IMG/VR virus record: IMGVR_UViG_3300015024_000001
Coordinates: 32,001 to 96,000 of that record
Origin: a virus
Length of the DNA stretch: 64,000 nt
Reading direction: 5' to 3' (one strand)
In this document: one piece after another, positions 1-64,000 of the stretch
How the letters are laid out: each line of letters opens with the position of its first letter
Numbering within the stretch: position 1 is the stretch's first letter
The notes under the pieces: generated by a model
Seen by the model: only the letters and a program-made list of their open reading frames with translations
Databases searched by the model: none
What the model was told of the DNA's origin: nothing
Program-made: the position numbers and the translations under genes

Positions 1-195
1 TAGTTTCCAACTAGAAGGTGAAATTATAAAAGGATCAAATAATTCTAACTTATAACCATATAAAACAGAAAGAGGATATTCTTGTACAGTATAGATCTTA
101 GGTTGTAGACGTATAAAATTACCTACACTATGTTGCGTAGTTATTATAGGTTTTTGTCTATCATTCTTTTGTTCTACGGTTGGTATTATATACAT
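1..195 (-). CDS. hypothetical tail-region protein (partial, runs off window)
   Basis: ATG at 195 overlaps the upstream stop (TAATG); open frame MYIIPTVEQKNDRQ... to position 1. Confidence 0.6.
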   Translation of the reverse strand, partial: MYIIPTVEQKNDRQKPIITTQHSVGNFIRLQPKIYTVQEYPLSVLYGYKLELFDPFIISPSSWKL

Positions 196-857
196 TAAAC
201 TTCAGGATTATAAGAAAAAGAACTGATGGAAATAGCCTGTCCACTACTGATCTGTAATGGATTTGTATTACCAGAATTTAAAATTAAACTACTAGAATTT
301 TTTCTAATTTTATGTATACCAGTTCCATTATTAGTCAAGACTATTGTAGATCCTCCTATAGTACTGGAAATCTGAATACTATTACCAGAGGATATTACAA
401 AATAACTAGTATTATTAAGTAATGGGGAAGGTAGGGTATTATTACTAGAAACTAAGACTTCATCACCTACTGTGAAGTTATTACCAGTAACTGTAAAAAT
501 ATTAGTTGAATTGTCTGTTGTAAAAATATAATTAGCACCAACGAAACCTCTAAATAATTCATTTGCTGCACCAGAATAAAGTTTAAAGGTAGCTGCAATA
601 CCTGTACTAATTCCAGATCCTATTAGTATACTACTAGTAGTTGTAATTCCTGTAATACTATCAGGTGTTCCTAGAGGAACAGTGGAATTAAATAAAATAT
701 TAGCTAAAACTATGGTACTACTATCTATTATAGATATATATCCAGTACCACCTATATTAATTTGAGTAGCAAGATTTCTTGATTCAGACACTAAAAGAGT
801 AGGAGCTTTTATTATTAATGACATATAATACCTAAAAAGAATTTGGTGGGATAACAA
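195..857 (-). CDS. virion structural/tail fibre-associated protein (likely start MSLIIK near 824)
   Basis: Ser/Thr/Gly-rich beta protein; NIFTVTGNNFTVGDEV...LPSPLLNNTSYFV pattern typical of phage tail/baseplate beta-barrels; tail-tip context. Confidence 0.55.
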   Translation of the reverse strand: MLSHQILFRYYMSLIIKAPTLLVSESRNLATQINIGGTGYISIIDSSTIVLANILFNSTVPLGTPDSITGITTTSSILIGSGISTGIAATFKLYSGAANELFRGFVGANYIFTTDNSTNIFTVTGNNFTVGDEVLVSSNNTLPSPLLNNTSYFVISSGNSIQISSTIGGSTIVLTNNGTGIHKIRKNSSSLILNSGNTNPLQISSGQAISISSFSYNPEV

Positions 858-1887
858 AGACAGACCCTATTTCTGTTGATGTAGCAAAAATAGAGTTTGT
901 AGTAGGACAATAAGTAAGTCCTGAAGATGTTGCATCAATCTTAATAGTGCCAATTACACTATTACTATTAGGATCTATAACAGAAATGTAAGGTAAGCTT
1001 CTATTTGAAACATATAAATACCCATCATAGATATTGCGTACTATTTCTCTTGGATTTCCACCAACTGAAATAGTAACTAGTACTGATTGAGAACTACAAC
1101 TGATAACACTAACTGTACCAGTATTTGTATTTGTGACATATATATTATTATAAGCGGAAAGATAGGTAACTCCAATACAACCACCACCTAAAGAAATAGA
1201 CATAAAAATAGTCCAAGATATAGGATCTATTAAATATACACCACCAAAAGAACGACTTGCTAGATATATATACCCATTAGAAGTACAATAGGCAGCCATA
1301 TATGGTTGAGCAATACCCGAAATAGTTGTAGTTAAAGTTTGACTAGCTACATTTATAATCGATATATTATTAGAACCAAAGTTAGAAACAAGAATAGATC
1401 CAGAATAAAAAAATGAATTTAAAGGAGAATTACCTACTACAATACTAGATACTATGGTAGATGTAGAAGGATTTATGCTAACAAGCTGTCCATTGGTAGA
1501 ATAATCATTACACACATATAATAGTCCTGAACTTACATCTTCAGTAAATCCAAAAGGAGTAGCTACATTTATAAATCCTACTTTTTCAAGAGTAGTAGGA
1601 TTTATAACTATAATACCACCACTTCCAACATTAGCTATATATATAAGACCAGAGGTACTACTATACTTAGCACTTATAGTTGTCGTTCCACACTTTATTT
1701 CTGCAAAACGTCCACTAGAATTTATAACAAAAGATTTACTTGCGGAAGGAAACCCATATATATCACCTTCTACTAAAGCACTATTAGATAATTCTAAGCT
1801 TAGACTAGATAATTTTGCACTTGCATATACATCTGCTGACCCAATCCTATAATTTTTTGTAAGATTAAAAGCTGTCTGTGGGAACAT
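832..1887 (-). CDS. YVTN/YncE-type beta-propeller protein, candidate receptor-binding protein
   Basis: Repeats IYVTNTNTGTVSVI, LYVSNRSLPYISVID, ISVGGNP. Confidence 0.8.
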   Translation of the reverse strand: MFPQTAFNLTKNYRIGSADVYASAKLSSLSLELSNSALVEGDIYGFPSASKSFVINSSGRFAEIKCGTTTISAKYSSTSGLIYIANVGSGGIIVINPTTLEKVGFINVATPFGFTEDVSSGLLYVCNDYSTNGQLVSINPSTSTIVSSIVVGNSPLNSFFYSGSILVSNFGSNNISIINVASQTLTTTISGIAQPYMAAYCTSNGYIYLASRSFGGVYLIDPISWTIFMSISLGGGCIGVTYLSAYNNIYVTNTNTGTVSVISCSSQSVLVTISVGGNPREIVRNIYDGYLYVSNRSLPYISVIDPNSNSVIGTIKIDATSSGLTYCPTTNSIFATSTEIGSVFVIPPNSF

Positions 1888-1888
1888 A

Positions 1889-4270
1889 TTATGTTATAAA
1901 GCCTGAACTGTACAGTCCATATAATTTACTAGCACGACTAATTATAGTTATTATATCAAACTTACCAACAGTTGTCGATAAAACAGGTACACCAAATAGA
2001 CCCCAATCTACAGCAGTAAAGTTGACTGTATAATTACCAGTGCCTCCTTGTTGTAAGAATAACAACCAGCAACCACCATCTTGAAAATTAGAGAAAGATA
2101 TAATAGTATTATCTGTCAATACAACATCTTGATTACCAATAGATAAATCTAAAACCAACGTAGAAGAAAAAACTTGAACATTACGTTTAACATATTGTGC
2201 TTTAGTAAATGTTTGGTTTTGGTCAACTTGAAAAAATTCGTGTATCCATCTACCTTGATTATCTATTGGTTGCACTACATATAGATTATCAGCAGTTCGT
2301 ATATCAGATTGTTTATAAGTATAAGATAAACCATTAGTAATAACTTTGCGTACTTGCTCATTAGTACGGTATGGATAAACTAGTGCTTTTAAGGTATCTA
2401 TATTTGATGTAGAGTCTGCCCAAAATAATGCACGATTATATGTATCTTTATAAGGTAAGAAACTAGTTGCAATACAACCCTCACTAGTAGCATGTGATAT
2501 ATCAGAGACAGAACTATTATCGTAAAAGAAAGAATAAGCAATAGATACTTGACCTGCTGGTACTGTTGCACCTGCTCCTATTGCTAGATGTGTTATACTT
2601 ACAGGAGCAAATAGACCTTGAGTATATGCATTAATCACTGTCTCTGTAAGTATTGTACCTGCTGACCAATCAGATATTGTACCTGTAATTAATCCAAGTG
2701 TGGGATCTATCGTAATAATAAAACCTTTATAAATAGAACCTGATTTAATTATAATCTGTACTTTATTAGTATTTAATTTTGCTTTGTTTTGTAAACCACG
2801 TATTGCAAGATCCCTGTATAAAGGATTAACTGTATTGTAATCTCCATTCTTTTCTATGGTCAGTGTGTATTGTACAGCTTGCCCATCTGTTAATGTCGTA
2901 GGAGTAGAAAAAGAACTTGCTGTAGTATAACGTCCTACTGTTGAGAATAAAGCTCTTTGAGGTTGTGTTAATGTAGGTGAACTTATTGTTGTAACACCTG
3001 TTCTTGCTATTCTAACAGTTTGATTTACTGTATTACTTACTACTACAGTTAAGTCTTCAACTACAGCATTACGAAATGTGTAAAGATTAATACAACCACT
3101 ACCTTCTAAAACACGTAATACACCTAACCCATAAGGTACAACTAGACGATTATCGGATTCACTAAATATCAAGTCACCTATAGCTATATTTGATTCACTA
3201 TAAGAAGAAACATTAGAATCAAAGTAAGGATATATGGATAAACTTACTGAAGCTGTAATCGTTGTATCAACATCTATAGCAGAAAATCGAGGTGTAACTG
3301 ACAGTAATAAAAATTCATCAGCTAGAAGATCATCCTCTAATAAAATATTACGTGTAAAATGGTCATATGGTACAACAGAACCAGCTGACAGCATATTTGT
3401 TGTATCTAATGAATAATTACTTGTAGCTACTTTTCCATATATAATAACATCAAGTAGACCAGAAAAATTATCTGTCATATCTTTATTATCAATACGTACT
3501 GATAAAGTAATACGAGTACCTTTAGCAATCAATGTATTTGAAGCTGACTTTAAATAGTAACGAATAGGTGTACCTATATTACCTGTTACATCATATACAG
3601 CAAAAATAAGATCAGGATTTTCATCCGATAGATTAATATCTTGATTACAACCATTAATACTTGTTGTTAAAGAGGTGGGATTTTCTACTAAATTACTAGA
3701 TTTACTATATAACCAACGACCTGTTGCTGCTATAAGAACTGTATCTGCATTAGCAGTATCTATAGCTATTGCACTATATCTATATGTACGAGAAAGTGAC
3801 GTAATAAAACGACGCATACCATGTACAGGTATAATGGGTAAATTTGCTGGCACATCAATAGTAGAAGAGAAGTTTAGATGATAATCTTGAGTAAGTATAA
3901 TTTGACTAATATCAGTACTAAGGGGTGTATTACTACCTAATGTCGTATGTGTTACTTGATTTACTTGTAAAGCTGCATAAGTACCAACAAGACGTGCTGT
4001 AGTGAAATCGTTTGTTGTGCTTGTATAAATAAGAAATTCATGCCAATCTTCACTTTCAGTATATGAAAGACCTGGGATTACAATACTTACAGTACTATTA
4101 TTAGGGATAACTATAGAAAAAGGCGTAGATGGTTGATTATAACCAGATCTTGCTCTACACTGAAGCCAGAAAAAATATGTATTATTACCACCTTGTATTA
4201 ATCCACCACTAGTTATATATACTGCTGGTGCTAATACACTCGATCTTCCAGATGCGAATTGAGTTGTCAT
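1889..4270 (-). CDS. large tail tip/fibre protein
   Basis: 793 aa downstream of tape measure; C-terminal fibre-type domain (LVLDLSIGNQ..LTDNTIISFSN..GG..LFLQQGGTG). Confidence 0.6.
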   Translation of the reverse strand: MTTQFASGRSSVLAPAVYITSGGLIQGGNNTYFFWLQCRARSGYNQPSTPFSIVIPNNSTVSIVIPGLSYTESEDWHEFLIYTSTTNDFTTARLVGTYAALQVNQVTHTTLGSNTPLSTDISQIILTQDYHLNFSSTIDVPANLPIIPVHGMRRFITSLSRTYRYSAIAIDTANADTVLIAATGRWLYSKSSNLVENPTSLTTSINGCNQDINLSDENPDLIFAVYDVTGNIGTPIRYYLKSASNTLIAKGTRITLSVRIDNKDMTDNFSGLLDVIIYGKVATSNYSLDTTNMLSAGSVVPYDHFTRNILLEDDLLADEFLLLSVTPRFSAIDVDTTITASVSLSIYPYFDSNVSSYSESNIAIGDLIFSESDNRLVVPYGLGVLRVLEGSGCINLYTFRNAVVEDLTVVVSNTVNQTVRIARTGVTTISSPTLTQPQRALFSTVGRYTTASSFSTPTTLTDGQAVQYTLTIEKNGDYNTVNPLYRDLAIRGLQNKAKLNTNKVQIIIKSGSIYKGFIITIDPTLGLITGTISDWSAGTILTETVINAYTQGLFAPVSITHLAIGAGATVPAGQVSIAYSFFYDNSSVSDISHATSEGCIATSFLPYKDTYNRALFWADSTSNIDTLKALVYPYRTNEQVRKVITNGLSYTYKQSDIRTADNLYVVQPIDNQGRWIHEFFQVDQNQTFTKAQYVKRNVQVFSSTLVLDLSIGNQDVVLTDNTIISFSNFQDGGCWLLFLQQGGTGNYTVNFTAVDWGLFGVPVLSTTVGKFDIITIISRASKLYGLYSSGFIT

Positions 4271-4304
4271 TCTTTTCTATATGAGTATTTCTTTATTATA
4301 ACGT

Positions 4305-4330
4305 AAAAAAGCACTCGTTTTCACAAGTGC
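4305..4330 (-). terminator. probable rho-independent terminator
   Basis: GCACT..AGTGC hairpin followed by T-run on minus strand, downstream of 4367..4744. Confidence 0.45.
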
Positions 4331-4366
4331 ATTACTATGTCTTCTTTTATTTTATACTATTTTAAG

Positions 4367-4744
4367 TTAGACAATCGTTAAATCATTACTTATGCAGTTG
4401 AATGAGACAGCAGGGTAAATCTTATTACCATTTACTGTTACAGCACTACCCTTTTCTAAAGTTTTAAGAGCATAAGATTTACCATCTAAAGTAATATTAG
4501 AAGTGGGTAAAGCACCTGTGACAACAGCAGATGCATAAGCAGATAGGTATGACTCAAGAGTATCTGCAAGAGAAGCAGGAACACCTTTAAGAGTAACCTT
4601 TTGTGTAATACGTGCAAAGTTAAGATCAGTCAAATAAGAGCCACTAGGAGCTTTTAATTGGAAAACTGATTCATTACCTTGTTGAATGTCACCTGGCTCA
4701 ATAGGATGATTAGAGAACGAATCAAATGCGAGAGTAATAGCCAT
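4367..4744 (-). CDS. hypothetical tail protein
   Basis: Strong RBS (AGGAGA); lies directly after tape measure. Confidence 0.55.
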   Translation of the reverse strand: MAITLAFDSFSNHPIEPGDIQQGNESVFQLKAPSGSYLTDLNFARITQKVTLKGVPASLADTLESYLSAYASAVVTGALPTSNITLDGKSYALKTLEKGSAVTVNGNKIYPAVSFNCISNDLTIV

Positions 4745-4792
4745 TTATAATATATCTCCTTTAATGATATATAATTATCTTATCATATTTTG

Positions 4793-7700
4793 TTATTGGA
4801 ATCTACGAGAGAGTTCCAATAACTCTTGTCTTACTGATTTGCCAATATCATTAGCTACAGCAGTATCTGCATTACCATTAACATTTACATTAACAGTAAA
4901 GGCATTGTTACTAGCCCCATTAGTCTGGGATGTGTTATTTTTATCTGTAACATTAGTAATAGATCCATCTTGTAATAATTTCACTTGTGCTTCTTGTCGT
5001 TGATTAGCTATACCAATACGTTCTTCATTCTTTGCTCTTGCATAATCAATCTGTGCTGATGGATCAGGATTAATATTAGATATAGATCCATCAGCATTAC
5101 GAAAAGTACGAACAATATCATTTCTTGCTTTTGGTGGTTCAGCAATATTGTCATTTAATTGCACTTGTTGATTTAAAGAACGAACAGTAGCATTAACACT
5201 TGCATCACCTACAGGCTGACGTAGATTAACAGCATTTACAGCTAAAAACTGTTGTCTTGCTGTTTTTAGATTAGCTGGATCAAACTCTTTAGTATAATTC
5301 AATGAAGCTGTGGATGCAGCAAGTATTGATTGTTGCTTCTGTAACTGTTGTTGTTGTGCAAATTGAGTAGGAAGTTCAGCTAATTGTGAAGTAACATTAT
5401 TTTGTAATCCAGCTATAGATTTACGAGCATCAGCAATAGCAGCTTTTTGTTCAGGTGTTTTTGCATCTTGTTCTTTAAATGATAACTCAATATCTATTAA
5501 CTTGAGTCTGGCTTGTGTTTCCTCAAGAGTAGATTTTGTTTTTTGCTGTTGGATTTTAAGTAGATTTTCTTCTAGTGCTGCTTGTTGTACAGCAATATTA
5601 ATTGACAAAGCACCAGCTAATTTTCTAGCAGCAACAGCATCTTTACTTCGATCTTCAGAATCAAAAGAACCAGCAAAAGTAGACAGCGCATCTTTTTGCA
5701 ATGTCAAACCTTTAACCTTATTTTCTATGGTTGACTTTAGTTTATTAGCTATTAAATCAAGAGACTCTTGTTTAGCATTGAATTGTAAAGATATTACCTG
5801 AGAAGCAAATTGATTATCAAGTATCTTACGTTTCGTATCAATTTCTTTTTTAGCTTCAACGGTAAGATTACCAGATGATTTTAGAGCCGCCTCTTGTAGA
5901 GTTAATTTCTCTCTCTCTAGTGATAAAGATTCAGTTGCAGCAGTAACTTGTAATTTATTATTTAAACCAATAATACCTAAAGAATTAGCTTGTGAGACGT
6001 ATGTGATGTCAATTTGTTTTAAAGTACCAGCCAGTGTAACCGTAGAAGATAAAGATTCTTGTATTGATGCACTTGACTTTTCAGCTATATCTTTTCTACC
6101 TTGAAAAGTAGTAACAGCTTGATCATTCTTAAACTTATTATCAAAAATATCTCTTTGAGCCTTTAAATCTTTTTGAGCTTCAGGTGTAAAAGTACCTGTT
6201 TCACGTAAAGCTTTTTCTTTTAAATCTAATCTTTTCTTTTCTAGGTCATAATTTTGTTGATTTTCAGTCAACTGTACTTTTAATCCTTGTTGTGCGCCTA
6301 CTATTGAATTAGTACCTAGTACAGCATTGGTTGTTGCTACAGTAATATTTAATCTATCCTGCTCAATATTCTTTACAACCTCAAGATCTTTTATAATACC
6401 ATCGTATATAAGAAGTTGTTTTTGTAACGCAGCTTGTTTACGATCACCTTCTTGTTTATCATTAAAAGCTTTTGATAATTCAAGTTGTTTACGTTTAATC
6501 TCATCGGTTTGATTATCCTTTTGACCTTGACCTGTAATAGTTTTGGTTAAATTAGATAAAGAAAAATTAGGATTCTTTATAGTATTTTGTTGTGCAAACT
6601 GTACTTCAGCTAATCCTTTACGACTAGCCAGCACTGCAGAATCTTTTTCAAAATCTTGTTCAGCATTTTGAATCTTAAGATCAGCTTTTGCTCTATTATC
6701 AGAGTCTTTTGTCTTTCTTATTACTGTACCATACTTATCTTTACTTATAATATCTGTATTGCCATTCATTTTACCATTCATTTTATCAACAATAACTTGT
6801 TGATTATATAAATCATTAGCACTCTCTGTACGATTTTCTAATCTTGTCTGTAGTTTATCCTGTTCTTTAACAAAACTATCAGAATCAAACTTAGATCCTT
6901 TTGATTCTAGTCCTAGAGAGATAGGAGCTATAAGATTAGTTTGTACGGAGGCTTGTGATTGTTCTATAGAAGCTTTTTGTTGTCTTAAAAAATCATCACG
7001 TTCTTTCTTTTGATCTAACTGAAATTGTTTTTCTTTATTATTTGCAATTGAAGTTGAATTTTTTCCACCTTCATCTCTAATACCAAATTTTTCAAATATT
7101 TGTTGTTTTATTTCAAGATCAGTTTGTGATAAACCTAATCTTGCTTTCTCACGATCATATAAAAGATTAGAAGCATTAATCTCTTTTGTAATACGTGCTT
7201 CAATTGTTTTATTCTTTTTATCAAGTTGTAACTGTGCTAAATCATTAAGTGCCTTTTCTTTAACAGCAGAACCCTGTTTTGCAGCAGCTATTTTTTCTTG
7301 AGCTTTAATCTTTATATCTATAACTTGTATTTCAGTTTGATCGATAGATTCTTTAGCTACTGTTGAACCAGCGACTTCAGAGTTACTAGCTAATCCTTGT
7401 AAACGTCTTGCTGATGTTTCAAGTTTTCCTACTTTATCGGCAGCAAGTTTAGCTACATTATCTGTTACTGTATTTATAACACCTAGTACAACTTTAGCAT
7501 CTAGCTTAGAAATAAGTGAACTACCATTAGTGTCTTTTAAGTTAATTAAATTACTTATTTTATCAGTAACATCTTGAAATTTATTTATATCTAGAGATTC
7601 TAAATTTTCTGAACTTACTTTTAAACTATCTAATAAACTAGGTATAGCATTACGTGAAGCATCGGTGTCAGTTTCTAATGCCTTTCTAATGTTATTAATG

Positions 7701-10700
7701 CTAGATACAGCAGATGTTTCTTCTTTTTGTGCTGCATTAGCTCCAACACCTTGCCCACTAGCTGTTTGATTGATTACATCTGTATTACGATTTACAAGTT
7801 TAGATTTAAACTTAGCTCCAAAATTAGTTGTATCCTCAATCTGTTTTGCACCTACAACTATTCTACTTTTTACAGCACTTTTCTGTGCATTATCAAGTTT
7901 AGGATCATTTAAAGTTTCTTCAAGACCTTGTTGTATTACTTTTAATTCAGCTATACGACCTTGTAACTCACTATCAACTCTTGAGGTATCTTCAGCAGTA
8001 ATTTGTGCGCGTCCTGATAATACTTTATTAGCTTTTGTTGTTAAATCTTCACTTAATAATCCTGCTTCTAATTGATTCTTATTTAAGCTACCAATAGCAG
8101 AATCAGTATCAGTCTTAAGTTCAGTTATTTTAGCACTAAATAAATCAATACGATCTACAATATCTTTTGATATAGGGTCATTTTGGTGACGTAATTTATC
8201 GAGTACACCATCATTTAAACCAGCTTGATTTTGTGCAACATCTATTTCTTTATCATAGATATCTAATCCAGATTTAACTTTAGCTTTTCTTTTTTCACGC
8301 TCTTGAGGTGTTACTGCTTTATCTACTTTAAACTTATCATTAAGTTCAGTCTCCTTACGATTTAAAGCTTCTTTTTTAATAGTTTCTTTATCCCCATTGG
8401 CTTCAACAGTTGTAGCGAGTTGACTTATTGCTAAACCAATTGCAAGACCAATACCAGCACCAATAAGAGTTCCAAGTCCAGGTGCTATGCTACCTAAAGT
8501 AGCACCTATACTTGCACCAGCAGAAGCTGCACCAACACCAAAACCTCCCACAACAGCCGCTCCGATTGCTACAGAACCACCAGCTAATGCACCAGTAATT
8601 GCCCCTGCCGCACCACCAGCAACTATACCTGCTGTACCTATTGAAAGTATACCTGTTGTATCAGTTTCTAATTTCTTTCTTGCTTGTCCACCATCAGTAG
8701 CACTAGCAAGACCTAATCTATTATCACGTATCTCTCCTAAAGTTTGTGTTAAAAATTCATCACTAGTACGAAAATCTTTTGTAGCGAGTTGTGTTTGTAA
8801 CCTCTCTCTACGTATGCCTGTTGCATTACCAACAGCTTTTTGTATATTCTTTTCTTGTCTCTCAGATTTAACTTTTTTAGTAGCTTCTTCTTCTGATAAA
8901 CCACCTTTTACTAAAGACTCTATTCTTTTTTGTTCTGTTAAAGCTCTATTAGTACTTTCAATAGCTTGAGTTCTTTTCTTTTCAGCTTCAGCATTCTTTT
9001 CTATGGTATCTGCTCTAAAAGCATTGGATTGTTGAAAACGATCAAATATAGCAAAACCAACTGCGAGAGCAGCTAAACCCAGAGTTAATGGATTTAAAAA
9101 TTGTGAAATTAAAGAACCACCTAATGATAATAAACCTTTACCAGCATTAATAATCCCTGTTTTTAATAAACCAAGACCACTACCAGCCGAAGAGAATAAT
9201 TTACCTACAGCCTGACCTACATTAGATATACCTTGAGAAGTACCTGCTAAACGTAAAGCTTGGTCTACTTCTCTAATTGAACCTGTACTACGACTAAAAG
9301 GTACTGTAATAGCAGTAAGGACACGTGCAATACCTTGACCAACTTTACTAAAAGCCTCACCAGCTACTACTGTCCTTACAAAAGATTTTTCAAGTTCACC
9401 ATTTTTATTTAATAAACCTTGTGTACCAGTTGAAGCTTGTATTAGTGATTGTGATAAATTTGTAATAAGTTTAGAATTAGTAGGTTGCTGTGTTTTAGCT
9501 TCTTCTAATGATGCTTGTATATTTTGAATAGGTGTAACTTTTTGTAGTTTACCCTGATTATTAAGAGTTTTAGAGTAAGGAGATACAGCTTCAGCAGCAC
9601 TAGCAGATCTAGCACGTAACTCTGTAGCCGTATCTGCTGTAATAGTGCCTTTTGCTACTTCATTTCGTAATAGACTCTCTTGTTCTAATTTTAACTTACC
9701 AACTTCTGCAATTTTATCACGTTGCTTAATAGATGATTTCTCAATATTTTTACTATTAGCACCTTGTTGAGTAACTGTACCTTGACCTTCTTTAGATTTT
9801 AATGCAGATAGTTCTTCTTCTAAAGCTAAGACTTCAGCTTTAGCAGCTTCAATTTGTTCAATGTTTAAATTAATAGGTTTTTCAGATGCAATTTGTATAT
9901 CTTTTAAAGCTACTTCTATTTCTCTTATTTGATGAACAACTTTTTTAGCTTCTTCTGTATCAGAACCTCCGGGTATTGCAGAGAAACCAGCAGACTTTGC
10001 TTTTAATTCATCTAACTTACCTTCTAGACCTTTTTTAACATCTTTACTTGTATCTATACCAATAATTTGTTTTAGTGCTGAACCATAATCACCAAGACTA
10101 ATAATAGAATTACTAATTAGCTTGCCTTGACTTATTAATCCACCACTAAATAAATTATTAAATATATTAATTGTTGCCAATATACCAACAACAGATAAGA
10201 AAGCACCACCTAAAGATGATACAACACCAACAACTTTACCTACTGTATCTCCTACAACTAAGATCGTAGAAATAAATTGTTTAACCCCAGGTAGATCAGC
10301 AAGTACTTCAGTACTACTAACAAATATATCAAGACTTTTAATAGCCCCATCAGTAAAACCTGTAAATGATCCACCAAGTTCAGCTACAAGTTCTTCAGCT
10401 TTAGTTGATATACCTCTTAGTTTTATTGTGGGATCTTCTTGTACTTCGCCAAATACTAAGTTAAGTTTAGCAGGTGAACTGTTAGAAACAGCTGCTAATG
10501 AATCAGCAAATAACGCACCACCTTGAGCTGCCAATGCAAGAGCTGCTTGTAAAGCACGAGATTCAGGTATTATTTCACGAATGATTGAGACATTACCATT
10601 AGCTGCTTTAAAAACATCTGTAAGGGCATTACCAAGTCCTTTAGCTTGTACTGTTGCTAAATCAAACTTAACAGCCTGACCATTCAAAGAAAGCTCTCCT

Positions 10701-11821
10701 AGAGCCTTCACAGCTTGAGGTGTCTGAGATGCTAATGTACGAAATAATGCTTCAATACCTGTTAATGCTTCAGGTGTGGATGTACCTTGTGTTGTAATAG
10801 TAGCAACAGCAGCACCTAATTGATTAAGGTCAATACCAAAAGCTTTAGCCGTAACAGCAGTCTCTGCAAAACCAGCGGAAAGCTCAGGTATAGTCGTTAT
10901 ACCAACTTCAACAACTGCATTTAATTTAGCTGCAACATCACCTGCTTTAGATGCTTCAAGACCATATGCCCTTAAAGATTTAGTAACTAGTTCTGCCGTA
11001 GAAAAGAAGTCATTAAAACCAACAACAGATAATTTTGCAGATGCTTCAGCAATTTGTCGTGAATCACCAGAATTAGTAAAACCAGCAGATGCAATTTGAT
11101 ACTGACCAGCAACAATATCACTAGCAGATACAGCACCATTTAAGTCTTTTGATAATCTTTTAGCCTCATTACCAACACCACGTAACTCATCTTTTGAAAT
11201 TTTAAGAATAGTATTAAGTTTAGTTAGATTAAGAGTAAAACTAATATCTTGTGTTTGTGATGCTGTACGAAAGGCTTGTAAAGCTTCTATATTACCAAAT
11301 AAACCAGCTCTAAATAAATCAAGTTCATGTATAGCTGTTGTATTAATTCCTAGAGAATCAGAAAGATCAAGACCTTTTGATTTATCATTTAAAGAGGCAA
11401 AAGCATCTACTATACCTTTTATTGGTACAGTTACTATTTGAATATCTTGTTGTAGTTGAAAGAAAGATCCCGCAACGACAGCAACAGCAGAGCCAACTTG
11501 AAATAATTCTTTGCCAACACCTTTTAAAGTAAAACCAAATGCATCAATACCCTGTTCTGCCGCTTTTATAATTTTAACTGTATTCTGAGCAGACTTACCT
11601 ACTTGATCAAAATCTCTAACTAATCCCGATATATTATTAGATACATCATCTTTAAATTTAACTACATAAGTTAAACTTTGATCTAATTGTTTTTTCAAAT
11701 TAGTAAATATATCTTCTTGTTTTATAGATACTGGTAAAACAGGAGTTGCAATAGGCGCAATAGGTTTACTAGCAATAAAATTAGAAAAATCAGGATTAGT
11801 TAAAGGTGTTGGTGTGACCAT
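4793..11821 (-). CDS. tail tape measure protein (TP901/PhageMin_Tail-like core)
   Basis: 2342 aa, Ala/Gln/Lys-rich coiled coil; core GITTIPELSAGFAETAVTAKAFGIDLNQLGAAVA; Gly-zipper hydrophobic segment; follows tail chaperones. Confidence 0.93.
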   Translation of the reverse strand: MVTPTPLTNPDFSNFIASKPIAPIATPVLPVSIKQEDIFTNLKKQLDQSLTYVVKFKDDVSNNISGLVRDFDQVGKSAQNTVKIIKAAEQGIDAFGFTLKGVGKELFQVGSAVAVVAGSFFQLQQDIQIVTVPIKGIVDAFASLNDKSKGLDLSDSLGINTTAIHELDLFRAGLFGNIEALQAFRTASQTQDISFTLNLTKLNTILKISKDELRGVGNEAKRLSKDLNGAVSASDIVAGQYQIASAGFTNSGDSRQIAEASAKLSVVGFNDFFSTAELVTKSLRAYGLEASKAGDVAAKLNAVVEVGITTIPELSAGFAETAVTAKAFGIDLNQLGAAVATITTQGTSTPEALTGIEALFRTLASQTPQAVKALGELSLNGQAVKFDLATVQAKGLGNALTDVFKAANGNVSIIREIIPESRALQAALALAAQGGALFADSLAAVSNSSPAKLNLVFGEVQEDPTIKLRGISTKAEELVAELGGSFTGFTDGAIKSLDIFVSSTEVLADLPGVKQFISTILVVGDTVGKVVGVVSSLGGAFLSVVGILATINIFNNLFSGGLISQGKLISNSIISLGDYGSALKQIIGIDTSKDVKKGLEGKLDELKAKSAGFSAIPGGSDTEEAKKVVHQIREIEVALKDIQIASEKPINLNIEQIEAAKAEVLALEEELSALKSKEGQGTVTQQGANSKNIEKSSIKQRDKIAEVGKLKLEQESLLRNEVAKGTITADTATELRARSASAAEAVSPYSKTLNNQGKLQKVTPIQNIQASLEEAKTQQPTNSKLITNLSQSLIQASTGTQGLLNKNGELEKSFVRTVVAGEAFSKVGQGIARVLTAITVPFSRSTGSIREVDQALRLAGTSQGISNVGQAVGKLFSSAGSGLGLLKTGIINAGKGLLSLGGSLISQFLNPLTLGLAALAVGFAIFDRFQQSNAFRADTIEKNAEAEKKRTQAIESTNRALTEQKRIESLVKGGLSEEEATKKVKSERQEKNIQKAVGNATGIRRERLQTQLATKDFRTSDEFLTQTLGEIRDNRLGLASATDGGQARKKLETDTTGILSIGTAGIVAGGAAGAITGALAGGSVAIGAAVVGGFGVGAASAGASIGATLGSIAPGLGTLIGAGIGLAIGLAISQLATTVEANGDKETIKKEALNRKETELNDKFKVDKAVTPQEREKRKAKVKSGLDIYDKEIDVAQNQAGLNDGVLDKLRHQNDPISKDIVDRIDLFSAKITELKTDTDSAIGSLNKNQLEAGLLSEDLTTKANKVLSGRAQITAEDTSRVDSELQGRIAELKVIQQGLEETLNDPKLDNAQKSAVKSRIVVGAKQIEDTTNFGAKFKSKLVNRNTDVINQTASGQGVGANAAQKEETSAVSSINNIRKALETDTDASRNAIPSLLDSLKVSSENLESLDINKFQDVTDKISNLINLKDTNGSSLISKLDAKVVLGVINTVTDNVAKLAADKVGKLETSARRLQGLASNSEVAGSTVAKESIDQTEIQVIDIKIKAQEKIAAAKQGSAVKEKALNDLAQLQLDKKNKTIEARITKEINASNLLYDREKARLGLSQTDLEIKQQIFEKFGIRDEGGKNSTSIANNKEKQFQLDQKKERDDFLRQQKASIEQSQASVQTNLIAPISLGLESKGSKFDSDSFVKEQDKLQTRLENRTESANDLYNQQVIVDKMNGKMNGNTDIISKDKYGTVIRKTKDSDNRAKADLKIQNAEQDFEKDSAVLASRKGLAEVQFAQQNTIKNPNFSLSNLTKTITGQGQKDNQTDEIKRKQLELSKAFNDKQEGDRKQAALQKQLLIYDGIIKDLEVVKNIEQDRLNITVATTNAVLGTNSIVGAQQGLKVQLTENQQNYDLEKKRLDLKEKALRETGTFTPEAQKDLKAQRDIFDNKFKNDQAVTTFQGRKDIAEKSSASIQESLSSTVTLAGTLKQIDITYVSQANSLGIIGLNNKLQVTAATESLSLEREKLTLQEAALKSSGNLTVEAKKEIDTKRKILDNQFASQVISLQFNAKQESLDLIANKLKSTIENKVKGLTLQKDALSTFAGSFDSEDRSKDAVAARKLAGALSINIAVQQAALEENLLKIQQQKTKSTLEETQARLKLIDIELSFKEQDAKTPEQKAAIADARKSIAGLQNNVTSQLAELPTQFAQQQQLQKQQSILAASTASLNYTKEFDPANLKTARQQFLAVNAVNLRQPVGDASVNATVRSLNQQVQLNDNIAEPPKARNDIVRTFRNADGSISNINPDPSAQIDYARAKNEERIGIANQRQEAQVKLLQDGSITNVTDKNNTSQTNGASNNAFTVNVNVNGNADTAVANDIGKSVRQELLELSRRFQ

Positions 11822-12271
11822 TTATTTAATAGGCTTTCTATATTGATCTAACTCTAATAATTGTTCAACTGTTAATTCAGCATGACGACCTTGTGCAATT
11901 AAAAGTTCTATTTCAGGTGAAATAATCTTCTTTTCTATGGTCTTAGGTTTAGGAGTCCAAGTTTTACATTTCTCTATAAGTGATTTATATGTAATCTGTA
12001 GACTACCAAACTCTAGTATCTCATCTTCTAATAGTAAAAGTAAATCCTGTAATTTATTATTTTCTCTTTCTTGGTTACGTTCATCAGGAGGCGTTTTAAT
12101 TTGTCCTTGTGTTTCAAGCATGTTCTCAAGTGTTACATGATCAAAATTATGCCATAACCATTCAGCAGAGTGAGGATTTACTTCTACTAGTTGAGCTAAG
12201 AAGTCAGCATCTAGGTCGCCTGTGCCGAAGCTAGAGTATCTGCTAAACGTTTGCTGTCCATCATCTTTCCC
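11822..12271 (-). CDS. tail assembly chaperone gpT portion (made as gpGT via -1 frameshift)
   Basis: The -1 frame is open from slippery site GGGAAAG (12265-12271) into ORF 11822..12121. Confidence 0.85.
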   Translation of the reverse strand, partial: GKDDGQQTFSRYSSFGTGDLDADFLAQLVEVNPHSAEWLWHNFDHVTLENMLETQGQIKTPPDERNQERENNKLQDLLLLLEDEILEFGSLQITYKSLIEKCKTWTPKPKTIEKKIISPEIELLIAQGRHAELTVEQLLELDQYRKPIK

Positions 12272-12660
12272 AAAGCCACTGTATAGTCAAAATGATGTAA
12301 GGAAGCAATAATAGATGGAGTAAGAGGATCATAAGAACCATCTTCTTTATAAGATGAGGAACAAAAAATACGTGCCATTTGTTCATAGTCATCTTCAAGC
12401 TTACTAAAATCTACAGATTCATCACCAATTGTAGATAGCATTTCCAAAGTCAACTGCATATTTTGATATGCATCATCATTCATCATTAGTGCAGCAAAAG
12501 ATAAATTAGAGTTAATATAAATCTCCCACAATTGCTTCTGTAGTTCATATAGGTCACTCAATTTATCACGAGTAACGCGCTTAATATGTACAACAGTGCC
12601 ATCATTATAGATAAGCTTCTCAGTACGAATATCTCTTTTCTCTTTCTTTACAATTGACAT
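12211..12660 (-). CDS. tail assembly chaperone gpG
   Basis: Position upstream of tape measure; in-frame G GGA AAG slippery heptamer near the 3' end. Confidence 0.85.
   Translation of the reverse strand: MSIVKKEKRDIRTEKLIYNDGTVVHIKRVTRDKLSDLYELQKQLWEIYINSNLSFAALMMNDDAYQNMQLTLEMLSTIGDESVDFSKLEDDYEQMARIFCSSSYKEDGSYDPLTPSIIASLHHFDYTVALGKMMDSKRLADTLASAQAT
12265..12271 (-). other. programmed -1 ribosomal frameshift site GGGAAAG
   Basis: Identical to the lambda G-T slippery sequence; frame arithmetic joins the two ORFs. Confidence 0.85.
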
Positions 12661-12665
12661 AGTAT

Positions 12666-13043
12666 TTATTTATCTATAGTATTTGATTCGTAAGACACGA
12701 ATAATAAATTATCCTTGTCTTTTTCATTATATCTTATTTTATAGGTTAAATTATAACCAAGTTGGGTAAAATCTTTATTATCTTCATCTGGTACTAAAAT
12801 ATTATGTATATGTAATATAGTTAGCTTATCATCTTTAGAAAATAATGTAGTTATTAAACCTTTAAAAGTATTATACTCAAAAGTAAAACTATAATTAGTA
12901 TAACGTAGAGCCAAATAATACTGACCTTCTTTTAAACAAACAATGAAATCTATAGGAGCTTTTACATAGAGAGAAGAATTATCTTCTAACAGTAATAAAA
13001 TATTTCCTATAGATTTATATTGTTTGTCAATGATTTTAATCAT
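12666..13043 (-). CDS. hypothetical protein
   Basis: Tightly packed ORF in the tail operon. Confidence 0.55.
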   Translation of the reverse strand: MIKIIDKQYKSIGNILLLLEDNSSLYVKAPIDFIVCLKEGQYYLALRYTNYSFTFEYNTFKGLITTLFSKDDKLTILHIHNILVPDEDNKDFTQLGYNLTYKIRYNEKDKDNLLFVSYESNTIDK

Positions 13044-13044
13044 C

Positions 13045-13890
13045 CTAAGAAGCGGTACGCGCTACACGAGCATTTACAAAATAATCATCAGTATTTAAAG
13101 TAAAGCTGCCTAACTGTACACTTGATACAGATGCAATAGTGGTAGCATCAGAACCAGTTCCAAGTCCATCATAAGCTAGTAAACCAGTCTGTTTATATAT
13201 TTTAAAACTAGCAGTCATAGTATTACCATCGCGGGTATGAGTACCTTCGATATCATACATAATAGCATCAAATAAACCAGGCGTAAAAGCAATAGAGGTT
13301 GCAACATCAGTACCAGTACCAGCAAAATTGCTAGATAGTGTTACAATTCCAGTAGCAGAAACCAAACTCAGAATGCGTACTAAAGGTGTAACTGTTACAC
13401 TAACAGGTGATGCAAATAAAGATGATTCAGTATTGGGTAAGCTAAGATAAACAATACGAGTGGTAATATCAACACGAACAACTGTAGCACTAATAGCAAT
13501 ACCAGTACCAGAGATAGAATCACCACGTTTAGGAAGTGAGTTAGAACCTGTAAATAGAACAAAGTTCTGACTGTGATATACATGAGCAGTACGACTTAAA
13601 GTAGAAGAAATAGGAATGGTAACAGTACCACCTGTAACAGCAGATATAACATCACCAACACGTAGTTTAGCAAAATCTATAATACTAGGTGTAAATGTTG
13701 CGGTATTAGATACTACTGTTAGTCCTACTAAAGTAAAAGGAGTAGCTAATGTATCTTTAGCAGTAATAGGAAGATAAAAAGATTCATTAGAGATATTACC
13801 TACTGTTGGTAAATCTGCCATTGTAAAATTAAAAGGGACAGTCTGTACTGAACTAGTACGGACACCTGTAATTTCGTTTGTAAAAGCCAT
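13045..13890 (-). CDS. virion structural protein (tail tube or tail decoration candidate)
   Basis: Thr/Ser/Val-rich beta protein; strong RBS (GAGG); between tail-completion and chaperone genes. Confidence 0.5.
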   Translation of the reverse strand: MAFTNEITGVRTSSVQTVPFNFTMADLPTVGNISNESFYLPITAKDTLATPFTLVGLTVVSNTATFTPSIIDFAKLRVGDVISAVTGGTVTIPISSTLSRTAHVYHSQNFVLFTGSNSLPKRGDSISGTGIAISATVVRVDITTRIVYLSLPNTESSLFASPVSVTVTPLVRILSLVSATGIVTLSSNFAGTGTDVATSIAFTPGLFDAIMYDIEGTHTRDGNTMTASFKIYKQTGLLAYDGLGTGSDATTIASVSSVQLGSFTLNTDDYFVNARVARTAS

Positions 13891-13926
13891 ATATAACCTC
13901 TGTATTTGTTCTATTTTTATTATATA

Positions 13927-14424
13927 CTATATTGAAGTATAAATATTGAATGTAGCTGTAACTATATTCATTACAGGTTCATAATTTTCACTAAATGTAG
14001 TATTATAGTTGATAACTAATGGGGAACTTGTATGTATTTTTATATGTGTATCTGCATAAAAGTTAGGTTCAATTATAGCTAACTTTATAACATCACCTAT
14101 TAATGTTGAAAATGCACCTGTGTTACTTTTCCTTGTATAAGCCATACAGTGTTGTAATACAACTGTAGTTAAACTAATACCTGTATTTGGTAATACTGTA
14201 TCTGTTGTTCTATAACCTTTTAATAAAGGATATCCCTGTAATGGCATATCAAATATATTATAGTCAGCAGCAGATTTAACTATGACTATAGGATCAAAAA
14301 CGTAATTCAACGCTTCTTTTATATATTGTACTAATACCTTAAGATAGGTATCTTCAATAGGTGGTGGCACTATTATTGCACCTAACGCCGTTCTAGTACC
14401 TTGTAAATTTATTTCTATGGACAT
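13927..14424 (-). CDS. putative tail completion/terminator protein
   Basis: Synteny after head-tail adaptor; C-terminal alternating beta strand (IVTATFNIY). Confidence 0.45.
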   Translation of the reverse strand: MSIEINLQGTRTALGAIIVPPPIEDTYLKVLVQYIKEALNYVFDPIVIVKSAADYNIFDMPLQGYPLLKGYRTTDTVLPNTGISLTTVVLQHCMAYTRKSNTGAFSTLIGDVIKLAIIEPNFYADTHIKIHTSSPLVINYNTTFSENYEPVMNIVTATFNIYTSI

Positions 14425-15047
14425 CTGTAAGAATCTCCATAGTGATTAGGACGATTATCATAGAAATCAACAGGTACTCTACTTCTATTATCTCTAATAA
14501 TACTACCATCCTCACTTTTATCTCTTTCACCTATATAAAAACTTTGAGGAGTTTCTGTAGTATTCCAAAGATCTGTTCCTAAACCTATAGATGTTTTTAC
14601 TATCTCATTTGGTAGAGGAATAAAACGAGATTGTAGCTGTTGTTGATTAGGACTATTTTGTGGTGTTGCTGTAGCACCTATAATTGTAATACCAGTACCA
14701 CTAAATAAAGACTGAAATAAATCTAAAGCTGCTTGTTTTAGAACAGAGATATAATTATTATCACCACCTAAGCCAACATTACCTTCATATACAGATGTTA
14801 ATATATCCGCCATAATTAATTTTTCAGCTACTGCATTTAAAATAGCATGAGGAAATAAAAGAGGTAAGTTATATATAAGTTGTAAATGAGCATTCATCCA
14901 CTCTTCTATTTGACCAGCACTAATGCGAATAAGATTTATACTAACCGTTTGTTGTAAACCAGAAGGGGTGTCACCCAAACCTGTATCTATAAATACTCTA
15001 GTTGCTAAACGCTCTTTAATATTATCAACTATAGTGTAGTACAACAT
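14415..15047 (-). CDS. head-tail adaptor, Mu gp36-like
   Basis: N-terminal YYT..NIKERL and AGQIEEWMNAHLQLIYNLPL..L..VAEKL pattern. Confidence 0.6.
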   Translation of the reverse strand: MLYYTIVDNIKERLATRVFIDTGLGDTPSGLQQTVSINLIRISAGQIEEWMNAHLQLIYNLPLLFPHAILNAVAEKLIMADILTSVYEGNVGLGGDNNYISVLKQAALDLFQSLFSGTGITIIGATATPQNSPNQQQLQSRFIPLPNEIVKTSIGLGTDLWNTTETPQSFYIGERDKSEDGSIIRDNRSRVPVDFYDNRPNHYGDSYRCP

Positions 15048-15577
15048 TAGATGTCACATAGAAAAGAAATAGAGTTGGAATATGCTGATGATATAAGTTT
15101 ACCAGTACGAGGATCTTTTGTGTACTTAAGACGTAAAGATCGATTATCGGCAATACCTGCTTTAGAACTAGATTTAGAGAAACGATCAGAAGATCCACGA
15201 TTCACTTGTCTAGCCGAACCTGCTGTTAAATCTGTACGTAATGCTGCTTTTCCCTGTAGATGTAGAGAATCACCAAGACTTTTTGTTTTCTTACCTATAG
15301 TTGATTGTAAAGCAGGTGCATTTTCAACACCAACTGAACCATACTTTTTAAGTGCCATAGCTTCTGCTTTTGCATTTAAACTTACAGGTGGTAATAAACG
15401 TTTCTTGGCAATAATCGCTGATCCTATGTCTTGTTTAGCTTTTTGAGTATTTTGTAGCCAGCTTTTAGCTTTATTAACTGTACTACCAAGTTGACCTGTA
15501 ACCTTACTCAAGACACCTGTTTTTAAACCACCCATTGTGCCTACTAAACCAAATTCTGCTGTTGTTGTATATTTCAT
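15047..15577 (-). CDS. basic protein with AEF leader, putative internal head protein
   Basis: Likely start MKYTTTAEFG at 15577; Lys/Arg-rich; ends SFLCDI. Confidence 0.6.
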   Translation of the reverse strand: MKYTTTAEFGLVGTMGGLKTGVLSKVTGQLGSTVNKAKSWLQNTQKAKQDIGSAIIAKKRLLPPVSLNAKAEAMALKKYGSVGVENAPALQSTIGKKTKSLGDSLHLQGKAALRTDLTAGSARQVNRGSSDRFSKSSSKAGIADNRSLRLKYTKDPRTGKLISSAYSNSISFLCDI

Positions 15578-15578
15578 A

Positions 15579-15935
15579 TTACCTGAACCATCCAAATATT
15601 TTATGACCTGTATTTACCCAACCTTTTCCTTCACGAGATACATTAACTACTGTTGATATATTTTTTCGTGTATCATCGAGTGGTCTTCGTTTATCTTCAC
15701 GTTGTAGTCGTTCTTCACGAGCTTTTGCTTGATCTAAACGTCTTTGCTTATAAACAAGTTCTTCTTGTTTATAAGCTAACTTTTTATCCTCTAAGATAGG
15801 ATTTTTCTTTTTACTAGAATTATAAGATTTTACTACTTTACCAGTCTCAAGATAAGAATCTGTATTATCCTTTTGCTCCTCAGTTTCTGATTTTTTAGTA
15901 TTTTGTTTTGCAAAATCTATTATCAAATAGGTCAT
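15579..15935 (-). CDS. basic protein with MTYLIIDFA leader, putative internal head protein
   Basis: Shared leader motif; highly charged. Confidence 0.6.
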   Translation of the reverse strand: MTYLIIDFAKQNTKKSETEEQKDNTDSYLETGKVVKSYNSSKKKNPILEDKKLAYKQEELVYKQRRLDQAKAREERLQREDKRRPLDDTRKNISTVVNVSREGKGWVNTGHKIFGWFR

Positions 15936-15990
15936 TTTATTCTTATCTTATCACAACTATAAAGAAATTAGCAATATCATATATAGAAGA

Positions 15991-16437
15991 TCAAAGTTTT
16001 TCATTATTTTTCTTTTGATTTCTTAGATTCTGATAAGCTGCTAAACTACCAAGTGCCAAACCACCAGCAACGCCACCAGCAACACCATATTTTGTTTTTA
16101 TTTTAGCAGATTTTTCTCTACCTAAGTTGTTAGCTATTAAAGCTCCGACACCTATACCACTACCAGCACCAACTAAAGAACCTGATATTAGGGCATCAAC
16201 TTTATCTATCTTTTTCTTTTCTATGGACTTATTTTGTTCAGTAAAATTGGCTATATCAGATAATAAATACATATGTTGTGACTCTTTTGTTTCATAAATT
16301 TTTCTGTAGCGTATACCTTTTAAACCTATTTTGTGTTTACGAACCACACCATTACCTGCTGCTGTTTTAAGATCAGGTTTGGCGATTATCTTACCATTTA
16401 TAGTTTTTATTTTTAATTGTCCATTTTTTATAAGCAT
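15991..16437 (-). CDS. Gly-zipper basic protein with MYLLSDIANF motif (start 16437 or 16272)
   Basis: Leader-like motif at 16272; two GxxxG hydrophobic segments. Confidence 0.55.
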   Translation of the reverse strand: MLIKNGQLKIKTINGKIIAKPDLKTAAGNGVVRKHKIGLKGIRYRKIYETKESQHMYLLSDIANFTEQNKSIEKKKIDKVDALISGSLVGAGSGIGVGALIANNLGREKSAKIKTKYGVAGGVAGGLALGSLAAYQNLRNQKKNNEKL

Positions 16438-16441
16438 AATT

Positions 16442-17677
16442 TTATACAGGGCAGGTAGGTAAAAGACTACCACAGTTATCAAGCTGTCCATCACTTCTCT
16501 TTACTCCATGAAGAGTAAAATCAAGAGTAAACCCATTAGCAATAGAGCCAATAGAAGAAGATTCAGTCACTAGTTGTCCTGCACTATTTCTAGCCTCTAT
16601 AATATTACTTGAAGCATTTTTTATAATCGAAGCTATTGAACCATTTATTCGCATAGGCTTTAACCTATTAGACCCTATAGGAATATCTGCATCATTCAGC
16701 CTAGATGACCATGTAGAAGCACCATAATTAGGATTATGTACAATGTAATCAAACTCTACAACATATTCTATATTGGGACACTGCCCACCAGTAAATCCTG
16801 GTTGTATTATAGCACTCTGACATGCTGCTTGACTAGTATATGGCGTAGGAGTAGATGAGAAAGTACATTGTCCTCCAGAACATTGCCAGTATTGTATAGG
16901 ACAACTTGCTGGAAGATTTCCACAATTATCTGTAGTACCAGCATCTCTTAAACGAATCCCAGTAATTACACCACGACCAGAAACATAACCAATACCATTA
17001 CCACCACTATTGCTACTCAAAAAGATTAATCCATTTGTAGTCTTTAGCTTCCATGTAATAGAAGTCTTACCATTTGTAAGTGTATCTACTCCATAATCCG
17101 TTTCAATAGATTGAATAGCACCTAAAGCGCCAACTTCGCTCAACTCTTGAATGCTCTCTACACCTTGTAGATTTGTTCTATACAGAGTTGAATCTACAAT
17201 ATAAAAGACTGGGCATTGTCCCCCAGTAAATGTTGCTGGTACTAAAAGACTTTGACAATTAGCAAGAGAAGTATAATTACCTAAATAACTCTCTGAACAA
17301 ATTCCACCAGCGCAATCCCAATATTTAATTAAAGAGTTTACACTTGTCAAATAAGTTATTGACCATAAATTAGCTCCTTGATAAACTAGTTGTATAGATT
17401 GTGAACTAGTGAGATTAATACCACCAACTTGTGCTACTGTAATTATTTCATTTGTTACAGGATTTATAATAGAGTATCCACTTGGTAGACCAACTCTCAA
17501 TACAGAAGTACTATTAGTTGCAAGAGAGATTGTATCACCTATAATAATTGTTGAAGGTAATTGTACAGTACTGTTAGTTGTTGCAATATAATTTTTATTA
17601 CTTTGCAAGGTTTGATTTGTAGATATAGGAATAAAAATATTACTGTTGACAGAAGAAAAATAATTATAAACTAACAT
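16442..17677 (-). CDS. fibre-like protein with duplicated Cys-rich FTGGQCP module
   Basis: N-terminal fibre-type repeat (TVQLPST..IGDTI); two copies of YWxCxGGxC...YTSxAxCQS..FTGGQCP...DNCG. Confidence 0.6.
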   Translation of the reverse strand: MLVYNYFSSVNSNIFIPISTNQTLQSNKNYIATTNSTVQLPSTIIIGDTISLATNSTSVLRVGLPSGYSIINPVTNEIITVAQVGGINLTSSQSIQLVYQGANLWSITYLTSVNSLIKYWDCAGGICSESYLGNYTSLANCQSLLVPATFTGGQCPVFYIVDSTLYRTNLQGVESIQELSEVGALGAIQSIETDYGVDTLTNGKTSITWKLKTTNGLIFLSSNSGGNGIGYVSGRGVITGIRLRDAGTTDNCGNLPASCPIQYWQCSGGQCTFSSTPTPYTSQAACQSAIIQPGFTGGQCPNIEYVVEFDYIVHNPNYGASTWSSRLNDADIPIGSNRLKPMRINGSIASIIKNASSNIIEARNSAGQLVTESSSIGSIANGFTLDFTLHGVKRSDGQLDNCGSLLPTCPV

Positions 17678-18285
17678 TACATAACCTCAGTGATACGAGC
17701 AAATCCATTAACAGCAATCCAAACACCTTTTATTTTACCACTATAATCTTCGCCTTTGATAATAGTAAAAGAAGGTACATTGTTTGATAAAGGTGCAAGA
17801 ACAATAGAATAGCTGTTAGGACTTGCATTACTGTCATGAAAACTGAGATATAAAATAGAAGTAGAGTCATTAGCAATAATTGCAGTTTTACGATTATTAT
17901 TTGCTTCAAGAAGAGTTACTGAACTAATACTACTAGTAATATTAGATAAAATAGAAGTATCTGCAAAAGCTTGTACTACAGATAAAGAATTACTAGAAGA
18001 CTTATTACCTAAACTAGAAGGTAGTTTTGTATTAATTGATGATAAGTTACCACCTGTCTCTAAAACTAAAGCTGAGGTATTAAGATTTGTACCTGCATTA
18101 ACAGTAATAGCAGAAGATCCACTACCATTACTACTATTATTACCACTACCAAGTTCACCAAGTAAGAATCGTACTAAAAATAATCTTTCTAAAAGAGAAT
18201 CTCTTAGATTTAAGTCAGCATATTCTAACTCTAATCTTCGCGTTAGAGCAAGTTTTTCTGTTGTTAAATAGTCTGATAATGCCAT
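17677..18285 (-). CDS. virion structural protein (C-terminal beta-sandwich)
   Basis: SVTLLEANNNRKTAIIANDSTSILYL motif common in phage head/collar decoration proteins. Confidence 0.55.
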   Translation of the reverse strand: MALSDYLTTEKLALTRRLELEYADLNLRDSLLERLFLVRFLLGELGSGNNSSNGSGSSAITVNAGTNLNTSALVLETGGNLSSINTKLPSSLGNKSSSNSLSVVQAFADTSILSNITSSISSVTLLEANNNRKTAIIANDSTSILYLSFHDSNASPNSYSIVLAPLSNNVPSFTIIKGEDYSGKIKGVWIAVNGFARITEVM

Positions 18286-18305
18286 TGTTATACACCTTTA
18301 TTATT

Positions 18306-18695
18306 TTATAATACCATAAAATCTTCTTTTGTTTTTATTTCTATAGGTAGTTTAAGATTATCTATAATTGACATACAAACACCTATATATCTATAATCTA
18401 TAATATCGTTTTTATTTTCTTTAGCAAATATTATAATGACATTCTTAGAGCGTGGAAAATAATGACCATAGAAGAGAATTTGTCCAACAGCGTGTTTGAT
18501 ATTTGACCAGTGTTTAGCTTCATACAAAATATCATCTGTTAATATATCTATATAGCCCACAGGTGTATATACTTCGCGTTGATAACCAATACCTTTCTCT
18601 TCTAAGGTTTGACATATACTGTCCACAAATAGTCGTTCATGTGGATTTTTAGGTTTTTGTAATAACAGACGTGGAGGTTTGGGTAGGTCTATCAT
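18306..18695 (-). CDS. PD-(D/E)XK nuclease-like protein
   Basis: REV.TPVGYIDILT....YEAK...KHAVGQIL.Y motif. Confidence 0.7.
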   Translation of the reverse strand: MIDLPKPPRLLLQKPKNPHERLFVDSICQTLEEKGIGYQREVYTPVGYIDILTDDILYEAKHWSNIKHAVGQILFYGHYFPRSKNVIIIFAKENKNDIIDYRYIGVCMSIIDNLKLPIEIKTKEDFMVL

Positions 18696-19147
18696 TTTTT
18701 CCTATTACCGAATTTCTTTTTATACATATCGTCAATGTGATCATTGATGCCAACAATATGAATATTTCGTTTTCCTACTTTTTTATCTAAGCTAGACAAA
18801 GCTCCACTAAAACGTTCATCATATTGTGAAGCTGGATTACCAACAAGATGTTCAACATGAATAGACTTTGCTGTTTTTATAGGTACTTCAGCAATACCTG
18901 TTACTACTTTTCTTTTCTTTCCACTTTTTAGATCAGTATAAGTTTTCTTTAAAAACTCTAGTTTAGGTTTTGTATTAAGGTGCTGTCTAAGATTAGTAGA
19001 ACCACGCATTGCATTAATTACATCTAACCTATCTTCATTGATAGGATTATGTTCATTCCTAAGAAGATCTTTAGTTGTAGATCCCCATTTATTCAGAACC
19101 TTCATCCAATCAGGATCTTTATAGCCGAAGTCACTCATTAAATACAT
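18692..19147 (-). CDS. basic protein with MYLMSDFG leader; paralog of 21467..21883, possible degenerate GNAT fold
   Basis: Shared leader; shared VVTG, LVGNP, FxGA, INxxxDxxYxKKxG. Confidence 0.6.
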   Translation of the reverse strand: MYLMSDFGYKDPDWMKVLNKWGSTTKDLLRNEHNPINEDRLDVINAMRGSTNLRQHLNTKPKLEFLKKTYTDLKSGKKRKVVTGIAEVPIKTAKSIHVEHLVGNPASQYDERFSGALSSLDKKVGKRNIHIVGINDHIDDMYKKKFGNRKK

Positions 19148-19152
19148 AATGG

Positions 19153-19497
19153 TCACCAATTATACTTAGTTGCGTAATAGCTTGACCCAAAAGGATCATC
19201 TTTAGCTACCGAACCATCTTTCTTTTTTATACCAGCAAATCGTTTCTGAAAATTATCACGTCGTTTATCATCTTTATGTACAAGATAATCCTCACGTGTA
19301 TTATCACCCCAAGCTACAGTTTTTTTACGTCCATCAGAACGTTCTACAGTAACTTGATATTTCTTACCTTTTCTTGTAGAAAGTGTTGGCTCAGATATTT
19401 TATGTTCCATATCATTGTATTTAACAGTGTTAGCTTTATTTACTAACAATTTATCTACTGAAGCTACTTCAGCAAAATCACACAGAATAAAGATCAT
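19153..19497 (-). CDS. small basic viral protein (DUF5754-like) with MIFILCDFA leader
   Basis: STRKGKKY.V....G.KKTV.WG....EDY..HKD.KRR.NF..R motif recalled from viral DUF5754-type proteins. Confidence 0.6.
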   Translation of the reverse strand: MIFILCDFAEVASVDKLLVNKANTVKYNDMEHKISEPTLSTRKGKKYQVTVERSDGRKKTVAWGDNTREDYLVHKDDKRRDNFQKRFAGIKKKDGSVAKDDPFGSSYYATKYNW

Positions 19498-19850
19498 GTC
19501 TCAGTACTTGTTGTATATTTTTGTTTCTTTTGCAAAGATTTACTAATAACATTAGTACCTGCTCCTACAATACCTGTAGTTACAGCACCAATACCTGCTG
19601 CTAATGCTGCTTCTTTTGCTGTTCTTCCACGATTAGCTTTTTTAAAAGATTCAGCAATATCGCCACCAGCAACTTTTAAAGATTCACCTAACATACGACC
19701 TTTAGGTGCATGTAATAAGTTACGTTCTAAATTAGTAACAGCGATACCACCTAACGCACCTTCACCTGCACCAACAACCATATCACGAGGATCGATTATT
19801 TTCTTTTTTTCTTGTTGCTCACTAGCAAAATCACACAATAGATAAGTCAT
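19494..19850 (-). CDS. Gly-zipper protein with MTYLLCDFA leader
   Basis: Shared leader; GAGEGALGG and AAGIGAVTTGIVGAG segments. Confidence 0.6.
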   Translation of the reverse strand: MTYLLCDFASEQQEKKKIIDPRDMVVGAGEGALGGIAVTNLERNLLHAPKGRMLGESLKVAGGDIAESFKKANRGRTAKEAALAAGIGAVTTGIVGAGTNVISKSLQKKQKYTTSTET

Positions 19851-20353
19851 TTTTTACCTCTATATTTATCTTTTAAAATATTACTCCTCTTCCAAACTTT
19901 ATTCTGTAAAAGTTCAGAATCTGGTACAGTTTCTTCCATCATACCACCATAACCTTTATAGGGATCTGTACGAAAACCAAGATAACCATTTTTAGAAGCG
20001 GCAGAGTCATCTGTCTTACGGATATCTGTAAAATTAGGATTTTTAGATTGATCTTGTTTTGGTGTGCCTTTTTCTAGTTTATATTTCTTTTTTAGAATAT
20101 CTTTATCAGCATCAGTTCCACGCCAATATCTACTATTTTGTCTATTATTCTTTAAAGTATCATTAACTGTTTCTTTCATAAGATTAGAAAGTTTAATATC
20201 TTTTTTGTTATGTGTTATATTAGTAACGTATTCTCCTAAGTTAGTAGGTTTATCTAGCTTACCATTTCTGATTTTAGATCCACTAAGTTCGTACAAATTT
20301 TTCAACTGCTTATTAGCTTTTTTAATATAACCAAAATCTACTAAAAACCACAT
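19847..20353 (-). CDS. basic protein with MWFLVDFG leader
   Basis: Likely start 20353, right after the upstream stop; YWRG motif. Confidence 0.55.
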   Translation of the reverse strand: MWFLVDFGYIKKANKQLKNLYELSGSKIRNGKLDKPTNLGEYVTNITHNKKDIKLSNLMKETVNDTLKNNRQNSRYWRGTDADKDILKKKYKLEKGTPKQDQSKNPNFTDIRKTDDSAASKNGYLGFRTDPYKGYGGMMEETVPDSELLQNKVWKRSNILKDKYRGKK

Positions 20354-20354
20354 A

Positions 20355-21470
20355 CTATTTATTTCTCTTATTTTGTAAACTAGAACTGTTCTGTGAAAAC
20401 CAATTGCGTATACCTTTCTGTTTAGGTTTCTTGCTTGTGTAAGAACCACCTTCAGCTTTGTACTTACGTGTTGCTATAGATGCTTTAACAGCTGACCATT
20501 GCCCAGCCACACCTCCTTTATCAGAAGCTTTTGTTTGTGCTACTATGGCACGCCATCTAGGGCTGTTTTTCTCTTTACCAAAATCTACATACTCCCGAGC
20601 TTTATCATACACACCTTGCAAGTCACCGTCACCTTTCTTTTCTATGGTTCTAATTTTCTTGCGTAGTTTAAAAGGTATTTGTGACCACTTTTCTGTTGGT
20701 ATTGATATATGTTGTGAATGTCCAGCATCAAAGTCACATAGAAGGAAAGTGGTACGGGAGAAACCAATACCGAGTGTCTCATACACAGGATGTTTATATC
20801 CAGCTTTGGTTTTTATATATCCAGCAGGTTCTTTGGTGTCAGGATCTATATTAATCTTCTTTTTACCTTTTAATGTGGCTATAACTTGCCTAGGTTCATC
20901 TCCCTGTGTAGGTAGATATAAACCTCCTTTCTTAGCATCAGCACTGTACTTAACATTCTTAGCATAAGTATGTTTACCACCAGATGTTACACTGATAATA
21001 GTTGAAGATTCTTTTAACTTTTTAAGAAGTTTTTCATACTCATCTTTATCTATTTTACCAGCTAAAAAATCGTTAATTACTTTACGTTTATCTACTGTCT
21101 CATTGATTTTAGATATGTTAGATAAATCCAAAGGTTTATCACTTTCTAAGTCTGGATCCCATCTACTTTTACTACGATAAAGATTTGATCGTGTTGTTGC
21201 TGGCTCTAATTTGTTGTTGGAAGGTCTTATAGATTTAGCATAGTCATCTACTTTCATTGTTGGTCTAGCACCAACAACTGATGTAAAAGCTTCGCCATGA
21301 ATATCAACTATAGAAGACTTAGCATTTTTGTTTGTTTTTAAAGGTAAAGGAAGACGAAATACCTTACCTTCAGAACCCATCCAGTCTCTAGTTAATCGCT
21401 TACCATCACGACTTAAACCTGCTGGTCTAGGTACTAAATTCTTCATTTTCTTTAATTGTTCAGGTGTCAT
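20355..21470 (-). CDS. basic two-part protein with internal FLLCDF site and C-terminal DUF5872-like domain
   Basis: KGGVAGQWSAVKA.....KYKAEGGSY...GIRNWF motif; internal leader-like site. Confidence 0.6.
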   Translation of the reverse strand: MTPEQLKKMKNLVPRPAGLSRDGKRLTRDWMGSEGKVFRLPLPLKTNKNAKSSIVDIHGEAFTSVVGARPTMKVDDYAKSIRPSNNKLEPATTRSNLYRSKSRWDPDLESDKPLDLSNISKINETVDKRKVINDFLAGKIDKDEYEKLLKKLKESSTIISVTSGGKHTYAKNVKYSADAKKGGLYLPTQGDEPRQVIATLKGKKKINIDPDTKEPAGYIKTKAGYKHPVYETLGIGFSRTTFLLCDFDAGHSQHISIPTEKWSQIPFKLRKKIRTIEKKGDGDLQGVYDKAREYVDFGKEKNSPRWRAIVAQTKASDKGGVAGQWSAVKASIATRKYKAEGGSYTSKKPKQKGIRNWFSQNSSSLQNKRNK

Positions 21471-21883
21471 ACTCTTTTACTTCCCAATTTTTTGTTGTAT
21501 AGACGATCAACAGCATTGTTGATAGGATCAATTTCTATATTTTTAGTACCAGCTCTTTTACGTACAGAATCCACTGCACCCTTGAACTTATTATCTCTCT
21601 TTGAGAAAGGATTACCAACTAGATTTCGTACTATCAGACGGTCAAGTTTATCTTTACCTTGCATCATACCAGTAACTACTCTACGATTACGTCCTTGAGT
21701 ATCTTTATATTCTTTCTTAAGTAGTTCTAGTCCTTGTCTATTACGCATACTGTCCAACATCATTTGTCGATGGTAAGCTGTAGTATCATTAAATGGCTCT
21801 ATTGATTTACTTATACGTGACCATTTATCCAATATTTTATTATAATTCGGTTCTTTAAAAGCAAACTCAGCTAGTAGGTACAT
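21467..21883 (-). CDS. basic protein with MYLLAEFA leader; paralog of 18692..19147
   Basis: Shared leader and visible full-length alignment. Confidence 0.6.
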   Translation of the reverse strand: MYLLAEFAFKEPNYNKILDKWSRISKSIEPFNDTTAYHRQMMLDSMRNRQGLELLKKEYKDTQGRNRRVVTGMMQGKDKLDRLIVRNLVGNPFSKRDNKFKGAVDSVRKRAGTKNIEIDPINNAVDRLYNKKLGSKRV

Positions 21884-22193
21884 TTTGAGAATCCATATGT
21901 TGTTTTATTTTTAGCCATCTCTCTGTGCTAAACTTTTCTTGGTTAAAATACCACTGTCTTATACCACTATGACCTTTACTTACATTACAGGAACGACAAG
22001 CAGGGATCAAATTTGAGTACTCATCACTACCAAATTTAGCTAGAGGTGTTATGTGGTCTATAGTTAGTTCTTTATGTTTTTGGGTATAACCACAATAAGC
22101 ACATTGATTGTTCCATTCTTCTTTTAGATGTTTACGCATCATTGCGGCATGTTGACGAGGGATATACAACTCAAGACCGCTTTGCATGATCAA
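21867..22193 (-). CDS. HNH endonuclease
   Basis: CAYCG...LTIDHITP...G.....NLIPACRSCN.SKG. Confidence 0.9.
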   Translation of the reverse strand: MIMQSGLELYIPRQHAAMMRKHLKEEWNNQCAYCGYTQKHKELTIDHITPLAKFGSDEYSNLIPACRSCNVSKGHSGIRQWYFNQEKFSTERWLKIKQHMDSQNVPTS

Positions 22194-22408
22194 ACTCCAA
22201 ATATAATCTGAACTTATAGTTTAATTATAACCTATAACTGATAAATCCCCTACTTGACTGCGTTTTGCCCGTTTGTCCTGAATATATATTACAATAAAAG
22301 AAAAATACATATGTCAAATAGTAAGTTTCTCATATTAAAAATCTTTTCGATGAAGAAGCCCAACAAAAAGCTGGCAAGTCAAGCAAGAGTTAGGTGGATT
22401 TGATTAAA

Positions 22409-23674
22409 TCAAGCCAAAACCTCATGAGCTTTATTATAATAAGCTATGCGGTCGTCTATACCGTTGAGTCCTCCGTTGACAACTCTTGTGACCATATAGA
22501 TGTCAGCACCTTCCTTATTAATATAATCAGACAGTGTGTTTTTATTCCAAAACCAACCAGCGCTAGTGAAGGGATAGTTATCAGCTACATAATAACAACC
22601 TTGTTTAATAACTTCAGGATCGTTTATATCTTTTGAGAAACTCGTATAATTTCCACGTCCTGTTAATTGTATAAAACCTGAACCTTTAAATTTACAACCA
22701 TCACCTTTTTGTGTGTTACCTAAATCTTCACGACCTTCATAATCATCACCTGAAGCTATTTCCTTAGTATAAATAAGACCTGCAGATTCAGCCCCAACTT
22801 GCCCTAAGAACTGGCAAACATCTTCATGGGTGTTTATACCAAAAGTCTGCAAACACCTCTTAAAATCGATATACAAGGCATCTGATAGCGTATTATTATA
22901 TATATCTTCTAGTTGTGCTTTTGTTGGTATAAAATCCGTAGAAAAAGAAATTAATTGATCATCTTTATATAGAGAAACATGTTCAGCAAAAGCATATAAA
23001 ATACCAAGTATACTATTACAATTTAATTTTATATGTTTTTGAGATGGTGCTTCATAGCTAGTAATGGATAGTGATTGACCAGAAGCTATTGAAATTTTTT
23101 CATTAGAACTTAGTAAAGAAGAATCAATAGGTTTGGTTTTAAACCATGTCTTTTGATTAGCTTTTACGTACAACCCTGTAGTGTTTTGTTCTTGGCTACT
23201 ACTTGCCGAAGATTTTCCCAGCAAATTAGTTGGGTTAATAATATCATCAGCTATTTCAGCAATTGTATTAATAGTTGGATCTTTTGTTATTGAATTAACA
23301 ATAGATTCAGCAGGTTTTTCTACAACTTGTGTTACCGTTGTAATAATATTAGCGGGTTGATCTTGTACAGCTACAATAGGTACAACAGGTACTACAGGAA
23401 TTTCTACAATAGCAGGTTGCATAACAGCTACTTTTACAACATCTGTCTTATCACGTCCAATAATACCTTTAGGTGTATAAATATTAGGCTCTACTAATTT
23501 TAAAGTAGCAGCAACTCCAGTAGCAATAACAGATGAAATCAAGTGTTCTATATCTTTACGACTTAAATTACCATCAATTGCAGAATCAATAGCTGGTTGA
23601 CAACTAGTTATATAGAATAAACCGATAACTGTCCAAAAATGTTTAGTAGTAAATAAATTACGTTGTTCTAACAT
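22409..23674 (-). CDS. endolysin, glycoside hydrolase family 19, with N-terminal membrane segments
   Basis: FLGQVGAES, YEGREDLGN...GDG.KFKG.G.IQLTGR.NY, SAGWFW, VTRVVNGGLNG..DR. Confidence 0.9.
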   Translation of the reverse strand: MLEQRNLFTTKHFWTVIGLFYITSCQPAIDSAIDGNLSRKDIEHLISSVIATGVAATLKLVEPNIYTPKGIIGRDKTDVVKVAVMQPAIVEIPVVPVVPIVAVQDQPANIITTVTQVVEKPAESIVNSITKDPTINTIAEIADDIINPTNLLGKSSASSSQEQNTTGLYVKANQKTWFKTKPIDSSLLSSNEKISIASGQSLSITSYEAPSQKHIKLNCNSILGILYAFAEHVSLYKDDQLISFSTDFIPTKAQLEDIYNNTLSDALYIDFKRCLQTFGINTHEDVCQFLGQVGAESAGLIYTKEIASGDDYEGREDLGNTQKGDGCKFKGSGFIQLTGRGNYTSFSKDINDPEVIKQGCYYVADNYPFTSAGWFWNKNTLSDYINKEGADIYMVTRVVNGGLNGIDDRIAYYNKAHEVLA

Positions 23675-23689
23675 TTTAATTTCCTCCTT

Positions 23690-24409
23690 TTAATTTTTAT
23701 TTTCTTTCTTTTTACGATTGGCTAATGCTAAAGCAGTTCCAACACCAGCAATACCTAACACACCTGCACCGAGAGCTAATCCAAGACCTATACCACCTTT
23801 ACCTTTAGGTTTGACTGCTTCTGTTACTGTCTTTACTTTAGATGTATCAAATTTAACTTGAGGTATATCTAATTTGATATCAGGTACTTTTGTAAACTTC
23901 TTAGCAAGCTTTGTTTGAGCTTTACTTACAGATTGTACTTTAATATCTTTACTTGGACTCTTCGGTGTGAGTATATCTTTAGGATCTAATTTATTCTTTT
24001 TCTCTCCAATAGTTGAGGCTGATTGTGGTATATATTTACCTGTTGATATTTTAGAATCATTGATAATTTTATTACCCTTTTCAGATTTCAGTTGCATACC
24101 AGCAGTATTACTATTGTCAGTATATTTAGTTTTTCGAGGTAGTTGTATATTGTCGTCTGCTAACTGATAAGGTGCTAGAATTTTACCTTTAGTACCGAAA
24201 ACTTTGGTTCGTGCTTCAAGAGGGTCAGCATCTCTTAAATTCTTACGGTTTCGTAAGAACCTTTCTGATACATCTTTATTAGATGGATTAACACCTACTT
24301 CGTCCACAGTCATACGTTTTGCTGTTTTTAACTCAGCTTCACGTTTCTTTTTTTTATTCTCTTTATTACCAAAGGTTGCATAAGGCAACATATTAGCTAG
24401 TATAAACAT
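23690..24409 (-). CDS. basic protein with C-terminal Gly-zipper helix and ATF leader variant
   Basis: MFILANMLPYATFG; GGIGLGLALGAGVLGIAGVG. Confidence 0.6.
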   Translation of the reverse strand: MFILANMLPYATFGNKENKKKKREAELKTAKRMTVDEVGVNPSNKDVSERFLRNRKNLRDADPLEARTKVFGTKGKILAPYQLADDNIQLPRKTKYTDNSNTAGMQLKSEKGNKIINDSKISTGKYIPQSASTIGEKKNKLDPKDILTPKSPSKDIKVQSVSKAQTKLAKKFTKVPDIKLDIPQVKFDTSKVKTVTEAVKPKGKGGIGLGLALGAGVLGIAGVGTALALANRKKKENKN

Positions 24410-24412
24410 ATA

Positions 24413-24946
24413 TTATTCTATCTCAGAAATAACTATAGAAGTGTCAGCCCAACTTTTGCCGAAGCCCAATTTCTGCCATTTATCGAGGTCAGCCATAGAA
24501 GAGAAAGTAGTACCATTAGATAAAGCCTCAACGAGTTTTTCTGCAGTCTTACGTGAAACATAAGGTAGTGATGCTAGTTCATCAACAGTTGCTATCTTTA
24601 ATGTAATTTGTTTTGCACCTTGCACTACATGGTCAGGTGAATTAAGACTTGTAAGATCAATAACAGTAGGTTGTACTTCAGCAATAGTCTCTGCTTGTCC
24701 ATAAGAAGGTTGAAAATGTTGTTCAATAACATTTTTATTAGCAACTGGATTATAATGAGATTCAATTACATTTCTTTCTATGTGGCTTAATTCTGGTGCT
24801 AAAATTGTACCATGATCAACTAATGTTGCAAAAGTTGACTGTAGTGCAAGTTGAGGTAACTCAGATTCAAAATAAGGTTTGGAACGTTGTTGGTAAACAG
24901 AACCATCTTGAGTTACAAATGTACGATGTAAAATATATTTACGCAT
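24413..24946 (-). CDS. helix-hairpin-helix (ComEA-like) protein
   Basis: IATVDELASLPYVSRKTAEKLVE....FSSMADL. Confidence 0.7.
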   Translation of the reverse strand: MRKYILHRTFVTQDGSVYQQRSKPYFESELPQLALQSTFATLVDHGTILAPELSHIERNVIESHYNPVANKNVIEQHFQPSYGQAETIAEVQPTVIDLTSLNSPDHVVQGAKQITLKIATVDELASLPYVSRKTAEKLVEALSNGTTFSSMADLDKWQKLGFGKSWADTSIVISEIE

Positions 24947-25196
24947 TAGGGTTATTTAAGATATTGTTAGTTTGTGCAATATTAGGTTGCGGTGTCGGTA
25001 CAGTATAAGTTTTCTTTTTTCCTTTACCAATTAAAGGTGCAGCTATATCATCAGCGACTGGTGCTATAGCTTTTCCAATACTTGCAAGAAAAGAACCTCC
25101 AGAATTTGTAACTGGTGTCGCTACTTTCTGTCCTATAGCTTCTCCAGCATCTTCTATTAATGTGGTGGCTATGCCAAAATCAGATATTATGTGCAT
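24939..25196 (-). CDS. small protein with MHIISDFG leader
   Basis: Shared leader motif. Confidence 0.55.
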   Translation of the reverse strand: MHIISDFGIATTLIEDAGEAIGQKVATPVTNSGGSFLASIGKAIAPVADDIAAPLIGKGKKKTYTVPTPQPNIAQTNNILNNPNA

Positions 25197-25317
25197 ATAT
25201 TAATTTCCAATCTGTACCTTGTAATTTATATAAATTAGTTGGTTCTTGTTTTTGTGCTAGTGATGTAATACGGATAGGTAAAGGTAATCTTATTACTGAA
25301 CCTTGTTTATGTAGCAT
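25180..25317 (-). CDS. small hypothetical protein (45 aa)
   Basis: MLHKQGSVIRLPLPI... read manually; below the ORF-track cutoff. Confidence 0.35.
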   Translation of the reverse strand: MLHKQGSVIRLPLPIRITSLAQKQEPTNLYKLQGTDWKLIYAHNI

Positions 25318-25353
25318 TGTATTTTATAAGTAACTATATCTATTATATCTTAT

Positions 25354-25476
25354 TTATGTATTTCGTGTACTACTACCTTCTGTTTTTTTAGGTGGCTCTC
25401 TTGGAGTAGGTGTAAAATCGCCAATACCTATAATTATAATAAGAACTACTGAAATAAAACTGTAGGTTTTTCTCAT
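25354..25476 (-). CDS. small signal-peptide/TM peptide (40 aa)
   Basis: MRKTYSFISVVLIIIIGIGDFTPTPREPPKKTEGSSTRNT read manually; TATAAT upstream. Confidence 0.45.
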   Translation of the reverse strand: MRKTYSFISVVLIIIIGIGDFTPTPREPPKKTEGSSTRNT

Positions 25477-25535
25477 AAGACTTTTATTTTTATTATAACT
25501 TATAAAGATACTTATATGCTATATACAGCATATAA

Positions 25536-25567
25536 AAATAAAGTAGACTTTTACATCTACTTTATTT
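25536..25567 (-). terminator. terminator after major capsid gene
   Basis: AAATAAAGTAGA..TCTACTTTATTT inverted repeat with A/T tails. Confidence 0.65.
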
Positions 25568-25586
25568 AATATATTTAAAACTATTA

Positions 25587-26720
25587 CTAAGAAATCTTAC
25601 GACTCAAACCAAATTTACTGCATTCAACAGAAACTGGTAAGATTCTAGCAAGTACTTCACTTACATCCTTGCTTTGAACAAGTAGATCTTGATATGTGCG
25701 TTGATATATACCAGCTGCAGCATTATTTTCAATAACTCCACCCATAGCTTTAAGGATCTTACCTTTCTTAATGAAACAGTAGCGATCAGTATTCAAAAAG
25801 CGAATATTACCACCAGAAGTACCGGGAGTTACGTCCATTTCTGTACGTTCATCAAATGTACTAATTTTAGGTATACCACGAGCTTCAAGAACAGCTTGCA
25901 GACGCTCAGGAGCAACAACACCTTGTAATGCAGCACCACCATCTAAGAATAAGCTAGAAGCTGCTTCTTTAGTAGATTTCTGTTGTAACAATTCTTGCCA
26001 AACCTTACGTGACATAACAATGGCATCAGGAGCCATACCAGTTGAATCATAATACAAGTTAATGTCATTATAGATGTCTTGAATACCATTAGCTGTTGCA
26101 CGATTAGCAGCTGTCCAAGGAATATCAACAACAGCAGTAGGAAAGTGATCTCCTGCTGTAATCAATGAAGAATCTTTCCAATCTAGGTCAACACTCATCT
26201 GAGTACGAGGATCTACATAATTAACAGCACCAAATTGAATAACTTGCCAAGTCATATATTCCAATAGTTCGCCAACAGAACGTACTAGACCTGAGAGATT
26301 ACCAAATAATAAAGCAGCAAGACTGTTATTAGAACCTTCAATGACTTTACCATCAGCACCCATCATATTTTGTACATAGATACCACGAGCTTCTGCTAGT
26401 TCAATAGCATCACGTAGATTCCATTGGTCTTCTTCGTCATATTCATGTCTAAGACCAACCTTGAAGGATTCAGCAGTGATCTTACGAAATTGACCCTTAC
26501 GAGTTGAAGGGATAGCTCCGTTAGGTGCTACAACAGAAGCCATCGTATTAATCTGCTTTGTAATGTAAGCTAAGAAGTTACGATTATCGTATGTCTTAGT
26601 CTCTACATATTGATCTAACCATTTAGATCTTTGTTGAAGTTCCCACAAAGTTTCGTCAACAACCATATCTGCTTGACGGCTTTGGAGTTCTTCGTTTAGC
26701 CAAGTGCTAATATAAGACAT
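25587..26720 (-). CDS. major capsid protein (lambda gpE-like, HK97 fold)
   Basis: 377 aa; MASVVAPNGAIP, LEYMTWQVIQFG, G..PDAIVMSRKVW; strong RBS; follows protease/scaffold/decoration genes. Confidence 0.9.
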   Translation of the reverse strand: MSYISTWLNEELQSRQADMVVDETLWELQQRSKWLDQYVETKTYDNRNFLAYITKQINTMASVVAPNGAIPSTRKGQFRKITAESFKVGLRHEYDEEDQWNLRDAIELAEARGIYVQNMMGADGKVIEGSNNSLAALLFGNLSGLVRSVGELLEYMTWQVIQFGAVNYVDPRTQMSVDLDWKDSSLITAGDHFPTAVVDIPWTAANRATANGIQDIYNDINLYYDSTGMAPDAIVMSRKVWQELLQQKSTKEAASSLFLDGGAALQGVVAPERLQAVLEARGIPKISTFDERTEMDVTPGTSGGNIRFLNTDRYCFIKKGKILKAMGGVIENNAAAGIYQRTYQDLLVQSKDVSEVLARILPVSVECSKFGLSRKIS

Positions 26721-26737
26721 TTTTTAATTCTCCTAAT

Positions 26738-27616
26738 TTAATAAAAAACAAATCGGTTGAGACGACGTTTAATGTCCTCATCAACATAAGGTAAATTAAC
26801 AGTATAAATACCTGTATCACAACCAAAACAAGGTGCAATATCTACAGAAGGTTTAGTCATAAAATCGATACCATGACAATATACGCCAAGTAGATTTGTA
26901 AAACGAACTCCAATACGCGCACCAACTGGTACATCTAAACTAGAATTAGCTGTAAGAGTGATAACACCTGTTACAGATACAAAAGCAATAACACCAATAA
27001 CAGTGTTACTAATAGTTAGAGTAGATCCAGAAGCAGTTGAAACACCAGCAACAGAAGCTGCAGTATCATCAACATTACGAGCAGCAGAAGTCAATGTACG
27101 TGCTGTAGAACCATCTTTACCGTATAGATAAACAGTAGCGTTCATTGCGACAGCCTTAACTAAGCCACTAATATTAGGATTATCATTAATAGCATTAGCA
27201 ACAGTAGTAGCAATATCTGTATTAATAGCTGAACCAGTTACAACAAGAACAGAATAACCATCAACAGTTACTTTAACGGTTTCTGTTGTTAAATACGTAC
27301 CACTAAGAACAATACTTCCATAAGGTTCTACGATATATAAAGAATCACCTGTTTTAAAAGTGTTATATGGTAATGCTACAGTACCAATCGTTGCAGCTAC
27401 AGAAAATGCACTAGTTACTAAAGAACGAGCTAAGAAACGTACAGCATTACCTGTTTGTACAACAAATGAGCCAGCAGGTACAATTTTATAACCATAAGCA
27501 TTAGAAGCAATATCAGTACCAGAGACAACGACTGAACGAGGATATTGCGCTCCGTCTTGATTAAATAGAATAGGGAGATCCTGTACATAAGGACTCTCAC
27601 GCTTGATATAAGACAT
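26738..27616 (-). CDS. head decoration protein
   Basis: Directly upstream of capsid gene; GYKIVPAGSFV start and LPYVD..IK end typical of decoration proteins. Confidence 0.65.
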   Translation of the reverse strand: MSYIKRESPYVQDLPILFNQDGAQYPRSVVVSGTDIASNAYGYKIVPAGSFVVQTGNAVRFLARSLVTSAFSVAATIGTVALPYNTFKTGDSLYIVEPYGSIVLSGTYLTTETVKVTVDGYSVLVVTGSAINTDIATTVANAINDNPNISGLVKAVAMNATVYLYGKDGSTARTLTSAARNVDDTAASVAGVSTASGSTLTISNTVIGVIAFVSVTGVITLTANSSLDVPVGARIGVRFTNLLGVYCHGIDFMTKPSVDIAPCFGCDTGIYTVNLPYVDEDIKRRLNRFVFY

Positions 27617-27626
27617 TTTTTACCTC

Positions 27627-28421
27627 TTATTTATTAAATAAACCAATCGCTTGCAAAGAACGTTTAGCAGTCTCATCCATATGAGAAGAACGCTCTACAG
27701 CAGCAAAATCAACATCTACATTTACATATTGATTAAAGTCCACCAACTTGCCACAACGCTTAAACAATTCAAGAGCAAATTCTATCGCGTGTAGTTGTGT
27801 ATCTATACTGACTCCATTTTTTGAAGCTAACATAGAAAAAGAAGCAACCATATCTTCTTCACGATTAAAGTTAGCCACCAAAGCTTCTTTAGCAATAGGA
27901 GCTAACCAGCCTTGTTCAACTCCGAACTCAGCCCTAGCATTGATATTAGCTAGACGATCTTTAACAGCACTAAATGTTTCAACAGTTGCTAAACGAGCCT
28001 CAAGTTCAGCAACACGTGTGTCACCTGCGGAAAAAGAAGCTGTATTACGTGTATAAGCAGAATAAGCACCAACAGCTTCATATTCTTCTACGTCTTCATA
28101 CTCTTCTTCATACTCATCTTCTAATTCTGCTGTTAAATCAATTAGATTAGCAGAATCCATAGCAATAGCTAACAAACCATTATAAACATCTCGGTTATTA
28201 GTTTGATCAAATACCGATGCCATGATTTCAAAATCTTCTTGTTCAATATCAATTTCAGAAGCTTCGATTAGACCGACGATTTGCTCATCATCTACTTCAA
28301 AACCTTGCTCTTGGAAAGCTGTTGCGATAGTATACAAACCATCATCAACAGTTTCATATTCATCATTGATTAGATCCAATAAGGACTGACCAAATAAATT
28401 TCCTGCTTGAATATTATACAT
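27627..28421 (-). CDS. capsid scaffolding protein
   Basis: Acidic and helical; between protease and capsid genes; many x-[DENS]-F-[AGSN] sites. Confidence 0.65.
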   Translation of the reverse strand: MYNIQAGNLFGQSLLDLINDEYETVDDGLYTIATAFQEQGFEVDDEQIVGLIEASEIDIEQEDFEIMASVFDQTNNRDVYNGLLAIAMDSANLIDLTAELEDEYEEEYEDVEEYEAVGAYSAYTRNTASFSAGDTRVAELEARLATVETFSAVKDRLANINARAEFGVEQGWLAPIAKEALVANFNREEDMVASFSMLASKNGVSIDTQLHAIEFALELFKRCGKLVDFNQYVNVDVDFAAVERSSHMDETAKRSLQAIGLFNK

Positions 28422-28430
28422 TTATACCTC

Positions 28431-29099
28431 TTATTCTACGTTCTTATTCTTTTTACTTAAAGCACTACCAATTGCTGCAATACCAGCACCAGCAGCACCA
28501 AGACGTACAGCCTTACCTGTTAAAGTACGACCAGCGACTTTGTTCAATACGCCTCTAGCACCAATACCACCTTCTTTAAAGCCCATTTTACCGAACTTCT
28601 CAGCACCTTCAGCAAGTGTTTTACCAAAACCTTCAGAAGCCTTACCTTTAGCAATTAAAGCACGTTCAGGATTACCACCAACAGCAGAAATGTCATTAGC
28701 TAAAGTCTTAACTGATTTACGGAAACCTAAACCATCTGCCACACCTTCAATTGATTTCTGACCATTAAGCTTACCTAATGATTCAGTCCTAGCTTTCTTA
28801 GCTGCTATAAAATTATTAGGGGCAGTACTTGCTTTAGCTTTAGCAAAATCTTCACCAGCTTTAACTTTTCTAGCAGCTTTAATTGCCTCATCAGATTGAG
28901 GTGTAACAGGAACAATAGCAGTAGGTGGTTTTGCTTGTGATTGTCTAGATAGTGCATCTAAAGTTGCTTGACGATTTTCATTAGCACTAGGCATACTACG
29001 TGGAGTATACGTTGGTGCTACTGGTGCTTCAACTACTTTCTTTTTACGAGCAAAGTTTGCTGATTTATTGTACTTAGCGAATGTACCTAATGTACTCAT
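28431..29099 (-). CDS. basic Ala/Gly-rich protein with ANF leader and C-terminal Gly-zipper
   Basis: MSTLGTFAKYNKSANFARK; LGAAGAGIAAIGSAL. Confidence 0.6.
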   Translation of the reverse strand: MSTLGTFAKYNKSANFARKKKVVEAPVAPTYTPRSMPSANENRQATLDALSRQSQAKPPTAIVPVTPQSDEAIKAARKVKAGEDFAKAKASTAPNNFIAAKKARTESLGKLNGQKSIEGVADGLGFRKSVKTLANDISAVGGNPERALIAKGKASEGFGKTLAEGAEKFGKMGFKEGGIGARGVLNKVAGRTLTGKAVRLGAAGAGIAAIGSALSKKNKNVE

Positions 29100-29111
29100 T
29101 TAATTACCTCT

Positions 29112-30050
29112 CTAACAAGAGTATTTTTGTTTACTTTTTACGGTTTTACCTGTTGGTTTAACCTTTTTTGTTTTATTAAGCATTTCTGCAAGTCCAAAGT
29201 TAGCTGCTCTGTATTTACTTGCTCTATAAGTTGGCATTATAGTGCCTGTACCTATTACATTTGCTGTATCAGTAATCTCTGTGGATTCTTTCTCATTATT
29301 AAGATCAAGTAATTTTTTAACTCTTTCAACAAAACCATAAAGAGTAACATCTAAGAGTTGGTTTGGATCTTTTCCTTTCAACTCTGCCTCATCGGCTGTA
29401 TAAATATTACGAATATATGACCAAAGTTGTTCTGTTAAATCTTCATACTCTTCTTCTTTATCTTCTAATTCATCTTCAGTTTCTTGGTCATCATCCCAAG
29501 TCAATGCTGAAAACTTAGCTTTACTATATAAAGTAGCATGTTCCCAAGCAGGAATACCAACAAGTGATATTTCTTTTAAAGAATCAGTTAAAAGATCCAA
29601 ACCCATAGAAACAGAAGAAGCTGTTCCTTCTAATACTTTCTCTATAACTTCAGGAGTTTGTATAACTAAGTTACGTACAAATAATGCTGCTTTACCTAAC
29701 AGTTTAATAGCTTTAGGATTGATTTTATCTATATCTTCTTGCGTTACTGTTTTAACATATAGTTCTGCATTATTAGCATTACCAACAGTTGCTAAAGCTG
29801 TCTTATTATGTTCCAATAACAAAGGTAGTTTAATACCTTCCTCAAGTGCAGCATTTGTATTAGCAGCTATATTTGTTAGTCGTTCAGCAGTAAACGTATG
29901 TACAACACCTTTTGAATCAGGTAGTGTACCTTCTAACATTAAAATAGCATCTTTAGTTACACAACCATTAACGTCCTGTGCAAAGGTAGATAGCAATGAA
30001 GCTTGTTTACCTGTGAAGTGTGTAGTAGTTGTGGTTTTTGTTTTTATCAT
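29112..30050 (-). CDS. prohead (capsid maturation) protease
   Basis: PLLLEH (His), G....VSMG (Ser), LKEISLVGIPA motif of HK97/Mu-type proteases. Confidence 0.85.
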   Translation of the reverse strand: MIKTKTTTTTHFTGKQASLLSTFAQDVNGCVTKDAILMLEGTLPDSKGVVHTFTAERLTNIAANTNAALEEGIKLPLLLEHNKTALATVGNANNAELYVKTVTQEDIDKINPKAIKLLGKAALFVRNLVIQTPEVIEKVLEGTASSVSMGLDLLTDSLKEISLVGIPAWEHATLYSKAKFSALTWDDDQETEDELEDKEEEYEDLTEQLWSYIRNIYTADEAELKGKDPNQLLDVTLYGFVERVKKLLDLNNEKESTEITDTANVIGTGTIMPTYRASKYRAANFGLAEMLNKTKKVKPTGKTVKSKQKYSC

Positions 30051-30130
30051 CGTTAAAGATGTTTTTGTTACTATTTATAAGATATACTAATATATATACA
30101 GAGACATCTAAAAACTATAATAAATCGGAA

Positions 30131-30355
30131 ATGCCGTTATCTAAATATTCTGTTAATGCTAAGATAGGTTGGAAACTAAGACAAACTAGAGAAGATTTAG
30201 ATCTCAAGCAGAAAGATGTTGCAGCCAAACTACATAGAGATCCTGATTTTGTTTCTATGTCAGAGCTTGATAAACGACAAATCTCCGTTGATGATATTGT
30301 TGCTTTTTCACATATATATAAAAAACCAATTATTTATTTTTTTAGTGACTTATGA
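30131..30355 (+). CDS. XRE-family HTH transcriptional regulator
   Basis: IGWKLRQTRE..LKQKDVAAKL....FVSMSE..KRQIS; likely start MPLSK at 30131. Confidence 0.85.
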   Translation: MPLSKYSVNAKIGWKLRQTREDLDLKQKDVAAKLHRDPDFVSMSELDKRQISVDDIVAFSHIYKKPIIYFFSDL

Positions 30356-32580
30356 TATTTGCAGATGATTTCGTAGAATTTAATGAAGAAGTTAAAACTT
30401 ACCAGAGAATGCAAAAAGGTAAACTTATAACTGTAAGACAATACGATAGGAAAGGTGATCCTGCTGAAAAAGAACAAACTATAGAAAAGAATGACAATGC
30501 AATTATGCAAAGTCTGAAGACAGGAGCTATAGTTACTACTGGTGTTGCTTTAGCAGGTTTATCATTAGTTGGTATTGGAGCAGCAACAAAAGCTTATGTA
30601 ATAAATAGACATGCTAAACAAGTATTAAATGAAGCAGAACGTGTGTTACAAGCAAGTGATGTGTCTGACCTTCGTTTCTTATCAAAAGCTAATCCTGAAA
30701 AACTACCTGATAATTTTGATCGGTATGAAGGTATAATTATTGCGACTGGTGGATTTGGTGGTACTAAAGGACAGCATACACTTGAAGTACATAAGTATAT
30801 ACAACAAGAATACCCTAACCACCTAGTTGTATCTGTTGAAAATATGTATCATGATTTAGGTTGGAGAGAAGATGTTGTAGATAGATTTAAAGCTGCTCCT
30901 GCATTATTATGGCGTAATGCAACACAAGGGAATAAAACATCAGAAGAAATAGCTACTTTAACTAAAATGCTACGTAAAAGAACAGATAAACCTATTACTA
31001 TAGTATCTGCTTCTGGTGGTGGTATGGCAGTAAAAGAAGCTCAAGAGATAACAGATAAGTTAGGTTATAAAGATATACAAGGAATAGGTCTAGGAACACC
31101 AACTTTTACACTTGCAAATCCTAAATCCCCTTTTGTTTCTTTTGTAGACAAGAAAGATGCAACAGTGGGTTGGATTCCTAAAACTTCAAAAAAAGATACA
31201 GTATATATAGATAGACCAACAACTAAAGTAAAGTGGAATCTTAATCCATACCAAGGTGAAATACCTCACAATGAACAACATGAGTTTGGTACTTATCTTT
31301 TGCACGGTGAGACAAGATCTAAAGTAGATCAAATACTGTATAGGAACATAGCTAATAAAGATGTATTTAAACTAGAAAACTACACTATTGACTATAAACA
31401 AAATGTAGCGCGTAATCCATATATAAGTAAACAAGGACAAAACTCTAGTTATAGTAAGCTAGAACAACAAGCTTGGGCGAACTTTAATATACTCTTCCCT
31501 TCTATGGATGCTGATTTTGCTAGTGAACAACAAGTAGAAGTTAAATCTTATATGCGTAATGGAAAACTTGTAAAATCTTATACAGCAGGTAGAGATAAAG
31601 CGGTACAAGATTCTAGTTTAACTAATAGACTACGTAATAATATTGCTGGAAACATAGAAAAGAAAGGTCTAAATGAAGATACGGCAGATAAATTAGCCGA
31701 AGTAGCGTTAATTGTTGGTGGTACAGGTGTTGCTTTAATAGGTAGTAAGATGATACTAAATGGTGGTTTAGCAGCAGCTTTAAATATGGGTCGTCATGCT
31801 TGGAATACTAACTTTCTTAAACGTAATAGAATGATTGAAGAGATGGCTGATGAGCTTGTGAGTGGTAGGAAACTGTTCAGAGGTCAGACATTACGTTCTA
31901 CTATAGGTGATGCTGATACAGTAATAACTATCAAAGGTGGCATCAATATGGGTGGTAAAGGTGGTACTACTATTAAAAATGAATACCTTGATAAAATAAG
32001 TCAGAGAGGAGATAAATGGGCTGTACTCGATCTTGATAATTTAGAACTTGATTCAACAGGTATATCATCTAAAGGTATTAATATTGGACAAACATTGAAT
32101 GATTTCTGGTCTAACTTTATAATTAATCCTTTTAATAAAGGTTATAATAAAGATTCAATAGAAATAGCTGCTTATATGAGAGCTACAGAAAAAATTAAAC
32201 CTTCTGCTAATAAAGTAATGATTGGATATTCCGCAGGTGCTATAGGTACTATTGCTGCTGCATCTGATCTTTCTAAAGCTAGGTCTGTAACTAAACTTAA
32301 AGCTATCACATTTGGTGCGCCTTATTCTGGTCTTACAAAAATAGAAGATACTAGAGTTGTCGATACAGTATCATTTATTAATAAAGATGATATTCTAGCT
32401 AACTCCAAACTATCAAGAGGTAATAAAGAAGATATTAATGCAATTATAACAGAACGTCCTAATAAAGCAACAGATACAGATATACTAGCTGGGCACGGTT
32501 ATAAAGGTTATTTTGCTCAACAGAATTGGGATAAAATAAGACGTATTATTAATAATGGATCACAAGAGGCTTTTAGATAA
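30352..32580 (+). CDS. tandem double alpha/beta-hydrolase (lipase/esterase-like), each domain preceded by a TM helix
   Basis: Domain 1: ATGGFGG, VSASGGG, LGTP, KDATV, QHEF. Domain 2: GYSAGA, FGAP, KDDIL, GHGY. Confidence 0.75.
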   Translation: MIFADDFVEFNEEVKTYQRMQKGKLITVRQYDRKGDPAEKEQTIEKNDNAIMQSLKTGAIVTTGVALAGLSLVGIGAATKAYVINRHAKQVLNEAERVLQASDVSDLRFLSKANPEKLPDNFDRYEGIIIATGGFGGTKGQHTLEVHKYIQQEYPNHLVVSVENMYHDLGWREDVVDRFKAAPALLWRNATQGNKTSEEIATLTKMLRKRTDKPITIVSASGGGMAVKEAQEITDKLGYKDIQGIGLGTPTFTLANPKSPFVSFVDKKDATVGWIPKTSKKDTVYIDRPTTKVKWNLNPYQGEIPHNEQHEFGTYLLHGETRSKVDQILYRNIANKDVFKLENYTIDYKQNVARNPYISKQGQNSSYSKLEQQAWANFNILFPSMDADFASEQQVEVKSYMRNGKLVKSYTAGRDKAVQDSSLTNRLRNNIAGNIEKKGLNEDTADKLAEVALIVGGTGVALIGSKMILNGGLAAALNMGRHAWNTNFLKRNRMIEEMADELVSGRKLFRGQTLRSTIGDADTVITIKGGINMGGKGGTTIKNEYLDKISQRGDKWAVLDLDNLELDSTGISSKGINIGQTLNDFWSNFIINPFNKGYNKDSIEIAAYMRATEKIKPSANKVMIGYSAGAIGTIAAASDLSKARSVTKLKAITFGAPYSGLTKIEDTRVVDTVSFINKDDILANSKLSRGNKEDINAIITERPNKATDTDILAGHGYKGYFAQQNWDKIRRIINNGSQEAFR

Positions 32581-33410
32581 TGTATATAATAATAGATATA
32601 ACTAATGCAGAATTTGGTTTGATGAATACTTTAAAAAGAAAAGTTAAAGTTGGTTTAGGTAAAGCTAGTAATAAGATTGTTGAGGGTTTACAAACATCTG
32701 CTGCTGCTATTATGAATATAGGTAGTAAAGAAAGAGGTAAACGATTAATGAAATCTATTGATGTTGATAAAATAATGCCTCGTGATTTGCCAGCAGGTAT
32801 TAATCCTGATAAACCTGTTAATATGTTAATACATGGTATAGGTGGTGGTGATCATAAAGGTAAACACTTATTACGAGAACAAGCTAGTTGGTTTGGTGAT
32901 AGTGAGAAGCAACTTGGTACTAACTCTATAGCACACAGTCCTAAGTCATTACGTATTAAAGATGTTAATAAAACATCACCTCTTGATTTTATAAAGACAG
33001 GATGGAATGGTACACGTAAAGGTGGTGATGAAGATGCTCGTGAAATTGCTGAAAATATAATAGGTTGGAAAAAGAAACATCCTAATTTAAAAGTAAATAC
33101 AGTTGGGCATAGTTTAGGTGGATCTATAGCTGAACGTGCTGGTGCTGTACTTGATAAAAAAGGTTATGGTGATGCTGTTAAAACAACAACATTAGGATCT
33201 CCTGCTTCTAATTTAAAACGTGATAAGAATTTTAAAGCTTTAGCATTCGACCGTGATAAAACTGTATCAGAAGGTTTATCAAAAACAAAAAAACGTAGAA
33301 AAGAAGGTGTTGATGTTGAAGTTGTAAAAAATAAAGGTTCACATTCAACCTATGATGTAATGCAAAATCCTTCTATATTAAAAAAACTTAAAGAGAATAT
33401 GTATGCCTAG
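32580..33410 (+). CDS. alpha/beta-hydrolase (lipase-like)
   Basis: LIHGIGG oxyanion loop, GHSLGG elbow, TLGSP, DRDKTV, GSHS. Confidence 0.85.
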   Translation: MYIIIDITNAEFGLMNTLKRKVKVGLGKASNKIVEGLQTSAAAIMNIGSKERGKRLMKSIDVDKIMPRDLPAGINPDKPVNMLIHGIGGGDHKGKHLLREQASWFGDSEKQLGTNSIAHSPKSLRIKDVNKTSPLDFIKTGWNGTRKGGDEDAREIAENIIGWKKKHPNLKVNTVGHSLGGSIAERAGAVLDKKGYGDAVKTTTLGSPASNLKRDKNFKALAFDRDKTVSEGLSKTKKRRKEGVDVEVVKNKGSHSTYDVMQNPSILKKLKENMYA

Positions 33411-34431
33411 ATTATACTTAATTTCAGATATTGCAATGTTTTCTCAGCAAGAAGTTGGTGTTAAACAACATCAAAGACTTGTAAAAGGTCGTTTACAAAC
33501 AGTACATCAATATGATCGTACACAAGATAAAGCTGCTCCTGAAACACAAGGTGAAAGAAAAGCACAGTCTGTACTTGTAAAAGCAGGTGTTATAACTGCG
33601 GCTGTAATAGGTGCAACATTTGCTGCTGTAGCAGGTGGTTCAGCATTAATAGCTCTAAAGCATAATAAAGTTATTAGTGATACAGCCCGTAAAGCAATAG
33701 CAACTACACAACAAGTTGATAAAAATTATATAACATTACCTAATCGTACTCAAATAATTGCTAAAGATTTAGATATGACAGGTAAAGATGGTTTTATTAT
33801 TGCCGTAGGTGGTTTCTCACGAGACTATGGAGATCATAGTTTTCAACTTGCTAAACATTTAGAAGTAGAATTTCCTACTAAGAAGGTTGTTGTTGTTGAT
33901 AACAAAGCCTTTGATATTGTATGGGAAGGTAATCGTGATGAATTTAGTATTAGTAAGTTTATGAAAAAATCTATAGCGCTCAGTGCAGATGCTCATATAA
34001 ATGGTAATGATACTGCACTAGAAGCTGCTCGTACTATTAAGATGTTGAATACTTCTTTCCCACAATATGACAAAAAGATAATCACAGCTTCAGGAACAGG
34101 TAGTTTAGCTACACAAATGTTAGAAATAAATGATGCTATGGGTGAGAAACCTATTAGTGCATTAGCTTTAGGCTCCCCTCGTTTTGGTTTTAGCTCACCT
34201 AAAAAATCAAAATTAACTGTTATTACTGACCCTAATGATCAAATGATGGGTAAAGCACCTTTATTAAATCCTGGCACTAATGTACGTTTATATAGACCTG
34301 ATCGTGGTACAGAAGCTTATGATAACTGGGGTCAAAGTATACCTATTAATAAAGCACATGCTTATAGTAGTTATACAAAGGCTAAAGCATCTAGATCAAT
34401 TATTGATAATTTTATAAAAGATCAAAATTAG
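33403..34431 (+). CDS. alpha/beta-hydrolase, paralog of domain 1 of 30352..32580
   Basis: AVGGFS, ITASGTG, LGSP, PNDQM, AHAY; N-terminal TM helix. Confidence 0.7.
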   Translation: MPRLYLISDIAMFSQQEVGVKQHQRLVKGRLQTVHQYDRTQDKAAPETQGERKAQSVLVKAGVITAAVIGATFAAVAGGSALIALKHNKVISDTARKAIATTQQVDKNYITLPNRTQIIAKDLDMTGKDGFIIAVGGFSRDYGDHSFQLAKHLEVEFPTKKVVVVDNKAFDIVWEGNRDEFSISKFMKKSIALSADAHINGNDTALEAARTIKMLNTSFPQYDKKIITASGTGSLATQMLEINDAMGEKPISALALGSPRFGFSSPKKSKLTVITDPNDQMMGKAPLLNPGTNVRLYRPDRGTEAYDNWGQSIPINKAHAYSSYTKAKASRSIIDNFIKDQN

Positions 34432-36931
34432 TATAACGAAATTCGACTATAGCATCTGTAAAACGCTTGAGGGTAATGCCTTGAGCGCTTTTTATTCTAC
34501 GGTTCAACTCATTCCTTATTGCATTATATTTAATAGCTTCTTTTTGTGGTAGTGTTAATAACATCTCTATTAAATCTTGATAATGATCTTGAGCTTCTTG
34601 CAATAAAGAACTATTACTAGCAAGACGATCAACTACAGACTGTGTGTTAGATATTTGTTGCATTAACATAGCTTTATCAACAATAACCACAGATGAACGT
34701 ATATTGTCTAATTGTCTTTTCTGTCTTTGTAAAATAGCTGTAAAGTTATCAAGATCTCGTGTACGATTCTCCATACCTTTTATATAAGAAAGATCAGATT
34801 CTTTTTTATCTACTTTTGCAAGTACACGTTTTAAAGAATAAGCAAGGTCAAGTCGTAAAGGATAAATGGATGCCAATTGTGAATCTAAACTTGTTTTTTC
34901 TATATTGTTAGCTGTACGTATAATAGTTTCACCATCAACTTTTGATAAAACTTGTTGTACTCTATTTCGTAGTTTATCAATATTACCTTGTGCTGATACT
35001 GTTTTGTTAAATCTACTAGCTACCTTATCAAAACGTGAGAAATAAAGTTTTTTCTTCAAACCTCTTTTTTCTGCGATTTTATCTACAACTCTTTTGGCAA
35101 TTTCTGGTGATGTAATATCACCTAGCTCTGATTGAATATATAGAAGATTCTCAACATTGTCCATATTATTTCGAGAACGTTCAAACATTCTTTCAATAAA
35201 TGAAGCTTGTTGTTCCTCTGGTATATCTGAAGTTGTTAAAAAATCTAGAATATCATTAAATATACTTCTGAAAGATATTGGTTGTCTACGATTAGGATTA
35301 ATCCGTGCAATACTCGATATCACTGGTAAAGCAGTATCAATAGGCACTGTAATTGGTGCATTATTTATACGTACTGAAGGTAATTTCAATATAGGTACTA
35401 TAGGAGGTATAGTAGTTGGTATTTGTATCTTCTTACCTGTTGTCAAAGCAAAAGCAAGAAAGACAAGTGATACACCTAAACCACTACCAAGTATAAACTT
35501 CCATGCATTAGGGTCGGTATATACACCTTGACTTTCAGGTTCCTGTATGTCATCTGTTTTAGAGCTTGGCATATATATACACATGCAGTAAGGATGAGAG
35601 ACTAAATATCGTTGTTCAATAGGAACATTACGTTCTCCCTTATAAGCAGTTTTGTTTTTGAAACCATCATTACGATAAGCATTTTTTAACAACGATGATA
35701 TCTTGATAGGTTTTTGTAATGACTTTTCTTCTGTGTCTACACAATAACTACAAGGTTTATTGCTGTACATAGAAGTAGAGATAGTTACATACTGTATGCC
35801 AGCTTTGAGGTATGTCTTTAAACGACCAACATTATAAGCAATAGCAAGCTCTGTAGCAACTACACGTTGTACACGTTTGATAGGTCTTGTTCTTAAAGGT
35901 TCTTGTTTAAAAGGATCAACATATATACCTGTTAGTTTTGCATTTTGTTGCGCTCTTTTTATATACTTATCTTCAGACTCATCTTCTATATTTAGAATTT
36001 TACGCACAACTTTATCTGTATAAGTACCTTTAGCTGTCTGATTAATTGTACCAGCACCTATCTTCTCTGTATATTCTGTTACTATTTGTTTAGCTTCATT
36101 GTTTCTATCTTCTAATTGCATCTGATATCTGTTTGCTATAGGCACAATACGTTTCTGAGCATACCATCTAAAGAAATCCTTATCTTCCTCTAATACTATA
36201 GGTGGTGTATTTGTTAATGCATCTTTTCTATTTTGTAGATAGTTAAGTTTCTCTTCTATGGCTCTTTTGATAAGATAATCTTGTGTGTTTGGTTGTCCTT
36301 GAATAGCTATCTGTTGTGTGACTGTATTTTGTGCTTGTTGTTGTTGTGTCCCACCTTTTTGTAATTGTTGGTTGATAAGTTTACCAACAGACTTCACTGT
36401 ATTACCTGTTTTTAAGCTCTGAAGCTGTTGAGATAGCCCCGTAAGTGTTTGTGTGGCTTGTGTGTTATCAAGAGTCTGAGCTTGTTGTTGTAATGCTTGT
36501 AGAGTCTTTGTGTATTGGTTGAGTGTTTTAGCTTGACGTACTACTTGTTGTGATTGTTGTATATCATTTTGTAATTTGTTGATGTCTCTCTGTAGTTTGT
36601 CATTAGGATCTAGAGCAAAATCCACCACGGTTTTTTTGTATGAGAACTGGACATCTTCTAGTGCTTTGTAACCATCATTGATACCTAGTGCATATGAGTC
36701 TTGTACTAATGACAATAAGTTTTGACGCATATACATACGTGGATCAGGTGTGTGTGGTTGACCACCAGAGACTAGCTTTGCCGCGTACTGTTCTATTAGT
36801 GTAGTTTCATTAGCTGATACACGGTCAGTGTAGTAAGAAGCTAGTGTATCTATTTGTTGTCTTACAACAGCTTTCTCTTCTACGATCTTGGTGAAGTCAG
36901 CAAATGACTGTGTTGTGATGTTTGTAATCAT
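34412..36931 (-). CDS. MuF-family minor head (head morphogenesis) protein with long extensions
   Basis: RVQRVVATELAIAYNVGR, CSYC, HPYCMC motifs; Gln-rich insert; TM segment after the MuF domain. Confidence 0.8.
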   Translation of the reverse strand: MITNITTQSFADFTKIVEEKAVVRQQIDTLASYYTDRVSANETTLIEQYAAKLVSGGQPHTPDPRMYMRQNLLSLVQDSYALGINDGYKALEDVQFSYKKTVVDFALDPNDKLQRDINKLQNDIQQSQQVVRQAKTLNQYTKTLQALQQQAQTLDNTQATQTLTGLSQQLQSLKTGNTVKSVGKLINQQLQKGGTQQQQAQNTVTQQIAIQGQPNTQDYLIKRAIEEKLNYLQNRKDALTNTPPIVLEEDKDFFRWYAQKRIVPIANRYQMQLEDRNNEAKQIVTEYTEKIGAGTINQTAKGTYTDKVVRKILNIEDESEDKYIKRAQQNAKLTGIYVDPFKQEPLRTRPIKRVQRVVATELAIAYNVGRLKTYLKAGIQYVTISTSMYSNKPCSYCVDTEEKSLQKPIKISSLLKNAYRNDGFKNKTAYKGERNVPIEQRYLVSHPYCMCIYMPSSKTDDIQEPESQGVYTDPNAWKFILGSGLGVSLVFLAFALTTGKKIQIPTTIPPIVPILKLPSVRINNAPITVPIDTALPVISSIARINPNRRQPISFRSIFNDILDFLTTSDIPEEQQASFIERMFERSRNNMDNVENLLYIQSELGDITSPEIAKRVVDKIAEKRGLKKKLYFSRFDKVASRFNKTVSAQGNIDKLRNRVQQVLSKVDGETIIRTANNIEKTSLDSQLASIYPLRLDLAYSLKRVLAKVDKKESDLSYIKGMENRTRDLDNFTAILQRQKRQLDNIRSSVVIVDKAMLMQQISNTQSVVDRLASNSSLLQEAQDHYQDLIEMLLTLPQKEAIKYNAIRNELNRRIKSAQGITLKRFTDAIVEFRYTNFDLL

Positions 36932-36960
36932 TCTCTTATTATAGTTGTTTTCGAGTTATA

Positions 36961-37233
36961 ATTAAAATAAAAGCTTATACACCACCACCATATGGTAAAG
37001 AAAGGCTTATAGACATACATTCCCACCCTTTGAAACATAAATCGGCTGATATAGAATCAAAATCATCTAATGTTATACCTTCATCTCAAGATCTCAGCAT
37101 GACTAGATCTAAAACCTCTTTAGTTGTATCTCCACAACAAAATATATGTAGGCAGGTATCAAACCAGATATTTATGATGGTACGAAAGGATGGCGTAAGA
37201 AAGTACGTTCTCATGGTGGAGACTATACAGTAA
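36961..37233 (+). pseudogene. possible JAB/MPN metalloprotease fragment
   Basis: In-frame DIHSHP...PSSQD; no ATG or N-terminal half before the upstream stop. Confidence 0.35.
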
Positions 37234-37383
37234 TAACAAAAGGTAAAAACCAATAACTAGAACTTATCATATAACTCTTTATCTATAAGTATTCTGTATG
37301 CAGCATGGTGACCATAGAAGAGAAGGTAATGCTATAGTGAATATAGTTGAAAAACAAAACATCTTCGTAAAAAAGAAAATACT

Positions 37384-37695
37384 ATGTCTAAGAAAGAATT
37401 TATTCGTGAAGTCCAGTCTGCTTTAGAAGCTGATTATGGCATTGCTTTATCGCTTGATAAGATTCGCTCTGTTATCAGCGCTTATGCTAACACAGTGAAC
37501 AATCAGTTGGTGAATGGTCAAGAAGTTCGTATTGATGGTGTTGGTTTGTTAGAGATTAGACAGTTCAAAGCGACTGTTGCTCGTAACCTCAAGACTGGCT
37601 CACCTATGTCTGTACCTGCTACACATAGAGTACGTTTTCGTGCTGTACCTACACTTAAGAAAGCTGTTAAATCTTTACCAGTTGTTGCTGTATAA
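37384..37695 (+). CDS. hup: HU/IHF-family DNA-binding protein
   Basis: MSKKEFI..., GQEVRIDGVG......ARNLKTG..M.VPA..RVRFR....LK. Confidence 0.92.
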   Translation: MSKKEFIREVQSALEADYGIALSLDKIRSVISAYANTVNNQLVNGQEVRIDGVGLLEIRQFKATVARNLKTGSPMSVPATHRVRFRAVPTLKKAVKSLPVVAV

Positions 37696-37816
37696 TTTTC
37701 TGGTATGCTGAGAACTGAACAACGTTGCTCCACAATGCTACTGCTTTAAAAAGCTAAGGCTCAGTATATCACCTTCATTTGTTGTATAATAAAGTAAGTA
37801 ATTAAAAGAGGTTTGT

Positions 37817-38110
37817 ATGTCACTTTCGTTATCCGCTATTCTTGAAGCCGTTGTAAGCCGTGCATTGTCACAAGTAGATCCTTCTACTGTAACTAATCTA
37901 CAAAGTCAAGTCACAGATATTACTGCTAAGTATCAAGCTGATGAAGTTACTTTGTCTGATGTTAGTAATGAATTGAAGACTGCCAAAGAACAGCTTAGTG
38001 TTCAGTCTGCTCGTTTATCTGAACTTGAGCCTGTAGCTTCTGCTTTGTTAGAGATTGCTGCTAAACTTGGTATCGAAGATTCAGCGCATGTTGTTGCGCC
38101 TATTGTTTAA
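37817..38110 (+). CDS. coiled-coil hypothetical protein
   Basis: Strong RBS (GAGG); heptad pattern. Confidence 0.65.
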   Translation: MSLSLSAILEAVVSRALSQVDPSTVTNLQSQVTDITAKYQADEVTLSDVSNELKTAKEQLSVQSARLSELEPVASALLEIAAKLGIEDSAHVVAPIV

Positions 38111-38133
38111 TTAATATCTTCGTTTTTGTTGTG

Positions 38134-38158
38134 AAGCTGCTTTAGGGCAGCTTTTTTA
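38134..38158 (+). terminator. rho-independent terminator
   Basis: AAGCTGC-TTTAGG-GCAGCTT then T-run, between convergent genes. Confidence 0.8.
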
Positions 38159-38184
38159 TTCTTTAAAATATAGTAGAGATTTAC

Positions 38185-39795
38185 TTATCTAAATATAGAT
38201 CGTATATTATTTACTGAGGCTGAACCTAATACATCAATACGTTCTTTCTGCCAATCGTAAGCTAATTGTGATTGTTGTCTTGCTTTCTCTTCAAAGGTTA
38301 AAGGTGTATTAGTTAATTTATCTAATCTCATATAGACAGAAGATGTAGAGTCAAATTGTACACCCCACAATAAAGCATATACTAAAGCATCTACTTGGTC
38401 ATCGTGTTTTCCACGTGGGAATGCTGTTATCTCTTGCACGAAATCACCTAACCATTCAGCTTGCATAGGTAGAAACACACGACTTTCGAGGAATAAAGGT
38501 ATAGTTGCCCTAACCCTATTCTCTTTAGAGCCACCATATGTACGTGGCAACAGTATCTCAAAATTACCTATCTCTCGTTTTAACATGGAGGCTATAGGAT
38601 CGCCATTACCTCCTTCTAATAGGTGTGATACAATATGTGGATAAGCATTGTCGTACTCACGAATCATATTGAGTTGTCGTGGAGTATCAGCTTTTTCACG
38701 CTTGATATCAATAACGTAGAAAGAAGAATCTGACTTACCCATAAGTAAACCTACACTATAGTCATTATTCTCACCTTCTTTAAGAGCAAAGTCCCAACAA
38801 GTGTAGTAAGTGTCTATATGAGGTAGATCTGTATAATATTGAAACCATTCTGTTCTTAGTAAATTACCACCCTCTGTTAATGGATTTTGTTGATACTGAG
38901 TTTCCCATGTTGTCAGTCCCGATTTAGCTCGTAAACTTATTACAACTTCAGGTGGGAATCTGACAGGATCAAGTACATCACCATCTTTCTTTCTACGGTC
39001 ATGGAATCCTATAGGGGAGAAGAATGTTTTCTTAGAGTTAAATAACATAGGTAGGTTAAGGTGAAAGACAGATTCTCTTTCATTGTCAAGTACATAACCT
39101 GATAAATCATTCTCCCCTAATCTTTGTTGTACAATTAAAAATTTACCACTAGACTGATCATCAAATCGAGATGGTAGTACTGTTCTATAGAAGCTGTTTA
39201 CTTTTTCAAGCTCTGTTGAAGATGAACCATTAGCATCTGAAGGGTCATCAAGTATCTGAATATCAGCACCATGTCCAGTTACTTTGTTAGAACGAGGTGT
39301 TGATGCAAAGAACTCACCACCTTCTTCAAGTTTAAACCACTCACCTGTATTCTTTGTTTTACTTAGAGAGAACTTGTAATGTAGAGGGTCTTCTTGGTTA
39401 CACCATCTATCTTTATACCAAGGTTCATTCAATAACCCACGTATATTGTCTATGTTCTCCATATACAAACCGCTACTATGTGTTATATGAATAACTTGCC
39501 ATTTAGGGTTCTGTATGAATTGCCAAGCTGTACTACCAACAGTAGCAATAAGAGTTTTAGTATGTCTAGGTGGTATATTGATCACCATATTAGAAGGTAA
39601 TGCAGATTTAGCTTTTAGAAATTCCTGTAGATGTTCACATAAGCAACCTAAGTGCCAATTATCACTGATAGGTTTGTTTGACATATACTGCCAACTAGCT
39701 TTAATAAATACATATAGCGATTTCTCCGCAGCTTCATAGATGCGTTCCTGCATGAGAGATTCATAATCTTGTAATGCACGGTCTTTATTAGCCAT
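38185..39795 (-). CDS. terL: terminase large subunit
   Basis: INIPPRHTKT (Walker A), ILDDP (Walker B), QYQQNP, WDFA, FPRGKHDDQVDA. Confidence 0.95.
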   Translation of the reverse strand: MANKDRALQDYESLMQERIYEAAEKSLYVFIKASWQYMSNKPISDNWHLGCLCEHLQEFLKAKSALPSNMVINIPPRHTKTLIATVGSTAWQFIQNPKWQVIHITHSSGLYMENIDNIRGLLNEPWYKDRWCNQEDPLHYKFSLSKTKNTGEWFKLEEGGEFFASTPRSNKVTGHGADIQILDDPSDANGSSSTELEKVNSFYRTVLPSRFDDQSSGKFLIVQQRLGENDLSGYVLDNERESVFHLNLPMLFNSKKTFFSPIGFHDRRKKDGDVLDPVRFPPEVVISLRAKSGLTTWETQYQQNPLTEGGNLLRTEWFQYYTDLPHIDTYYTCWDFALKEGENNDYSVGLLMGKSDSSFYVIDIKREKADTPRQLNMIREYDNAYPHIVSHLLEGGNGDPIASMLKREIGNFEILLPRTYGGSKENRVRATIPLFLESRVFLPMQAEWLGDFVQEITAFPRGKHDDQVDALVYALLWGVQFDSTSSVYMRLDKLTNTPLTFEEKARQQSQLAYDWQKERIDVLGSASVNNIRSIFR

Positions 39796-39825
39796 ATATT
39801 TTTAGCTAAAGTCCACTAATAAAAG

Positions 39826-40590
39826 TCATTTGCCAAACCTCAATAACTCTCTGATTTTTGCTATAAATCTAAAACGTTCAGATTTTGTACGCTTGGTAAG
39901 AAGATTATACATTGTATCTAATTTTGTCCCAAGTGTATTATATGTATTTTCTGACCATACTTTATCAAACTGTTCAAGAGAAGCATATTGAATTACAACA
40001 GCACCATAGGGTTGTTTAGTATCTTCATCTTTTAGCACACGTATGTAATGACCAAACATACCTGTATCTAGTATAAAATTCTTATGTTTACGGCTTATGA
40101 TAGCATTATGTAAATGTACATGTATAAATTCTTTATCAGCCCCAAGACTTTTATAGAGATTGTAATCACTTTCTGTAAGTACTGATGGTACTAGAATTTC
40201 ACGTAGTTCTTTAATAATAGGTTTAATACCTACTCGTGTAGCTTCTGACATAGCACTAAGACGTTTCCAATGATATACCGTATTTGATACACCATTATGT
40301 AAAAAAAAGAAAACAACACGATCAGCATTGGTTATTTCACGCATTTCTACAGCGAGGTCATCCATAGCATCAATAATAGATATGTCAATACGATCAAGAG
40401 CAGTAAGAGCTATGTTAAGACTCTTAGTACTTGATTCAATAAGTTCTTTAACTTTAACAACACACAGTAAAGCTAATAATACTGTATTTAAAGATGCTGT
40501 TGGTATTGTTATATGAAGACCAAATGCTTCAATAGTAGGTAAGTAATCAGGTTTGATTTCTATAATGGGTTTGTTGATATCTGTTTGCAT
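39826..40590 (-). CDS. TM + GAF-like domain protein, possible T4 gpT-type holin
   Basis: One N-terminal TM helix, then ADRV.FF.LHNG...LSA.SE...GI.P GAF-like pattern. Confidence 0.45.
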   Translation of the reverse strand: MQTDINKPIIEIKPDYLPTIEAFGLHITIPTASLNTVLLALLCVVKVKELIESSTKSLNIALTALDRIDISIIDAMDDLAVEMREITNADRVVFFFLHNGVSNTVYHWKRLSAMSEATRVGIKPIIKELREILVPSVLTESDYNLYKSLGADKEFIHVHLHNAIISRKHKNFILDTGMFGHYIRVLKDEDTKQPYGAVVIQYASLEQFDKVWSENTYNTLGTKLDTMYNLLTKRTKSERFRFIAKIRELLRFGK

Positions 40591-40598
40591 ATTTTTGT

Positions 40599-41321
40599 TT
40601 AAGTTGTTCCTTCGAGTAGTGTAGGTTGTGCAGCTGCAAGTATGTTTTGTAGATGAGCAAGACGATCAGATATAGCCTTGGTGTCCACAGTTTTCTTGGG
40701 TGGCAAAGCTCTGTTTTTATACTGTTGCAAATCTTTAACCATATCTTTCTCCACAAGTGCTGTACGTGACTTAACAACTTGCTGTGACAACGTGTGTAGG
40801 TCTTTGCCTATAGCTAGTAAGTCTTTGAGTTCGCGGATGTCAATAGTTTCGTCATCATCTAAGGCGCGGTCTGTATCATATGCTTCTATGACACTATCGT
40901 ATTTGGTTAGTGCCATCTTGTAGATCTTGTTGAGTTTGTTGGTGGCTATCATAGCTTGTGTGTCAGCTATAGCACCTTCGTGGAGATATATGTTGAGTGC
41001 AGTGTTCTCAGCATTTTCTTGTAGACGTGCTTTGTATGTTGCTCGTTGGAGCGACCACTTCTCTTTGCCACTTCGCCTTTGTACTAATGGGTAGTAAGCT
41101 TTGTGGATATCTGCAAGTTCTTTGACAGTGTAGTCTGTTATTGCTGATGTACCATCATCGTGCAATATACGCTTACCTATTATATACTGCGCTCTTATTT
41201 GTTCATATGGTATCTTCTTACGAGGCTTGGGGGTGCTAGATGTAGGGTCATCTAGATAAACAAAGTCATCCTCGTTATCTTCCTCTACCTTTTCTTGAAA
41301 CTCTTCATGTAGGTCTGTCAT
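40599..41321 (-). CDS. terS: terminase small subunit (putative)
   Basis: HTH-like TVKELA........RRS.KEKW..QR followed by coiled coil; upstream of terL. Confidence 0.7.
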   Translation of the reverse strand: MTDLHEEFQEKVEEDNEDDFVYLDDPTSSTPKPRKKIPYEQIRAQYIIGKRILHDDGTSAITDYTVKELADIHKAYYPLVQRRSGKEKWSLQRATYKARLQENAENTALNIYLHEGAIADTQAMIATNKLNKIYKMALTKYDSVIEAYDTDRALDDDETIDIRELKDLLAIGKDLHTLSQQVVKSRTALVEKDMVKDLQQYKNRALPPKKTVDTKAISDRLAHLQNILAAAQPTLLEGTT

Positions 41322-41848
41322 CGTTTATCTTTCGCTAAATAGGATCTAAAATACTCTGTATATGTTAGTTCTTGATCTTTACAGATACGATCAAGTTTTG
41401 TTAGTTGGGATTCCGTAAGGTTAATCTTTACTCGATGTTCATATTTCTGTGAGGGTAGTTTCTTAGGTCTACCTATATGTGACATAATTTTGCACTTGTG
41501 TAAGTTAGATCTGTAATTTAATTATAACCCAAGATTGTGTGTAAAACAATAACAAATAAGAGGCGACAAGCTGTAGTATATGGTGGTTAGATTTACTTTA
41601 CAGTACAGCCTCCCAGCGTAACAAATACGAAATTTATACGAATAACCTTCCGTTAAGCTTTGTAAAGCTAATAGAACCGCGCTTAATAAAACGTTACAAT
41701 CGCTATGACCATTAACACACCTTGATCCTAGACTTCTATCTGTTTGATCTTCTATCTGTTTAGACCTGCATTATTTATCTATTAAGTAAAATAGAGTCTC
41801 TAGCGTCATATGTGCTAGAGCTTACCCATTAATTAGGACAGACCCAAA

Positions 41849-42715
41849 ATGACTAACTTGCAAGCTATTTCTGATGTATTAACAAAGATTTCGATTTCTA
41901 TCGAAATCTTTGTTAATACAAAGGCATATCATCTATTAGCGGATATGCCTGCCGATCTTTCTCTCAAGCAGTTCATTGTTGCTAAAGACAATGGATGTCG
42001 TTTAGCGGGTACACAAAGCCTATTTCGCTCTTGTGAAGTCATTGCTGACTTCACATTGCCTGCCAAGTTTGCCAAGCCTGCCAAGCCTGCCAAGCCAGAA
42101 GCTTTCACTGGCAAGGCTAAAAATGACTATTACGAATTGTTGGAGGTTTGGAGCGACTGGGATTTGACACCAGAAGCAACAATGAACGCTGAGATCGATC
42201 TCAGCGCGACTCGAATATTGCGAGACGACCTCATCCGCAAGGGTCGTAATTTGCAGCGATGCATCGCGTTCGTTCGGTCTTTCGATGCCTCTATGTTTGA
42301 AACTAATGAAGAGTTAGATCTTCATGAGTTATCAGAAAGTACACGGCAGAAAATCCTCAGTGTGTATCGCTCAGCATTTACCGCAAACCCTAACCTTTTG
42401 TTGCAGGGAAGCGCTGTTGATCTTCTTGCAAAAGATCAACTTTGTAATCTTGACAGCGTGGAGGGCATTGATCGGATCATTACAATCAAAAATGCGTACC
42501 CTAGCGCAGCATACGGTTTTATAAACCGCGAACTTTTGGGGCTGGCGTTACATTCCGTGAGGGAAGAGTGTAACGGTCTTACGTTGCTGAGGATTGCCTC
42601 AAGGCTTGACACACATCTAGGAGGAAGCAAAAATGCGACCTCTATTCTCGCTAATCTTAGGATGCTAGTATCAGGTTTAGCACCTAGTAAAGGTAAGAAG
42701 GCTGCCGCGCAATAG
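41849..42715 (+). CDS. hypothetical early protein with PAK repeats
   Basis: First plus-strand ORF; PAKFAKPAKPAKP; visibly less AT-rich than the late genes. Confidence 0.7.
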   Translation: MTNLQAISDVLTKISISIEIFVNTKAYHLLADMPADLSLKQFIVAKDNGCRLAGTQSLFRSCEVIADFTLPAKFAKPAKPAKPEAFTGKAKNDYYELLEVWSDWDLTPEATMNAEIDLSATRILRDDLIRKGRNLQRCIAFVRSFDASMFETNEELDLHELSESTRQKILSVYRSAFTANPNLLLQGSAVDLLAKDQLCNLDSVEGIDRIITIKNAYPSAAYGFINRELLGLALHSVREECNGLTLLRIASRLDTHLGGSKNATSILANLRMLVSGLAPSKGKKAAAQ

Positions 42716-42721
42716 CTAATA

Positions 42722-42776
42722 CACATAGAAAGAAAGTAACTTTCTTTCTATGTTTTCTTTCTATGTTTTCTTTCTA
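42722..42776. repeat. inverted repeat CATAGAAAGAAAG/CTTTCTTTCTATG plus 13-bp tandem repeat TTTCTTTCTATGT (about 2.8 copies)
   Basis: Read directly from sequence. Confidence 0.8.
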
Positions 42777-42799
42777 ACTAACCTATCCTGCAAAAGCCA

Positions 42800-43096
42800 A
42801 TGTATAAAGCTAAAATCACAATCGCTGTATCTTTTTCACTTTTCGCACAGTCTAAAAACTATCTAGATGATACTGTACCGTATTACAAGTATGAGTCTAA
42901 TGGCTTAACGACAGTACATGTATTTGGTCAAACTATGCAAGAGATTTTAACTCATTCTGTATTCACATTCACTGGTTTTTCAAACATTCTAGAAGTGTTT
43001 ATTACTTTTGAGGGCGAATATGATGAAGATACACAACCTAAACCTAAACACACTATGCAAGGTATAGAAGACAGTTCTAACTCTTGGGACTTATAA
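42800..43096 (+). CDS. hypothetical protein
   Basis: ORF followed by a terminator; C-terminal PKPKHTMQGI duplicated near 43985. Confidence 0.6.
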   Translation: MYKAKITIAVSFSLFAQSKNYLDDTVPYYKYESNGLTTVHVFGQTMQEILTHSVFTFTGFSNILEVFITFEGEYDEDTQPKPKHTMQGIEDSSNSWDL

Positions 43097-43118
43097 CTAA
43101 CCCGAGATCATCACACAT

Positions 43119-43151
43119 AACAGCCTAGTTTAATCGCTAGGCTGTTTTTTT
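43119..43151 (+). terminator. rho-independent terminator
   Basis: AACAGCCTAG..CTAGGCTGTT plus T-run. Confidence 0.85.
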
Positions 43152-43168
43152 ATGTCTTGGCATAGATA

Positions 43169-43222
43169 CACTGTTTCGCTCTTACAAGCTCATCAGGCAG
43201 CACAGTATATGCTGCGACAGTG
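43169..43222 (-). ncRNA. hammerhead ribozyme, type III
   Basis: Minus strand reads CACUG-UC, stem I GCAGCA/UGCUGC, CUGAUGA, stem II GCUU-GUAA-GAGC, GAAA, CAGUG; GUC cleavage triplet. Confidence 0.9.
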
Positions 43223-43266
43223 GAACATAGAAAAGAAGTTGTTAGTTTCTCTTCTATGTTAGTGGG

Positions 43267-43623
43267 TTACAACATATTGTAACCACACTCTTTGATATGT
43301 TCCACTGTCGTACTTTGCAGAAGTGCAAAGTTATATAGGTCGTCAAAACTACCAACAGTAGTAGCTTCATACTCTTCTTCTGTGAGAAGAGTAACTTCTG
43401 TAATCCCCCAATCCAATGCGGCATTGTTAGTACCATTAGGACTTAACAAACAATGCTGCTGAAAGATAAAGGCTGTGACCCACTCTTTCGTAGGATACTG
43501 AGAGGAACAACAGACAAGCCATGTATTGTCATACTGCTGATGCCACCATTTTATAATGGCATAGGCTCGTGACGGTAGGGCTTGTTTAGCCAAATAAACT
43601 ACCTGTGAATCTTTCTTAGCCAT
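43267..43623 (-). CDS. hypothetical protein
   Basis: AGGACAAA RBS and TATAAT upstream; hammerhead downstream. Confidence 0.65.
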   Translation of the reverse strand: MAKKDSQVVYLAKQALPSRAYAIIKWWHQQYDNTWLVCCSSQYPTKEWVTAFIFQQHCLLSPNGTNNAALDWGITEVTLLTEEEYEATTVGSFDDLYNFALLQSTTVEHIKECGYNML

Positions 43624-44089
43624 TCGATTTTTGTCCTGTGAAATTATCTAATTATAACGGTTTACAGTCATTAATAGCCAATAACTTAATAAATCTTAAC
43701 ATAAGCATATCTTACAAAATTCATTAAATTATCGGCTAATTTTCGTGTAAGTTAATAATCTTGCACTACCTCGACATTAGGCAGTAGATTCTGAATAACT
43801 TGAAGAGAACCACAACTAAAAAACTGAATCTGATTGGTATCATCAGTAGCAAGATCGATAAGCAGCTGATTCAAATTTAAAACTACTCTGTTGTCTGTTA
43901 ACACAAAAACAACAGAGTCAGATTCAGTGTAATTCTGAAAAAGTGATTAGAATCGAGATAGAACAAGATCCAGCCGATCTGTTACCTAAGCCTAGACACA
44001 CTATGCAAGGTATAGATAGATGTGATGATGATGATCTAGACTATTTTGATGATGATGTTGATAACCAGATCGATGTATAAACCTTATAT

Positions 44090-44119
44090 ACACGTTAGCT
44101 TATCCCTAGCGTGTTTTTT
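44090..44119 (+). terminator. rho-independent terminator
   Basis: ACACGTTAG..CTAGCGTGT plus T-run. Confidence 0.75.
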
Positions 44120-44520
44120 ATGTGCCTAACGTCACAAGGCTGCCTATAGCTAACAACACACGTCATACAGCGATCATGGTTAACACACTATGATCGTATA
44201 TGCCATATACGATCATCAGACTGTATTTATTAAGCGCTTAGAACGTAATATATAAGGCTGCCATAGAAAAGAAGTAAAGTGCTATTTTTTATTACATTGA
44301 TATTTTGAATTAACCGATCTAAGCATAAGATGTAAGAAAAGCTAGCAAGGTAGTTTTAGTTTACTAGGTAGTTTTTTATTTTTTATGTAGCGGGATTTTT
44401 TTTAATTTTTTGCTTGCCGCTATGATTACTATTTTTCTGTAACTGTTTTATAGCATTATATTATCAAAAAGCTAGAATATGTTAAGATATACATAGATAG
44501 AATTAACATAAAATTAGAAC

Positions 44521-46287
44521 ATGAAAATAATAGCACCAAGTAATTCACTCTACTGCTCAGACTTTATGGTAGATGTTCCACTAGGTATTGTAGATAAAAA
44601 GCTCTGCGGCTGCGGCTTAACTTCGGTAGCTTTAGAGAATAATAAACCTACAATCATCTGTGTTCCTAACACTGAAGTTATATTGAACAAAGTAGGGCAA
44701 TATCCCAATAACCGTAGAAAGGAAAGTGTGCTAGGTGTATATGCAGGTGTTGATGTGCAAGCAAAACTACCTACTTATCTTGCCACTGCTGCTGTACCTA
44801 AAATCATGGTAACGTATGACAGCTTCTGGCGGTTGATGCCTTATGTAGATGATAGTTGGGTATTCATAGTGGATGAGTTCTCGGATCTTCTAGATGTTTA
44901 CAACTACCGTGATAAAGCTGTACGTCGTCTGCTCAAGGACATTAAGAACTACACTAACGTCTCTTATATATCTGCAACACCAATCAAACCTGAATACTAC
45001 CCTGATGAATTGATCGGGTTACCTTACACTGAAATCGAATGGCAGGATATTGTGCGTTGTAGTGTGGTACGTAAGCCTACAGCACACCCTTATAAAGCGG
45101 CAGCAGTAATTATTGCACGGTACATTATGGCAGGCTCTGAAGGTGTAGAGATGCCTAATGGTTACTATAGTAAGTCAGCGTTATTTTTTGTAAATTCCGT
45201 CACAGCTATTAAGCAGTTGATAACCAAGACAAAGCTACATCCATCACAGGTACGTATTATCTGCGCTGATACTGATGATAACCGTAGGAAGTTAGGGCGC
45301 AAGTATAAGATACAAACTGCGTTAGATCCTGAGCCATTGATTACTTTCACTACATCTAAAGCTTTCAAAGGTAGTGATTATTATTCAGAGACAGGTGTAG
45401 TTTATATTGTTTCTAACACACATAACATTAATACACTAATAAGTATTGATACTGACGCAGTTCAAATCAGTGGCAGAATCCGTACACTAAGCAATCCTTT
45501 TAGACACGTTATTTTTCATATCTACAATACAGACCCTTCTCTTCTATGTGAGGAGGATTTCAACGCCCTTGTAGCTAAAAAGATAAGTACTACTGATGCG
45601 TTGTTATCTGGCTTTTCACGTCTGGTAACTTATGAAGAGAAAGCAGGTTATGTTAATCTCTATAAGACACAACATGAGGAAGCTAAAGATGACCACTACG
45701 TTATGGTTGATGACCATGATACACCTTTCTTTAACCGCTACATGATTAAGAATGACCGTAGGCGATGGGAGACAAGTCATCTGGTGTATGTGGAAGGTAG
45801 TGCTATTAGACAAGCTTACCTACAAGCTGGTTTTGATGCACCTTCTGGTGAACATATACCATCTACTAAGTTTACAGAGGAATTTTTAGATCGTTTAACT
45901 ACTATGGACTTCAAAGAGAAATGTCTGGAGTTCATTGACAAGAAGGAAGAGGTAGAGGGTTATTTTACTGACTACGCTCCCGATATCCGTGATGCTTATA
46001 ATCTACTAGGTGTTAAAAAAATGAAAGCTTTAGGTCTTAATCCTACTAGAATTAAACATGCTCTAGCAGATGCAAGACCAGAAATCCAACAAGATCTACA
46101 TGAGACTGTACATGCAGAATTTCAACCTAATAACTTCTATACACTCAAGGATATTAAAGATAAACTGCAAACTATATACGACCAACTCCAAATGCACAAA
46201 AAGGCTAAGGCTACAGATCTATCGCAATGGTTTGTCACAGCACAAAAGAAAGCAGATGGCACGAATGGTTTATATATAACTACCTAA
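44521..46287 (+). CDS. SF2 (DExD/H-like) helicase-related protein
   Basis: Variant Walker A KKLCGCGLT, IVDEFS, SATP, FFVNSV, GSDYY, QISGRIR. Confidence 0.8.
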   Translation: MKIIAPSNSLYCSDFMVDVPLGIVDKKLCGCGLTSVALENNKPTIICVPNTEVILNKVGQYPNNRRKESVLGVYAGVDVQAKLPTYLATAAVPKIMVTYDSFWRLMPYVDDSWVFIVDEFSDLLDVYNYRDKAVRRLLKDIKNYTNVSYISATPIKPEYYPDELIGLPYTEIEWQDIVRCSVVRKPTAHPYKAAAVIIARYIMAGSEGVEMPNGYYSKSALFFVNSVTAIKQLITKTKLHPSQVRIICADTDDNRRKLGRKYKIQTALDPEPLITFTTSKAFKGSDYYSETGVVYIVSNTHNINTLISIDTDAVQISGRIRTLSNPFRHVIFHIYNTDPSLLCEEDFNALVAKKISTTDALLSGFSRLVTYEEKAGYVNLYKTQHEEAKDDHYVMVDDHDTPFFNRYMIKNDRRRWETSHLVYVEGSAIRQAYLQAGFDAPSGEHIPSTKFTEEFLDRLTTMDFKEKCLEFIDKKEEVEGYFTDYAPDIRDAYNLLGVKKMKALGLNPTRIKHALADARPEIQQDLHETVHAEFQPNNFYTLKDIKDKLQTIYDQLQMHKKAKATDLSQWFVTAQKKADGTNGLYITT

Positions 46288-46310
46288 CACTTTTCTTCTA
46301 CGGTCATGCA

Positions 46311-46334
46311 AGCACATCTTCGAGTGTGTTTTTT
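46311..46334 (+). terminator. rho-independent terminator
   Basis: GCACA..TTCG..TGTGT plus T-run. Confidence 0.6.
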
Positions 46335-46725
46335 ATAAAAACCCCGATCATGTAACATAAACGAAATTATCACGGGATCTCGTTACATGTCGCAACATAT
46401 CGCAATCCAACTTTACAAAAATCACGATTAACATTAAGAATTATTAAGATAACCTTGTAACCATTGCTATATATAGCTTATAAGCTTATTATAGTTAGGT
46501 ACAGATAGATCTGTTATAGGTTAGTTATGTTATTAAGCAAATATGTTCTTGCAGGACAATACTGTTCTTTCTATCATTACAAAAATACAAAGCAGTATGC
46601 AAATACTGTAATGGAAGATTACCACAATTTCTTACATCCTGCTACATAGTACACACAGGTGACAAGCTACCCCTTGTTAGTTGGTACACACTAAAGTACC
46701 AGTACACATTATCTGGTAAACAACA

Positions 46726-47151
46726 ATGTCTGATCTACTCACAATCTTCAACAAGCTTTCTGATGACTCTTTGTTCACATACTACCAAGCTTTATATTGG
46801 TACGCTTCTGAGAACCATGAAGGGCAGTTCACAAAGCTTTATTCCATCCTTTCAACACTCAAGTACAAACCTGCACTTACAGAAAAAGCAGAAGATGTAG
46901 ATTTCGATGTGTTAGGATTTCCTGTATCACATGACAACATGGTTTTGTTGGCTACAGCGCTACGTCTGTACTACATAGTACAGCAAGAGAGTTGTAAGTT
47001 CGCTAAATTACATAGGTTTACAGATAGAAACCTATACCTTGCAGAATATCATGACTTTGATGATAACCATGTAGTATGTATCACATACTACATGGTGTAC
47101 AACATTACTGGAGATTCTATAATCAACGAAACTTTCCCTCCTGACCTATAG
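46726..47151 (+). CDS. hypothetical protein
   Basis: ORF; ALYWYASENHEGQF..LYSILS pattern seen in phage proteins. Confidence 0.65.
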   Translation: MSDLLTIFNKLSDDSLFTYYQALYWYASENHEGQFTKLYSILSTLKYKPALTEKAEDVDFDVLGFPVSHDNMVLLATALRLYYIVQQESCKFAKLHRFTDRNLYLAEYHDFDDNHVVCITYYMVYNITGDSIINETFPPDL

Positions 47152-47277
47152 GTTGCCCTGTGTACCAGCACAGGACGAGGTTCGATTCCTTGTAGCTACA
47201 TAATCTACACATAGAAGAGAACTAATAAACTTCTCTTCTACTATTACACAGGACAAAACAAGACAAGGGTAGGACAA

Positions 47278-48399
47278 ATGTTAAAGTTACAAGAAAAGAT
47301 AAAACTGCTACCGTTCTCGAAGGTGCAGTGTTGGTTCGCCCAGTCGAAGTTCGTATTATGGGAAACCTATGCAGAAGTCATGTATCAGGCTTGGCTTGCA
47401 GGTCGTAATTTGGTCGTCTACGGTAAAGGTGGTTTCGGTAAGTCAGAAATGACCTACCACTTCCTTGCTCTACTAGCAGACACTATTCCTGACTTTAGCA
47501 GTGACCTATTAGATTGTGGTGGAGCTGATTCCACGAAGATCTGGGCAGGTATTAAAGGTGCTGAATTGCCTAACTTCATCTACAATGTTGAATCTAGCTG
47601 GTTGGCAAGCCGCTATGTAGTGTTTGAGGAACTCTTTGACGCGCAACTCTCTGCGTTAGTCGAGATGAAACAAACCTTGACTTCAGGGGAATTTCGTACA
47701 CCACTACAAAGATATGTCTCAAAATATGAGTGGCTTATCTGCCTGACCAACAAAAGCAAAGCAGAAGTTCTTGATAGTGTATCGGAAGAGTCACGCAACA
47801 CAGTAGATGCTTTACTCCAGCGTTTTCCACTAGCTTACCAGCTAGAATGGACTTCAGAGCAGTTAAGAGATTCCGCTACTTGGTATGAACTATTCGCCAA
47901 AACAAAACCACATCTTACAGCAAATGTGCGTGACCTATACGCAGGTGCAATGGCACAAGCACACAAGCAAAAGAAAGCCAACCATGACTATATGAGTCCT
48001 CGGTCAGCATTACATCTACTTAGCACAACTGAAGCTTGGGCTGCAAGCACCAACAAACCTCTCACACTCAGCCATTTTATTTCTACGTCTTGGGCTTATC
48101 CTGAGCCTGTAGCAACTTACTTTAAGGATCAAGAGTTTATGTGGCTTGACCCTGAACCAGAACCTGAGCCAGTAGCAGAGGTTTTGGATATTGACTCCAT
48201 GATCGAATGTCTTGCAGAGTTAGGTACTGATGAACTACCGTTGTACAAGATGCAGCAACTTGACTTGCATGTCAAGAAGTTGGTCTATGCTTACGAAGAC
48301 AGCGACCCTGCTGCTGTAGCTTGTTTGCAATCAATGTTTGGCAAACGTCTATGTAAATGGCAAATTGTAACAGATACTCAATTTGTGGAGGCTGCATAA
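47278..48399 (+). CDS. MoxR/RavA-like AAA+ ATPase
   Basis: GKGGFGKS Walker A, VVFEELFD Walker B, CLTN sensor, ALLQRF arginine finger, SPR. Confidence 0.85.
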   Translation: MLKLQEKIKLLPFSKVQCWFAQSKFVLWETYAEVMYQAWLAGRNLVVYGKGGFGKSEMTYHFLALLADTIPDFSSDLLDCGGADSTKIWAGIKGAELPNFIYNVESSWLASRYVVFEELFDAQLSALVEMKQTLTSGEFRTPLQRYVSKYEWLICLTNKSKAEVLDSVSEESRNTVDALLQRFPLAYQLEWTSEQLRDSATWYELFAKTKPHLTANVRDLYAGAMAQAHKQKKANHDYMSPRSALHLLSTTEAWAASTNKPLTLSHFISTSWAYPEPVATYFKDQEFMWLDPEPEPEPVAEVLDIDSMIECLAELGTDELPLYKMQQLDLHVKKLVYAYEDSDPAAVACLQSMFGKRLCKWQIVTDTQFVEAA

Positions 48400-48402
48400 A
48401 TC

Positions 48403-49659
48403 ATGACACATAGAACATACGCATCACGTCCTATCACAATACCTACTACCGAAATTGCAACCAAATGCTCCCGCTTTGTTATGGACTACACAGTGGTTGA
48501 AGATTTCTACAATGTAGTACTCGGCAAAGGTAAATTCCATACAGGAGAAGACCTTAGAAAGAAAGTAGCTGAATCTTTAGCAGCAAGTGGTAGTTGGCGT
48601 TATGAGTCTTATCCTGCCGAGACCATCAAACAGCAACTTTTATATGACACTGCTGTTCATAATTTCGTGATTGATTGTGTAAAGCGTAACTTCATTACGT
48701 CTGCCACAATCGAAGCTGACATCTGTAAAATGAATGAAGCCTTTAGTGCAGGTTTCAAAGATTTTGATTCTCATACTAATACGGCGTGTGAAATAAGTGT
48801 TGACAATCGCTACTCTGTGCCAGATTTTAGTACAGTAGTTGGCAATGGTGTTTCCAGCGCTAGCAACTTTCTTTCTACGGTCTGCAAGAAAGATTGCATT
48901 GATGATATCCGTTTGTTCTCACCTGCTATACAGAAAGAACTACAAACTATACAAGACATAGCCTGTAACGTCAAAGCTGCATTAGCTTATAACAACGGTA
49001 CAGCAAAACGGGACACTAACACGAAAACAGATTTTGCAGTACAGAGAAGTAATAAATCACTGCAAGAAGCTAAATTCTTATCTCGTAGCGAGTATGTTTA
49101 TGACACCAATACACGGCTTGCTAGACTAGTAGCCAATCAAGCACAGGTTCTTACACCGCAGAAAAAAGTACGCAAGAAATTCGCTCGTTTCTTGTTGTTA
49201 GACTGTTCGGGTAGTATGACTTACTATGCAAGATACAATGTGGCAGCAGCTATACTGTTGGATTCTATAGAGTCTGTAGTCACAAACGGTGATATCCTGC
49301 ACATGGCTTTCTTTGGTGAAGACTTCTTCTACAAAGGTGTTGTAACTAAAGATAACGCCCATGACCTCTTGCTACAAGTGTGTAACAGAAAGAATTACAC
49401 TAAAGGGACAGATTATGGTGCTGTAGTTCAGACAGCTTGGCAGATCTTACAGGGATCACCCGACCGCCAACAGCTTGAAATCATACTACTATCTGATGGC
49501 AAGATTGATGCTTTTAAACCATTGTGTATACAGCAGGAGGGTGTTGTACACTTCGTAGATTTGTCTAACGGTGACCAAATAGACTCTTCTATCGCTCGCA
49601 TGGTTCGAGAACATAATGGCACAATTACTACTTTAAACTCTCGGCGTTTAGTACCATAA
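48403..49659 (+). CDS. VWA (MIDAS) domain protein, ViaA/CoxE-like partner
   Basis: LLLDCSGSM, GTD, ILLSDG; adjacent to the MoxR ATPase. Confidence 0.85.
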   Translation: MTHRTYASRPITIPTTEIATKCSRFVMDYTVVEDFYNVVLGKGKFHTGEDLRKKVAESLAASGSWRYESYPAETIKQQLLYDTAVHNFVIDCVKRNFITSATIEADICKMNEAFSAGFKDFDSHTNTACEISVDNRYSVPDFSTVVGNGVSSASNFLSTVCKKDCIDDIRLFSPAIQKELQTIQDIACNVKAALAYNNGTAKRDTNTKTDFAVQRSNKSLQEAKFLSRSEYVYDTNTRLARLVANQAQVLTPQKKVRKKFARFLLLDCSGSMTYYARYNVAAAILLDSIESVVTNGDILHMAFFGEDFFYKGVVTKDNAHDLLLQVCNRKNYTKGTDYGAVVQTAWQILQGSPDRQQLEIILLSDGKIDAFKPLCIQQEGVVHFVDLSNGDQIDSSIARMVREHNGTITTLNSRRLVP

Positions 49660-49717
49660 CCACCTGATGAGTCTACCTTGCAGTGGTAGCCGAAACCTTG
49701 CTTATGCAGGGTCGTGG
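49660..49717 (+). ncRNA. hammerhead ribozyme, type I
   Basis: CCAC, CUGAUGA, stem II G.CUACC/GGUAG.C, GAAA, stem III CCUUGC-UUAU-GCAGGG, UC, GUGG; GUC cleavage after 49713. Confidence 0.88.
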
Positions 49718-50173
49718 GCAACTGTTACTCCCCACATAACAACAAATCTGGTTTTATTGTAGGATGGAATGATACTGCCTTTTGTATCAACACTTGCCGT
49801 AGAAAAGAACAACCTTATAAACTAGGAGTAAAAGCGGCTCTAATGTTTTATAGTAGCACAGGTAAGAGACTATTCTCTTTAAGTATGACCTAATAGCTGT
49901 ATATCGCGTTCTGAGACTTGCTAGCATATTTTGGCTTACATACTAGCTTTTTATATATAACGAGTCTTAAAGCGCGTTTAAAGGTATGTTTCTTTTTGTT
50001 TACTTGTTAAAAGTAAAACGCTATTACTTGCTTTGTAGCAAAGCTACAAGCTAAGTCGTATCTCTATCAGAAGAAAAAAATAATCTCTTGACTCCACAGA
50101 GAAGCTAAATAAAAGGAGCCGTCTCTACACCTAGTAGAGCGTGGTGGTACAATAACCCACCGTAGGACATAAT

Positions 50174-50380
50174 ATGCTACAAGCAATTCAAGTTCATTAC
50201 AGACCACACACAAAAACTGCCAGAGCATTTTGTTTTTCTGGTAGTATTATACTACCAGTAGAGGATTTTGAGACAGATGCGCTCAATGTAGCTGAAGCAC
50301 TTCAAGCTAAGATGCAGTGGGAGGAGTATTCTTTAATAGGTGGTCGTCTACCTAATGGTGATTTCGTATTTGTACAATAA
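50174..50380 (+). CDS. hypothetical protein
   Basis: AGGAC RBS; MQAI...Y.P..T...GG.LPNGD.VF pattern. Confidence 0.65.
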   Translation: MLQAIQVHYRPHTKTARAFCFSGSIILPVEDFETDALNVAEALQAKMQWEEYSLIGGRLPNGDFVFVQ

Positions 50381-50511
50381 CACAACTTTTCAAATCTTCC
50401 AACTCATAAAAGCAGGTAACAATGGAAGACAGGCTTACAAAGAAGGTAAGCTTCTACATGACAATTCTTTTGATCTTGTGGAGAAGGAGCTTGAAACACA
50501 GTGGTAAAATT

Positions 50512-50943
50512 ATGAGTAGCTCTGGTAGACAAACAGTTTGGTCGCGGCGTGTTCGTAGACGTGATAATCATACTTGCAATATCTGTTTAAGTACAGAAAA
50601 TCTAACTGCACATCATCTTAACTCTGCTGACATTAGACACAGATGGTCGTTAGACAACGGTATCACACTCTGCTTTACATGTCACCAGCGATTTCATAAA
50701 TCACACTAGTGTATAACTAAAAATCAACGCAAACCCTGCACAGCAAATGATTATGTGCGGTACAAGGAGAAAACAATCGCTAAGTACTGCCGTAATCAAG
50801 GCAGAAAAGCATTTCACGCTGGATTAACCAGATGTGATAATCCCTATACAACTACAGAACATTATCTGTGGTGGGATCGAGCTTTTAGATATGAGCAACA
50901 GCAAACTACACCTTCTTTCTATGGTCTTGAGTATGGTAGTTGA
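50512..50943 (+). pseudogene. HNH endonuclease with Rmf-like C-terminus, split by in-frame TAG at 50707-50709
   Basis: VRRRDNHTCNIC..AHH..DNGITLC..CH..FH; frame continues past TAG into KPCTANDY and GRKAFHAG..CDNPY..WW. Confidence 0.55.
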
Positions 50944-51110
50944 AATACTTTCACCCCTCTACTATGGGATAATCCACAAATACAAGTTGTCATCTAAGCA
51001 GCTTGTGTTGTATCAAGACATTGTGCAAGATCAACCTTTATCTTCTAAGGTTATCCACAAGCTACTTGCTAATGGTATTCTAACAAATCAAATCAAATCA
51101 AGGAACTATA

Positions 51111-51482
51111 ATGCTATCTACTAATTTTTTCCAAGTTGTCATCGCCCCTAACCGTAACTACGCAACTATTGAAAACATCCCTGATGCTTATATATATCTG
51201 CCACATCCATTTTCTGAGTATGAAGTTAAGTTGTTGAAAGACTTTTTTACTAACCACTACCCTTGTTTTACATTACATATTACAGGAGAGTATTTTAAAA
51301 CTGCTAATGCAGAATACCCAGAACCAGCACGACAGTTTGTAGATAGTTGCAAATATAGACTAGAGATGAAATCTATAACCTGCAATAATCCAAAAGCTCT
51401 TGAACAACAAATCATTTCTTGTATGGAGATGGAAATCACTGTAGAAGATGAAATTGCAAACATCTGCATACCACGTTTTTGA
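51111..51482 (+). CDS. hypothetical protein
   Basis: ORF with AAGGAA RBS. Confidence 0.55.
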   Translation: MLSTNFFQVVIAPNRNYATIENIPDAYIYLPHPFSEYEVKLLKDFFTNHYPCFTLHITGEYFKTANAEYPEPARQFVDSCKYRLEMKSITCNNPKALEQQIISCMEMEITVEDEIANICIPRF

Positions 51483-51699
51483 TCTTTCCCTACGGTGCAT
51501 TACTACAACTGTGCATCGTGAGGAGTGATCAAAGTATATAATCACCCACAACAAATAAATGAACACACAAGAGCTACAGTCTATTATTGGCGAACACAAT
51601 AATATCCAACGTTGGAAAGAGAAGTATTTAACTGAGTGTCTTTCTCGCAGTCTAGAGTTTAAACGCTACTATTAAGCTGTAAAACACCAACAGCATATA

Positions 51700-51927
51700 A
51701 TGGAGTTACTTTCTGATTCTCTGTCAATACCACCACTGACCATAGAAGAGAAAGTGGCTAACGCTTTCTTCTACGTTGACTCTAATGGTAGATACGAAAT
51801 TACTTCTTACGATCTTGATGGGAAATACTTCTTTTTTGTAGATTCTGCAAACAACGATGTAGAGTACAACCTCAACTTCCACGAAATCCCTGCTGATGCT
51901 TATTTCTTAGGAGTTACAAAACTATGA
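51700..51927 (+). CDS. hypothetical protein
   Basis: ORF in a run of small early genes. Confidence 0.5.
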   Translation: MELLSDSLSIPPLTIEEKVANAFFYVDSNGRYEITSYDLDGKYFFFVDSANNDVEYNLNFHEIPADAYFLGVTKL

Positions 51928-52106
51928 TTGACGATAGATTCTCACTTGTTCCACATCCTGATTTTAAAAATTTATTCTTTCTACAGTTCACTGTTGTTTT
52001 ACCACAAGAAAAATATTTTACTACACAGACTGGTAAGATTCAGGATGAGTGTAAACGGCAGTATCCTGCTGAACTGTCAACAATCACACCGTATAAGTAT
52101 GTCTAA
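51924..52106 (+). CDS. hypothetical protein
   Basis: ATGA overlap with the previous gene. Confidence 0.5.
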   Translation: MIDDRFSLVPHPDFKNLFFLQFTVVLPQEKYFTTQTGKIQDECKRQYPAELSTITPYKYV

Positions 52107-52217
52107 CTTTCTTCTGTCCTTTACTCAAGAACAACGTACTCTTACTATATTTCTACTTGAACTTTCCATTATCTACATTGTTATTTACTACGTCAAATCT
52201 TTGGACAATATAAAACT

Positions 52218-52541
52218 ATGAAACTCATTAACGGTCATCGCTACATTATAACAGAAACACAGAATACCTTTACTTTTGTTTTGTGCAACAGGAAGGGTAC
52301 TCGACTACTTTGGCACTCTTGTAGTAAGAATTGCAAAGATGCGGGAGAAGTTAGCTTTTGGAGGAAGGTTGTGATTCTGTATGAGCAGTTTGAGATTAAA
52401 CGTAGCACACTTCTGAACCGTAATCTTAACTCCCTGTTTGCAGAAATAGATACTGTGGAGATCCAAGTGGCAGCTATATACACACAAGCTGGCAATACTG
52501 ATTTTTTAACGAAAATTGATCGAGTTGTATTAGCATTGTAA
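52218..52541 (+). CDS. hypothetical protein
   Basis: ORF followed by a terminator. Confidence 0.55.
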   Translation: MKLINGHRYIITETQNTFTFVLCNRKGTRLLWHSCSKNCKDAGEVSFWRKVVILYEQFEIKRSTLLNRNLNSLFAEIDTVEIQVAAIYTQAGNTDFLTKIDRVVLAL

Positions 52542-52547
52542 TTTTCT

Positions 52548-52588
52548 AAAAGAAGCGCTCTATATCCTTTATACAGAGCGCTTCTTTT
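52548..52588 (+). terminator. bidirectional-type terminator
   Basis: AAAAGAAGCGCTCT..AGAGCGCTTCTTTT. Confidence 0.8.
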
Positions 52589-52707
52589 ATGGTTTAAAAC
52601 CCGATCAAAAACTGACATATATAATAGATATAAAATTATACTAGCAAGCCTTGAAACCCATATAAATCGTTAGCTAAAATCCATATATTACGAAATGTAA
52701 CATTAGA

Positions 52708-52736
52708 TTGCCATTTCCTAGCTATCAGGATATATT
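52708..52736 (+). promoter_or_regulatory. sigma70-type promoter
   Basis: TTGCCA-N17-TATATT just after a terminator. Confidence 0.6.
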
Positions 52737-52970
52737 AAGTACATCGAAACAAAGCAAAGCGAAACAAACACAAAGCAAAGCCTAATCGAGACTAAGTTGT
52801 AGTTATCAAGACACTGGTAGCATTATTACAATAACCTAGCTGAGTAACATTTACTTAGCGCTGTAAACCAACTGTAGGATTAAGTTCCTTACAACCGTGC
52901 CAAAGTCGGTAACTTACTATATCCAAAGTAAGGATGGTGGTAGTCCAGCAAAATAAATCTGTATGATACC

Positions 52971-53333
52971 ATGCGCTGTTTCCGCTTAACACGACACGAA
53001 GCTACACCTGAACAAATCAAAGCACTCTGTACTATCTATCATGATCTCACACCAGAGAACATCGTAACTAACAATATAATAATAACAACTAATATTAAAG
53101 AAGCTGTTACCATGTTTGATGACCTTGTTGGTGATACAGAGTTGGTAGAGGTTGTATTACCAACTAACTTGTTAGAAGCAGTTCTCAAGTTCTCACAGTG
53201 GGCTAAGTTGCCATCATCTTCTCTTCTACGTTCTGTGATGAATCGCACAACAAATACTTCGGGTGAAGTAGAGTTTGTGTTTAGTCACTATGAACGGATT
53301 TTGAAAGTAGAGATTGTCACTGAAAAACTATAG
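52971..53333 (+). CDS. hypothetical protein, Csx16/Csx15-like Rossmannoid candidate
   Basis: LTRHEATPEQ and GD....VVLPTNLLEA motifs. Confidence 0.45.
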   Translation: MRCFRLTRHEATPEQIKALCTIYHDLTPENIVTNNIIITTNIKEAVTMFDDLVGDTELVEVVLPTNLLEAVLKFSQWAKLPSSSLLRSVMNRTTNTSGEVEFVFSHYERILKVEIVTEKL

Positions 53334-53539
53334 TTATTTGTAGTCACACCGATGGCACAATTAATCCGAATAGCTAACTACCGTTCATTCGTTCATCGTT
53401 TAAGTTCTGTGAAACAGAAACGACTTACTCATTCACTTTCGTATCGTTATTTTGACATATAAAAAGTCAAAAGTCAATAGAAAATAACCAAATAAAGGTA
53501 CGGATAACCGTACAACCATCTAAACAACAGGACAAAATC

Positions 53540-54250
53540 ATGAAACTTTCATATGCAGACAAACGAAAAATTTCTCAACCTATACAAATCACTTTAACTC
53601 ACGATAAAACAGGTAAGATTGACTACTTCTTAGAGTCATCTATCGAGAAAGACGATGCTGACAATACTACTCATTACACACTTTCGTTCTTTGGCACTAC
53701 ATACGTTAAGGCTAAAGCTAAGGAAAAGCAAGTTGTAGAAGTTCACGAACTCAACGGTCGTAAGTCTGTCTTGGAGACAGGTAATTACGCTACGGAAAAG
53801 CTTGTGAAAAAGCTGTTACTAACAGCAAGTTTTGCAGTTGACATGACAAACGATATCTACGTTGTTAAAACAGAGGAGTGGACAGAAGACAGTGAAAGGA
53901 ACATCACTAACAAGAAAGGAGATACGGTTTCTGTAGATACACTGATTTACGAAGAAGTCTACGATGACTTCAAGATTCGTACACACCAAGATGTGTTTTC
54001 TGCATTAATCGAACTTAATGCTAAATCAATCTACAAGAACCCAACCATTTCTTTGCTTCTCAGATTTATTGAATTTGGTGCTTCTAACTACACTTCAGTA
54101 CTCTTGGAGTGGTATGAAGAGCAGTTCATCAATCCTAAAAACAAGTATCATACAGAGTTCGGTAGTGCTTTTAGCTTAGAGTATAACGAACTCAAGGCAA
54201 AAGAAGAGCTACCTGATGTTGTGTTTGATGAACCTGAAATCTCTAACTAA
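53540..54250 (+). CDS. hypothetical protein
   Basis: AGGACAAA RBS; 236-aa ORF. Confidence 0.7.
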   Translation: MKLSYADKRKISQPIQITLTHDKTGKIDYFLESSIEKDDADNTTHYTLSFFGTTYVKAKAKEKQVVEVHELNGRKSVLETGNYATEKLVKKLLLTASFAVDMTNDIYVVKTEEWTEDSERNITNKKGDTVSVDTLIYEEVYDDFKIRTHQDVFSALIELNAKSIYKNPTISLLLRFIEFGASNYTSVLLEWYEEQFINPKNKYHTEFGSAFSLEYNELKAKEELPDVVFDEPEISN

Positions 54251-54348
54251 CTTCCTAGCTGTGTAGTGTTATATTGCACAGCTAAGAGTTTAGTCAACTC
54301 TACATTAACTTGTCTTAGGTTTGTTTTTGTCCTGATCTTCGTGAAGGT

Positions 54349-56535
54349 TTGACCACCTTCATTTTTACCTCTAACACTGAGTTAATCATGCTTTCACTAC
54401 CAACTATTGACACATCCAACTCTAAATTCAAAGCTGCTCTTTATACAGCTTTTGAAGATACTGTTTATGCAGAGACTTACACAGCATTTAAAGCATTTGT
54501 TGTGAAGAGTACAAAGTTTCCAATCTCTATAGCGAATAATGAACAAGCGTTACAAGCATGGAAAGAGTTTGTAACTACACAGACAATGCAACTAGCTGTT
54601 ATTGTTGATACCGTAGAAGAGAAGGTGGCTGTTGCTATTGTTGTACCTACAATTATTATCGATGGTGTTGAAGTTCAACTCGTACACAATTTGATTTTCA
54701 ACGGTGCTAATATGCGTGATGTTAAGCGTAAGCTTGCAGATCGTATTGACAGAGAGGGCTACACAAATTGGTTAGACGAACAACCTATACAGAAGTGGCT
54801 TGGTAGTGTAAAAGAAGCATTTGAATCAGAACATACACTGCAACCAATACCACTTGACCAACCTTTGTTTATCAACATCGAGTGGTTGCCTGCTGTTACA
54901 TATGAACCTGTAACAACTACAAACATCAGAAAAGACGGTGTTATCAAAACATATCAGGAAACTAAGAGTGTAGTAAATGGTAAGAAAGCTACACTGTTAT
55001 CTGATGGTGAACTAGCTAAAAATGCGACTGAAAAAGAGTCTATATATAACCAAGAATTTTTCTATACACCTTATGTAGAGGAACGTACAGATGGCACTGT
55101 GACTGAACAAGGATTTGAACGCCCTGTAGTTTACTTAAGCATGAGGAAGGGTACTGTAGAGCAACCCAATCATCTTTGGTCTACTTGTTTGATACAGTCG
55201 TTGGATCGCAAGATTACATATTTTAGTTGGACTAAAAAGAAGTCTCAAGCTAACACACCACAGAGGGAAAAACACCACAAAATCAGGACTGGTTTTGAAG
55301 ATTTTCAGGCGCAGATGTTAAATGGTGGTTACAGTGACATTTTCTCTGTTCTACTATACAAATACAATCCTGACGGTACTGTAGTTACTAACTGTGTAGG
55401 TGGTAAGCCTATCGTTCAACGAGTTATATGTAGGTTTCGTATAGCGGCACATCATCTCACAAAAGATGGAATGCAGTCCACTGACACAGGTTTATCGCAT
55501 GTTGACACTTATGATCAAAAGAATGGTGCAGTTGATAAAAGCAACCGCGTTTGGTTAGACTTACGCGGTGCAGATGGCACTTGGTCTGTAGCTGACTCTA
55601 TTACAATTGGTAAAGGACATTTCGCAGGAGTCAATGCTGAGTATGACTACAAAGACTTTGACTCCCGTGTAAGTCGTGAGAAAACAGATACTCGGCATCT
55701 TGGAAAGCATATTTTAGCGTTGTTAAAGGATAACAGTCCTACAACAGAGAATGATATCCGTGAAGCCTGTTCTGAGTTCCAACATGCTGACCTGCGTTTT
55801 ACCAATGACGTTCTCTTCTACGTTCGTGTTTTGCAACTACCAGCAAGAGACGATAAAGAAAATATTATAAGAGGTGTCTATACAACAGTAGAAGAAGAAT
55901 ACCCAATCTTCAAACGATATATCAAGACACACACTGTAGTGTCTATGTTACAAGAAAACCATAGTGTAGAACATTACTTCTATGAATGGGAATCCGTTTG
56001 CAAACAAGGGGAGAAATGGTTACAGAAAAATGTTACGGAGTGGTTAGTGCTAGATAGACCTGTAGAAAAGAAAACCTACAAAAAGAAAAAGGTTGATTCA
56101 TACTGTATGAACCGCAAACTACCTTTTATGGCTAAACAGACTGTAAGATGGGGTTCACCTGTTTTCACAGACACATCAAACAAACAAGCAGTGACAAAAG
56201 ATATTATAGAGGAGCAGTTGAAGGGTATTGTATTAGGTGTATTAGGTGACCTAGACCCTAAGGTTTGGTTTTCTCTCAAGTCTAAACTTGTACGCTTTGT
56301 AGCAGAACAAAAGAATCCTAAGTGGGCTATTCTTTCTGATGAAGACCGTAGAGAATACTTGAATATCCTTGCACCTACAATTAAGGTCAAAACGCCTGAT
56401 GACCTATTCAACCCAGCAGCTTTTGGTTTACAAGGTAGTGGTGATACACCACCGTCTGATATTTGGTTTCATTTGCTAGAACAGTTCTACAAAGCATTTG
56501 GTATTGGTTTAACTTACACACATTATCAAGCATAA
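54349..56535 (+). CDS. large hypothetical protein (likely start MLSLP at 54388)
   Basis: 728-aa ORF with no recognised motif. Confidence 0.75.
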   Translation: MTTFIFTSNTELIMLSLPTIDTSNSKFKAALYTAFEDTVYAETYTAFKAFVVKSTKFPISIANNEQALQAWKEFVTTQTMQLAVIVDTVEEKVAVAIVVPTIIIDGVEVQLVHNLIFNGANMRDVKRKLADRIDREGYTNWLDEQPIQKWLGSVKEAFESEHTLQPIPLDQPLFINIEWLPAVTYEPVTTTNIRKDGVIKTYQETKSVVNGKKATLLSDGELAKNATEKESIYNQEFFYTPYVEERTDGTVTEQGFERPVVYLSMRKGTVEQPNHLWSTCLIQSLDRKITYFSWTKKKSQANTPQREKHHKIRTGFEDFQAQMLNGGYSDIFSVLLYKYNPDGTVVTNCVGGKPIVQRVICRFRIAAHHLTKDGMQSTDTGLSHVDTYDQKNGAVDKSNRVWLDLRGADGTWSVADSITIGKGHFAGVNAEYDYKDFDSRVSREKTDTRHLGKHILALLKDNSPTTENDIREACSEFQHADLRFTNDVLFYVRVLQLPARDDKENIIRGVYTTVEEEYPIFKRYIKTHTVVSMLQENHSVEHYFYEWESVCKQGEKWLQKNVTEWLVLDRPVEKKTYKKKKVDSYCMNRKLPFMAKQTVRWGSPVFTDTSNKQAVTKDIIEEQLKGIVLGVLGDLDPKVWFSLKSKLVRFVAEQKNPKWAILSDEDRREYLNILAPTIKVKTPDDLFNPAAFGLQGSGDTPPSDIWFHLLEQFYKAFGIGLTYTHYQA

Positions 56536-56541
56536 TAACAC

Positions 56542-56569
56542 AAAACAGGGTTGTCAGCCCTGTTTTTTT
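56542..56569 (+). terminator. rho-independent terminator
   Basis: AAAACAGGG..CCCTGTTTT plus T-run. Confidence 0.85.
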
Positions 56570-56776
56570 CGTATAATTAGTAGGTACATTATGTCTATTC
56601 AACATACTATTCTTTTTGCAATTACATATGCAGTTTTCTTTTCTAGTCTTATTACGTTCCTTTGTATTGGTATACAGAGATCATTAGAAAGATCACAAGT
56701 TAGCTTAATTTTGTGTGGTCTTACTTTTATATGTATGGTAATTTCTTTATTTACTCCTTAATTTTTTATAAAACTA

Positions 56777-57504
56777 TGACATATTCTAACAACAAAGCTA
56801 CAGACACTAGCAACTTTCTATACACACTTGAAAAAGGTGGTATAGAGAGGCAACAAGCACAGCAGCAGCAAGTATTGACTAACAACTGTGACCTACCAGT
56901 CGAATGTGATGATTGGGCTAAATTAGAATCGTGGGGTATTACTAGAGGTGAACAAACAGATTCTTTATTTGTATTCTGTGTACTACCTGAAGGTTGGACT
57001 AAAAAAGCTACTGACCATTCAATGTGGTCAAGCTTAGTAGATAGTCAAGGTCTACTTCGTGCATCTATATTTTACAAAGGTGCATTTTATGACCGTAAAG
57101 CCCACACTTATGTAGTAACTAAACGCTACTATACTTCGCAGAATCATGACATTAAAGAAGGTGAAGCTTATCAAATTCGTGACTCCGCTACAGATACTAC
57201 TGTGCGACAGTACCCTGCTGGATATTGGGGTTTCATGAAACAAAATAGGTATTTTTTAGGTATTTTGGTAGAAGAAGAAACTTTTGTTGGTTTAATATAC
57301 AACGGTTTATTTCACTACAAACCTAAAACTCGTTTTTCCATGATTTGTGACGCTATACTAGCAACACAGATTAGTGTTGCCACTTTTTATAAAGATTTTC
57401 ATCGCATAGCACCTTGTTACGATGCTATCAGAGCTGCTGAATTTCTAGCAAGAGAGGAAGCTGTAGTCGAAGCTGATAGAATGAATAAAGAGTCAAATTG
57501 GTAA
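56777..57504 (+). CDS. conserved phage hypothetical protein
   Basis: D.LF....LPEGW.K.ATDHSMWS.LVD..G..RASIFYK.AFYDR.A; likely start MTYSN at 56777. Confidence 0.7.
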
Positions 57505-57568
57505 CTGTGCAATAATTATAAATTTTAACACTAGCTTACTACTAGTGTTTTTTTATTGGGACAAAACT

Positions 57569-58156
57569 ATGATTTTTAAACTAATGTCCGTAGTAGAGTT
57601 AAAAGCTCTATATCAAAAAATACAAAAACCTATTACTGTAAGATTTCCAAAGAATGATAAGCAGACTTTTCTATTCTGTAGTCTTGCTTACTATTCTACA
57701 CCTAAATCAATCACTTTATATAATGAGTACAAGTGTGTAGAAACAACCGTAATAGAGTTGTTAGTAGGTATTACATGGGAAAATTATGTAATCCATAGAC
57801 TGACGGATGAGCAAGGCTATGATTTAGCTGTACAACTACTTGGTTGTTATATCAGTACAGATGAACCATTATCCGAAGCACAAGATACTTTTGTTTACTT
57901 ATTAAGTTTAGTTATTGAAGACTACGAATCTCAACACTATCCTATTGCTTCTCTTTCTACGTTGAAGTTTATAGACCAGTTGCTAGAAGATAGAGATCAA
58001 AATTGATTACATATTAGAGCTTGCTTAGATTATCCTGAGTTTGTAAAGTCTCAGTTTAATGTATCTTTGTATCTCAAAGTAGAGAATCTTATTAAAGTTT
58101 CGCATTTCTTTCGTTTGCCTGTACAAGCATTTATAGTAGGTGGTTATAATGATTAA
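57569..58156 (+). pseudogene. HigA-like antitoxin interrupted by in-frame TGA at 58004-58006
   Basis: LL..VIEDYE.QHYPI....L..LLE.R before the stop; LIKVSHFFRLPVQAFI (HigA HTH end) in frame after it. Confidence 0.6.
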
Positions 58157-58361
58157 TATACAAATTGTAGAGCTTATAAGTTATGGTGACTTTGACATGC
58201 CTATGACTGATTCTGTTTGGTATGGTGCAGAAACATTAGAAAAACCTAATGAGTTGAAGTTCTATAAAAACACAAATATAGAAGAAGCGCGTCAGTATCT
58301 TGTAGATTTGGGTTTTATATGTGTCCCTACTTTTAGATTTGAAATTGGTGGTGGAGTATAA
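58149..58361 (+). CDS. hypothetical protein
   Basis: ORF with GGTGG RBS. Confidence 0.5.
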   Translation: MINIQIVELISYGDFDMPMTDSVWYGAETLEKPNELKFYKNTNIEEARQYLVDLGFICVPTFRFEIGGGV

Positions 58362-58458
58362 GATTTTCTGTAATTATAATATTAACTAATATACTATATT
58401 AAAGAAATGTTAATTATTTGTGCTACAATTGTTGTTTAATTATCAACAGGATAAATTT

Positions 58459-58717
58459 AATGTCACATAAATCTGATGATACTGTTTTAGAAATTTTATT
58501 AGGTGCTGTTGTAATATTTGGGACACCTACTCTAGCAGGATGGGTCTTTATGTTACTGTGGAACTTTGCTCTAGTAGGATTGTTTCCATCAATCCCTACG
58601 TTAGATTTTTGGCGTAGTGTTGGTTGTGTACTATTTCTTAGTTTTATTAGTAGTTTCTTTAGCTACCAAGTGAAAGCCCCGCATTCTAACGGTACTCCGT
58701 TGAGTGACGGGATGTAA
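58459..58717 (+). CDS. small membrane protein; 3' end supplied by the IS left end
   Basis: MLLWN......FP.IPTL.FW motif common in phage membrane proteins; insertion near the 3' end. Confidence 0.6.
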
Positions 58718-58735
58718 GCGCGTCCATCAAGGGGT

Positions 58736-58885
58736 TCAATGCCCCGTAGATGGACAGTCTTCTGGGGTATCTTGCTGCTCAATATATTTCTTGAGGATAG
58801 AAACAGTTACACCGCCACAAGAAGCGATGGAATATGACTCATTCCACAAAACACTTTTCCAGTAATGTTTTTTCACTTCATCGGC
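58736..58885 (-). pseudogene. tnpA: IS200-family Y1 transposase C-terminal fragment
   Basis: KHYWKSVLWNESYSIASCGGVTVSILKKYIEQQ; HUH-bearing N-terminal part missing. Confidence 0.85.
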
Positions 58886-58940
58886 TTTATTAGCTTTAAT
58901 TGTTGTATAATAAATACTATTAAAGCCAATAAAATAGACT

Positions 58941-59516
58941 ATGGATAAACACGTTAACGATTTACAGGTTTGCACTATTTGTAAAGTAGAGCAACCTCTT
59001 GAAAACTACTACAAATCTTCAAAAAGAAAAACTGGGTACTCAAATACTTGTAAGCAATGCTCTTTAATCTATGTAAAGAAACATAATGCTTCTGCTGAAG
59101 GGAAAGAGAAAAATACGGCTTGGAGGCATGTGGCAAAAAGTAAAAGACTATCCCAAGGATTTTGCTCTAAATGCGACAGAGAGAGAATGTCTCAAGATGC
59201 CCTATTTTGTAAATGGCATTGCGTTCAACACGCTTGCGGTAGCAGATTGGGTAAGGCAGATAAACTTACAGTGCAATTGCTATTAGATAGACTAGAGTCT
59301 AATCCTATTTGCCCTTACACTGGGAAAACTTTAGTGCTAGGAATAAATACTCATTTAGACCATATCTTGCCAGTAAGTAGATTTCCAGAATTTAAAAGCC
59401 AAGTGCTTAATGTTGAATGGATTTCTGCTAAGGCTAATTTATCAAAAGGAGATATGACAAAAGATGAGTTTATTGCTTTTTGTAAATTAGTTGTTAAATT
59501 TGCGGATAGTCAATAA
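58941..59516 (+). CDS. zinc-finger HNH endonuclease
   Basis: CTIC..CKQC and CSKC..C..H fingers; CPYTG......HLDHILP.SR.....NVEW....N.SK. Confidence 0.85.
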   Translation: MDKHVNDLQVCTICKVEQPLENYYKSSKRKTGYSNTCKQCSLIYVKKHNASAEGKEKNTAWRHVAKSKRLSQGFCSKCDRERMSQDALFCKWHCVQHACGSRLGKADKLTVQLLLDRLESNPICPYTGKTLVLGINTHLDHILPVSRFPEFKSQVLNVEWISAKANLSKGDMTKDEFIAFCKLVVKFADSQ

Positions 59517-59720
59517 AGCTCAGTGCGCTTCCGATGCAATAGCAGGATTAGCTGAGAAGCCCACCCTATACTCGTCCGCGAGTTAGGGATGGGAGTCGTC
59601 ACAAAGTAATTATGGCATACATTGACAAGACACTACAGAAGATGATTGCTATTGCACATAGCAAACCACAGTTACCATTATTTCACGACACACATTTAAT
59701 AACATTTAGGAGTATCCAAA

Positions 59721-60092
59721 ATGGACAACCCACAACAACAGCTTTTAAATAAGATTACCTCACTAAAAACTTACATAGAGTCATACAAGGAAACTATTGG
59801 AATCCACCTGGCAGATACAAAAGTACCACTTGAAGAACGCTGGTTAGTATACCAAGAACTACCTTCTTTTCTACGGAATAACGAATGTGATCAACAGGAC
59901 TTTCTTATAAAAAGTGATGGTTCTTTTATAGAACTTTGTGATGTTGGTGAATATTCTAAATATGAAATGATCGAAGTACACAGTTTTCTACAAAACAAAG
60001 CAAAAAGTCTACTAGATCACAGTCTTGACATTGTAGCAACAAAAGAGTATATTCTAAAACACAATCTAGGTTCTTTCAAGAACGATTGGTAG
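59721..60092 (+). CDS. hypothetical protein
   Basis: AGGAG RBS. Confidence 0.65.
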   Translation: MDNPQQQLLNKITSLKTYIESYKETIGIHLADTKVPLEERWLVYQELPSFLRNNECDQQDFLIKSDGSFIELCDVGEYSKYEMIEVHSFLQNKAKSLLDHSLDIVATKEYILKHNLGSFKNDW

Positions 60093-60181
60093 CTATGTCA
60101 TGTCTTCAAGAAATACAGCATATTGCTCAAACCGTTGTTCAATATGCTGCTATAATCAATGTACACTTTCAAGTATAATTA

Positions 60182-60538
60182 ATGATTTTAAACACTATTG
60201 CATCGATTGTTTTAGGTATGTCTTCTGTTCAAGAACTACCACAGAAAATTACTTATAATAATTCTTGTGGACAGTCTACTTACTATGATAACTGGTATGA
60301 TGGACGCCAGACTAGCTCTGGTGAGATTTACTCACAGTATGGTATGACAGCAGCTTCACGTGACTATCCAAATGGTACTTGGTTGCGAGTTACAAATCAA
60401 CGTAACAACAAGACCGTAGAAATAAAAGTGAATGACACTGGTAATATGCCTTTTCTAGATTTATCAGAAGAAGCTGCGGTGAGACTAGGTTCAGATGGTT
60501 ATCCTGACAATTACTCAATTTGTGTAGAGGTTTTATAA
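60182..60538 (+). CDS. rlpA: RlpA-family lytic transglycosylase (double-psi beta-barrel)
   Basis: STYY...GRQTSSGE.Y....MTAA...P.GT.LRVTN..N.K.V...VND.G...LDLS..AA..LG; N-terminal signal. Confidence 0.88.
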   Translation: MILNTIASIVLGMSSVQELPQKITYNNSCGQSTYYDNWYDGRQTSSGEIYSQYGMTAASRDYPNGTWLRVTNQRNNKTVEIKVNDTGNMPFLDLSEEAAVRLGSDGYPDNYSICVEVL

Positions 60539-61026
60539 TGTTTTCTTATTTACAAGCAATCGCCCAAGCTAAAAAGAAAAATAATCTTGCTAGCAGTTAT
60601 TTAATAAGTGGCACTGTCAACGCTACTCTTCTTGCACTGTTAGTAATTCCTAGCACAGTTTTTCTGAGCAATCTTCAATTTACTATTTTAGTATTAGAAC
60701 TAATTGTAGTTGTTATCTCACTTCTTACAAATCTTTATATGGGAGAGATTCTTATTAAAGACACTGATAAGAAGAAGTATGGGGCTTTGATTGCAGTGGT
60801 AGGTTTGCAGAGCTTCGTAAACAAATATTGGTTAGGCACTAGACTTTACTCTATTTTGTCGGTTGCTATAGTTACTGTAAATATGATTAGTATTGGTTGG
60901 ATTGGTCAAGCAGTATTTTTTATACTTGCAAGCGCTCTGACTATATCTACCTTATATAATTTCCTTGACCAGCTACCTGAGTTTGTTGCTAAATTAAATA
61001 TAAACGAAGATGATATTACGGTGTAA
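60538..61026 (+). CDS. multi-pass membrane protein
   Basis: Several hydrophobic helices; likely start MFSYL at 60538. Confidence 0.65.
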   Translation: MFSYLQAIAQAKKKNNLASSYLISGTVNATLLALLVIPSTVFLSNLQFTILVLELIVVVISLLTNLYMGEILIKDTDKKKYGALIAVVGLQSFVNKYWLGTRLYSILSVAIVTVNMISIGWIGQAVFFILASALTISTLYNFLDQLPEFVAKLNINEDDITV

Positions 61027-61028
61027 TT

Positions 61029-61289
61029 ATGCCTCTACTAAATCCTGAAGAAGACCAACCCGAACGACCTAGATATTTAGGTGAATTATCAACAAAACTT
61101 CCTGCTGGTGCTACGTTTAAACAAGCCTCTGAACATATGCTAACGTGTCAACATATAGATACGTTGACATTAACAGAGGTACGCACTGTAGCAAAGGCGT
61201 TAAGCGCCCTCTATGTTGGTATGCAAGTTACTGTATCAGCTATGTCCAAACAAGATTTTTCTTTTCCTACAAATATTGACGGAGTATAA
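61029..61289 (+). CDS. hypothetical protein, possible NblA-like
   Basis: Small helical hairpin F......ID.L...E....AK.L..LY......V..M.K. Confidence 0.35.
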   Translation: MPLLNPEEDQPERPRYLGELSTKLPAGATFKQASEHMLTCQHIDTLTLTEVRTVAKALSALYVGMQVTVSAMSKQDFSFPTNIDGV

Positions 61290-61290
61290 G

Positions 61291-61479
61291 ATGACTAAAC
61301 AACAACTTTCTTTCTATGTTGCTTGTGTTGCACTAGCTTTTGGTGTGTTCTTCTTTGTAGTTGGTGGATGGTCAATTGGACAAATTGTACCACAGTTTAT
61401 TGAAAATGCTAATATTGCACAAATCAAAGGTTTGTTGTGCCTCATTGTAGCTGCTGTTCTATATACAAATACAAAATAA
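61291..61479 (+). CDS. small two-TM membrane protein
   Basis: MTKQQLSFYVACVALAF...; GGAG RBS. Confidence 0.55.
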   Translation: MTKQQLSFYVACVALAFGVFFFVVGGWSIGQIVPQFIENANIAQIKGLLCLIVAAVLYTNTK

Positions 61480-62849
61480 TGTATCAAGCTATCATAACTC
61501 CTGTCCAAGCCATCTTGCCACATCCTAATGCAGACAAGTTGGAAATTGCTGTAGTTTGTAACAATCATATAATCGTAGGTATTGATAACTACAAAACAGA
61601 TGACCTTGTTATCTTTTTTGAGGTAGATGGCTGTCTCAGTAAAGAATACTGTGAAGCTAACAATCTATATGAACGTTTTGAAGAAGTTAATGGTGTCAAA
61701 ACTCGTATTAGTACAGGTTACTTAGATAGTAACGGTAGGATTCGTGCATTGAATCTGCGGTCTTATAAATCTAACGGTTTAGTAATGCCTCTGCGATCAC
61801 TCGATTTTCTAGACTTTGATCATTCTATACTGAGAGAAGGTTATGCTTTCACATCTCTAGGTAAGGTAGAAATCTGTAAGAAGTATGAAACATCAGCTAC
61901 AAAATTGGCACGTGCAACAGCCAAGAAGGATAAACTAAAGCTAAAGTACAGCACTGTGTTTCACGAACACGTAGACACACAGAACTTTCGCAGGAACGTC
62001 AATCAAATACCCATTGGCGCAACTGTTACTATTACTGAAAAAATCCACGGCACATCAGGTAGAGTATCGTTAGCCTATACAAAACAAGAGGTATATAATC
62101 CATTCCTTTCTATGGTCTTCAATCGCTTAAACATGCCAACCCCTTGGCAACCAATCAACAAAGCGTGGCAGTTCCTACGTCAGACTATAGAAGAAAAAGG
62201 TAAGACAACCACAAAAGGTTATACGTACCAACATGGTACTCGGCGAGTTCTACTCAAGAGAGATAGCCTTGATAAAGGTTACTATGGTAGTGATAGTTTC
62301 CGTTGGCAAATAGCTGACCGTCTATTACCACTACTCCATAAAGGAGAAGAAGTCTACTATGAAATTGTAGGTTGGAGTTCTCCTGAACGAACCATCATGC
62401 CTATTCACGCCACATCTATTACTAGTGACAAGAAGTTTATCAAGCAGTATGGTTCGGAAATTACTTACAACTACGGTGTACCTAATGGTACAGCAAAGGC
62501 ATTTGTGTATCGCATAGCAGTAACTAATGAAGATGGTCACCAATGGGAGCTTCCTTGGGCTTCAGTTAAAGCTCGTTGTGCAGAATTTAATGTAGACCAT
62601 GTACCTGAACATTTCTACCGTTGCTATGATAGATATGATGGTAACTCTGAAACTCTTATAACAGATGTAGAGTATCTCTCCCTAATCTCTACTTTCACGA
62701 ATCAATTCCCTGAAGGAGTTGTAGTACGTGTTGACTATAAAGGTACAACATGGTTCTTAAAAGAGAAGAACTGGTACTTTCTAGCAATGGAGGGTTTCTC
62801 GAAAGATAAGCCTGATTATGTAGATACAGAGGAGATTGAAACAGATTAG
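61479..62849 (+). CDS. RNA ligase (DRB0094/Rnl2-like) with N-terminal OB-type domain
   Basis: I.PHPNADKLE.A N-terminus; motif I TEKIHGTS; EIVG; EGVVVR; LKEK. Confidence 0.9.
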   Translation: MYQAIITPVQAILPHPNADKLEIAVVCNNHIIVGIDNYKTDDLVIFFEVDGCLSKEYCEANNLYERFEEVNGVKTRISTGYLDSNGRIRALNLRSYKSNGLVMPLRSLDFLDFDHSILREGYAFTSLGKVEICKKYETSATKLARATAKKDKLKLKYSTVFHEHVDTQNFRRNVNQIPIGATVTITEKIHGTSGRVSLAYTKQEVYNPFLSMVFNRLNMPTPWQPINKAWQFLRQTIEEKGKTTTKGYTYQHGTRRVLLKRDSLDKGYYGSDSFRWQIADRLLPLLHKGEEVYYEIVGWSSPERTIMPIHATSITSDKKFIKQYGSEITYNYGVPNGTAKAFVYRIAVTNEDGHQWELPWASVKARCAEFNVDHVPEHFYRCYDRYDGNSETLITDVEYLSLISTFTNQFPEGVVVRVDYKGTTWFLKEKNWYFLAMEGFSKDKPDYVDTEEIETD

Positions 62850-63058
62850 AAAAAGCTATATCCAAGGTTATAATGGTAGTCCTGATATTGATTCATGGTT
62901 CTTGGATACTCAAGATTCTAACCCTGACTATCTTATGAGCTTTGAATCATTCGCTAATGCTTGGTTATTTGTAGTTTCTCAAGTATTAGTATAGATTACA
63001 GACTTGACCGTTAGATACGGCGGGAAGGTCATTTCATACTCATTATTGTTTATTTACG

Positions 63059-63084
63059 CAGTAGACGTATCCTACTGTTTTTTT
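63059..63084 (+). terminator. rho-independent terminator
   Basis: CAGTAG..CTACTG plus T-run. Confidence 0.7.
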
Positions 63085-63181
63085 ATTAAGAGTTTTTATG
63101 TTATACACAGATGATGATAACTACATTGATATTTAGTAAAATGATAAGAACTGAAATTCATTGTTGTGAAAAGGTCAACTT

Positions 63182-63730
63182 ATGAACCTATTCTTTCTAC
63201 ATACTGACCCTCAAGAAGCAGCACAACTGTATTGTGACCAACACTTAGGAAAGATTCGTTTAGAGGCATCACAGATGTTATCAACAGCCTACCATTTATC
63301 ACCACATGTAACCGTAGAAGATAGGCAAGCAATGTGGTATGTACAGAACAACCGCATCTACAACAAGGCTTTTATTAACCACCCCACGTCTGTGTGGGTT
63401 CGTGCAGCACAAGATAATTTTGATTGGACATTAGTACACCTAAAAGCATTACAAGCTATCTGGGTTGGTGCAGGTCATAACGGTGCTGTAACTGAGACAC
63501 TGATCACAAGCTTCAATAAAACATCTTCTCTTCTACGGTTGCCTGTAGGTATGACAGATGTACCTCTCGCTATGTACGATGCAATCAAAGCGAAATACAA
63601 ACCAAAAGAACCTCTACCCATAGCTGTACAAGCGTATAGAGAGTATATGTGTGCAAAAGTATTCAAGAATGATAAACGTCCTACGTGGACAATAAATCAA
63701 CAACCTGAGTGGTATCATGCTTCAAATTGA
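63182..63730 (+). CDS. pyrimidine dimer DNA glycosylase/endonuclease V-like protein
   Basis: MNLF.L..DP..AA...CD.H..K..LE..QMLST, NHP...WVR, AYR.Y. Confidence 0.8.
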   Translation: MNLFFLHTDPQEAAQLYCDQHLGKIRLEASQMLSTAYHLSPHVTVEDRQAMWYVQNNRIYNKAFINHPTSVWVRAAQDNFDWTLVHLKALQAIWVGAGHNGAVTETLITSFNKTSSLLRLPVGMTDVPLAMYDAIKAKYKPKEPLPIAVQAYREYMCAKVFKNDKRPTWTINQQPEWYHASN

Positions 63731-63850
63731 ACTTGATGCTAAATATGTAGAACTACTTAAGGAAACTACAAAACATTCACAACATATGATTGCCACTATG
63801 TTAAGTTTAGCTATTAATAAACCAGAGATATTTATTAAAAAGGAGTAGTT

Positions 63851-64000
63851 ATGCAACCAGTACTTATTATTATACGCGGTGTATCAGGTAGTGGGAAGTC
63901 AACTTTCGCTGAATGGTTGGTAGATAATCTTTTAGTATTTGAAAATAAAGACAGGAGCAATAGAGAATACATACGTAAATTTGAGGCAGACCAATGGTTT
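63851..64000 (+). CDS. AAA_33/polynucleotide kinase-like P-loop protein (partial)
   Basis: LIIIRGVSGSGKSTFA...EAD..F; AGGAG RBS. Confidence 0.75.
   Translation, partial: MQPVLIIIRGVSGSGKSTFAEWLVDNLLVFENKDRSNREYIRKFEADQWF

Follow-up and report, generated by a model that had tools for sequence, protein, structure and literature searches.

A type III hammerhead ribozyme within a conserved hairpin module of a phage genome, and a predicted masking arm in the gene upstream

ORF118 and the hammerhead downstream of it

The window analysed in this study is a stretch of 64,000 nucleotides, positions 32,001 to 96,000 of the IMG/VR virus record IMGVR_UViG_3300015024_000001, which comprises 131,991 bases and has a completeness of about 95% according to CheckV. 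The terminase of this virus is less than 30% identical to that of any deposited phage, and a nucleotide search of positions 42700-44500 against the deposited phage genomes returned no match. The locus lies on the minus strand and begins with ORF118 (43267..43623 in the list of open reading frames, with TAA as its stop codon at 43269-43267); its message would be ended by the ribozyme described below. In searches of the Pfam and PHROG collections, ORF118 and its neighbours have no match to families of known function. Three homologs share 90, 73, and 62% identity with ORF118 and leave 62 alignment columns invariant, so that it is a real gene. Upstream of it, on the minus strand, there is a weak promoter-like site (43643..43671) composed of ATGACT, 17 nt, and GATAAT, with 9 of 12 matches; the region contains seven promoter-like sites against a shuffle mean of 8.2, that is, no excess.

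A separate observation concerns the sequence TTCTATGKT, which occurs 17 times in the window against 2.46 expected and 38 times in the genome, where it has an extended pyrimidine-rich consensus. It resembled a promoter or a protein site. Eight of its nine antisense coding copies fall in one reading frame, and much of the excess may therefore be a codon effect.

Two hairpins accompany the end of ORF118 on the minus strand. The first, H1 (43262..43288), comes from predicted folds only and holds the stop codon within its 3' arm. The second, H2 (43226..43258), has a 12-bp stem (CAUAGAAGAGAA/UUCUUUUCUAUG) and a 9-nt loop, and constitutes the 5' half of the module considered in the next section. H2 was rejected as an intrinsic (Rho-independent) terminator because its stem is followed by UUCCACUGUC instead of a U run, and the terminator scan did not call it. 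Hairpins of the H2 type are also found without a ribozyme: one at 42723-42753 has a T-rich tail and was called as a terminator on the plus strand, another lies at 47210-47240 in the window, and there are several in G001, a related viral contig introduced below. A T-arm-like sequence at 47179-47189 (GGTTCGATTCC) proved not to be a tRNA and matches no Rfam family.

Beyond the ribozyme, a terminator-like hairpin with a T run (43119..43146) ends the plus-strand gene at 42800-43096. The terminator scan called it on the plus strand only, and its minus-strand U tail is weak. A first, sequence-only reading of this DNA had placed the hammerhead about 45 nt downstream of ORF118 and facing a convergent terminator; both statements hold, the gap being 44 nt.

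The ribozyme itself occupies positions 43169-43222 of the minus strand. From 5' to 3', it consists of the 5' strand of stem III (CACUGU, 43222-43217), the cleavage-site nucleotide C17 (43216), the hairpin of stem I (43215-43197; 6 bp and a 7-nt loop or, in the computed fold, 8 bp and a UAC loop), the core strand CUGAUGA (43196-43190), stem II (GCUU-GUAA-GAGC, 43189-43178), the core GAA (43177-43175), and the 3' strand of stem III (ACAGUG, 43174-43169). The core agrees with the hammerhead consensus at all of its positions. The pair A43174-U43217, which corresponds to A15.1-U16.1, closes stem III after G12-A13-A14, the G10.1-C11.1 pair is present, and the nucleotide at position 17 (H17) is the C of the GUC, as it is in the seven copies of the module. 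The stems, of 6-8, 4, and 6 bp, meet the core through G-C pairs in stems I and II and an A-U pair in stem III, with no mispair next to the core, a defect for which candidates were rejected according to the methods of Perreault et al. (2011, PMC3088659). Loops close stems I and II and stem III is open, which is the type III topology, and the predicted cleavage falls between C43216 and G43215. The complete core (CUGAUGA, GAAA, GUC), the three paired stems, and the boundaries given by the earlier reading are thus exact, and the cleavage position that it predicted, after the GUC, agrees with ours.

The search with Infernal against the Rfam Hammerhead_3 family, which the same reading had proposed as a check, leads to the same identification. 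In a permissive search of positions 43000-43400 (401 nt), the Hammerhead_3 model (RF00008, clan CL00010) aligned over its entire length (model positions 1-54 of 54) with 44.1 bits and an E-value of 1.5e-8, and no other family gave a convincing match in that interval; when the whole 131,991-base virus record was searched, the E-value of the same match was 1.1e-9. The locus resembles RF00008 in its full core, its three helices, its open stem III, and the alignment of the whole model, and differs in that the window copy resides in a double-stranded DNA phage and not in a circular RNA replicon. Its score is 4.4 bits below the gathering score of the family (48.5 bits), which is a curated reporting threshold and not a structural feature; relative to the model, loop I has 6 extra nucleotides and loop II lacks 4, which accounts for the difference. 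As a consequence, the default Rfam search is silent, and at gathering thresholds no match was reported in the whole 64-kb window.

We also used our own topology-aware descriptor, which covers all three hammerhead topologies. It identified exactly two hammerheads in the 131,991-base genome, one at precisely 43169-43222 and one of type I at 49660-49717, and the control of 30 genomes shuffled within 1-kb blocks produced two matches in total. When folded in isolation, a 71-nt stretch containing the ribozyme forms the three-way junction, with an energy that is not unusual (z = -1.30).

The type I hammerhead (49660-49717, plus strand) lies directly after the stop codon of a 418-aa ORF, and Rfam assigns it only 15.5 bits, to RAGATH-1-hammerhead (E 5.7). 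G001 has a syntenic type I hammerhead after a 52% identical homolog of the 418-aa ORF; this copy reads CUGACGA, position 7 being a free N, and has a perfect 7-bp stem II, against one U.C mismatch in the window. In this pair of sequences, stem III differs in sequence and length and a ACUGUUAC tail is conserved, which, as read from the two sequences, may pair with (G/A)CAGU in loop II. A circle-forming cassette of two ribozymes was considered and set aside, given that the single type III copy of this genome lies 6.4 kb from the type I copy, on the opposite strand.

Seven copies of a hairpin and hammerhead module

The viral contigs searched with ORF118 or with its 588-aa neighbour, and the metagenome contigs searched with the ORF118 alignment, yielded no relative. 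The 288-aa neighbour in the window has a homolog at 60% identity in G001, a viral contig of 138.7 kb. A single RF00008 match was obtained in G001 (G001_a, 39.7 bits), and a pattern search added G001_b, a same-strand copy at a distance of about 1.75 kb that Rfam did not report at E <= 1. With these three copies, we built a tight module pattern that fits them. In viral contigs, this pattern matched G001 only, and in metagenome contigs it matched five loci, of which L245, L247, L248, and L249 are real copies; the fifth, L246, falls in G+C-rich coding DNA and is due to chance, as are the two matches that the pattern gave in coding DNA of prokaryote genomes. A looser module pattern, applied to viral contigs, gave mostly chance matches among those listed, and the four that passed our filter all correspond to the window or G001. 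The exact stem II string of the window led to a locus in another viral contig (L002) that turned out to be an unrelated, non-syntenic type I hammerhead. The RF00008 score of L249 is 42.7 bits, and the copies in L245, L247, and L248 are unreported at E <= 0.1. Our module set therefore consists of seven copies on six contigs: the window, G001_a, G001_b, L245, L247, L248, and L249.

All seven copies follow the same plan, in which a stop codon is succeeded by 6-11 nt, the hairpin H2, 2-3 nt, and a type III hammerhead. Across the copies, H2 has 9-13 bp with a nearly fixed stem (CAUAGAAGAGAA/UUCUCUUCUAUG) and variable loops of 9-15 nt. The next gene comes immediately afterwards in five of the seven copies, with an RBS-like site and a start codon 23-26 nt past the ribozyme; L249 has an ATG at +21 with no recognisable RBS, and the window copy is the only one with a terminator in place of a downstream gene. 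The upstream genes also vary, being ORF118 homologs in the window and in L245 (with a C-terminus in L245 as in P0002) and other ORFs elsewhere. The downstream genes differ from copy to copy as well. This variation on both sides indicates that the module can move, or persist, irrespective of the genes around it, and the presence of an ORF118 homolog next to the L245 module indicates that the association between gene and module predates this genome.

A comparison of positions 42900-43750 with DNA contigs of sequencing runs adds detail to the immediate surroundings of the window copy. Contigs in the runs X1 and X3 cover positions 43168-43750, and run X4 gave none. The X1 contig, from a close relative and 2,984 nt in length, has 28 differing and 15 gap letters over 583 nt, and between 43168 and 43320 it departs from the window at only two positions, 43214 and 43286 (Cys to Tyr, as in P0001). 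This same contig carries about 279 additional bases and then matches the window again at 43170-43022, which places an indel exactly at the 3' edge of the ribozyme. This bears on the earlier description of the locus as the 3' UTR of a lone gene, which is correct for the window, where a terminator lies downstream, but does not extend to the intercistronic copies of its relatives. Given that five of the seven copies are intercistronic and that the indel of about 279 bases abuts the ribozyme, the end-of-gene position in the window is a derived, minority context.

The sequence downstream of the ribozyme is unconserved among the seven copies, save for about 12 nt common to the window and L249. This is relevant to the second proposal of the sequence-only reading, that cleavage releases a small RNA. 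Such a functional RNA would either run from G43215 to the terminator hairpin, a length of about 97 nt, or, by read-through, be antisense to the gene at 42800-43096. The geometry, a ribozyme body followed by a terminator hairpin, would permit it, and the weak minus-strand U tail makes antisense read-through possible. However, beyond those 12 nt the sequence that would form the RNA is not maintained, its place is taken elsewhere by a protein-coding gene, and the hammerhead is the only convincing Rfam family in 43000-43400. The proposal is therefore without support, and we regard a functional small RNA as highly improbable.

The seven ribozymes were also compared with one another. The core (CUGAUGA/GAAA/GUC) is invariant in all of them, and the surrounding helices change: stem III exists in two versions (CACUGU/ACAGUG in six copies and UGCUGU/ACAGCA in one), stem I as four different helices, and stem II as three, with loops of 4-18 nt. 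Given only a plain MAFFT alignment of these sequences, RNAalifold predicts the hammerhead junction; 10 of its 18 pairs are changed on both sides, and 99.2% of the 120 cells of the recovered structure are paired. The observed pairing percentage, number of covarying pairs, and covariation score were reached by none of 500 shuffles, and pairing falls to 22-47% when the partner register is slid by 1-3 columns. The measure of further pair types was undistinguished, 373 of the 500 shuffles being as high. It is important to note that stems are shared between the window and L249, between L245 and L247, and between L248 and G001_b, so that about four lineages underlie the covariation and the counts overstate its independence. 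Among the seven copies, the loop I sequences (UAC/ACU/AUUU/AAUU) and the loops of stem II share no motif, and neither a conserved pairing nor a recognised tertiary contact was found between loops I and II, where hammerheads need such a contact, or a pseudoknot, to be fast at cellular Mg.

A shorter evolutionary step can be followed within stem I. In the close-relative contig, C43214 is replaced by U, which turns a C-G pair into U.G, and L249 has U-A at the same place. The three states together are best read, from these sequences, as a stepwise compensatory path.

A chance occurrence of the motif, devoid of function, would be in line with the Rfam score under the gathering threshold and with the unremarkable energy of the isolated fold. 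Against this reading, the E-value in the genome is 1.1e-9, the descriptor found two matches in total in 30 shuffled genomes, and six other copies show conservation and compensatory changes, which reduces its probability to almost nothing. By its core, helices, topology, and covariation, the element at 43169-43222 is a type III hammerhead.

The association with a 5' hairpin is not restricted to these seven copies. A pattern that fixes the inner 4 bp of stem III detected at least 120 type III loci in viral contigs, a sample that is not random. There were 131 matches among those listed; 108 of these have at least 4 bp in stem I and at least 3 bp in stem II, and 72 distinct ones, including that of G001, remain after dropping duplicates and copies with less than 400 nt of flank. 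In these 72 of the matches listed, the 40 nt directly 5' of the ribozyme have a mean folding energy of -11.97 kcal/mol, with 76% at -8 or below, compared with 19% and 25% for controls 150 and 300 nt further upstream, respectively, and 8% for the 40 nt downstream (Wilcoxon p about 1e-10). Strong 5' hairpins number 55 among the matches listed, and 44 of them leave 2 nt between their end and the ribozyme. Regarding gene context, 43 of the 71 listed matches that remain without G001 are flanked on both sides by same-strand ORFs of 50 aa or more. A further 20 have an upstream ORF only (in five cases followed, like the window copy, by a convergent ORF), four have a downstream ORF only, four have neither, and nine overlap a same-strand open frame; the median distance in these 71 is 33 nt between stop codon and ribozyme and 24 nt between ribozyme and start codon. 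The arrangement of stop codon, hairpin, type III hammerhead, about 24 nt, and start codon is common in the listed viral sample, and the position of the window copy at the end of a unit belongs to the minority.

A predicted masking arm inside ORF118

The window copy has an additional partner within the gene upstream. Arm A (43296..43310, minus strand) is a 15-nt segment in the codons Thr-Thr-Val-Glu-His-Ile of ORF118, located 27-41 nt upstream of the stop codon and transcribed before the 3' strand of stem III. It is complementary at 15 of 15 positions to arm A' (43215..43229, minus strand), which comprises the end of H2, the spacer UUC, the 5' strand of stem III, C17, and G1.1; the pairing would thus cover both the stem III 5' strand and the cut site. 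The two arms are the outer arms of a long hairpin (43215-43310), whose matches to microRNA families in the permissive Rfam search are spurious.

Complementarity of this length is exceptional. When up to 352 nt of upstream sequence were examined for the longest perfect complement to the cut-site strand, the 15 nt of the window were attained in none of 2000 triplet shuffles, whose maximum was 12. The six other modules reach 5-6 nt, a length that their own shuffles equal, with only 69 nt of upstream sequence in the case of L245. L249 has an A' sequence identical over its 15 nt and no arm A, and L245, which has both an ORF118 homolog and the module, shows a complement of 5 nt within its 69 nt and no arm. 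Both arms are unchanged in the X1 and X3 contigs. The residues encoded by arm A are TTVE in the window, against ETIS in the 73% homolog and STID in the 62% homolog. As read from these sequences, we take the arm to be real and specific to the lineage of the window.

Thermodynamic prediction assigns a strong effect to this pairing. The fold of 43330-43110 (221 nt) has an energy of -82.7 kcal/mol (z = -8.73), and none of 200 shuffles is as stable. The predicted fold has no stem III; the 5' strand of that stem pairs instead with the ORF arm, through 9 bp in the lowest-energy structure and 11 bp in the centroid, around H1 and H2. With 150 nt of upstream sequence included, forcing stem III to form costs 12.0 kcal/mol in the window and the probability of stem III is 0.000. 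The corresponding costs in the six other modules are 0.0, 2.0, 1.3, 0.0, 4.4, and 0.1 kcal/mol, and the probabilities 0.339, 0.106, 0.018, 0.329, 0.011, and 0.334. Since arm A is predicted to mask the cut-site strand, constitutive cleavage of the window copy cannot be assumed, and since stem III is absent from the predicted lowest-energy fold and costly to form, this copy could be largely inactive. If it does cleave, either something may open the arm, most simply ribosomes on the last 15 codons, or the arm may bury the new 3' end, or both.

The first of these alternatives would make the ribozyme a translation-gated switch, in which the arm in the ORF118 codons locks the cut site, ribosomes travelling over the last 15 codons free stem III, so that only translated messages are cut, and the arm then clamps the new 3' end. 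We put this forward tentatively, as a possibility that falls well short of probable. It draws on the 15/15 complementarity, without equal in the shuffles or in the other modules (5-6 nt), on a predicted masking of 12.0 kcal/mol with no stem III against 0-4.4 kcal/mol and probabilities of 0.01-0.34 elsewhere, and on the stability of the 221-nt fold. The order of synthesis is suitable, since transcription reaches arm A, which lies 27-41 nt ahead of the stop codon, earlier than the 3' strand of stem III. Moreover, the arms are kept in a relative with 28 differing and 15 gap letters over 583 nt, and the departure of TTVE from ETIS and STID is what selection on the nucleotides would produce. Nevertheless, the arm is present in one lineage only, L245 has the ORF118 homolog and the module with no arm, and the arm pairing has no covariation because the only relative that possesses it is identical there. 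In addition, a ribosome halted at the stop codon no longer covers arm A, and the basis of the proposal is wholly thermodynamic prediction.

In the second alternative, the RNA would be cut co-transcriptionally and the new 3' tail (...UUCCACUGUC>p) would then pair with arm A, leaving a blunt 3' end in a 14-bp helix that closes a three-way junction of arm, H1, and H2. Such a clamp would protect the end better than H2 alone and would prevent re-ligation. The cut site is one base pair inside the base of the A-A' helix, and hence the last 14 nt of the upstream product would all be paired; phage type III hammerheads generally have a hairpin directly against their 5' side, a theme of which this would be a stronger version; and, as no gene lies downstream here, stability of the 3' end is the only obvious benefit. 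The difficulty is that arm A is transcribed first and that, until the RNA is cut, this same helix should keep the active fold from forming, so that an extra assumption is needed, either ribosome occupancy or slow long-range pairing. The related contig, moreover, retains the arm despite having about 279 extra bases past the ribozyme. We consider this alternative doubtful.

The masking may also be seen as the sign of a silenced relic, that is, a module derived from an intercistronic site that became useless or harmful after the loss of the downstream gene and is kept off by arm A or is decaying. The window copy is indeed the only one of seven with no downstream gene, its predicted masking is strong, and the relative has about 279 more bases at that spot. 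On the other hand, the core and all three stems are intact, and the changes in stem I that separate it from the near-identical L249 copy and the X1/X3 relative all preserve pairing. The arm is also present in the relative that has additional DNA downstream, which means that masking did not follow gene loss, and the evolution of 15 matched coding nucleotides is far less parsimonious than a single core mutation. Given the intact core and the pair-preserving changes, a silenced relic is possible but unlikely.

Proposed role in phage mRNA processing

We propose that the locus is probably a functional hammerhead within a conserved H2 module that carries out host-independent mRNA processing and leaves the upstream message ending in a protective hairpin. 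According to this explanation, transcription of the gene would run on through the module, and the ribozyme would fold and cut after C43216. The upstream message would then terminate in ...H2-UUCCACUGUC, bearing a 2',3'-cyclic phosphate, and the stable hairpin beside the new 3' end should, from what is generally known of bacterial mRNA decay, hinder 3' exonucleases. The downstream RNA would begin with a 5'-OH and the compact body of the ribozyme, a structured leader. In the relatives, this RNA would be the message of the next gene, and the module would act as a host-independent intercistronic processing site. The intercistronic rationale is not directly applicable to the window, which has no downstream gene; for this reason, the cut would here only set the 3' end of the ORF118 message, separating it from terminator or read-through RNA. 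Of the two outcomes suggested by the sequence-only reading, the setting of the mRNA 3' end is thus the function that the sequences favour. In the lineage of the window, the active fold would have to compete with the far more stable inactive fold produced by arm A. Translation gating refines this explanation rather than replacing it.

Phage T7 has RNase III processing sites between its genes, at which a host enzyme cuts a long double-stranded stem and the hairpin end stabilises the upstream message. The likeness to the module is one of outcome, an intercistronic cut and an upstream message ending in a hairpin, and it does not reflect a family relationship; here the RNA would cut itself, the hairpin has 9-13 bp, and the ends would be a 2',3'-cyclic phosphate and a 5'-OH.

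Hammerheads have been described before in phages and prophages by Perreault et al. (2011, PMC3088659), where they flank genes, have pseudoknot or loop contacts that vary, and are proposed to cut long transcripts into gene-length mRNAs. The copies studied here resemble them in being intergenic in phages and several per genome, with the cutting of transcripts as the proposed role. They differ in that the hairpin is conserved in sequence and, in one lineage, the ribozyme is predicted to be masked from the upstream ORF, whereas the available text of that paper makes no mention of a hairpin fixed at the 5' side and contains the word "terminator" 0 times. In a 2019 review (PMC6765202), the role of phage hammerheads was still called unresolved. 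A 2026 paper (PMC13725137) describes type III as the usual form among infectious circular RNAs, and type I as that of bacteria and phages, a pattern with which the type III loci found here in viral contigs, at least 120, contrast. Our search of the open-access literature found no paper describing the unit of hairpin and hammerhead or its gating by translation. Intergenic hammerheads of phages have thus been known since 2011, and masking from within the upstream ORF would be an added, predicted regulatory twist.

Taken as a whole, the locus is a well-supported phage hammerhead that is missed at the default thresholds of Rfam and is tied to a fixed architecture. Annotation by gathering scores overlooks both hammerheads of this genome and the copies of its relatives. 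The architecture offers a testable reason for the presence of the ribozyme, namely the production of a hairpin-protected 3' end and a defined 5' end with no need of a host nuclease. The window copy and the near-identical, unmasked copy of L249 form a natural pair with which to ask whether phage ribozymes are regulated by translation. If the gating were true, this would be a natural self-cleaving ribozyme that reports the translation of the gene upstream, carried on a cassette that phages shuffle between genes.

A type I hammerhead and its counterparts

The window contains a second hammerhead, of type I with an open stem I, located at 49660-49717 on the plus strand, directly 3' of the stop codon of ORF 48403-49659. 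Rfam misses this ribozyme, for which the top match was RAGATH-1-hammerhead with 15.5 bits. In G001, a related viral contig of 138.7 kb, the syntenic site (locus L250, about 1395-1480, minus strand) keeps this hammerhead, whose core there is CUGACGA, whose stem II is perfect, and whose stem III differs from that of the window. The tail ACUGUUAC is kept in both hammerheads and, judging from the sequence, might pair with loop II as a pseudoknot.

Another type I hammerhead was observed in an unrelated viral contig of 13 kb (L002, about 11870-11935, plus strand), where it lies at the 3' end of an ORF of 236 aa, with the next gene about 25 nt further. Its stem II and loop are identical to the GCUU-GUAA-GAGC of the window's type III hammerhead (43169-43222).

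Repeated hairpins, leaders and motifs

Hairpins with the stem of H2, the hairpin fused to the 5' side of the window's type III hammerhead, are also present without a ribozyme at gene ends, both in the window (42724-42752, with a tandem half-copy reaching 42767, and 47210-47240) and in G001 (192-240, 819-855, and 95694-95730). The ribozyme-fused and ribozyme-free hairpins have in common the stem CAUAGAA(G/A)AGAA. Because this stem is kept in both phages while the loops vary and the proteins are 52-60% identical, the comparison suggests that these hairpins are either recognized by their sequence or copied as a cassette. Just 5' of the hairpin at 47210, the plus strand carries GGTTCGATTCC (47179-47189), which resembles a tRNA T-arm; it was rejected as part of a tRNA, since ARAGORN found no tRNA anywhere in the window and the Rfam search of 47050-47300 gave no match.

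Several small genes of the window phage and G001 have in common a CACAGGACAAAA-like leader with an AGGA ribosome-binding site ahead of their start codons; the leader is located at 43642-43631 (minus strand) and 47247-47258 (plus strand) in the window, and near 1262 and 1922 of the G001 locus L004 (minus strand). The same locus has two minus-strand copies of an element of approximately 40 nt (...GCAGGTGACAAGTAACTCCCTTGTTAGTTG..., about 2000-1960 and 1330-1295), both directly 3' of small ORFs and 5' of the following ORFs, which may represent a promoter or other processing signal.

The motif TTCTATGKT appears 17 times in the window (for example, at 2852, 5723, 8999, 11933, 20640, 50917, and 62108) versus 2.46 expected, a count reached in none of 100 shuffles. 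Genome-wide there are 38 copies, with an extended pyrimidine-rich consensus upstream. A codon effect may partly explain the excess, since eight of the nine antisense coding copies are in a single reading frame.

Surroundings of type III hammerheads

The contig of a close relative (runs X1 and X3) has about 279 additional bases at about 43169/43170, exactly between the final base of the ribozyme and the pre-terminator sequence. This length leaves room for a small gene, so a gene 3' of the ribozyme may have been lost from the phage of the window.

We also considered 72 distinct type III hammerheads, pattern-selected among the matches listed from viral contigs (loci L006-L125). A stable hairpin abuts the 5' side of the ribozyme in 76% of them, stopping 2 nt short of it in 44 of the 55 hairpin-bearing copies, and the start codon that follows lies at a median distance of 24 nt from the ribozyme. 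The succession of stop codon, hairpin, ribozyme, and start codon is thus a recurrent design in these listed, pattern-selected viral hammerheads.

Follow-up and report, generated by a model that had tools for sequence, protein, structure and literature searches.

A putative type I hammerhead ribozyme behind a phage VWA gene, member of a clade with a covarying pseudoknot and a possible product hairpin

Results

A complete type I hammerhead directly follows the VWA gene

Reading of the DNA pinpoints a complete type I hammerhead ribozyme encoded at positions 49660–49717 on the plus strand of the window, i.e. the 64-kb stretch analyzed here, which corresponds to bases 32001–96000 of a 131,991-base virus record estimated by CheckV to be 95% complete. 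The motif starts at 49660, on the base following the TAA stop codon (49657–49659) of a gene encoding a VWA-domain protein (48403–49659, plus strand), and the ribozyme most likely cuts the mRNA there. We consider it probable that the element is a functional type I hammerhead cutting the 3' end of the VWA operon through the whole course of events proposed in the Discussion, and we infer that its role is best read as the processing of phage transcripts.

The predicted fold comprises a stem I of 4 bp, a stem II of seven positions including one mismatch (six pairs), and a stem III of 7 bp. The 5' strand of stem I (CCAC, 49660–49663) pairs with its 3' strand (GTGG, 49714–49717), which would provide the first bases of the 3' product. 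Between these strands lie, in order, the core strand CTGATGA (core positions 3–9, 49664–49670), which reads CTGATGA or CTGACGA in relatives; stem-loop II (49671–49691), whose arms GTCTACC and GGTAGCC leave a T/C mismatch at the second position and enclose loop II (TTGCAGT, 49678–49684); the core GAAA (G12, A13, A14, and A15.1, 49692–49695); and stem-loop III (49695–49712), in which seven pairs, A15.1–T16.1 included, are closed by a TTAT loop. The GTC triplet after stem III ends at C17 (49713), and the cut is predicted between 49713 and 49714. An exact-core descriptor finds CTGATGA, GAAA, and the cleavage dinucleotide T49712–C49713, and the helices have the connectivity of type I, with stem I open and stems II and III closed. 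The first-pass annotation of this DNA had described a type I topology, an intact core, and a GTC site, the motif abutting the stop codon and being cut after 49713; the sequence reading and the descriptor bear out this description, down to the coordinates.

The descriptor, which demands an exact core, at least 4 bp in stem I, and at least 4–5 bp in stems II and III, has exactly one type I match on the two strands of the 131,991-base record. It also picks up a type III hammerhead at 43.2 kb (see below), and these two hammerheads are its only matches in the whole record. In 300 first-order Markov genomes of equal size, three matches were obtained, none of them with stems as good as those of the real site. 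The type I site is not a chance motif.

Curated models score the site far below their cut-offs

The core and the connectivity of the two window hammerheads are the same as those of Rfam families RF00163 and RF00008. Nothing in the window reaches an Rfam gathering score, RF00163 (Hammerhead_1) has no match across the whole 131,991-base record, and a search of 40000–53000 with E-value thresholds finds only the type III site. The first-pass annotation had named Hammerhead_1 as a check on the ribozyme, and the outcome of this check is negative: a stretch of 151 bases searched alone obtains 12.6 bits (E 3.1) for a cut-off of 34, and RAGATH-1-hammerhead gives 16.0 bits on the same bases for a cut-off of 56.3. 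Likewise, one search of seven related loci (L001–L007, described below) against Rfam with E up to 0.1 reported no hammerhead. Judging from these loci and the window site, the clade to which they belong is apparently missed by routine Rfam annotation.

Taken together with the short stem I, the mismatched stem II, and an unremarkable minimum-free-energy z-score around the ribozyme (-0.48), these scores could be taken to mean that the motif arose by chance or has decayed and lost its ability to cleave. This is highly improbable in view of the simulated genomes, in which comparable stems do not arise, and of the syntenic conservation with covariation and the clade model (E 8.6e-10) that are presented in the following sections.

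Genes and sequence elements around the ribozyme

The site follows a conserved row of plus-strand genes coding for a 588-aa ORF, a 141-aa ORF, a 373-aa P-loop protein (47278–48399), possibly MoxR-like AAA+, and the 418-aa VWA protein. The VWA label given by the first-pass annotation holds, as Pfam VWA_2 matches the protein with 28.1 bits for a cut-off of 27. The companion label, MoxR, is only a lead, based on language-model resemblance: even with E-values of up to 5 admitted, the 373-aa protein has no match to the AAA, AAA_5, or bpMoxR HMMs; searches of Pfam, NCBIfam, and PDB return weak P-loop matches only, around residues 41–94; and an ESM Atlas feature search leads to bpMoxR/AAA_5 viral clusters (0.94), the best of which shares 197 features.

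Downstream of the ribozyme, no supported ORF was found and there is no gene start within 100 nt. An ORF that starts at the cut (49714–49893) has no homologue among the ORFs of the relatives and was treated as noncoding. About 190 nt past the cut, an inverted repeat (arms 49906–49919 and 49962–49975, plus strand) is followed by a T-rich stretch. The repeat aligns in all six loci compared (five relatives and the window), and RNAalifold pairs its arms, with 2 of the 23 pairs changing on both sides; we regard 49906–49975 as a candidate end of the transcription unit. A scan for promoters and terminators around the ribozyme gave no enrichment over shuffles. For 47300–51300, the sequencing runs listed amounted to five DNA entries, with no RNA run among them.

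The relatives vary in which genes follow the VWA hammerhead. One of them, L005, carries a second type I hammerhead (site 9460) before a homologue of the window ORF 50834–51124, while in the window the tail and a recurrent motif, ...TTCTATG[GT]TC, are kept before this ORF and no ribozyme is present. As a general translation start, this motif was discarded, given that the ATG frames of its eight copies span only 7–67 codons; the copy at 50921 may still be a start. A role as promoter is unlikely as well, because the motif directly precedes terminator hairpins in relatives.

The hammerhead is conserved after the VWA gene

Relatives were reached by an alignment search with VWA homologues, of which a large protein collection holds 17, and comprise one IMG/VR locus and six metagenome loci (L001–L007). 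A single VWA protein query and an exact stem II pattern gave no match in viral_contigs, and BLAST queries with the 4 kb surrounding the site and with two hammerhead sequences gave none among the named phages of the phage collection. All seven related contigs that reach the gene end encode a type I hammerhead after the stop codon of the VWA homologue, with a gap of 4–17 nt (0 in the window). The VWA homologues of L001–L005 and L007 are 49–57% identical at the protein level, the 373-aa protein is 71–77% identical, and the upstream gene order is the same.

The CCAC strand of stem I is unchanged in six relatives despite differing flanking bases, and the stem I of L001–L005 is CCAC/GTGG as in the window. 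In L007 and L006, stem I has another sequence and the cleavage triplet is GTA; the L006 contig ends inside its hammerhead. In stem II, L002 shows a compensatory change from C–G to T–A, and the T/C mismatch of the window, common to three relatives, is a G–C pair in L001 and L002. Stem III varies in sequence and length in almost every relative, and the hairpin is always kept. Across these loci, the compensatory changes in the helices and in the pseudoknot described below indicate purifying selection on the fold that follows the VWA gene.

Loop II pairs with the tail in a predicted pseudoknot

For fast cleavage, hammerheads need a tertiary contact that joins loop II to the stem I side; here it takes the form of a predicted 5-bp pseudoknot with covarying partners, in which GCAGT of loop II (49680–49684) pairs with the tail strand ACTGT (49721–49725, plus strand) through four Watson–Crick pairs and one G·T. 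Two tail partners had been put forward by the first-pass annotation: the ACTG(T) option is the one that covariation in the relatives and in the clade sustains, whereas the GCAA option (49718–49721) finds no such backing, the tails of the closest relatives beginning with GAAA. Indeed, the partners are AACAGT and ACTGTT in L001–L005, GTAGTT and AACTAC in the second type I hammerhead of L005, with two compensatory pairs in register, and AGCAGC and GCTGTT in L028. Distant members have GGT/ACC, GGC/GCC, GAC/GTC, GAGAC/GTCTC, CAAGAT/GTCTTG, or GGCAAG/CTTGCC.

Over the whole clade, the pseudoknot helix is paired at 84.5%, all three of its pairs change on both sides, and one position is C–G in 31 sequences, T–A in 17, and G–C in 5. 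None of 2000 permutations equaled the observed pairing, in a test whose script mis-parsed stem II in L001, in L002, and wherever an A is bulged. Perreault et al. (2011, PMC3088659) reported that pseudoknots replace the loop–loop contact in all three types of hammerhead; a type II example was mutated, and its pseudoknot proved necessary for fast cleavage. The type II pseudoknot is the one treated in detail in that report, with types I and III stated to be able to form one.

A wider CCAC/GTGG clade

Using as bait a pattern made of the stem I, core, and cleavage triplet of the window, 71 further IMG/VR loci were identified, often with 2–4 copies per contig. The 103 matches, window and L001–L005 included, represent 80 distinct sequences, in which stem I and the core are invariant by construction of the pattern and add no independent support. 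When the hammerhead is scored with a three-pair pseudoknot over the 80 distinct sequences, 91.1% of the cells are paired as compared with 72.3% in column shuffles, and none of 500 shuffles reaches this value, a figure that overstates the significance since the sequences counted are related. Sliding the partners by one to three columns lowers the pairing to 28–48%. Furthermore, 12 of the 19 pairs change on both sides among the 80 sequences, stem I being invariant by design.

A covariance model (R1) was built from 69 clade sequences, leaving out the window and L001–L007. Its sole match in the 64 kb is the window site, with 46.8 bits and an E-value of 8.6e-10, the seed having been collected by means of the window-based pattern. 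L007 (28.8 bits) and L006 (22.3 bits), neither of which fits this pattern, are recovered by the model as well. As judged from these alignments, the clade is distinguished by a stem I that is always CCAC/GTGG (4 bp), a stem II that becomes irregular past its first G–C pair, and a predicted pseudoknot between loop II and a tail that begins 3–4 nt after stem I. A Shine–Dalgarno-like word and a start codon are found at most 100 nt downstream in 55 of 75 members, as compared with 13 of 75 in an upstream control, so that members of the clade usually lie in a polycistronic RNA, within the leader of the gene that follows. In this regard, the window site is atypical of the clade, and it is not obvious which gene would benefit here if the ribozyme protects the next mRNA.

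The near-identical cores and stem I of the 71 IMG/VR loci occur in many unrelated gene contexts, which, along with the presence of the second hammerhead in L005 and its absence from the window and with the variable gene content behind the VWA hammerhead, would also be expected of a selfish or neutral passenger module, spread by recombination at gene boundaries and of no benefit to the operon. We deem this account very unlikely, as eight of eight genomes retain a hammerhead behind the VWA gene across about 50% protein divergence and compensatory changes maintain both the helices and the pseudoknot. Moreover, no mechanism is known to us by which hammerheads would be mobile in DNA phages.

A copy of the stem I strand downstream of the cut

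In the window, the 3' product may adopt an alternative hairpin (49714–49735, plus strand) in which GTGGG (49714–49718), comprising the 3' strand of stem I, pairs with CCCAC (49731–49735) around a loop of 12 nt that contains the pseudoknot tail. The GTGGG/CCCAC hairpin is present in the centroid fold, and its computed energy in the free 3' product is -6.6 kcal/mol. For the full RNA, the computed energies are -19.7 kcal/mol for the active fold without the pseudoknot, about -3.8 kcal/mol for the pseudoknot duplex, and -22.7 kcal/mol for the alternative fold, so that, once the pseudoknot is added, the active and alternative states are close.

This arrangement is widespread. A copy of the 5' strand of stem I occurs at +8 to +35 in 51 of the 75 distinct clade members with enough flanking sequence, as opposed to 3, 7, and 4 of 75 for three equally sized control windows; in a mixed set, 25 of 44 have the copy (4 and 4 in controls). 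Hammerheads with another stem I at the same loci show that the copy changes together with stem I (GCGG...CCGC, GCGGC...GCCGC, and GCGAG...CTCGC), and L007 has a 6-bp hairpin starting at +1. In 20 of the 75 members, the elements are arranged as GTGG-GAAR-CCAC and the 3' arm overlaps the pseudoknot bases, which makes the active fold and the hairpin mutually exclusive. The literature covered, which includes PMC3088659, yielded no description of such a product hairpin or downstream stem I copy, be it for the CCAC/GTGG clade or for other natural phage hammerheads.

The simplest reading is that the 3' product would refold after the cut, thereby blocking religation and leaving a hairpin at the new 5' end. 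Extended to the clade as a whole, this becomes the tentative proposal, plausible but short of probable in our estimation, of a built-in product trap, in which the stem I copy located 8–35 nt past the cut would compete before cleavage and cap the 5'-OH mRNA afterward, the type III hammerhead being its mirror image with a 14–15-bp hairpin before the cut, so that both products would end in a stable structure. Just as tentatively, the copy may compete with stem I before cleavage and, in a quarter of the members, with the pseudoknot too.

Competition before cleavage bears on the activity of the site. With a stem I of only 4 bp and a competing hairpin that is energetically favored without the pseudoknot, the ribozyme could be slow or mostly misfolded. 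The copy might then act as a brake, the foremost alternative to refolding of the product, GTGGG/CCCAC holding cleavage to a slow or conditional rate, and the element would be a regulated switch, responsive to ribosome traffic at the abutting stop codon, to temperature or Mg2+, or to a protein, rather than a device for constitutive processing. The alternative fold, which corresponds to the centroid structure, has a computed advantage of 3 kcal/mol over the active fold when the pseudoknot is left out, the hairpin excludes the pseudoknotted state in the 20 GTGG-GAAR-CCAC members, and stem I and the core of a ribozyme adjoining the stop codon would lie under a ribosome that terminates there. We nevertheless find such a switch unlikely: the distance of 0–17 nt between stop codon and ribozyme in the window and the relatives means that a coupling to termination is not conserved, no ligand- or protein-binding element is evident, and published assays of pseudoknotted hammerheads show fast cleavage (PMC3088659).

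A type III hammerhead on the opposite strand

The second hammerhead of the window (43169–43222, minus strand) is of type III, with a cut predicted between 43216 and 43215. Rfam Hammerhead_3 (RF00008) aligns to it end to end with 44.1 bits and an E-value of 4.8e-07, which is 4.4 bits under the gathering cut-off of 48.5. The first-pass annotation had remarked that two hammerhead topologies lie within 6.5 kb; they do, the type III being 6.4 kb away, though on the opposite strand. For this reason, a circular or spliced RNA formed by means of the two hammerheads was rejected.

The type III hammerhead lies just after the last ORF (43623–43267) of the unit on its strand, and a 14-bp hairpin (43224–43260, minus strand), whose 3' arm is a copy of the ...TTCTATG[GT]TC motif, immediately precedes it. 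As a consequence of this order, its 5' product would end in a hairpin. The succession of a hairpin and a type III hammerhead recurs in L001, L002, and L005.

Discussion

The preferred reading of the window site, transcript processing, which the first-pass annotation had put forward for presumed early transcripts, can be laid out as a series of events, in which transcription, cleavage, refolding, and the effect on RNA stability are all inferred. The transcript of the P-loop/VWA operon would contain the site in its 3' untranslated end, and this RNA would fold with stem I and the pseudoknot (49680–49684 with 49721–49725) and cut itself after C49713. The upstream mRNA would then end 54 nt past the stop codon with the compact body of stems II and III and a 2',3'-cyclic phosphate, while the downstream RNA would start with a 5'-hydroxyl and refold into the GTGGG/CCCAC hairpin. 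By withdrawing the 3' strand of stem I, this hairpin should render the cut irreversible, and the net effect would be to uncouple the fates of the RNA on either side of it. In most members of the clade, the downstream piece would be the mRNA of the next gene. Here, it would be a piece of about 190–260 nt without a convincing reading frame, extending up to the conserved inverted repeat, and the chief role of the ribozyme would be to set where the mRNA of the VWA operon ends, a short noncoding RNA being released in the process.

The site follows the known habit of phage hammerheads and is not a new kind of element. Pseudoknotted hammerheads, several per prophage, have been described flanking genes and were suggested to divide long phage transcripts into shorter mRNAs (PMC3088659), a processing function that a 2019 review (PMC6765202) still called unproven. 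What the present analysis adds is a clade missed by the curated models and a third strand whose covariation suggests a hairpin that traps the product.

A parallel to the latter is RiboJ (Clifton et al. 2018, PMC6206723), a synthetic insulator made of a satellite-RNA hammerhead and an added hairpin of 23 nt. As proposed for the clade, the hammerhead is followed by a hairpin at the new 5' end and then by a ribosome-binding site, and the upstream RNA is removed. According to the same report, transcript levels with RiboJ are on average twofold higher, and the terminal hairpin was suggested as a possible cause. RiboJ differs in being engineered and in having a separate hairpin, whereas the predicted hairpin of the clade re-uses the 3' strand of stem I and hence would compete with the active fold; in addition, the window site is unlike RiboJ in having no ribosome-binding site downstream. 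Another point of comparison is provided by the HDV-like theta ribozymes of gut phages (PMC10879173), which are also small, self-cleaving, carried by DNA phages, and tied to the formation of RNA 3' or 5' ends. They belong to another ribozyme class, are located next to tRNAs, and have a tRNA substrate; as the window has no tRNA, a tRNA link was rejected for the hammerhead described here.

The biological role of the hammerheads of DNA phages has been unsettled since 2011 (PMC3088659), and the window site offers a clean test case in that its syntenic position behind a conserved gene pair is fixed, its relatives represent natural compensatory mutants, and the family-wide strand copy leads to specific predictions on the refolding of the product and the stability of the RNA. 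Furthermore, the clade, with at least 71 IMG/VR loci, scores far below the curated Rfam cut-offs, and phage annotations thus probably under-report it. If the product-trap reading is true, nature would have in these ribozymes its own equivalent of the RiboJ insulator, and, as a general rule, DNA phages may rely on hammerheads when setting the half-lives of separate mRNA segments.

Hammerhead ribozymes in related loci and other contigs

Comparison with L005, one of the related loci carrying a homologous VWA gene and a type I hammerhead after its stop codon, revealed a second type I hammerhead (9460-9560 region) preceding a homolog, with 70% identity, of the ORF found at 50834-51124 in the window. 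At the corresponding place in the window (~50895-50926), just downstream of an ORF encoding an HNH endonuclease (50422-50709), the tail and motif sequence are retained and the ribozyme body is absent. This difference is a hammerhead presence/absence polymorphism between related phages.

Additional type III hammerheads are found in three of these relatives, L001 (1159-1250 and 2911-3010), L002 (2247-2340), and L005 (3196-3290), within the same operon, and a Shine-Dalgarno word and a start codon lie downstream of each. One of them stands 5' of an insertion of ~1 kb between the genes of the 141-aa and P-loop proteins, which the window lacks. Furthermore, some IMG/VR contigs contain three to five type I hammerheads within 1 to 3 kb, each preceding one short gene (L026, 11187-12201; L076, 532-2592; and L017, L029, L034, and L054). 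In L026, a hairpin and an AAGGAGG word come after every hammerhead of the cluster.

A recurrent motif and neighboring structures

A motif of ~20 to 25 nt with the approximate form A-CCAC-pyrimidine run-TTCTATG[GT]TC is present eight times in the window, where 0.35 occurrences are expected, on the plus strand (2852-2861, 11933-11942, 50917-50926, and 62108-62117) and on the minus strand (18464-18473, 37310-37319, 43223-43232, and 51738-51747), both in intergenic regions and within ORFs. The TTCTATG[GT]TC motif is also carried by the five related loci L001 to L005, and in relatives it is located immediately 3' of type I hammerheads, as the 3' arm of a 14- to 15-bp hairpin immediately 5' of type III hammerheads, or shortly 5' of terminator hairpins. 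The motif is unlikely to be a promoter. A role as a general start codon was also considered, and appearance is against it, the frames spanning 7 to 67 codons.

An inverted repeat (49906-49975; arms of 14 positions, spacer of ~42 nt) followed by a T-rich stretch is conserved in the window and in L001 to L005. It possibly separates transcription units, either as a terminator or as a site bound by a protein.

Upstream of the type III hammerhead at 43.2 kb, a stretch within the 3' end of ORF 43623-43267 is complementary to the 5' strand of stem III and the preceding bases. The resulting long alternative hairpin (43311-43216, minus strand), first noticed as a spurious match to a microRNA family, could mask the ribozyme.

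A phage-encoded RNA ligase domain

A 470-aa ORF (61437-62849, plus strand), which harbors one copy of the recurrent motif, encodes a protein that combines an RNA ligase domain (PF09414) with an OB-fold domain (PF21189). The presence of such a ligase domain is notable given that the predicted ribozymes of the same phage would yield 5'-OH and cyclic-phosphate ends.

Follow-up and report, generated by a model that had tools for sequence, protein, structure and literature searches.

A protein-only HNH endonuclease gene probably nested in a non-autonomous IS605-family derivative in a virus genome

The window (the whole 64,000-nt stretch of a virus record that was analyzed) contains a locus with both ends of an IS200/IS605 element and, between them, a gene for an HNH nuclease in place of tnpB. 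Such an arrangement may represent a passenger gene, a deletion remnant, or a nuclease that has taken over the role of TnpB. The most probable reading (roughly 0.6) is a non-autonomous cyanobacterial IS605 derivative with a protein-only HNH endonuclease, in which selfish elements are nested and a deletion has followed. The features of the locus, with the evidence for each in parentheses, are as follows.

58460-58717, plus strand: interrupted phage gene, small membrane protein (ORF list, PHROG 2169, bridging contig)
58658-58662, plus strand: target pentanucleotide TTTAG, immediately 5' of the element (joint 58662/59603)
58663-59602, plus strand: whole IS605-family derivative (joint in the X1 and X3 contigs)
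58663-58755, plus strand: left end, with hairpin 1 at 58678-58711 and hairpin 2 at 58722-58755 (DNA fold)
58736-58885, minus strand: 3' remnant, the last third, of the Y1 (HUH) transposase gene tnpA (Pfam Y1_Tnp)
58883-58927, plus strand: candidate cassette promoter, TATAAT at 58906-58911 between inverted repeats (sequence, repeat search)
58886-59501, plus strand: HNH cassette, 616 nt, replacing 1461 nt of the parent element (comparison with the X4 contig)
58941-59516, plus strand: HNH endonuclease gene, 191 aa (PHROG 1035, family alignment, AlphaFold2)
59502-59602, plus strand: right end, tnpB 3' remnant and omegaRNA tail (L086, X4 contig, consensus fold)
59603-59618, plus strand: flank, would-be guide of the right-end RNA, AAAGTAATTATGGCAT (position relative to the joint)

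The boundaries of the 940-nt element come from metagenome contigs in which position 58662 is joined directly to 59603 (one contig each in runs X1 and X3, from a single sample). Both contigs skip 940 nt, the joint is unambiguous with no letters shared, and the element thus begins with CT and ends with AC. The empty allele that the original prediction had proposed to look for therefore exists. Because of this joint, the coordinates first proposed (58667-59625) are corrected to 58663-59602, with 59603-59625 belonging to the flank, and the left flank ends in TTTAG rather than GCTAC. Since none of the 940 nt, HNH gene included, is present in the empty allele, the HNH gene arrived inside a transposon shell, which lends support to the earlier suggestion of a passenger HNH of homing type. 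The insertion is 3' of a specific pentanucleotide, the target is not duplicated, and the empty site is precise, as in the IS200/IS605 family. By reading of the related loci L066 and L086, TTTAG also stands 5' of their left ends, and the match to the X4 contig begins at 58658. This pentanucleotide would be the TAM of a cognate TnpB. The derivative is present as a single copy in the 131,991-bp virus record (one match, with no second copy found there), and a search of the DNA of the region against a phage collection returned no match. Most of the HNH cassette (58894-59487) is uncovered in the four sequencing runs compared, which is not evidence of absence.

The insertion point is located five bases before the stop codon of the phage membrane-protein gene, whose product has 85 aa in the window and 69 aa, ending in Arg-Lys-stop, in the empty allele. 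The N-terminal part of this product matches PHROG 2169 'membrane protein' (E 9.1e-06). The 69-aa form is found in other assemblies (P0152), with its end as the joint 58662/59603 predicts. P0152 has no relatives in the viral contigs, and a word-index homologue search returned one hit for the membrane protein and only two for the HNH protein. A different joint (58667/59603, with CTAC as the target and in-frame flanks restoring a gene of ~132 aa) is ruled out by P0152 and the bridging contig. The original stop codon lies within the flank at 59603-59618, for which a guide function may be proposed by analogy with known TnpB elements.

The left-end hairpin reported earlier is at 58678-58711 and is followed by a second one at 58722-58755. 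When folded as DNA, this stretch reaches -21.9 kcal/mol (z -4.73), and none of 200 shuffles folds as well. The left end has 74% identity to L066 over 58674-58851 and, over 58675-58723, 88-90% identity to several cyanobacterial loci. Among 401 cyanobacterial genomes, left-end matches are present in 35 and right-end matches in 33. Both ends have subterminal imperfect hairpins on the same strand, which by reading share their layout, and lack terminal inverted repeats, as is typical of IS200/IS605 elements. The divergent tnpA fragment, on the minus strand, matches Pfam Y1_Tnp (E 9.5e-10) only at profile positions 76-121 of 121. In the Y1 family the HUH motif lies in the N-terminal two thirds, the part that is gone here. 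Judged from its sequence, the remnant shows descent from the IS200/IS605 family and would not be a working transposase.

At the right end, the absence of a RuvC/TnpB ORF stated in the original prediction holds, and the element ranks as a derivative rather than a full member of the IS605-type subgroup. However, tnpB is not wholly absent, as its last 27 codons occupy 59503-59586, and by reading 23 of these 27 are identical to the TnpB C-terminus of L086. That cyanobacterial locus has an intact tnpB of 409 aa, the 3' end of which matches the tail with 90% identity across the full 101 nt. The distance from the HNH stop codon to the right end is 86 nt (about 85 nt had been reported), and the omegaRNA tail consists of the 3' arm of H1, H2 (59519-59556), H3 (59560-59593, the right-end hairpin), and the terminal GTCAC. 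A consensus fold of 28 tails has compensatory changes in 17 of 26 pairs, of which the window tail keeps 11/11 in H2 and 8/9 in H3. The 5' arm of H1 is replaced by HNH coding sequence, and no H1 is formed in single-sequence folds. These folds were used to judge H1, as the pair counts from alignment A3 (4/6 for both the window and L086) are misleading because the H1 of this lineage is aligned there in another register. The related locus L016 retains H1 with 6/6 pairs. Rfam gave no match at the gathering threshold and only six chance-level hits at E<=10, with no HEARO or intron family (window; 58300-59900) and no group I ribozyme core beside the IS genes that would indicate a group I intron or IStron. 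No tRNA was found, and the right-end hairpin does not occur as an exact pattern in the viral contigs.

The sequence that the cassette replaced is indicated by the HNH-free X4 contig, which shares 58658-58885 (14 letters differ) and 59502-59602 (one letter in 101 differs) with the window and has 1461 letters between these parts. Its homology on the left ends at 58885. Loose ends of the X1 and X7 contigs continue as tnpA and as tnpB ('...AINVKNLAVG', own translation). The X4 contig is most likely the parent with tnpA and tnpB, a content deduced from the 1461-letter length and the loose ends of the other contigs. The original prediction had favored a deletion remnant of a tnpA-HNH-tnpB element. 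The deletion is borne out by the 1461 letters in place of a 616-nt cassette, but the order is not, as tnpB is directly upstream of the HNH gene in L016 (Microcoleus), the closest relative. The ancestral order is read instead as tnpA, tnpB, HNH, and right end. In L066, a related left end and tnpA remnant are followed by tnpB.

The near-identity of the tail to that of the HNH-free copy, together with an intact H2, H3, and GTCAC and an empty allele in circulation, may suggest that the shell is a working OMEGA unit in trans. The tail RNA, with the flank as its guide, would direct a cognate TnpB of the host to cut rival phages at their empty allele beside TTTAG, such that the whole element homes. 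Cyanobacteria do carry tnpB elements of the cognate type. Nevertheless, the loss of H1, which L016 keeps, argues against this explanation, as do the three TnpBs of the phage itself, which are 27-38% identical to the cognate type or lack a blastp match (L036, 38%; L037/L040, 27%; L038/L039, unmatched). Such a function is highly improbable. These other IS605-family elements of the phage were also considered as partners and rejected, having no DNA similarity to the ends of the window element.

Within the cassette, the TATAAT flanked by an inverted repeat was confirmed at 58906-58911. The arms, GGCTTTATTAG (58883-58893) and CTATTAAAGCC (58917-58927), are complementary at 10 of 11 positions by reading, in agreement with the repeat search, and may form an operator. 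A similar layout is present upstream of the L016 HNH gene. This TATAAT was not called by a simple consensus promoter scan.

The zinc-finger HNH ORF is intact, as first noted, and is on the same strand as the neighboring phage genes; its last 15 nt are former tnpB sequence. In the protein, a catalytic domain of the HNH_4 type comes after two zinc modules (Cys4/Cys3His), and the sequence matches PHROG 1035 'endonuclease VII' over residues 9-186 (E 4.8e-22). In an alignment of 20 family members, it keeps all 20 invariant columns, including C11, C14, C37, C40, C75, C78, C90, H93, H141, N157, and N166. Pfam HNH_4 is matched in 12 of these 20 members, and the window protein by itself falls under the Pfam cut-off (16.8 versus 22 bits). 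The AlphaFold2 model has a mean pLDDT of 95, and in the fold search the nearest solved folds, weakly matched, are the HNH domains of Cas9 (E 4.4e-04). On these grounds the protein is a full-length member, by homology, of the stand-alone HNH endonucleases (PHROG 1035/Pfam HNH_4 type). This large family of stand-alone phage-type endonucleases has 2363 representatives at E<=0.001 and includes mycobacteriophage HNH genes. Most members are free-standing and lack an IS context, with no TnpB match at 29 of the 42 HNH loci examined. Among the nearest HNH relatives, a 115-aa form (cluster P0002, 84% identical) is present on at least 25 contigs. The family is rare in cyanobacterial genomes (4/401 and 3/351), and a search of the viral contigs with the single HNH protein found no relatives.

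These properties bear on the proposal that a stand-alone HNH has taken over the TnpB role under the guidance of the right-end RNA. An HNH gene and an omegaRNA tail do share one shell three times (the window, L017, and L049/L050), and the catalytic domain is of a kind also found in Cas9. Yet the protein is an ordinary full-length member of a family mostly lacking any IS or RNA partner, and its 191 aa are filled by the zinc modules and the HNH domain, with the RNA-binding domains of IscB and Cas9 absent from the fold matches and no RuvC or PLMP match in Pfam. Moreover, the HNH strand is opposite to the tail in four loci (L017, L018, L034, and L048), H1 is destroyed in the window, and no Rfam family is matched. 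Because the tail differs by one letter in 101 from the HNH-free copy, it has no sign of adaptation to a new partner. This proposal thus retains almost no credibility.

The relatives of the HNH gene reveal a recurrent position. In both IS605-type and IS607-type elements, the nearest ones always occupy the hairpin that comes first behind the final RuvC motif of tnpB, and HNH-free copies are 83-100% identical in the flanks. In the phylogenetic tree, the window HNH pairs with that of L016 (support 98/96) within a nine-row clade, eight rows of which are adjacent to tnpB or an IS. The L016 locus consists of tnpB, an HNH gene whose product is 52% identical to that of the window, and a tail, with 12 nt of the seam repeated on both sides. 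In L018, L034, and L048, the cassette is in the opposite orientation right after '...GGGCA[T/C]', with 14-nt imperfect repeats. The HNH-free paralogue of L018 (L021; 83-85% identical) lacks exactly 447 nt. In the IS607-type group, one of 35 viral tnpB loci has the HNH gene, and the HNH-free copies are 98-100% identical in the flanks. Two further shells, L017 and L049/L050, have the HNH gene and no tnpB.

From this position, the flanking repeats, and the presence/absence polymorphism, the HNH may be classed as a putative homing endonuclease. It is tentatively proposed, at somewhat under even odds, that an HNH_4-type homing lineage has specialized on the tnpB/guide-RNA seam (the loop of the first omegaRNA hairpin) as a parasite of both IS605 and IS607, spreading from shell to shell. 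It would often bring along a copy of the hairpin arm, which would let both TnpB and the omegaRNA survive, and one-sided repair would at times delete tnpB, leaving HNH-only shells movable by TnpA in three independent cases.

Alternatively, the HNH gene may be inert or host-useful cargo, the seam may be the sole place tolerant of cargo, and the tnpB deletions may be ordinary decay; the phage may keep the HNH against host or rival DNA. The intact ORF, its orientation with the neighboring phage genes, and the mostly free-standing family agree with this explanation. The identities of HNH and TnpB also co-diverge (61 versus 59, 61 versus 66, 64 versus 59, and 52 versus 56%), and this tracking would be explained by long co-residence at least as well as by frequent horizontal homing. 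In addition, the occurrence of the cassette in both orientations at the seam would count against plain homology-driven homing, which does not predict it. However, presence and absence between copies with 98-100% identical flanks indicate that the cassette moved recently, as a unit, and unrelated tnpB lineages carry members of two HNH clades at the equivalent seam. Furthermore, the tnpB deletion ends at the cassette edge in three independent shells, which would not be expected from random decay. The cargo explanation is considered rather unlikely.

Under the preferred reading of nested selfish elements followed by a deletion, the derivative inserted after TTTAG into the small membrane-protein gene of the phage. 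In its IS605-family parent, tnpA on the minus strand and tnpB on the plus strand would have been enclosed by the two hairpin ends. The interior is now filled by a cassette with its own candidate promoter and a protein-only endonuclease of 191 aa, of the kind that stands free in phages. The left cassette junction falls within tnpA. The right one lies in a hairpin loop, that of the first hairpin behind the final RuvC motif, at the tnpB 'VG[H/R]' codons that form the seam between tnpB and its omegaRNA. As a homing-type nuclease, the HNH may cut HNH-free seams and be copied in during repair. The 1461 nt lost would comprise the promoters and the bulk of both genes, namely the 5' two thirds of tnpA and, for tnpB, everything before its last 27 codons; one-sided or microhomology repair may account for the loss of tnpB, and the letters at the junctions can be read as TCGGC (left) and GCGG (right). 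The resulting shell would be mobile only via a cognate TnpA supplied in trans, and the leftover tail RNA would be an orphan.

The IS605-type members of IS200/IS605 have IS608 and ISDra2 as their studied models. The window element shares with this type (lineage of L086, L066, and L016) the subterminal hairpins at both ends on one strand without inverted terminal repeats, the integration behind a short invariant target (TTTAG) that is not duplicated, and, in the parent, divergent tnpA and tnpB with a tnpB 3' end doubling as the omegaRNA scaffold. It differs in having only the last third of tnpA, 27 codons of tnpB, and a foreign HNH gene in the interior. Non-autonomous derivatives of IS200/IS605 include the tnpB-only IS1341-type and the protein-less PATE elements, and internal deletions are common. 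Both ends, the lack of a transposase, and the presumed dependence on TnpA in trans are shared with these derivatives, whereas the window shell differs in carrying an intact gene other than tnpA or tnpB. IscB has a RuvC domain split by an HNH, a PLMP domain, and an omegaRNA (HEARO). Common to both is an IS200/IS605-type element that combines an omegaRNA with an HNH_4-type domain, but the window HNH is a separate 191-aa protein with its own candidate promoter and without RuvC, PLMP, or HEARO, and by Pfam and Rfam it does not belong to IscB or the RNA-guided HNH nucleases.

Another parallel is provided by Seg and Mob of phage T4, described in PMC13565253 as free-standing phage homing endonuclease genes with intronless homing. 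In each case, a small nuclease gene with a promoter of its own has a fixed location flanked by conserved sequences, is present or absent between near-identical flanks, and splits or duplicates its presumed target. Unlike in Seg and Mob, the 'host gene' of the window lineage is a transposon nuclease/guide-RNA seam, and the cassette occurs in both orientations. No description of a stand-alone HNH gene at the tnpB-omegaRNA seam was found in the literature, as judged from titles, abstract openings, and searched passages; the passages of an Arc/IS605 preprint (10.64898/2026.09.24.754181) and of PMC13565253, PMC6293099, PMC11237433, PMC9956272, and PMC10690162 do not describe one. As a separate observation, an ORF overlapping tnpB in plasmid p1 of Microcystis NIES-2481 is unannotated, with only tnpB listed.

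Taken together, the locus has the appearance of a selfish element inside a second selfish element rather than of a new RNA-guided system. RNA-guided transposon nucleases would themselves be colonized by protein-guided nucleases at a precise and recurrent site, and the resulting transposon/HNH hybrids travel into phage genomes. For annotation, such nesting may explain 'TnpB-less' IS605 shells and unannotated ORFs that overlap tnpB. It also calls for caution in mining for TnpB, as an HNH gene next to an omegaRNA should not be taken as evidence for a new RNA-guided enzyme. If homing to the seam is true, the lineage would provide a natural enzyme with specificity for a conserved tnpB/omegaRNA sequence and would illustrate concretely how nuclease genes nest in OMEGA elements. 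As a weaker corollary, such nesting may be a route for an HNH_4 domain into a RuvC nuclease gene, toward IscB and Cas9.

Contigs of public sequencing runs were aligned to 58300–59900, and in one contig each of runs X1 and X3 (one sample) position 58662 is joined directly to 59603; the joint skips 940 nt with ends CT..AC and leaves no ambiguity. The element is therefore placed at 58663–59602. These contigs also represent the empty allele in a related phage that the original prediction had proposed to look for, and they correct its left boundary and GCTAC flank, which were four bases off. The left flank ends in TTTAG, a motif that also precedes related elements at two compared loci, L066 and L086. 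The virus record comprises 131,991 bp, with the window as its bases 32001–96000, and the parts studied have cyanobacterial closest matches. The predicted components recovered within the element are as follows.

58678–58711 and 58722–58755: left-end hairpins (DNA fold z -4.73)
Minus strand: 3' fragment of a divergent tnpA, covering only positions 76–121 of the 121 in the Y1_Tnp profile (E 9.5e-10)
Between inverted repeats: TATAAT box, confirmed by sequence reading and a repeat search
58941–59516: intact HNH open reading frame, 191 aa
3' part: 86 nt with a hairpin and GTCAC at the end

The TATAAT box was not called by a consensus promoter scan. The Rfam search found no known RNA family, and the tRNA search found no tRNA.

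Other assemblies encode P0152, a 69-aa protein that shares its sequence exactly with the N-terminal part of the phage protein interrupted here but terminates in Arg-Lys-stop; the right flank of the element holds the original stop codon. Insertion swapped the last two residues of this 69-aa membrane protein for 18 others. An in-frame gene of 132 aa across the insertion was rejected, as the joint 58662/59603 gives a 69-aa gene. The related phage contig (X1/X3) differs in the spacer that precedes the membrane-protein gene: at window 58363–58376 it has 25 other letters and a repeat of 14 window bases. The phage record carries the following further IS605-family elements, all outside the window.

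G000:C1:23197–24309: L036
G000:C1:104542–106068: L037/L040
G000:C1:129429–130498: L038/L039

One of these is tnpB-only and two have divergent intact tnpA and tnpB genes. L036 and L037 have a left-end hairpin sequence in common, and none of the ends of the three elements is shared with the element studied. Close to the record end and away from any tnpB, part of the L037 element (tnpB 3' end plus right end) recurs as an incomplete copy in inverted orientation (L038:2900–3000, approximately G000:C1:131433–131533).

The claim that the element has no tnpB is correct for the TnpB body, which is missing; the last 27 codons remain and, by comparison with L086, double as the omegaRNA tail. L086, in a cyanobacterial genome, has an intact 409-aa tnpB and a tail 90% identical to window 59505–59605 over all 101 nt. 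The window reading frame 59491–59586 is a relic of the C-terminus of an L086-type TnpB (23 of 27 residues, read by eye), and the tail matches both L086 and a 3046-nt contig of run X4, so tnpB is not wholly absent. The X4 contig matches 58658–58885 (14 other letters) and 59502–59602 (one other letter), with 1461 letters between the matched parts compared with 616 in the window; it most likely represents the parent element, carrying tnpA and tnpB. Loose contig ends of X1 and X7 at 58882/58885 run on as tnpA coding sequence, and the loose end at 59502 reads as the end of tnpB ('...AINVKNLAVG', translated by eye). L066 has a related left end (74% identity over 58674–58851) and a tnpA remnant followed by tnpB.

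Aligned together, 28 tails support three hairpins, with compensatory changes in 17 of 26 pairs and VG[H/R] codons in the H1 loop, which places the tnpB-omegaRNA seam within an RNA hairpin. The L086 tail folds into H1, H2, and H3 (z -3.2). The window tail retains H2 (11/11 pairs) and H3 (8/9); H1 does not form, and the place of its 5' arm is taken by the 3' end of the HNH open reading frame. At L016 (Microcoleus), H1 is retained through a repeat (6/6 pairs). This locus also holds the closest relative of the window HNH (52% identity), located directly 3' of a 386-aa tnpB and 5' of a tail with 79% identity to window 59512–59564; on each side of the cassette, 12 nt repeat the tnpB '...GCGGTAGGGCAT' seam.

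Judging by its sequence, the window HNH belongs to a common type of protein-only enzyme. The match to PHROG 1035 has E 4.8e-22, and the HNH family counts 2363 representatives at E<=0.001, most of 170–200 aa; full-length relatives in mycobacteriophages carry the annotation HNH or endonuclease VII. In a 20-row family alignment, the window HNH keeps each of the 20 invariant columns, and 12 of 20 family members match Pfam HNH_4. AlphaFold2 models the protein with confidence (pLDDT 95); among solved folds, Cas9 HNH domains come nearest, matched weakly and in the C-terminal half only. The original prediction had raised the idea that the HNH took over the role of TnpB, perhaps with the right-end RNA. 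Only co-location favors this idea, which was not borne out: the protein is an ordinary member of a mostly IS-free family, in four relatives the HNH and the tail are on opposite strands, the window has lost H1, and the window tail hardly differs from an HNH-free copy. Use of the remaining tail by a trans-acting host TnpB is possible but improbable; the three TnpBs encoded by the phage itself are too divergent to serve as the cognate partner. Protein cluster P0002 includes a 115-aa form that lacks the catalytic half and shares 84% identity with the first 113 residues of the window HNH; it comes from at least 25 contigs in several sources.

Short-form HNH genes occupy the same seam point in the opposite orientation, with 14-nt imperfect repeats (in Microcystis, L018 together with metagenome loci L051/L052 and plasmid locus L116; in genome G070, L034; and metagenome locus L048). 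An HNH-free paralogue of the L018-type Microcystis element, 83–85% identical, lacks exactly 447 nt at the seam. Upstream of the L018 HNH start (L018:2961–3004, tnpB strand), a TATAAT-like box lies among three GTACG-containing repeats resembling the seam; here the nuclease may act as a repressor of its own promoter. On Microcystis aeruginosa NIES-2481 plasmid p1 (L116; NZ_CP025929.1 126050–126451), an annotated tnpB overlaps at its 3' end with the short-form HNH; the gene table, which is incomplete, does not list this HNH separately. A second HNH clade (226 aa; L002, L043, L047, and L056) follows tnpB in elements that are IS607-type, given the serine-recombinase gene upstream. Among 35 viral loci related to the IS607-type tnpB, one has the HNH, and HNH-free copies are 98–100% identical in the flanks; comparison with these copies puts the cassette, of about 641 nt, into the hairpin that comes first after '...AAINLKNLAAKLP'. 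Three seam alleles of this element, with flanks 98–100% identical, have a short hairpin, a longer hairpin, and a longer hairpin plus the HNH cassette (L120, L121, and L043).

In a tree of 41 HNH rows (22 without a tnpB/IS-adjacent label; two fragments <120 aa excluded), the window pairs with L016 (98/96) in a nine-row clade with eight tnpB/IS-adjacent rows. A TnpB match lies beside the HNH match in 11 of 42 loci, to which L049/L050 add two loci with a short tnpB remnant. The HNH family is rare in cyanobacterial genomes (4/401 and 3/351).

Two further loci have lost the tnpB body and kept the ends and HNH. At L017 (Chlorogloea), tnpB codons 1–35 border directly on the HNH stop, and the tail is found on the far side of the HNH start. 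At L049/L050, a fusion has brought the first 40 codons of tnpB to a point just upstream of the HNH ribosome-binding site, and the HNH plus tail are 98.9% identical to L043. As far as sequence comparison goes, these two and the window are three independent cases of a deletion ending at the cassette edge.

In the literature searched, a stand-alone HNH gene at the tnpB-omegaRNA seam is not described. The HNH may cut HNH-free seams and be copied in during repair. Against such homing, HNH and TnpB identities co-vary and the cassette is found in both orientations; alternatively, an insert might be tolerated nowhere but at the seam. One-sided or microhomology repair may lie behind the deletions; read by eye, the left junction shows TCGGC and the right one GCGG. 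Overall, the patterns fit nested selfish elements, in which an IS605-type transposon was colonized by an HNH cassette at the tnpB-omegaRNA seam. Under this model, tnpB and most of tnpA would have been lost after, or through, cassette entry; the element now sits in a phage gene that also persists as an empty allele.
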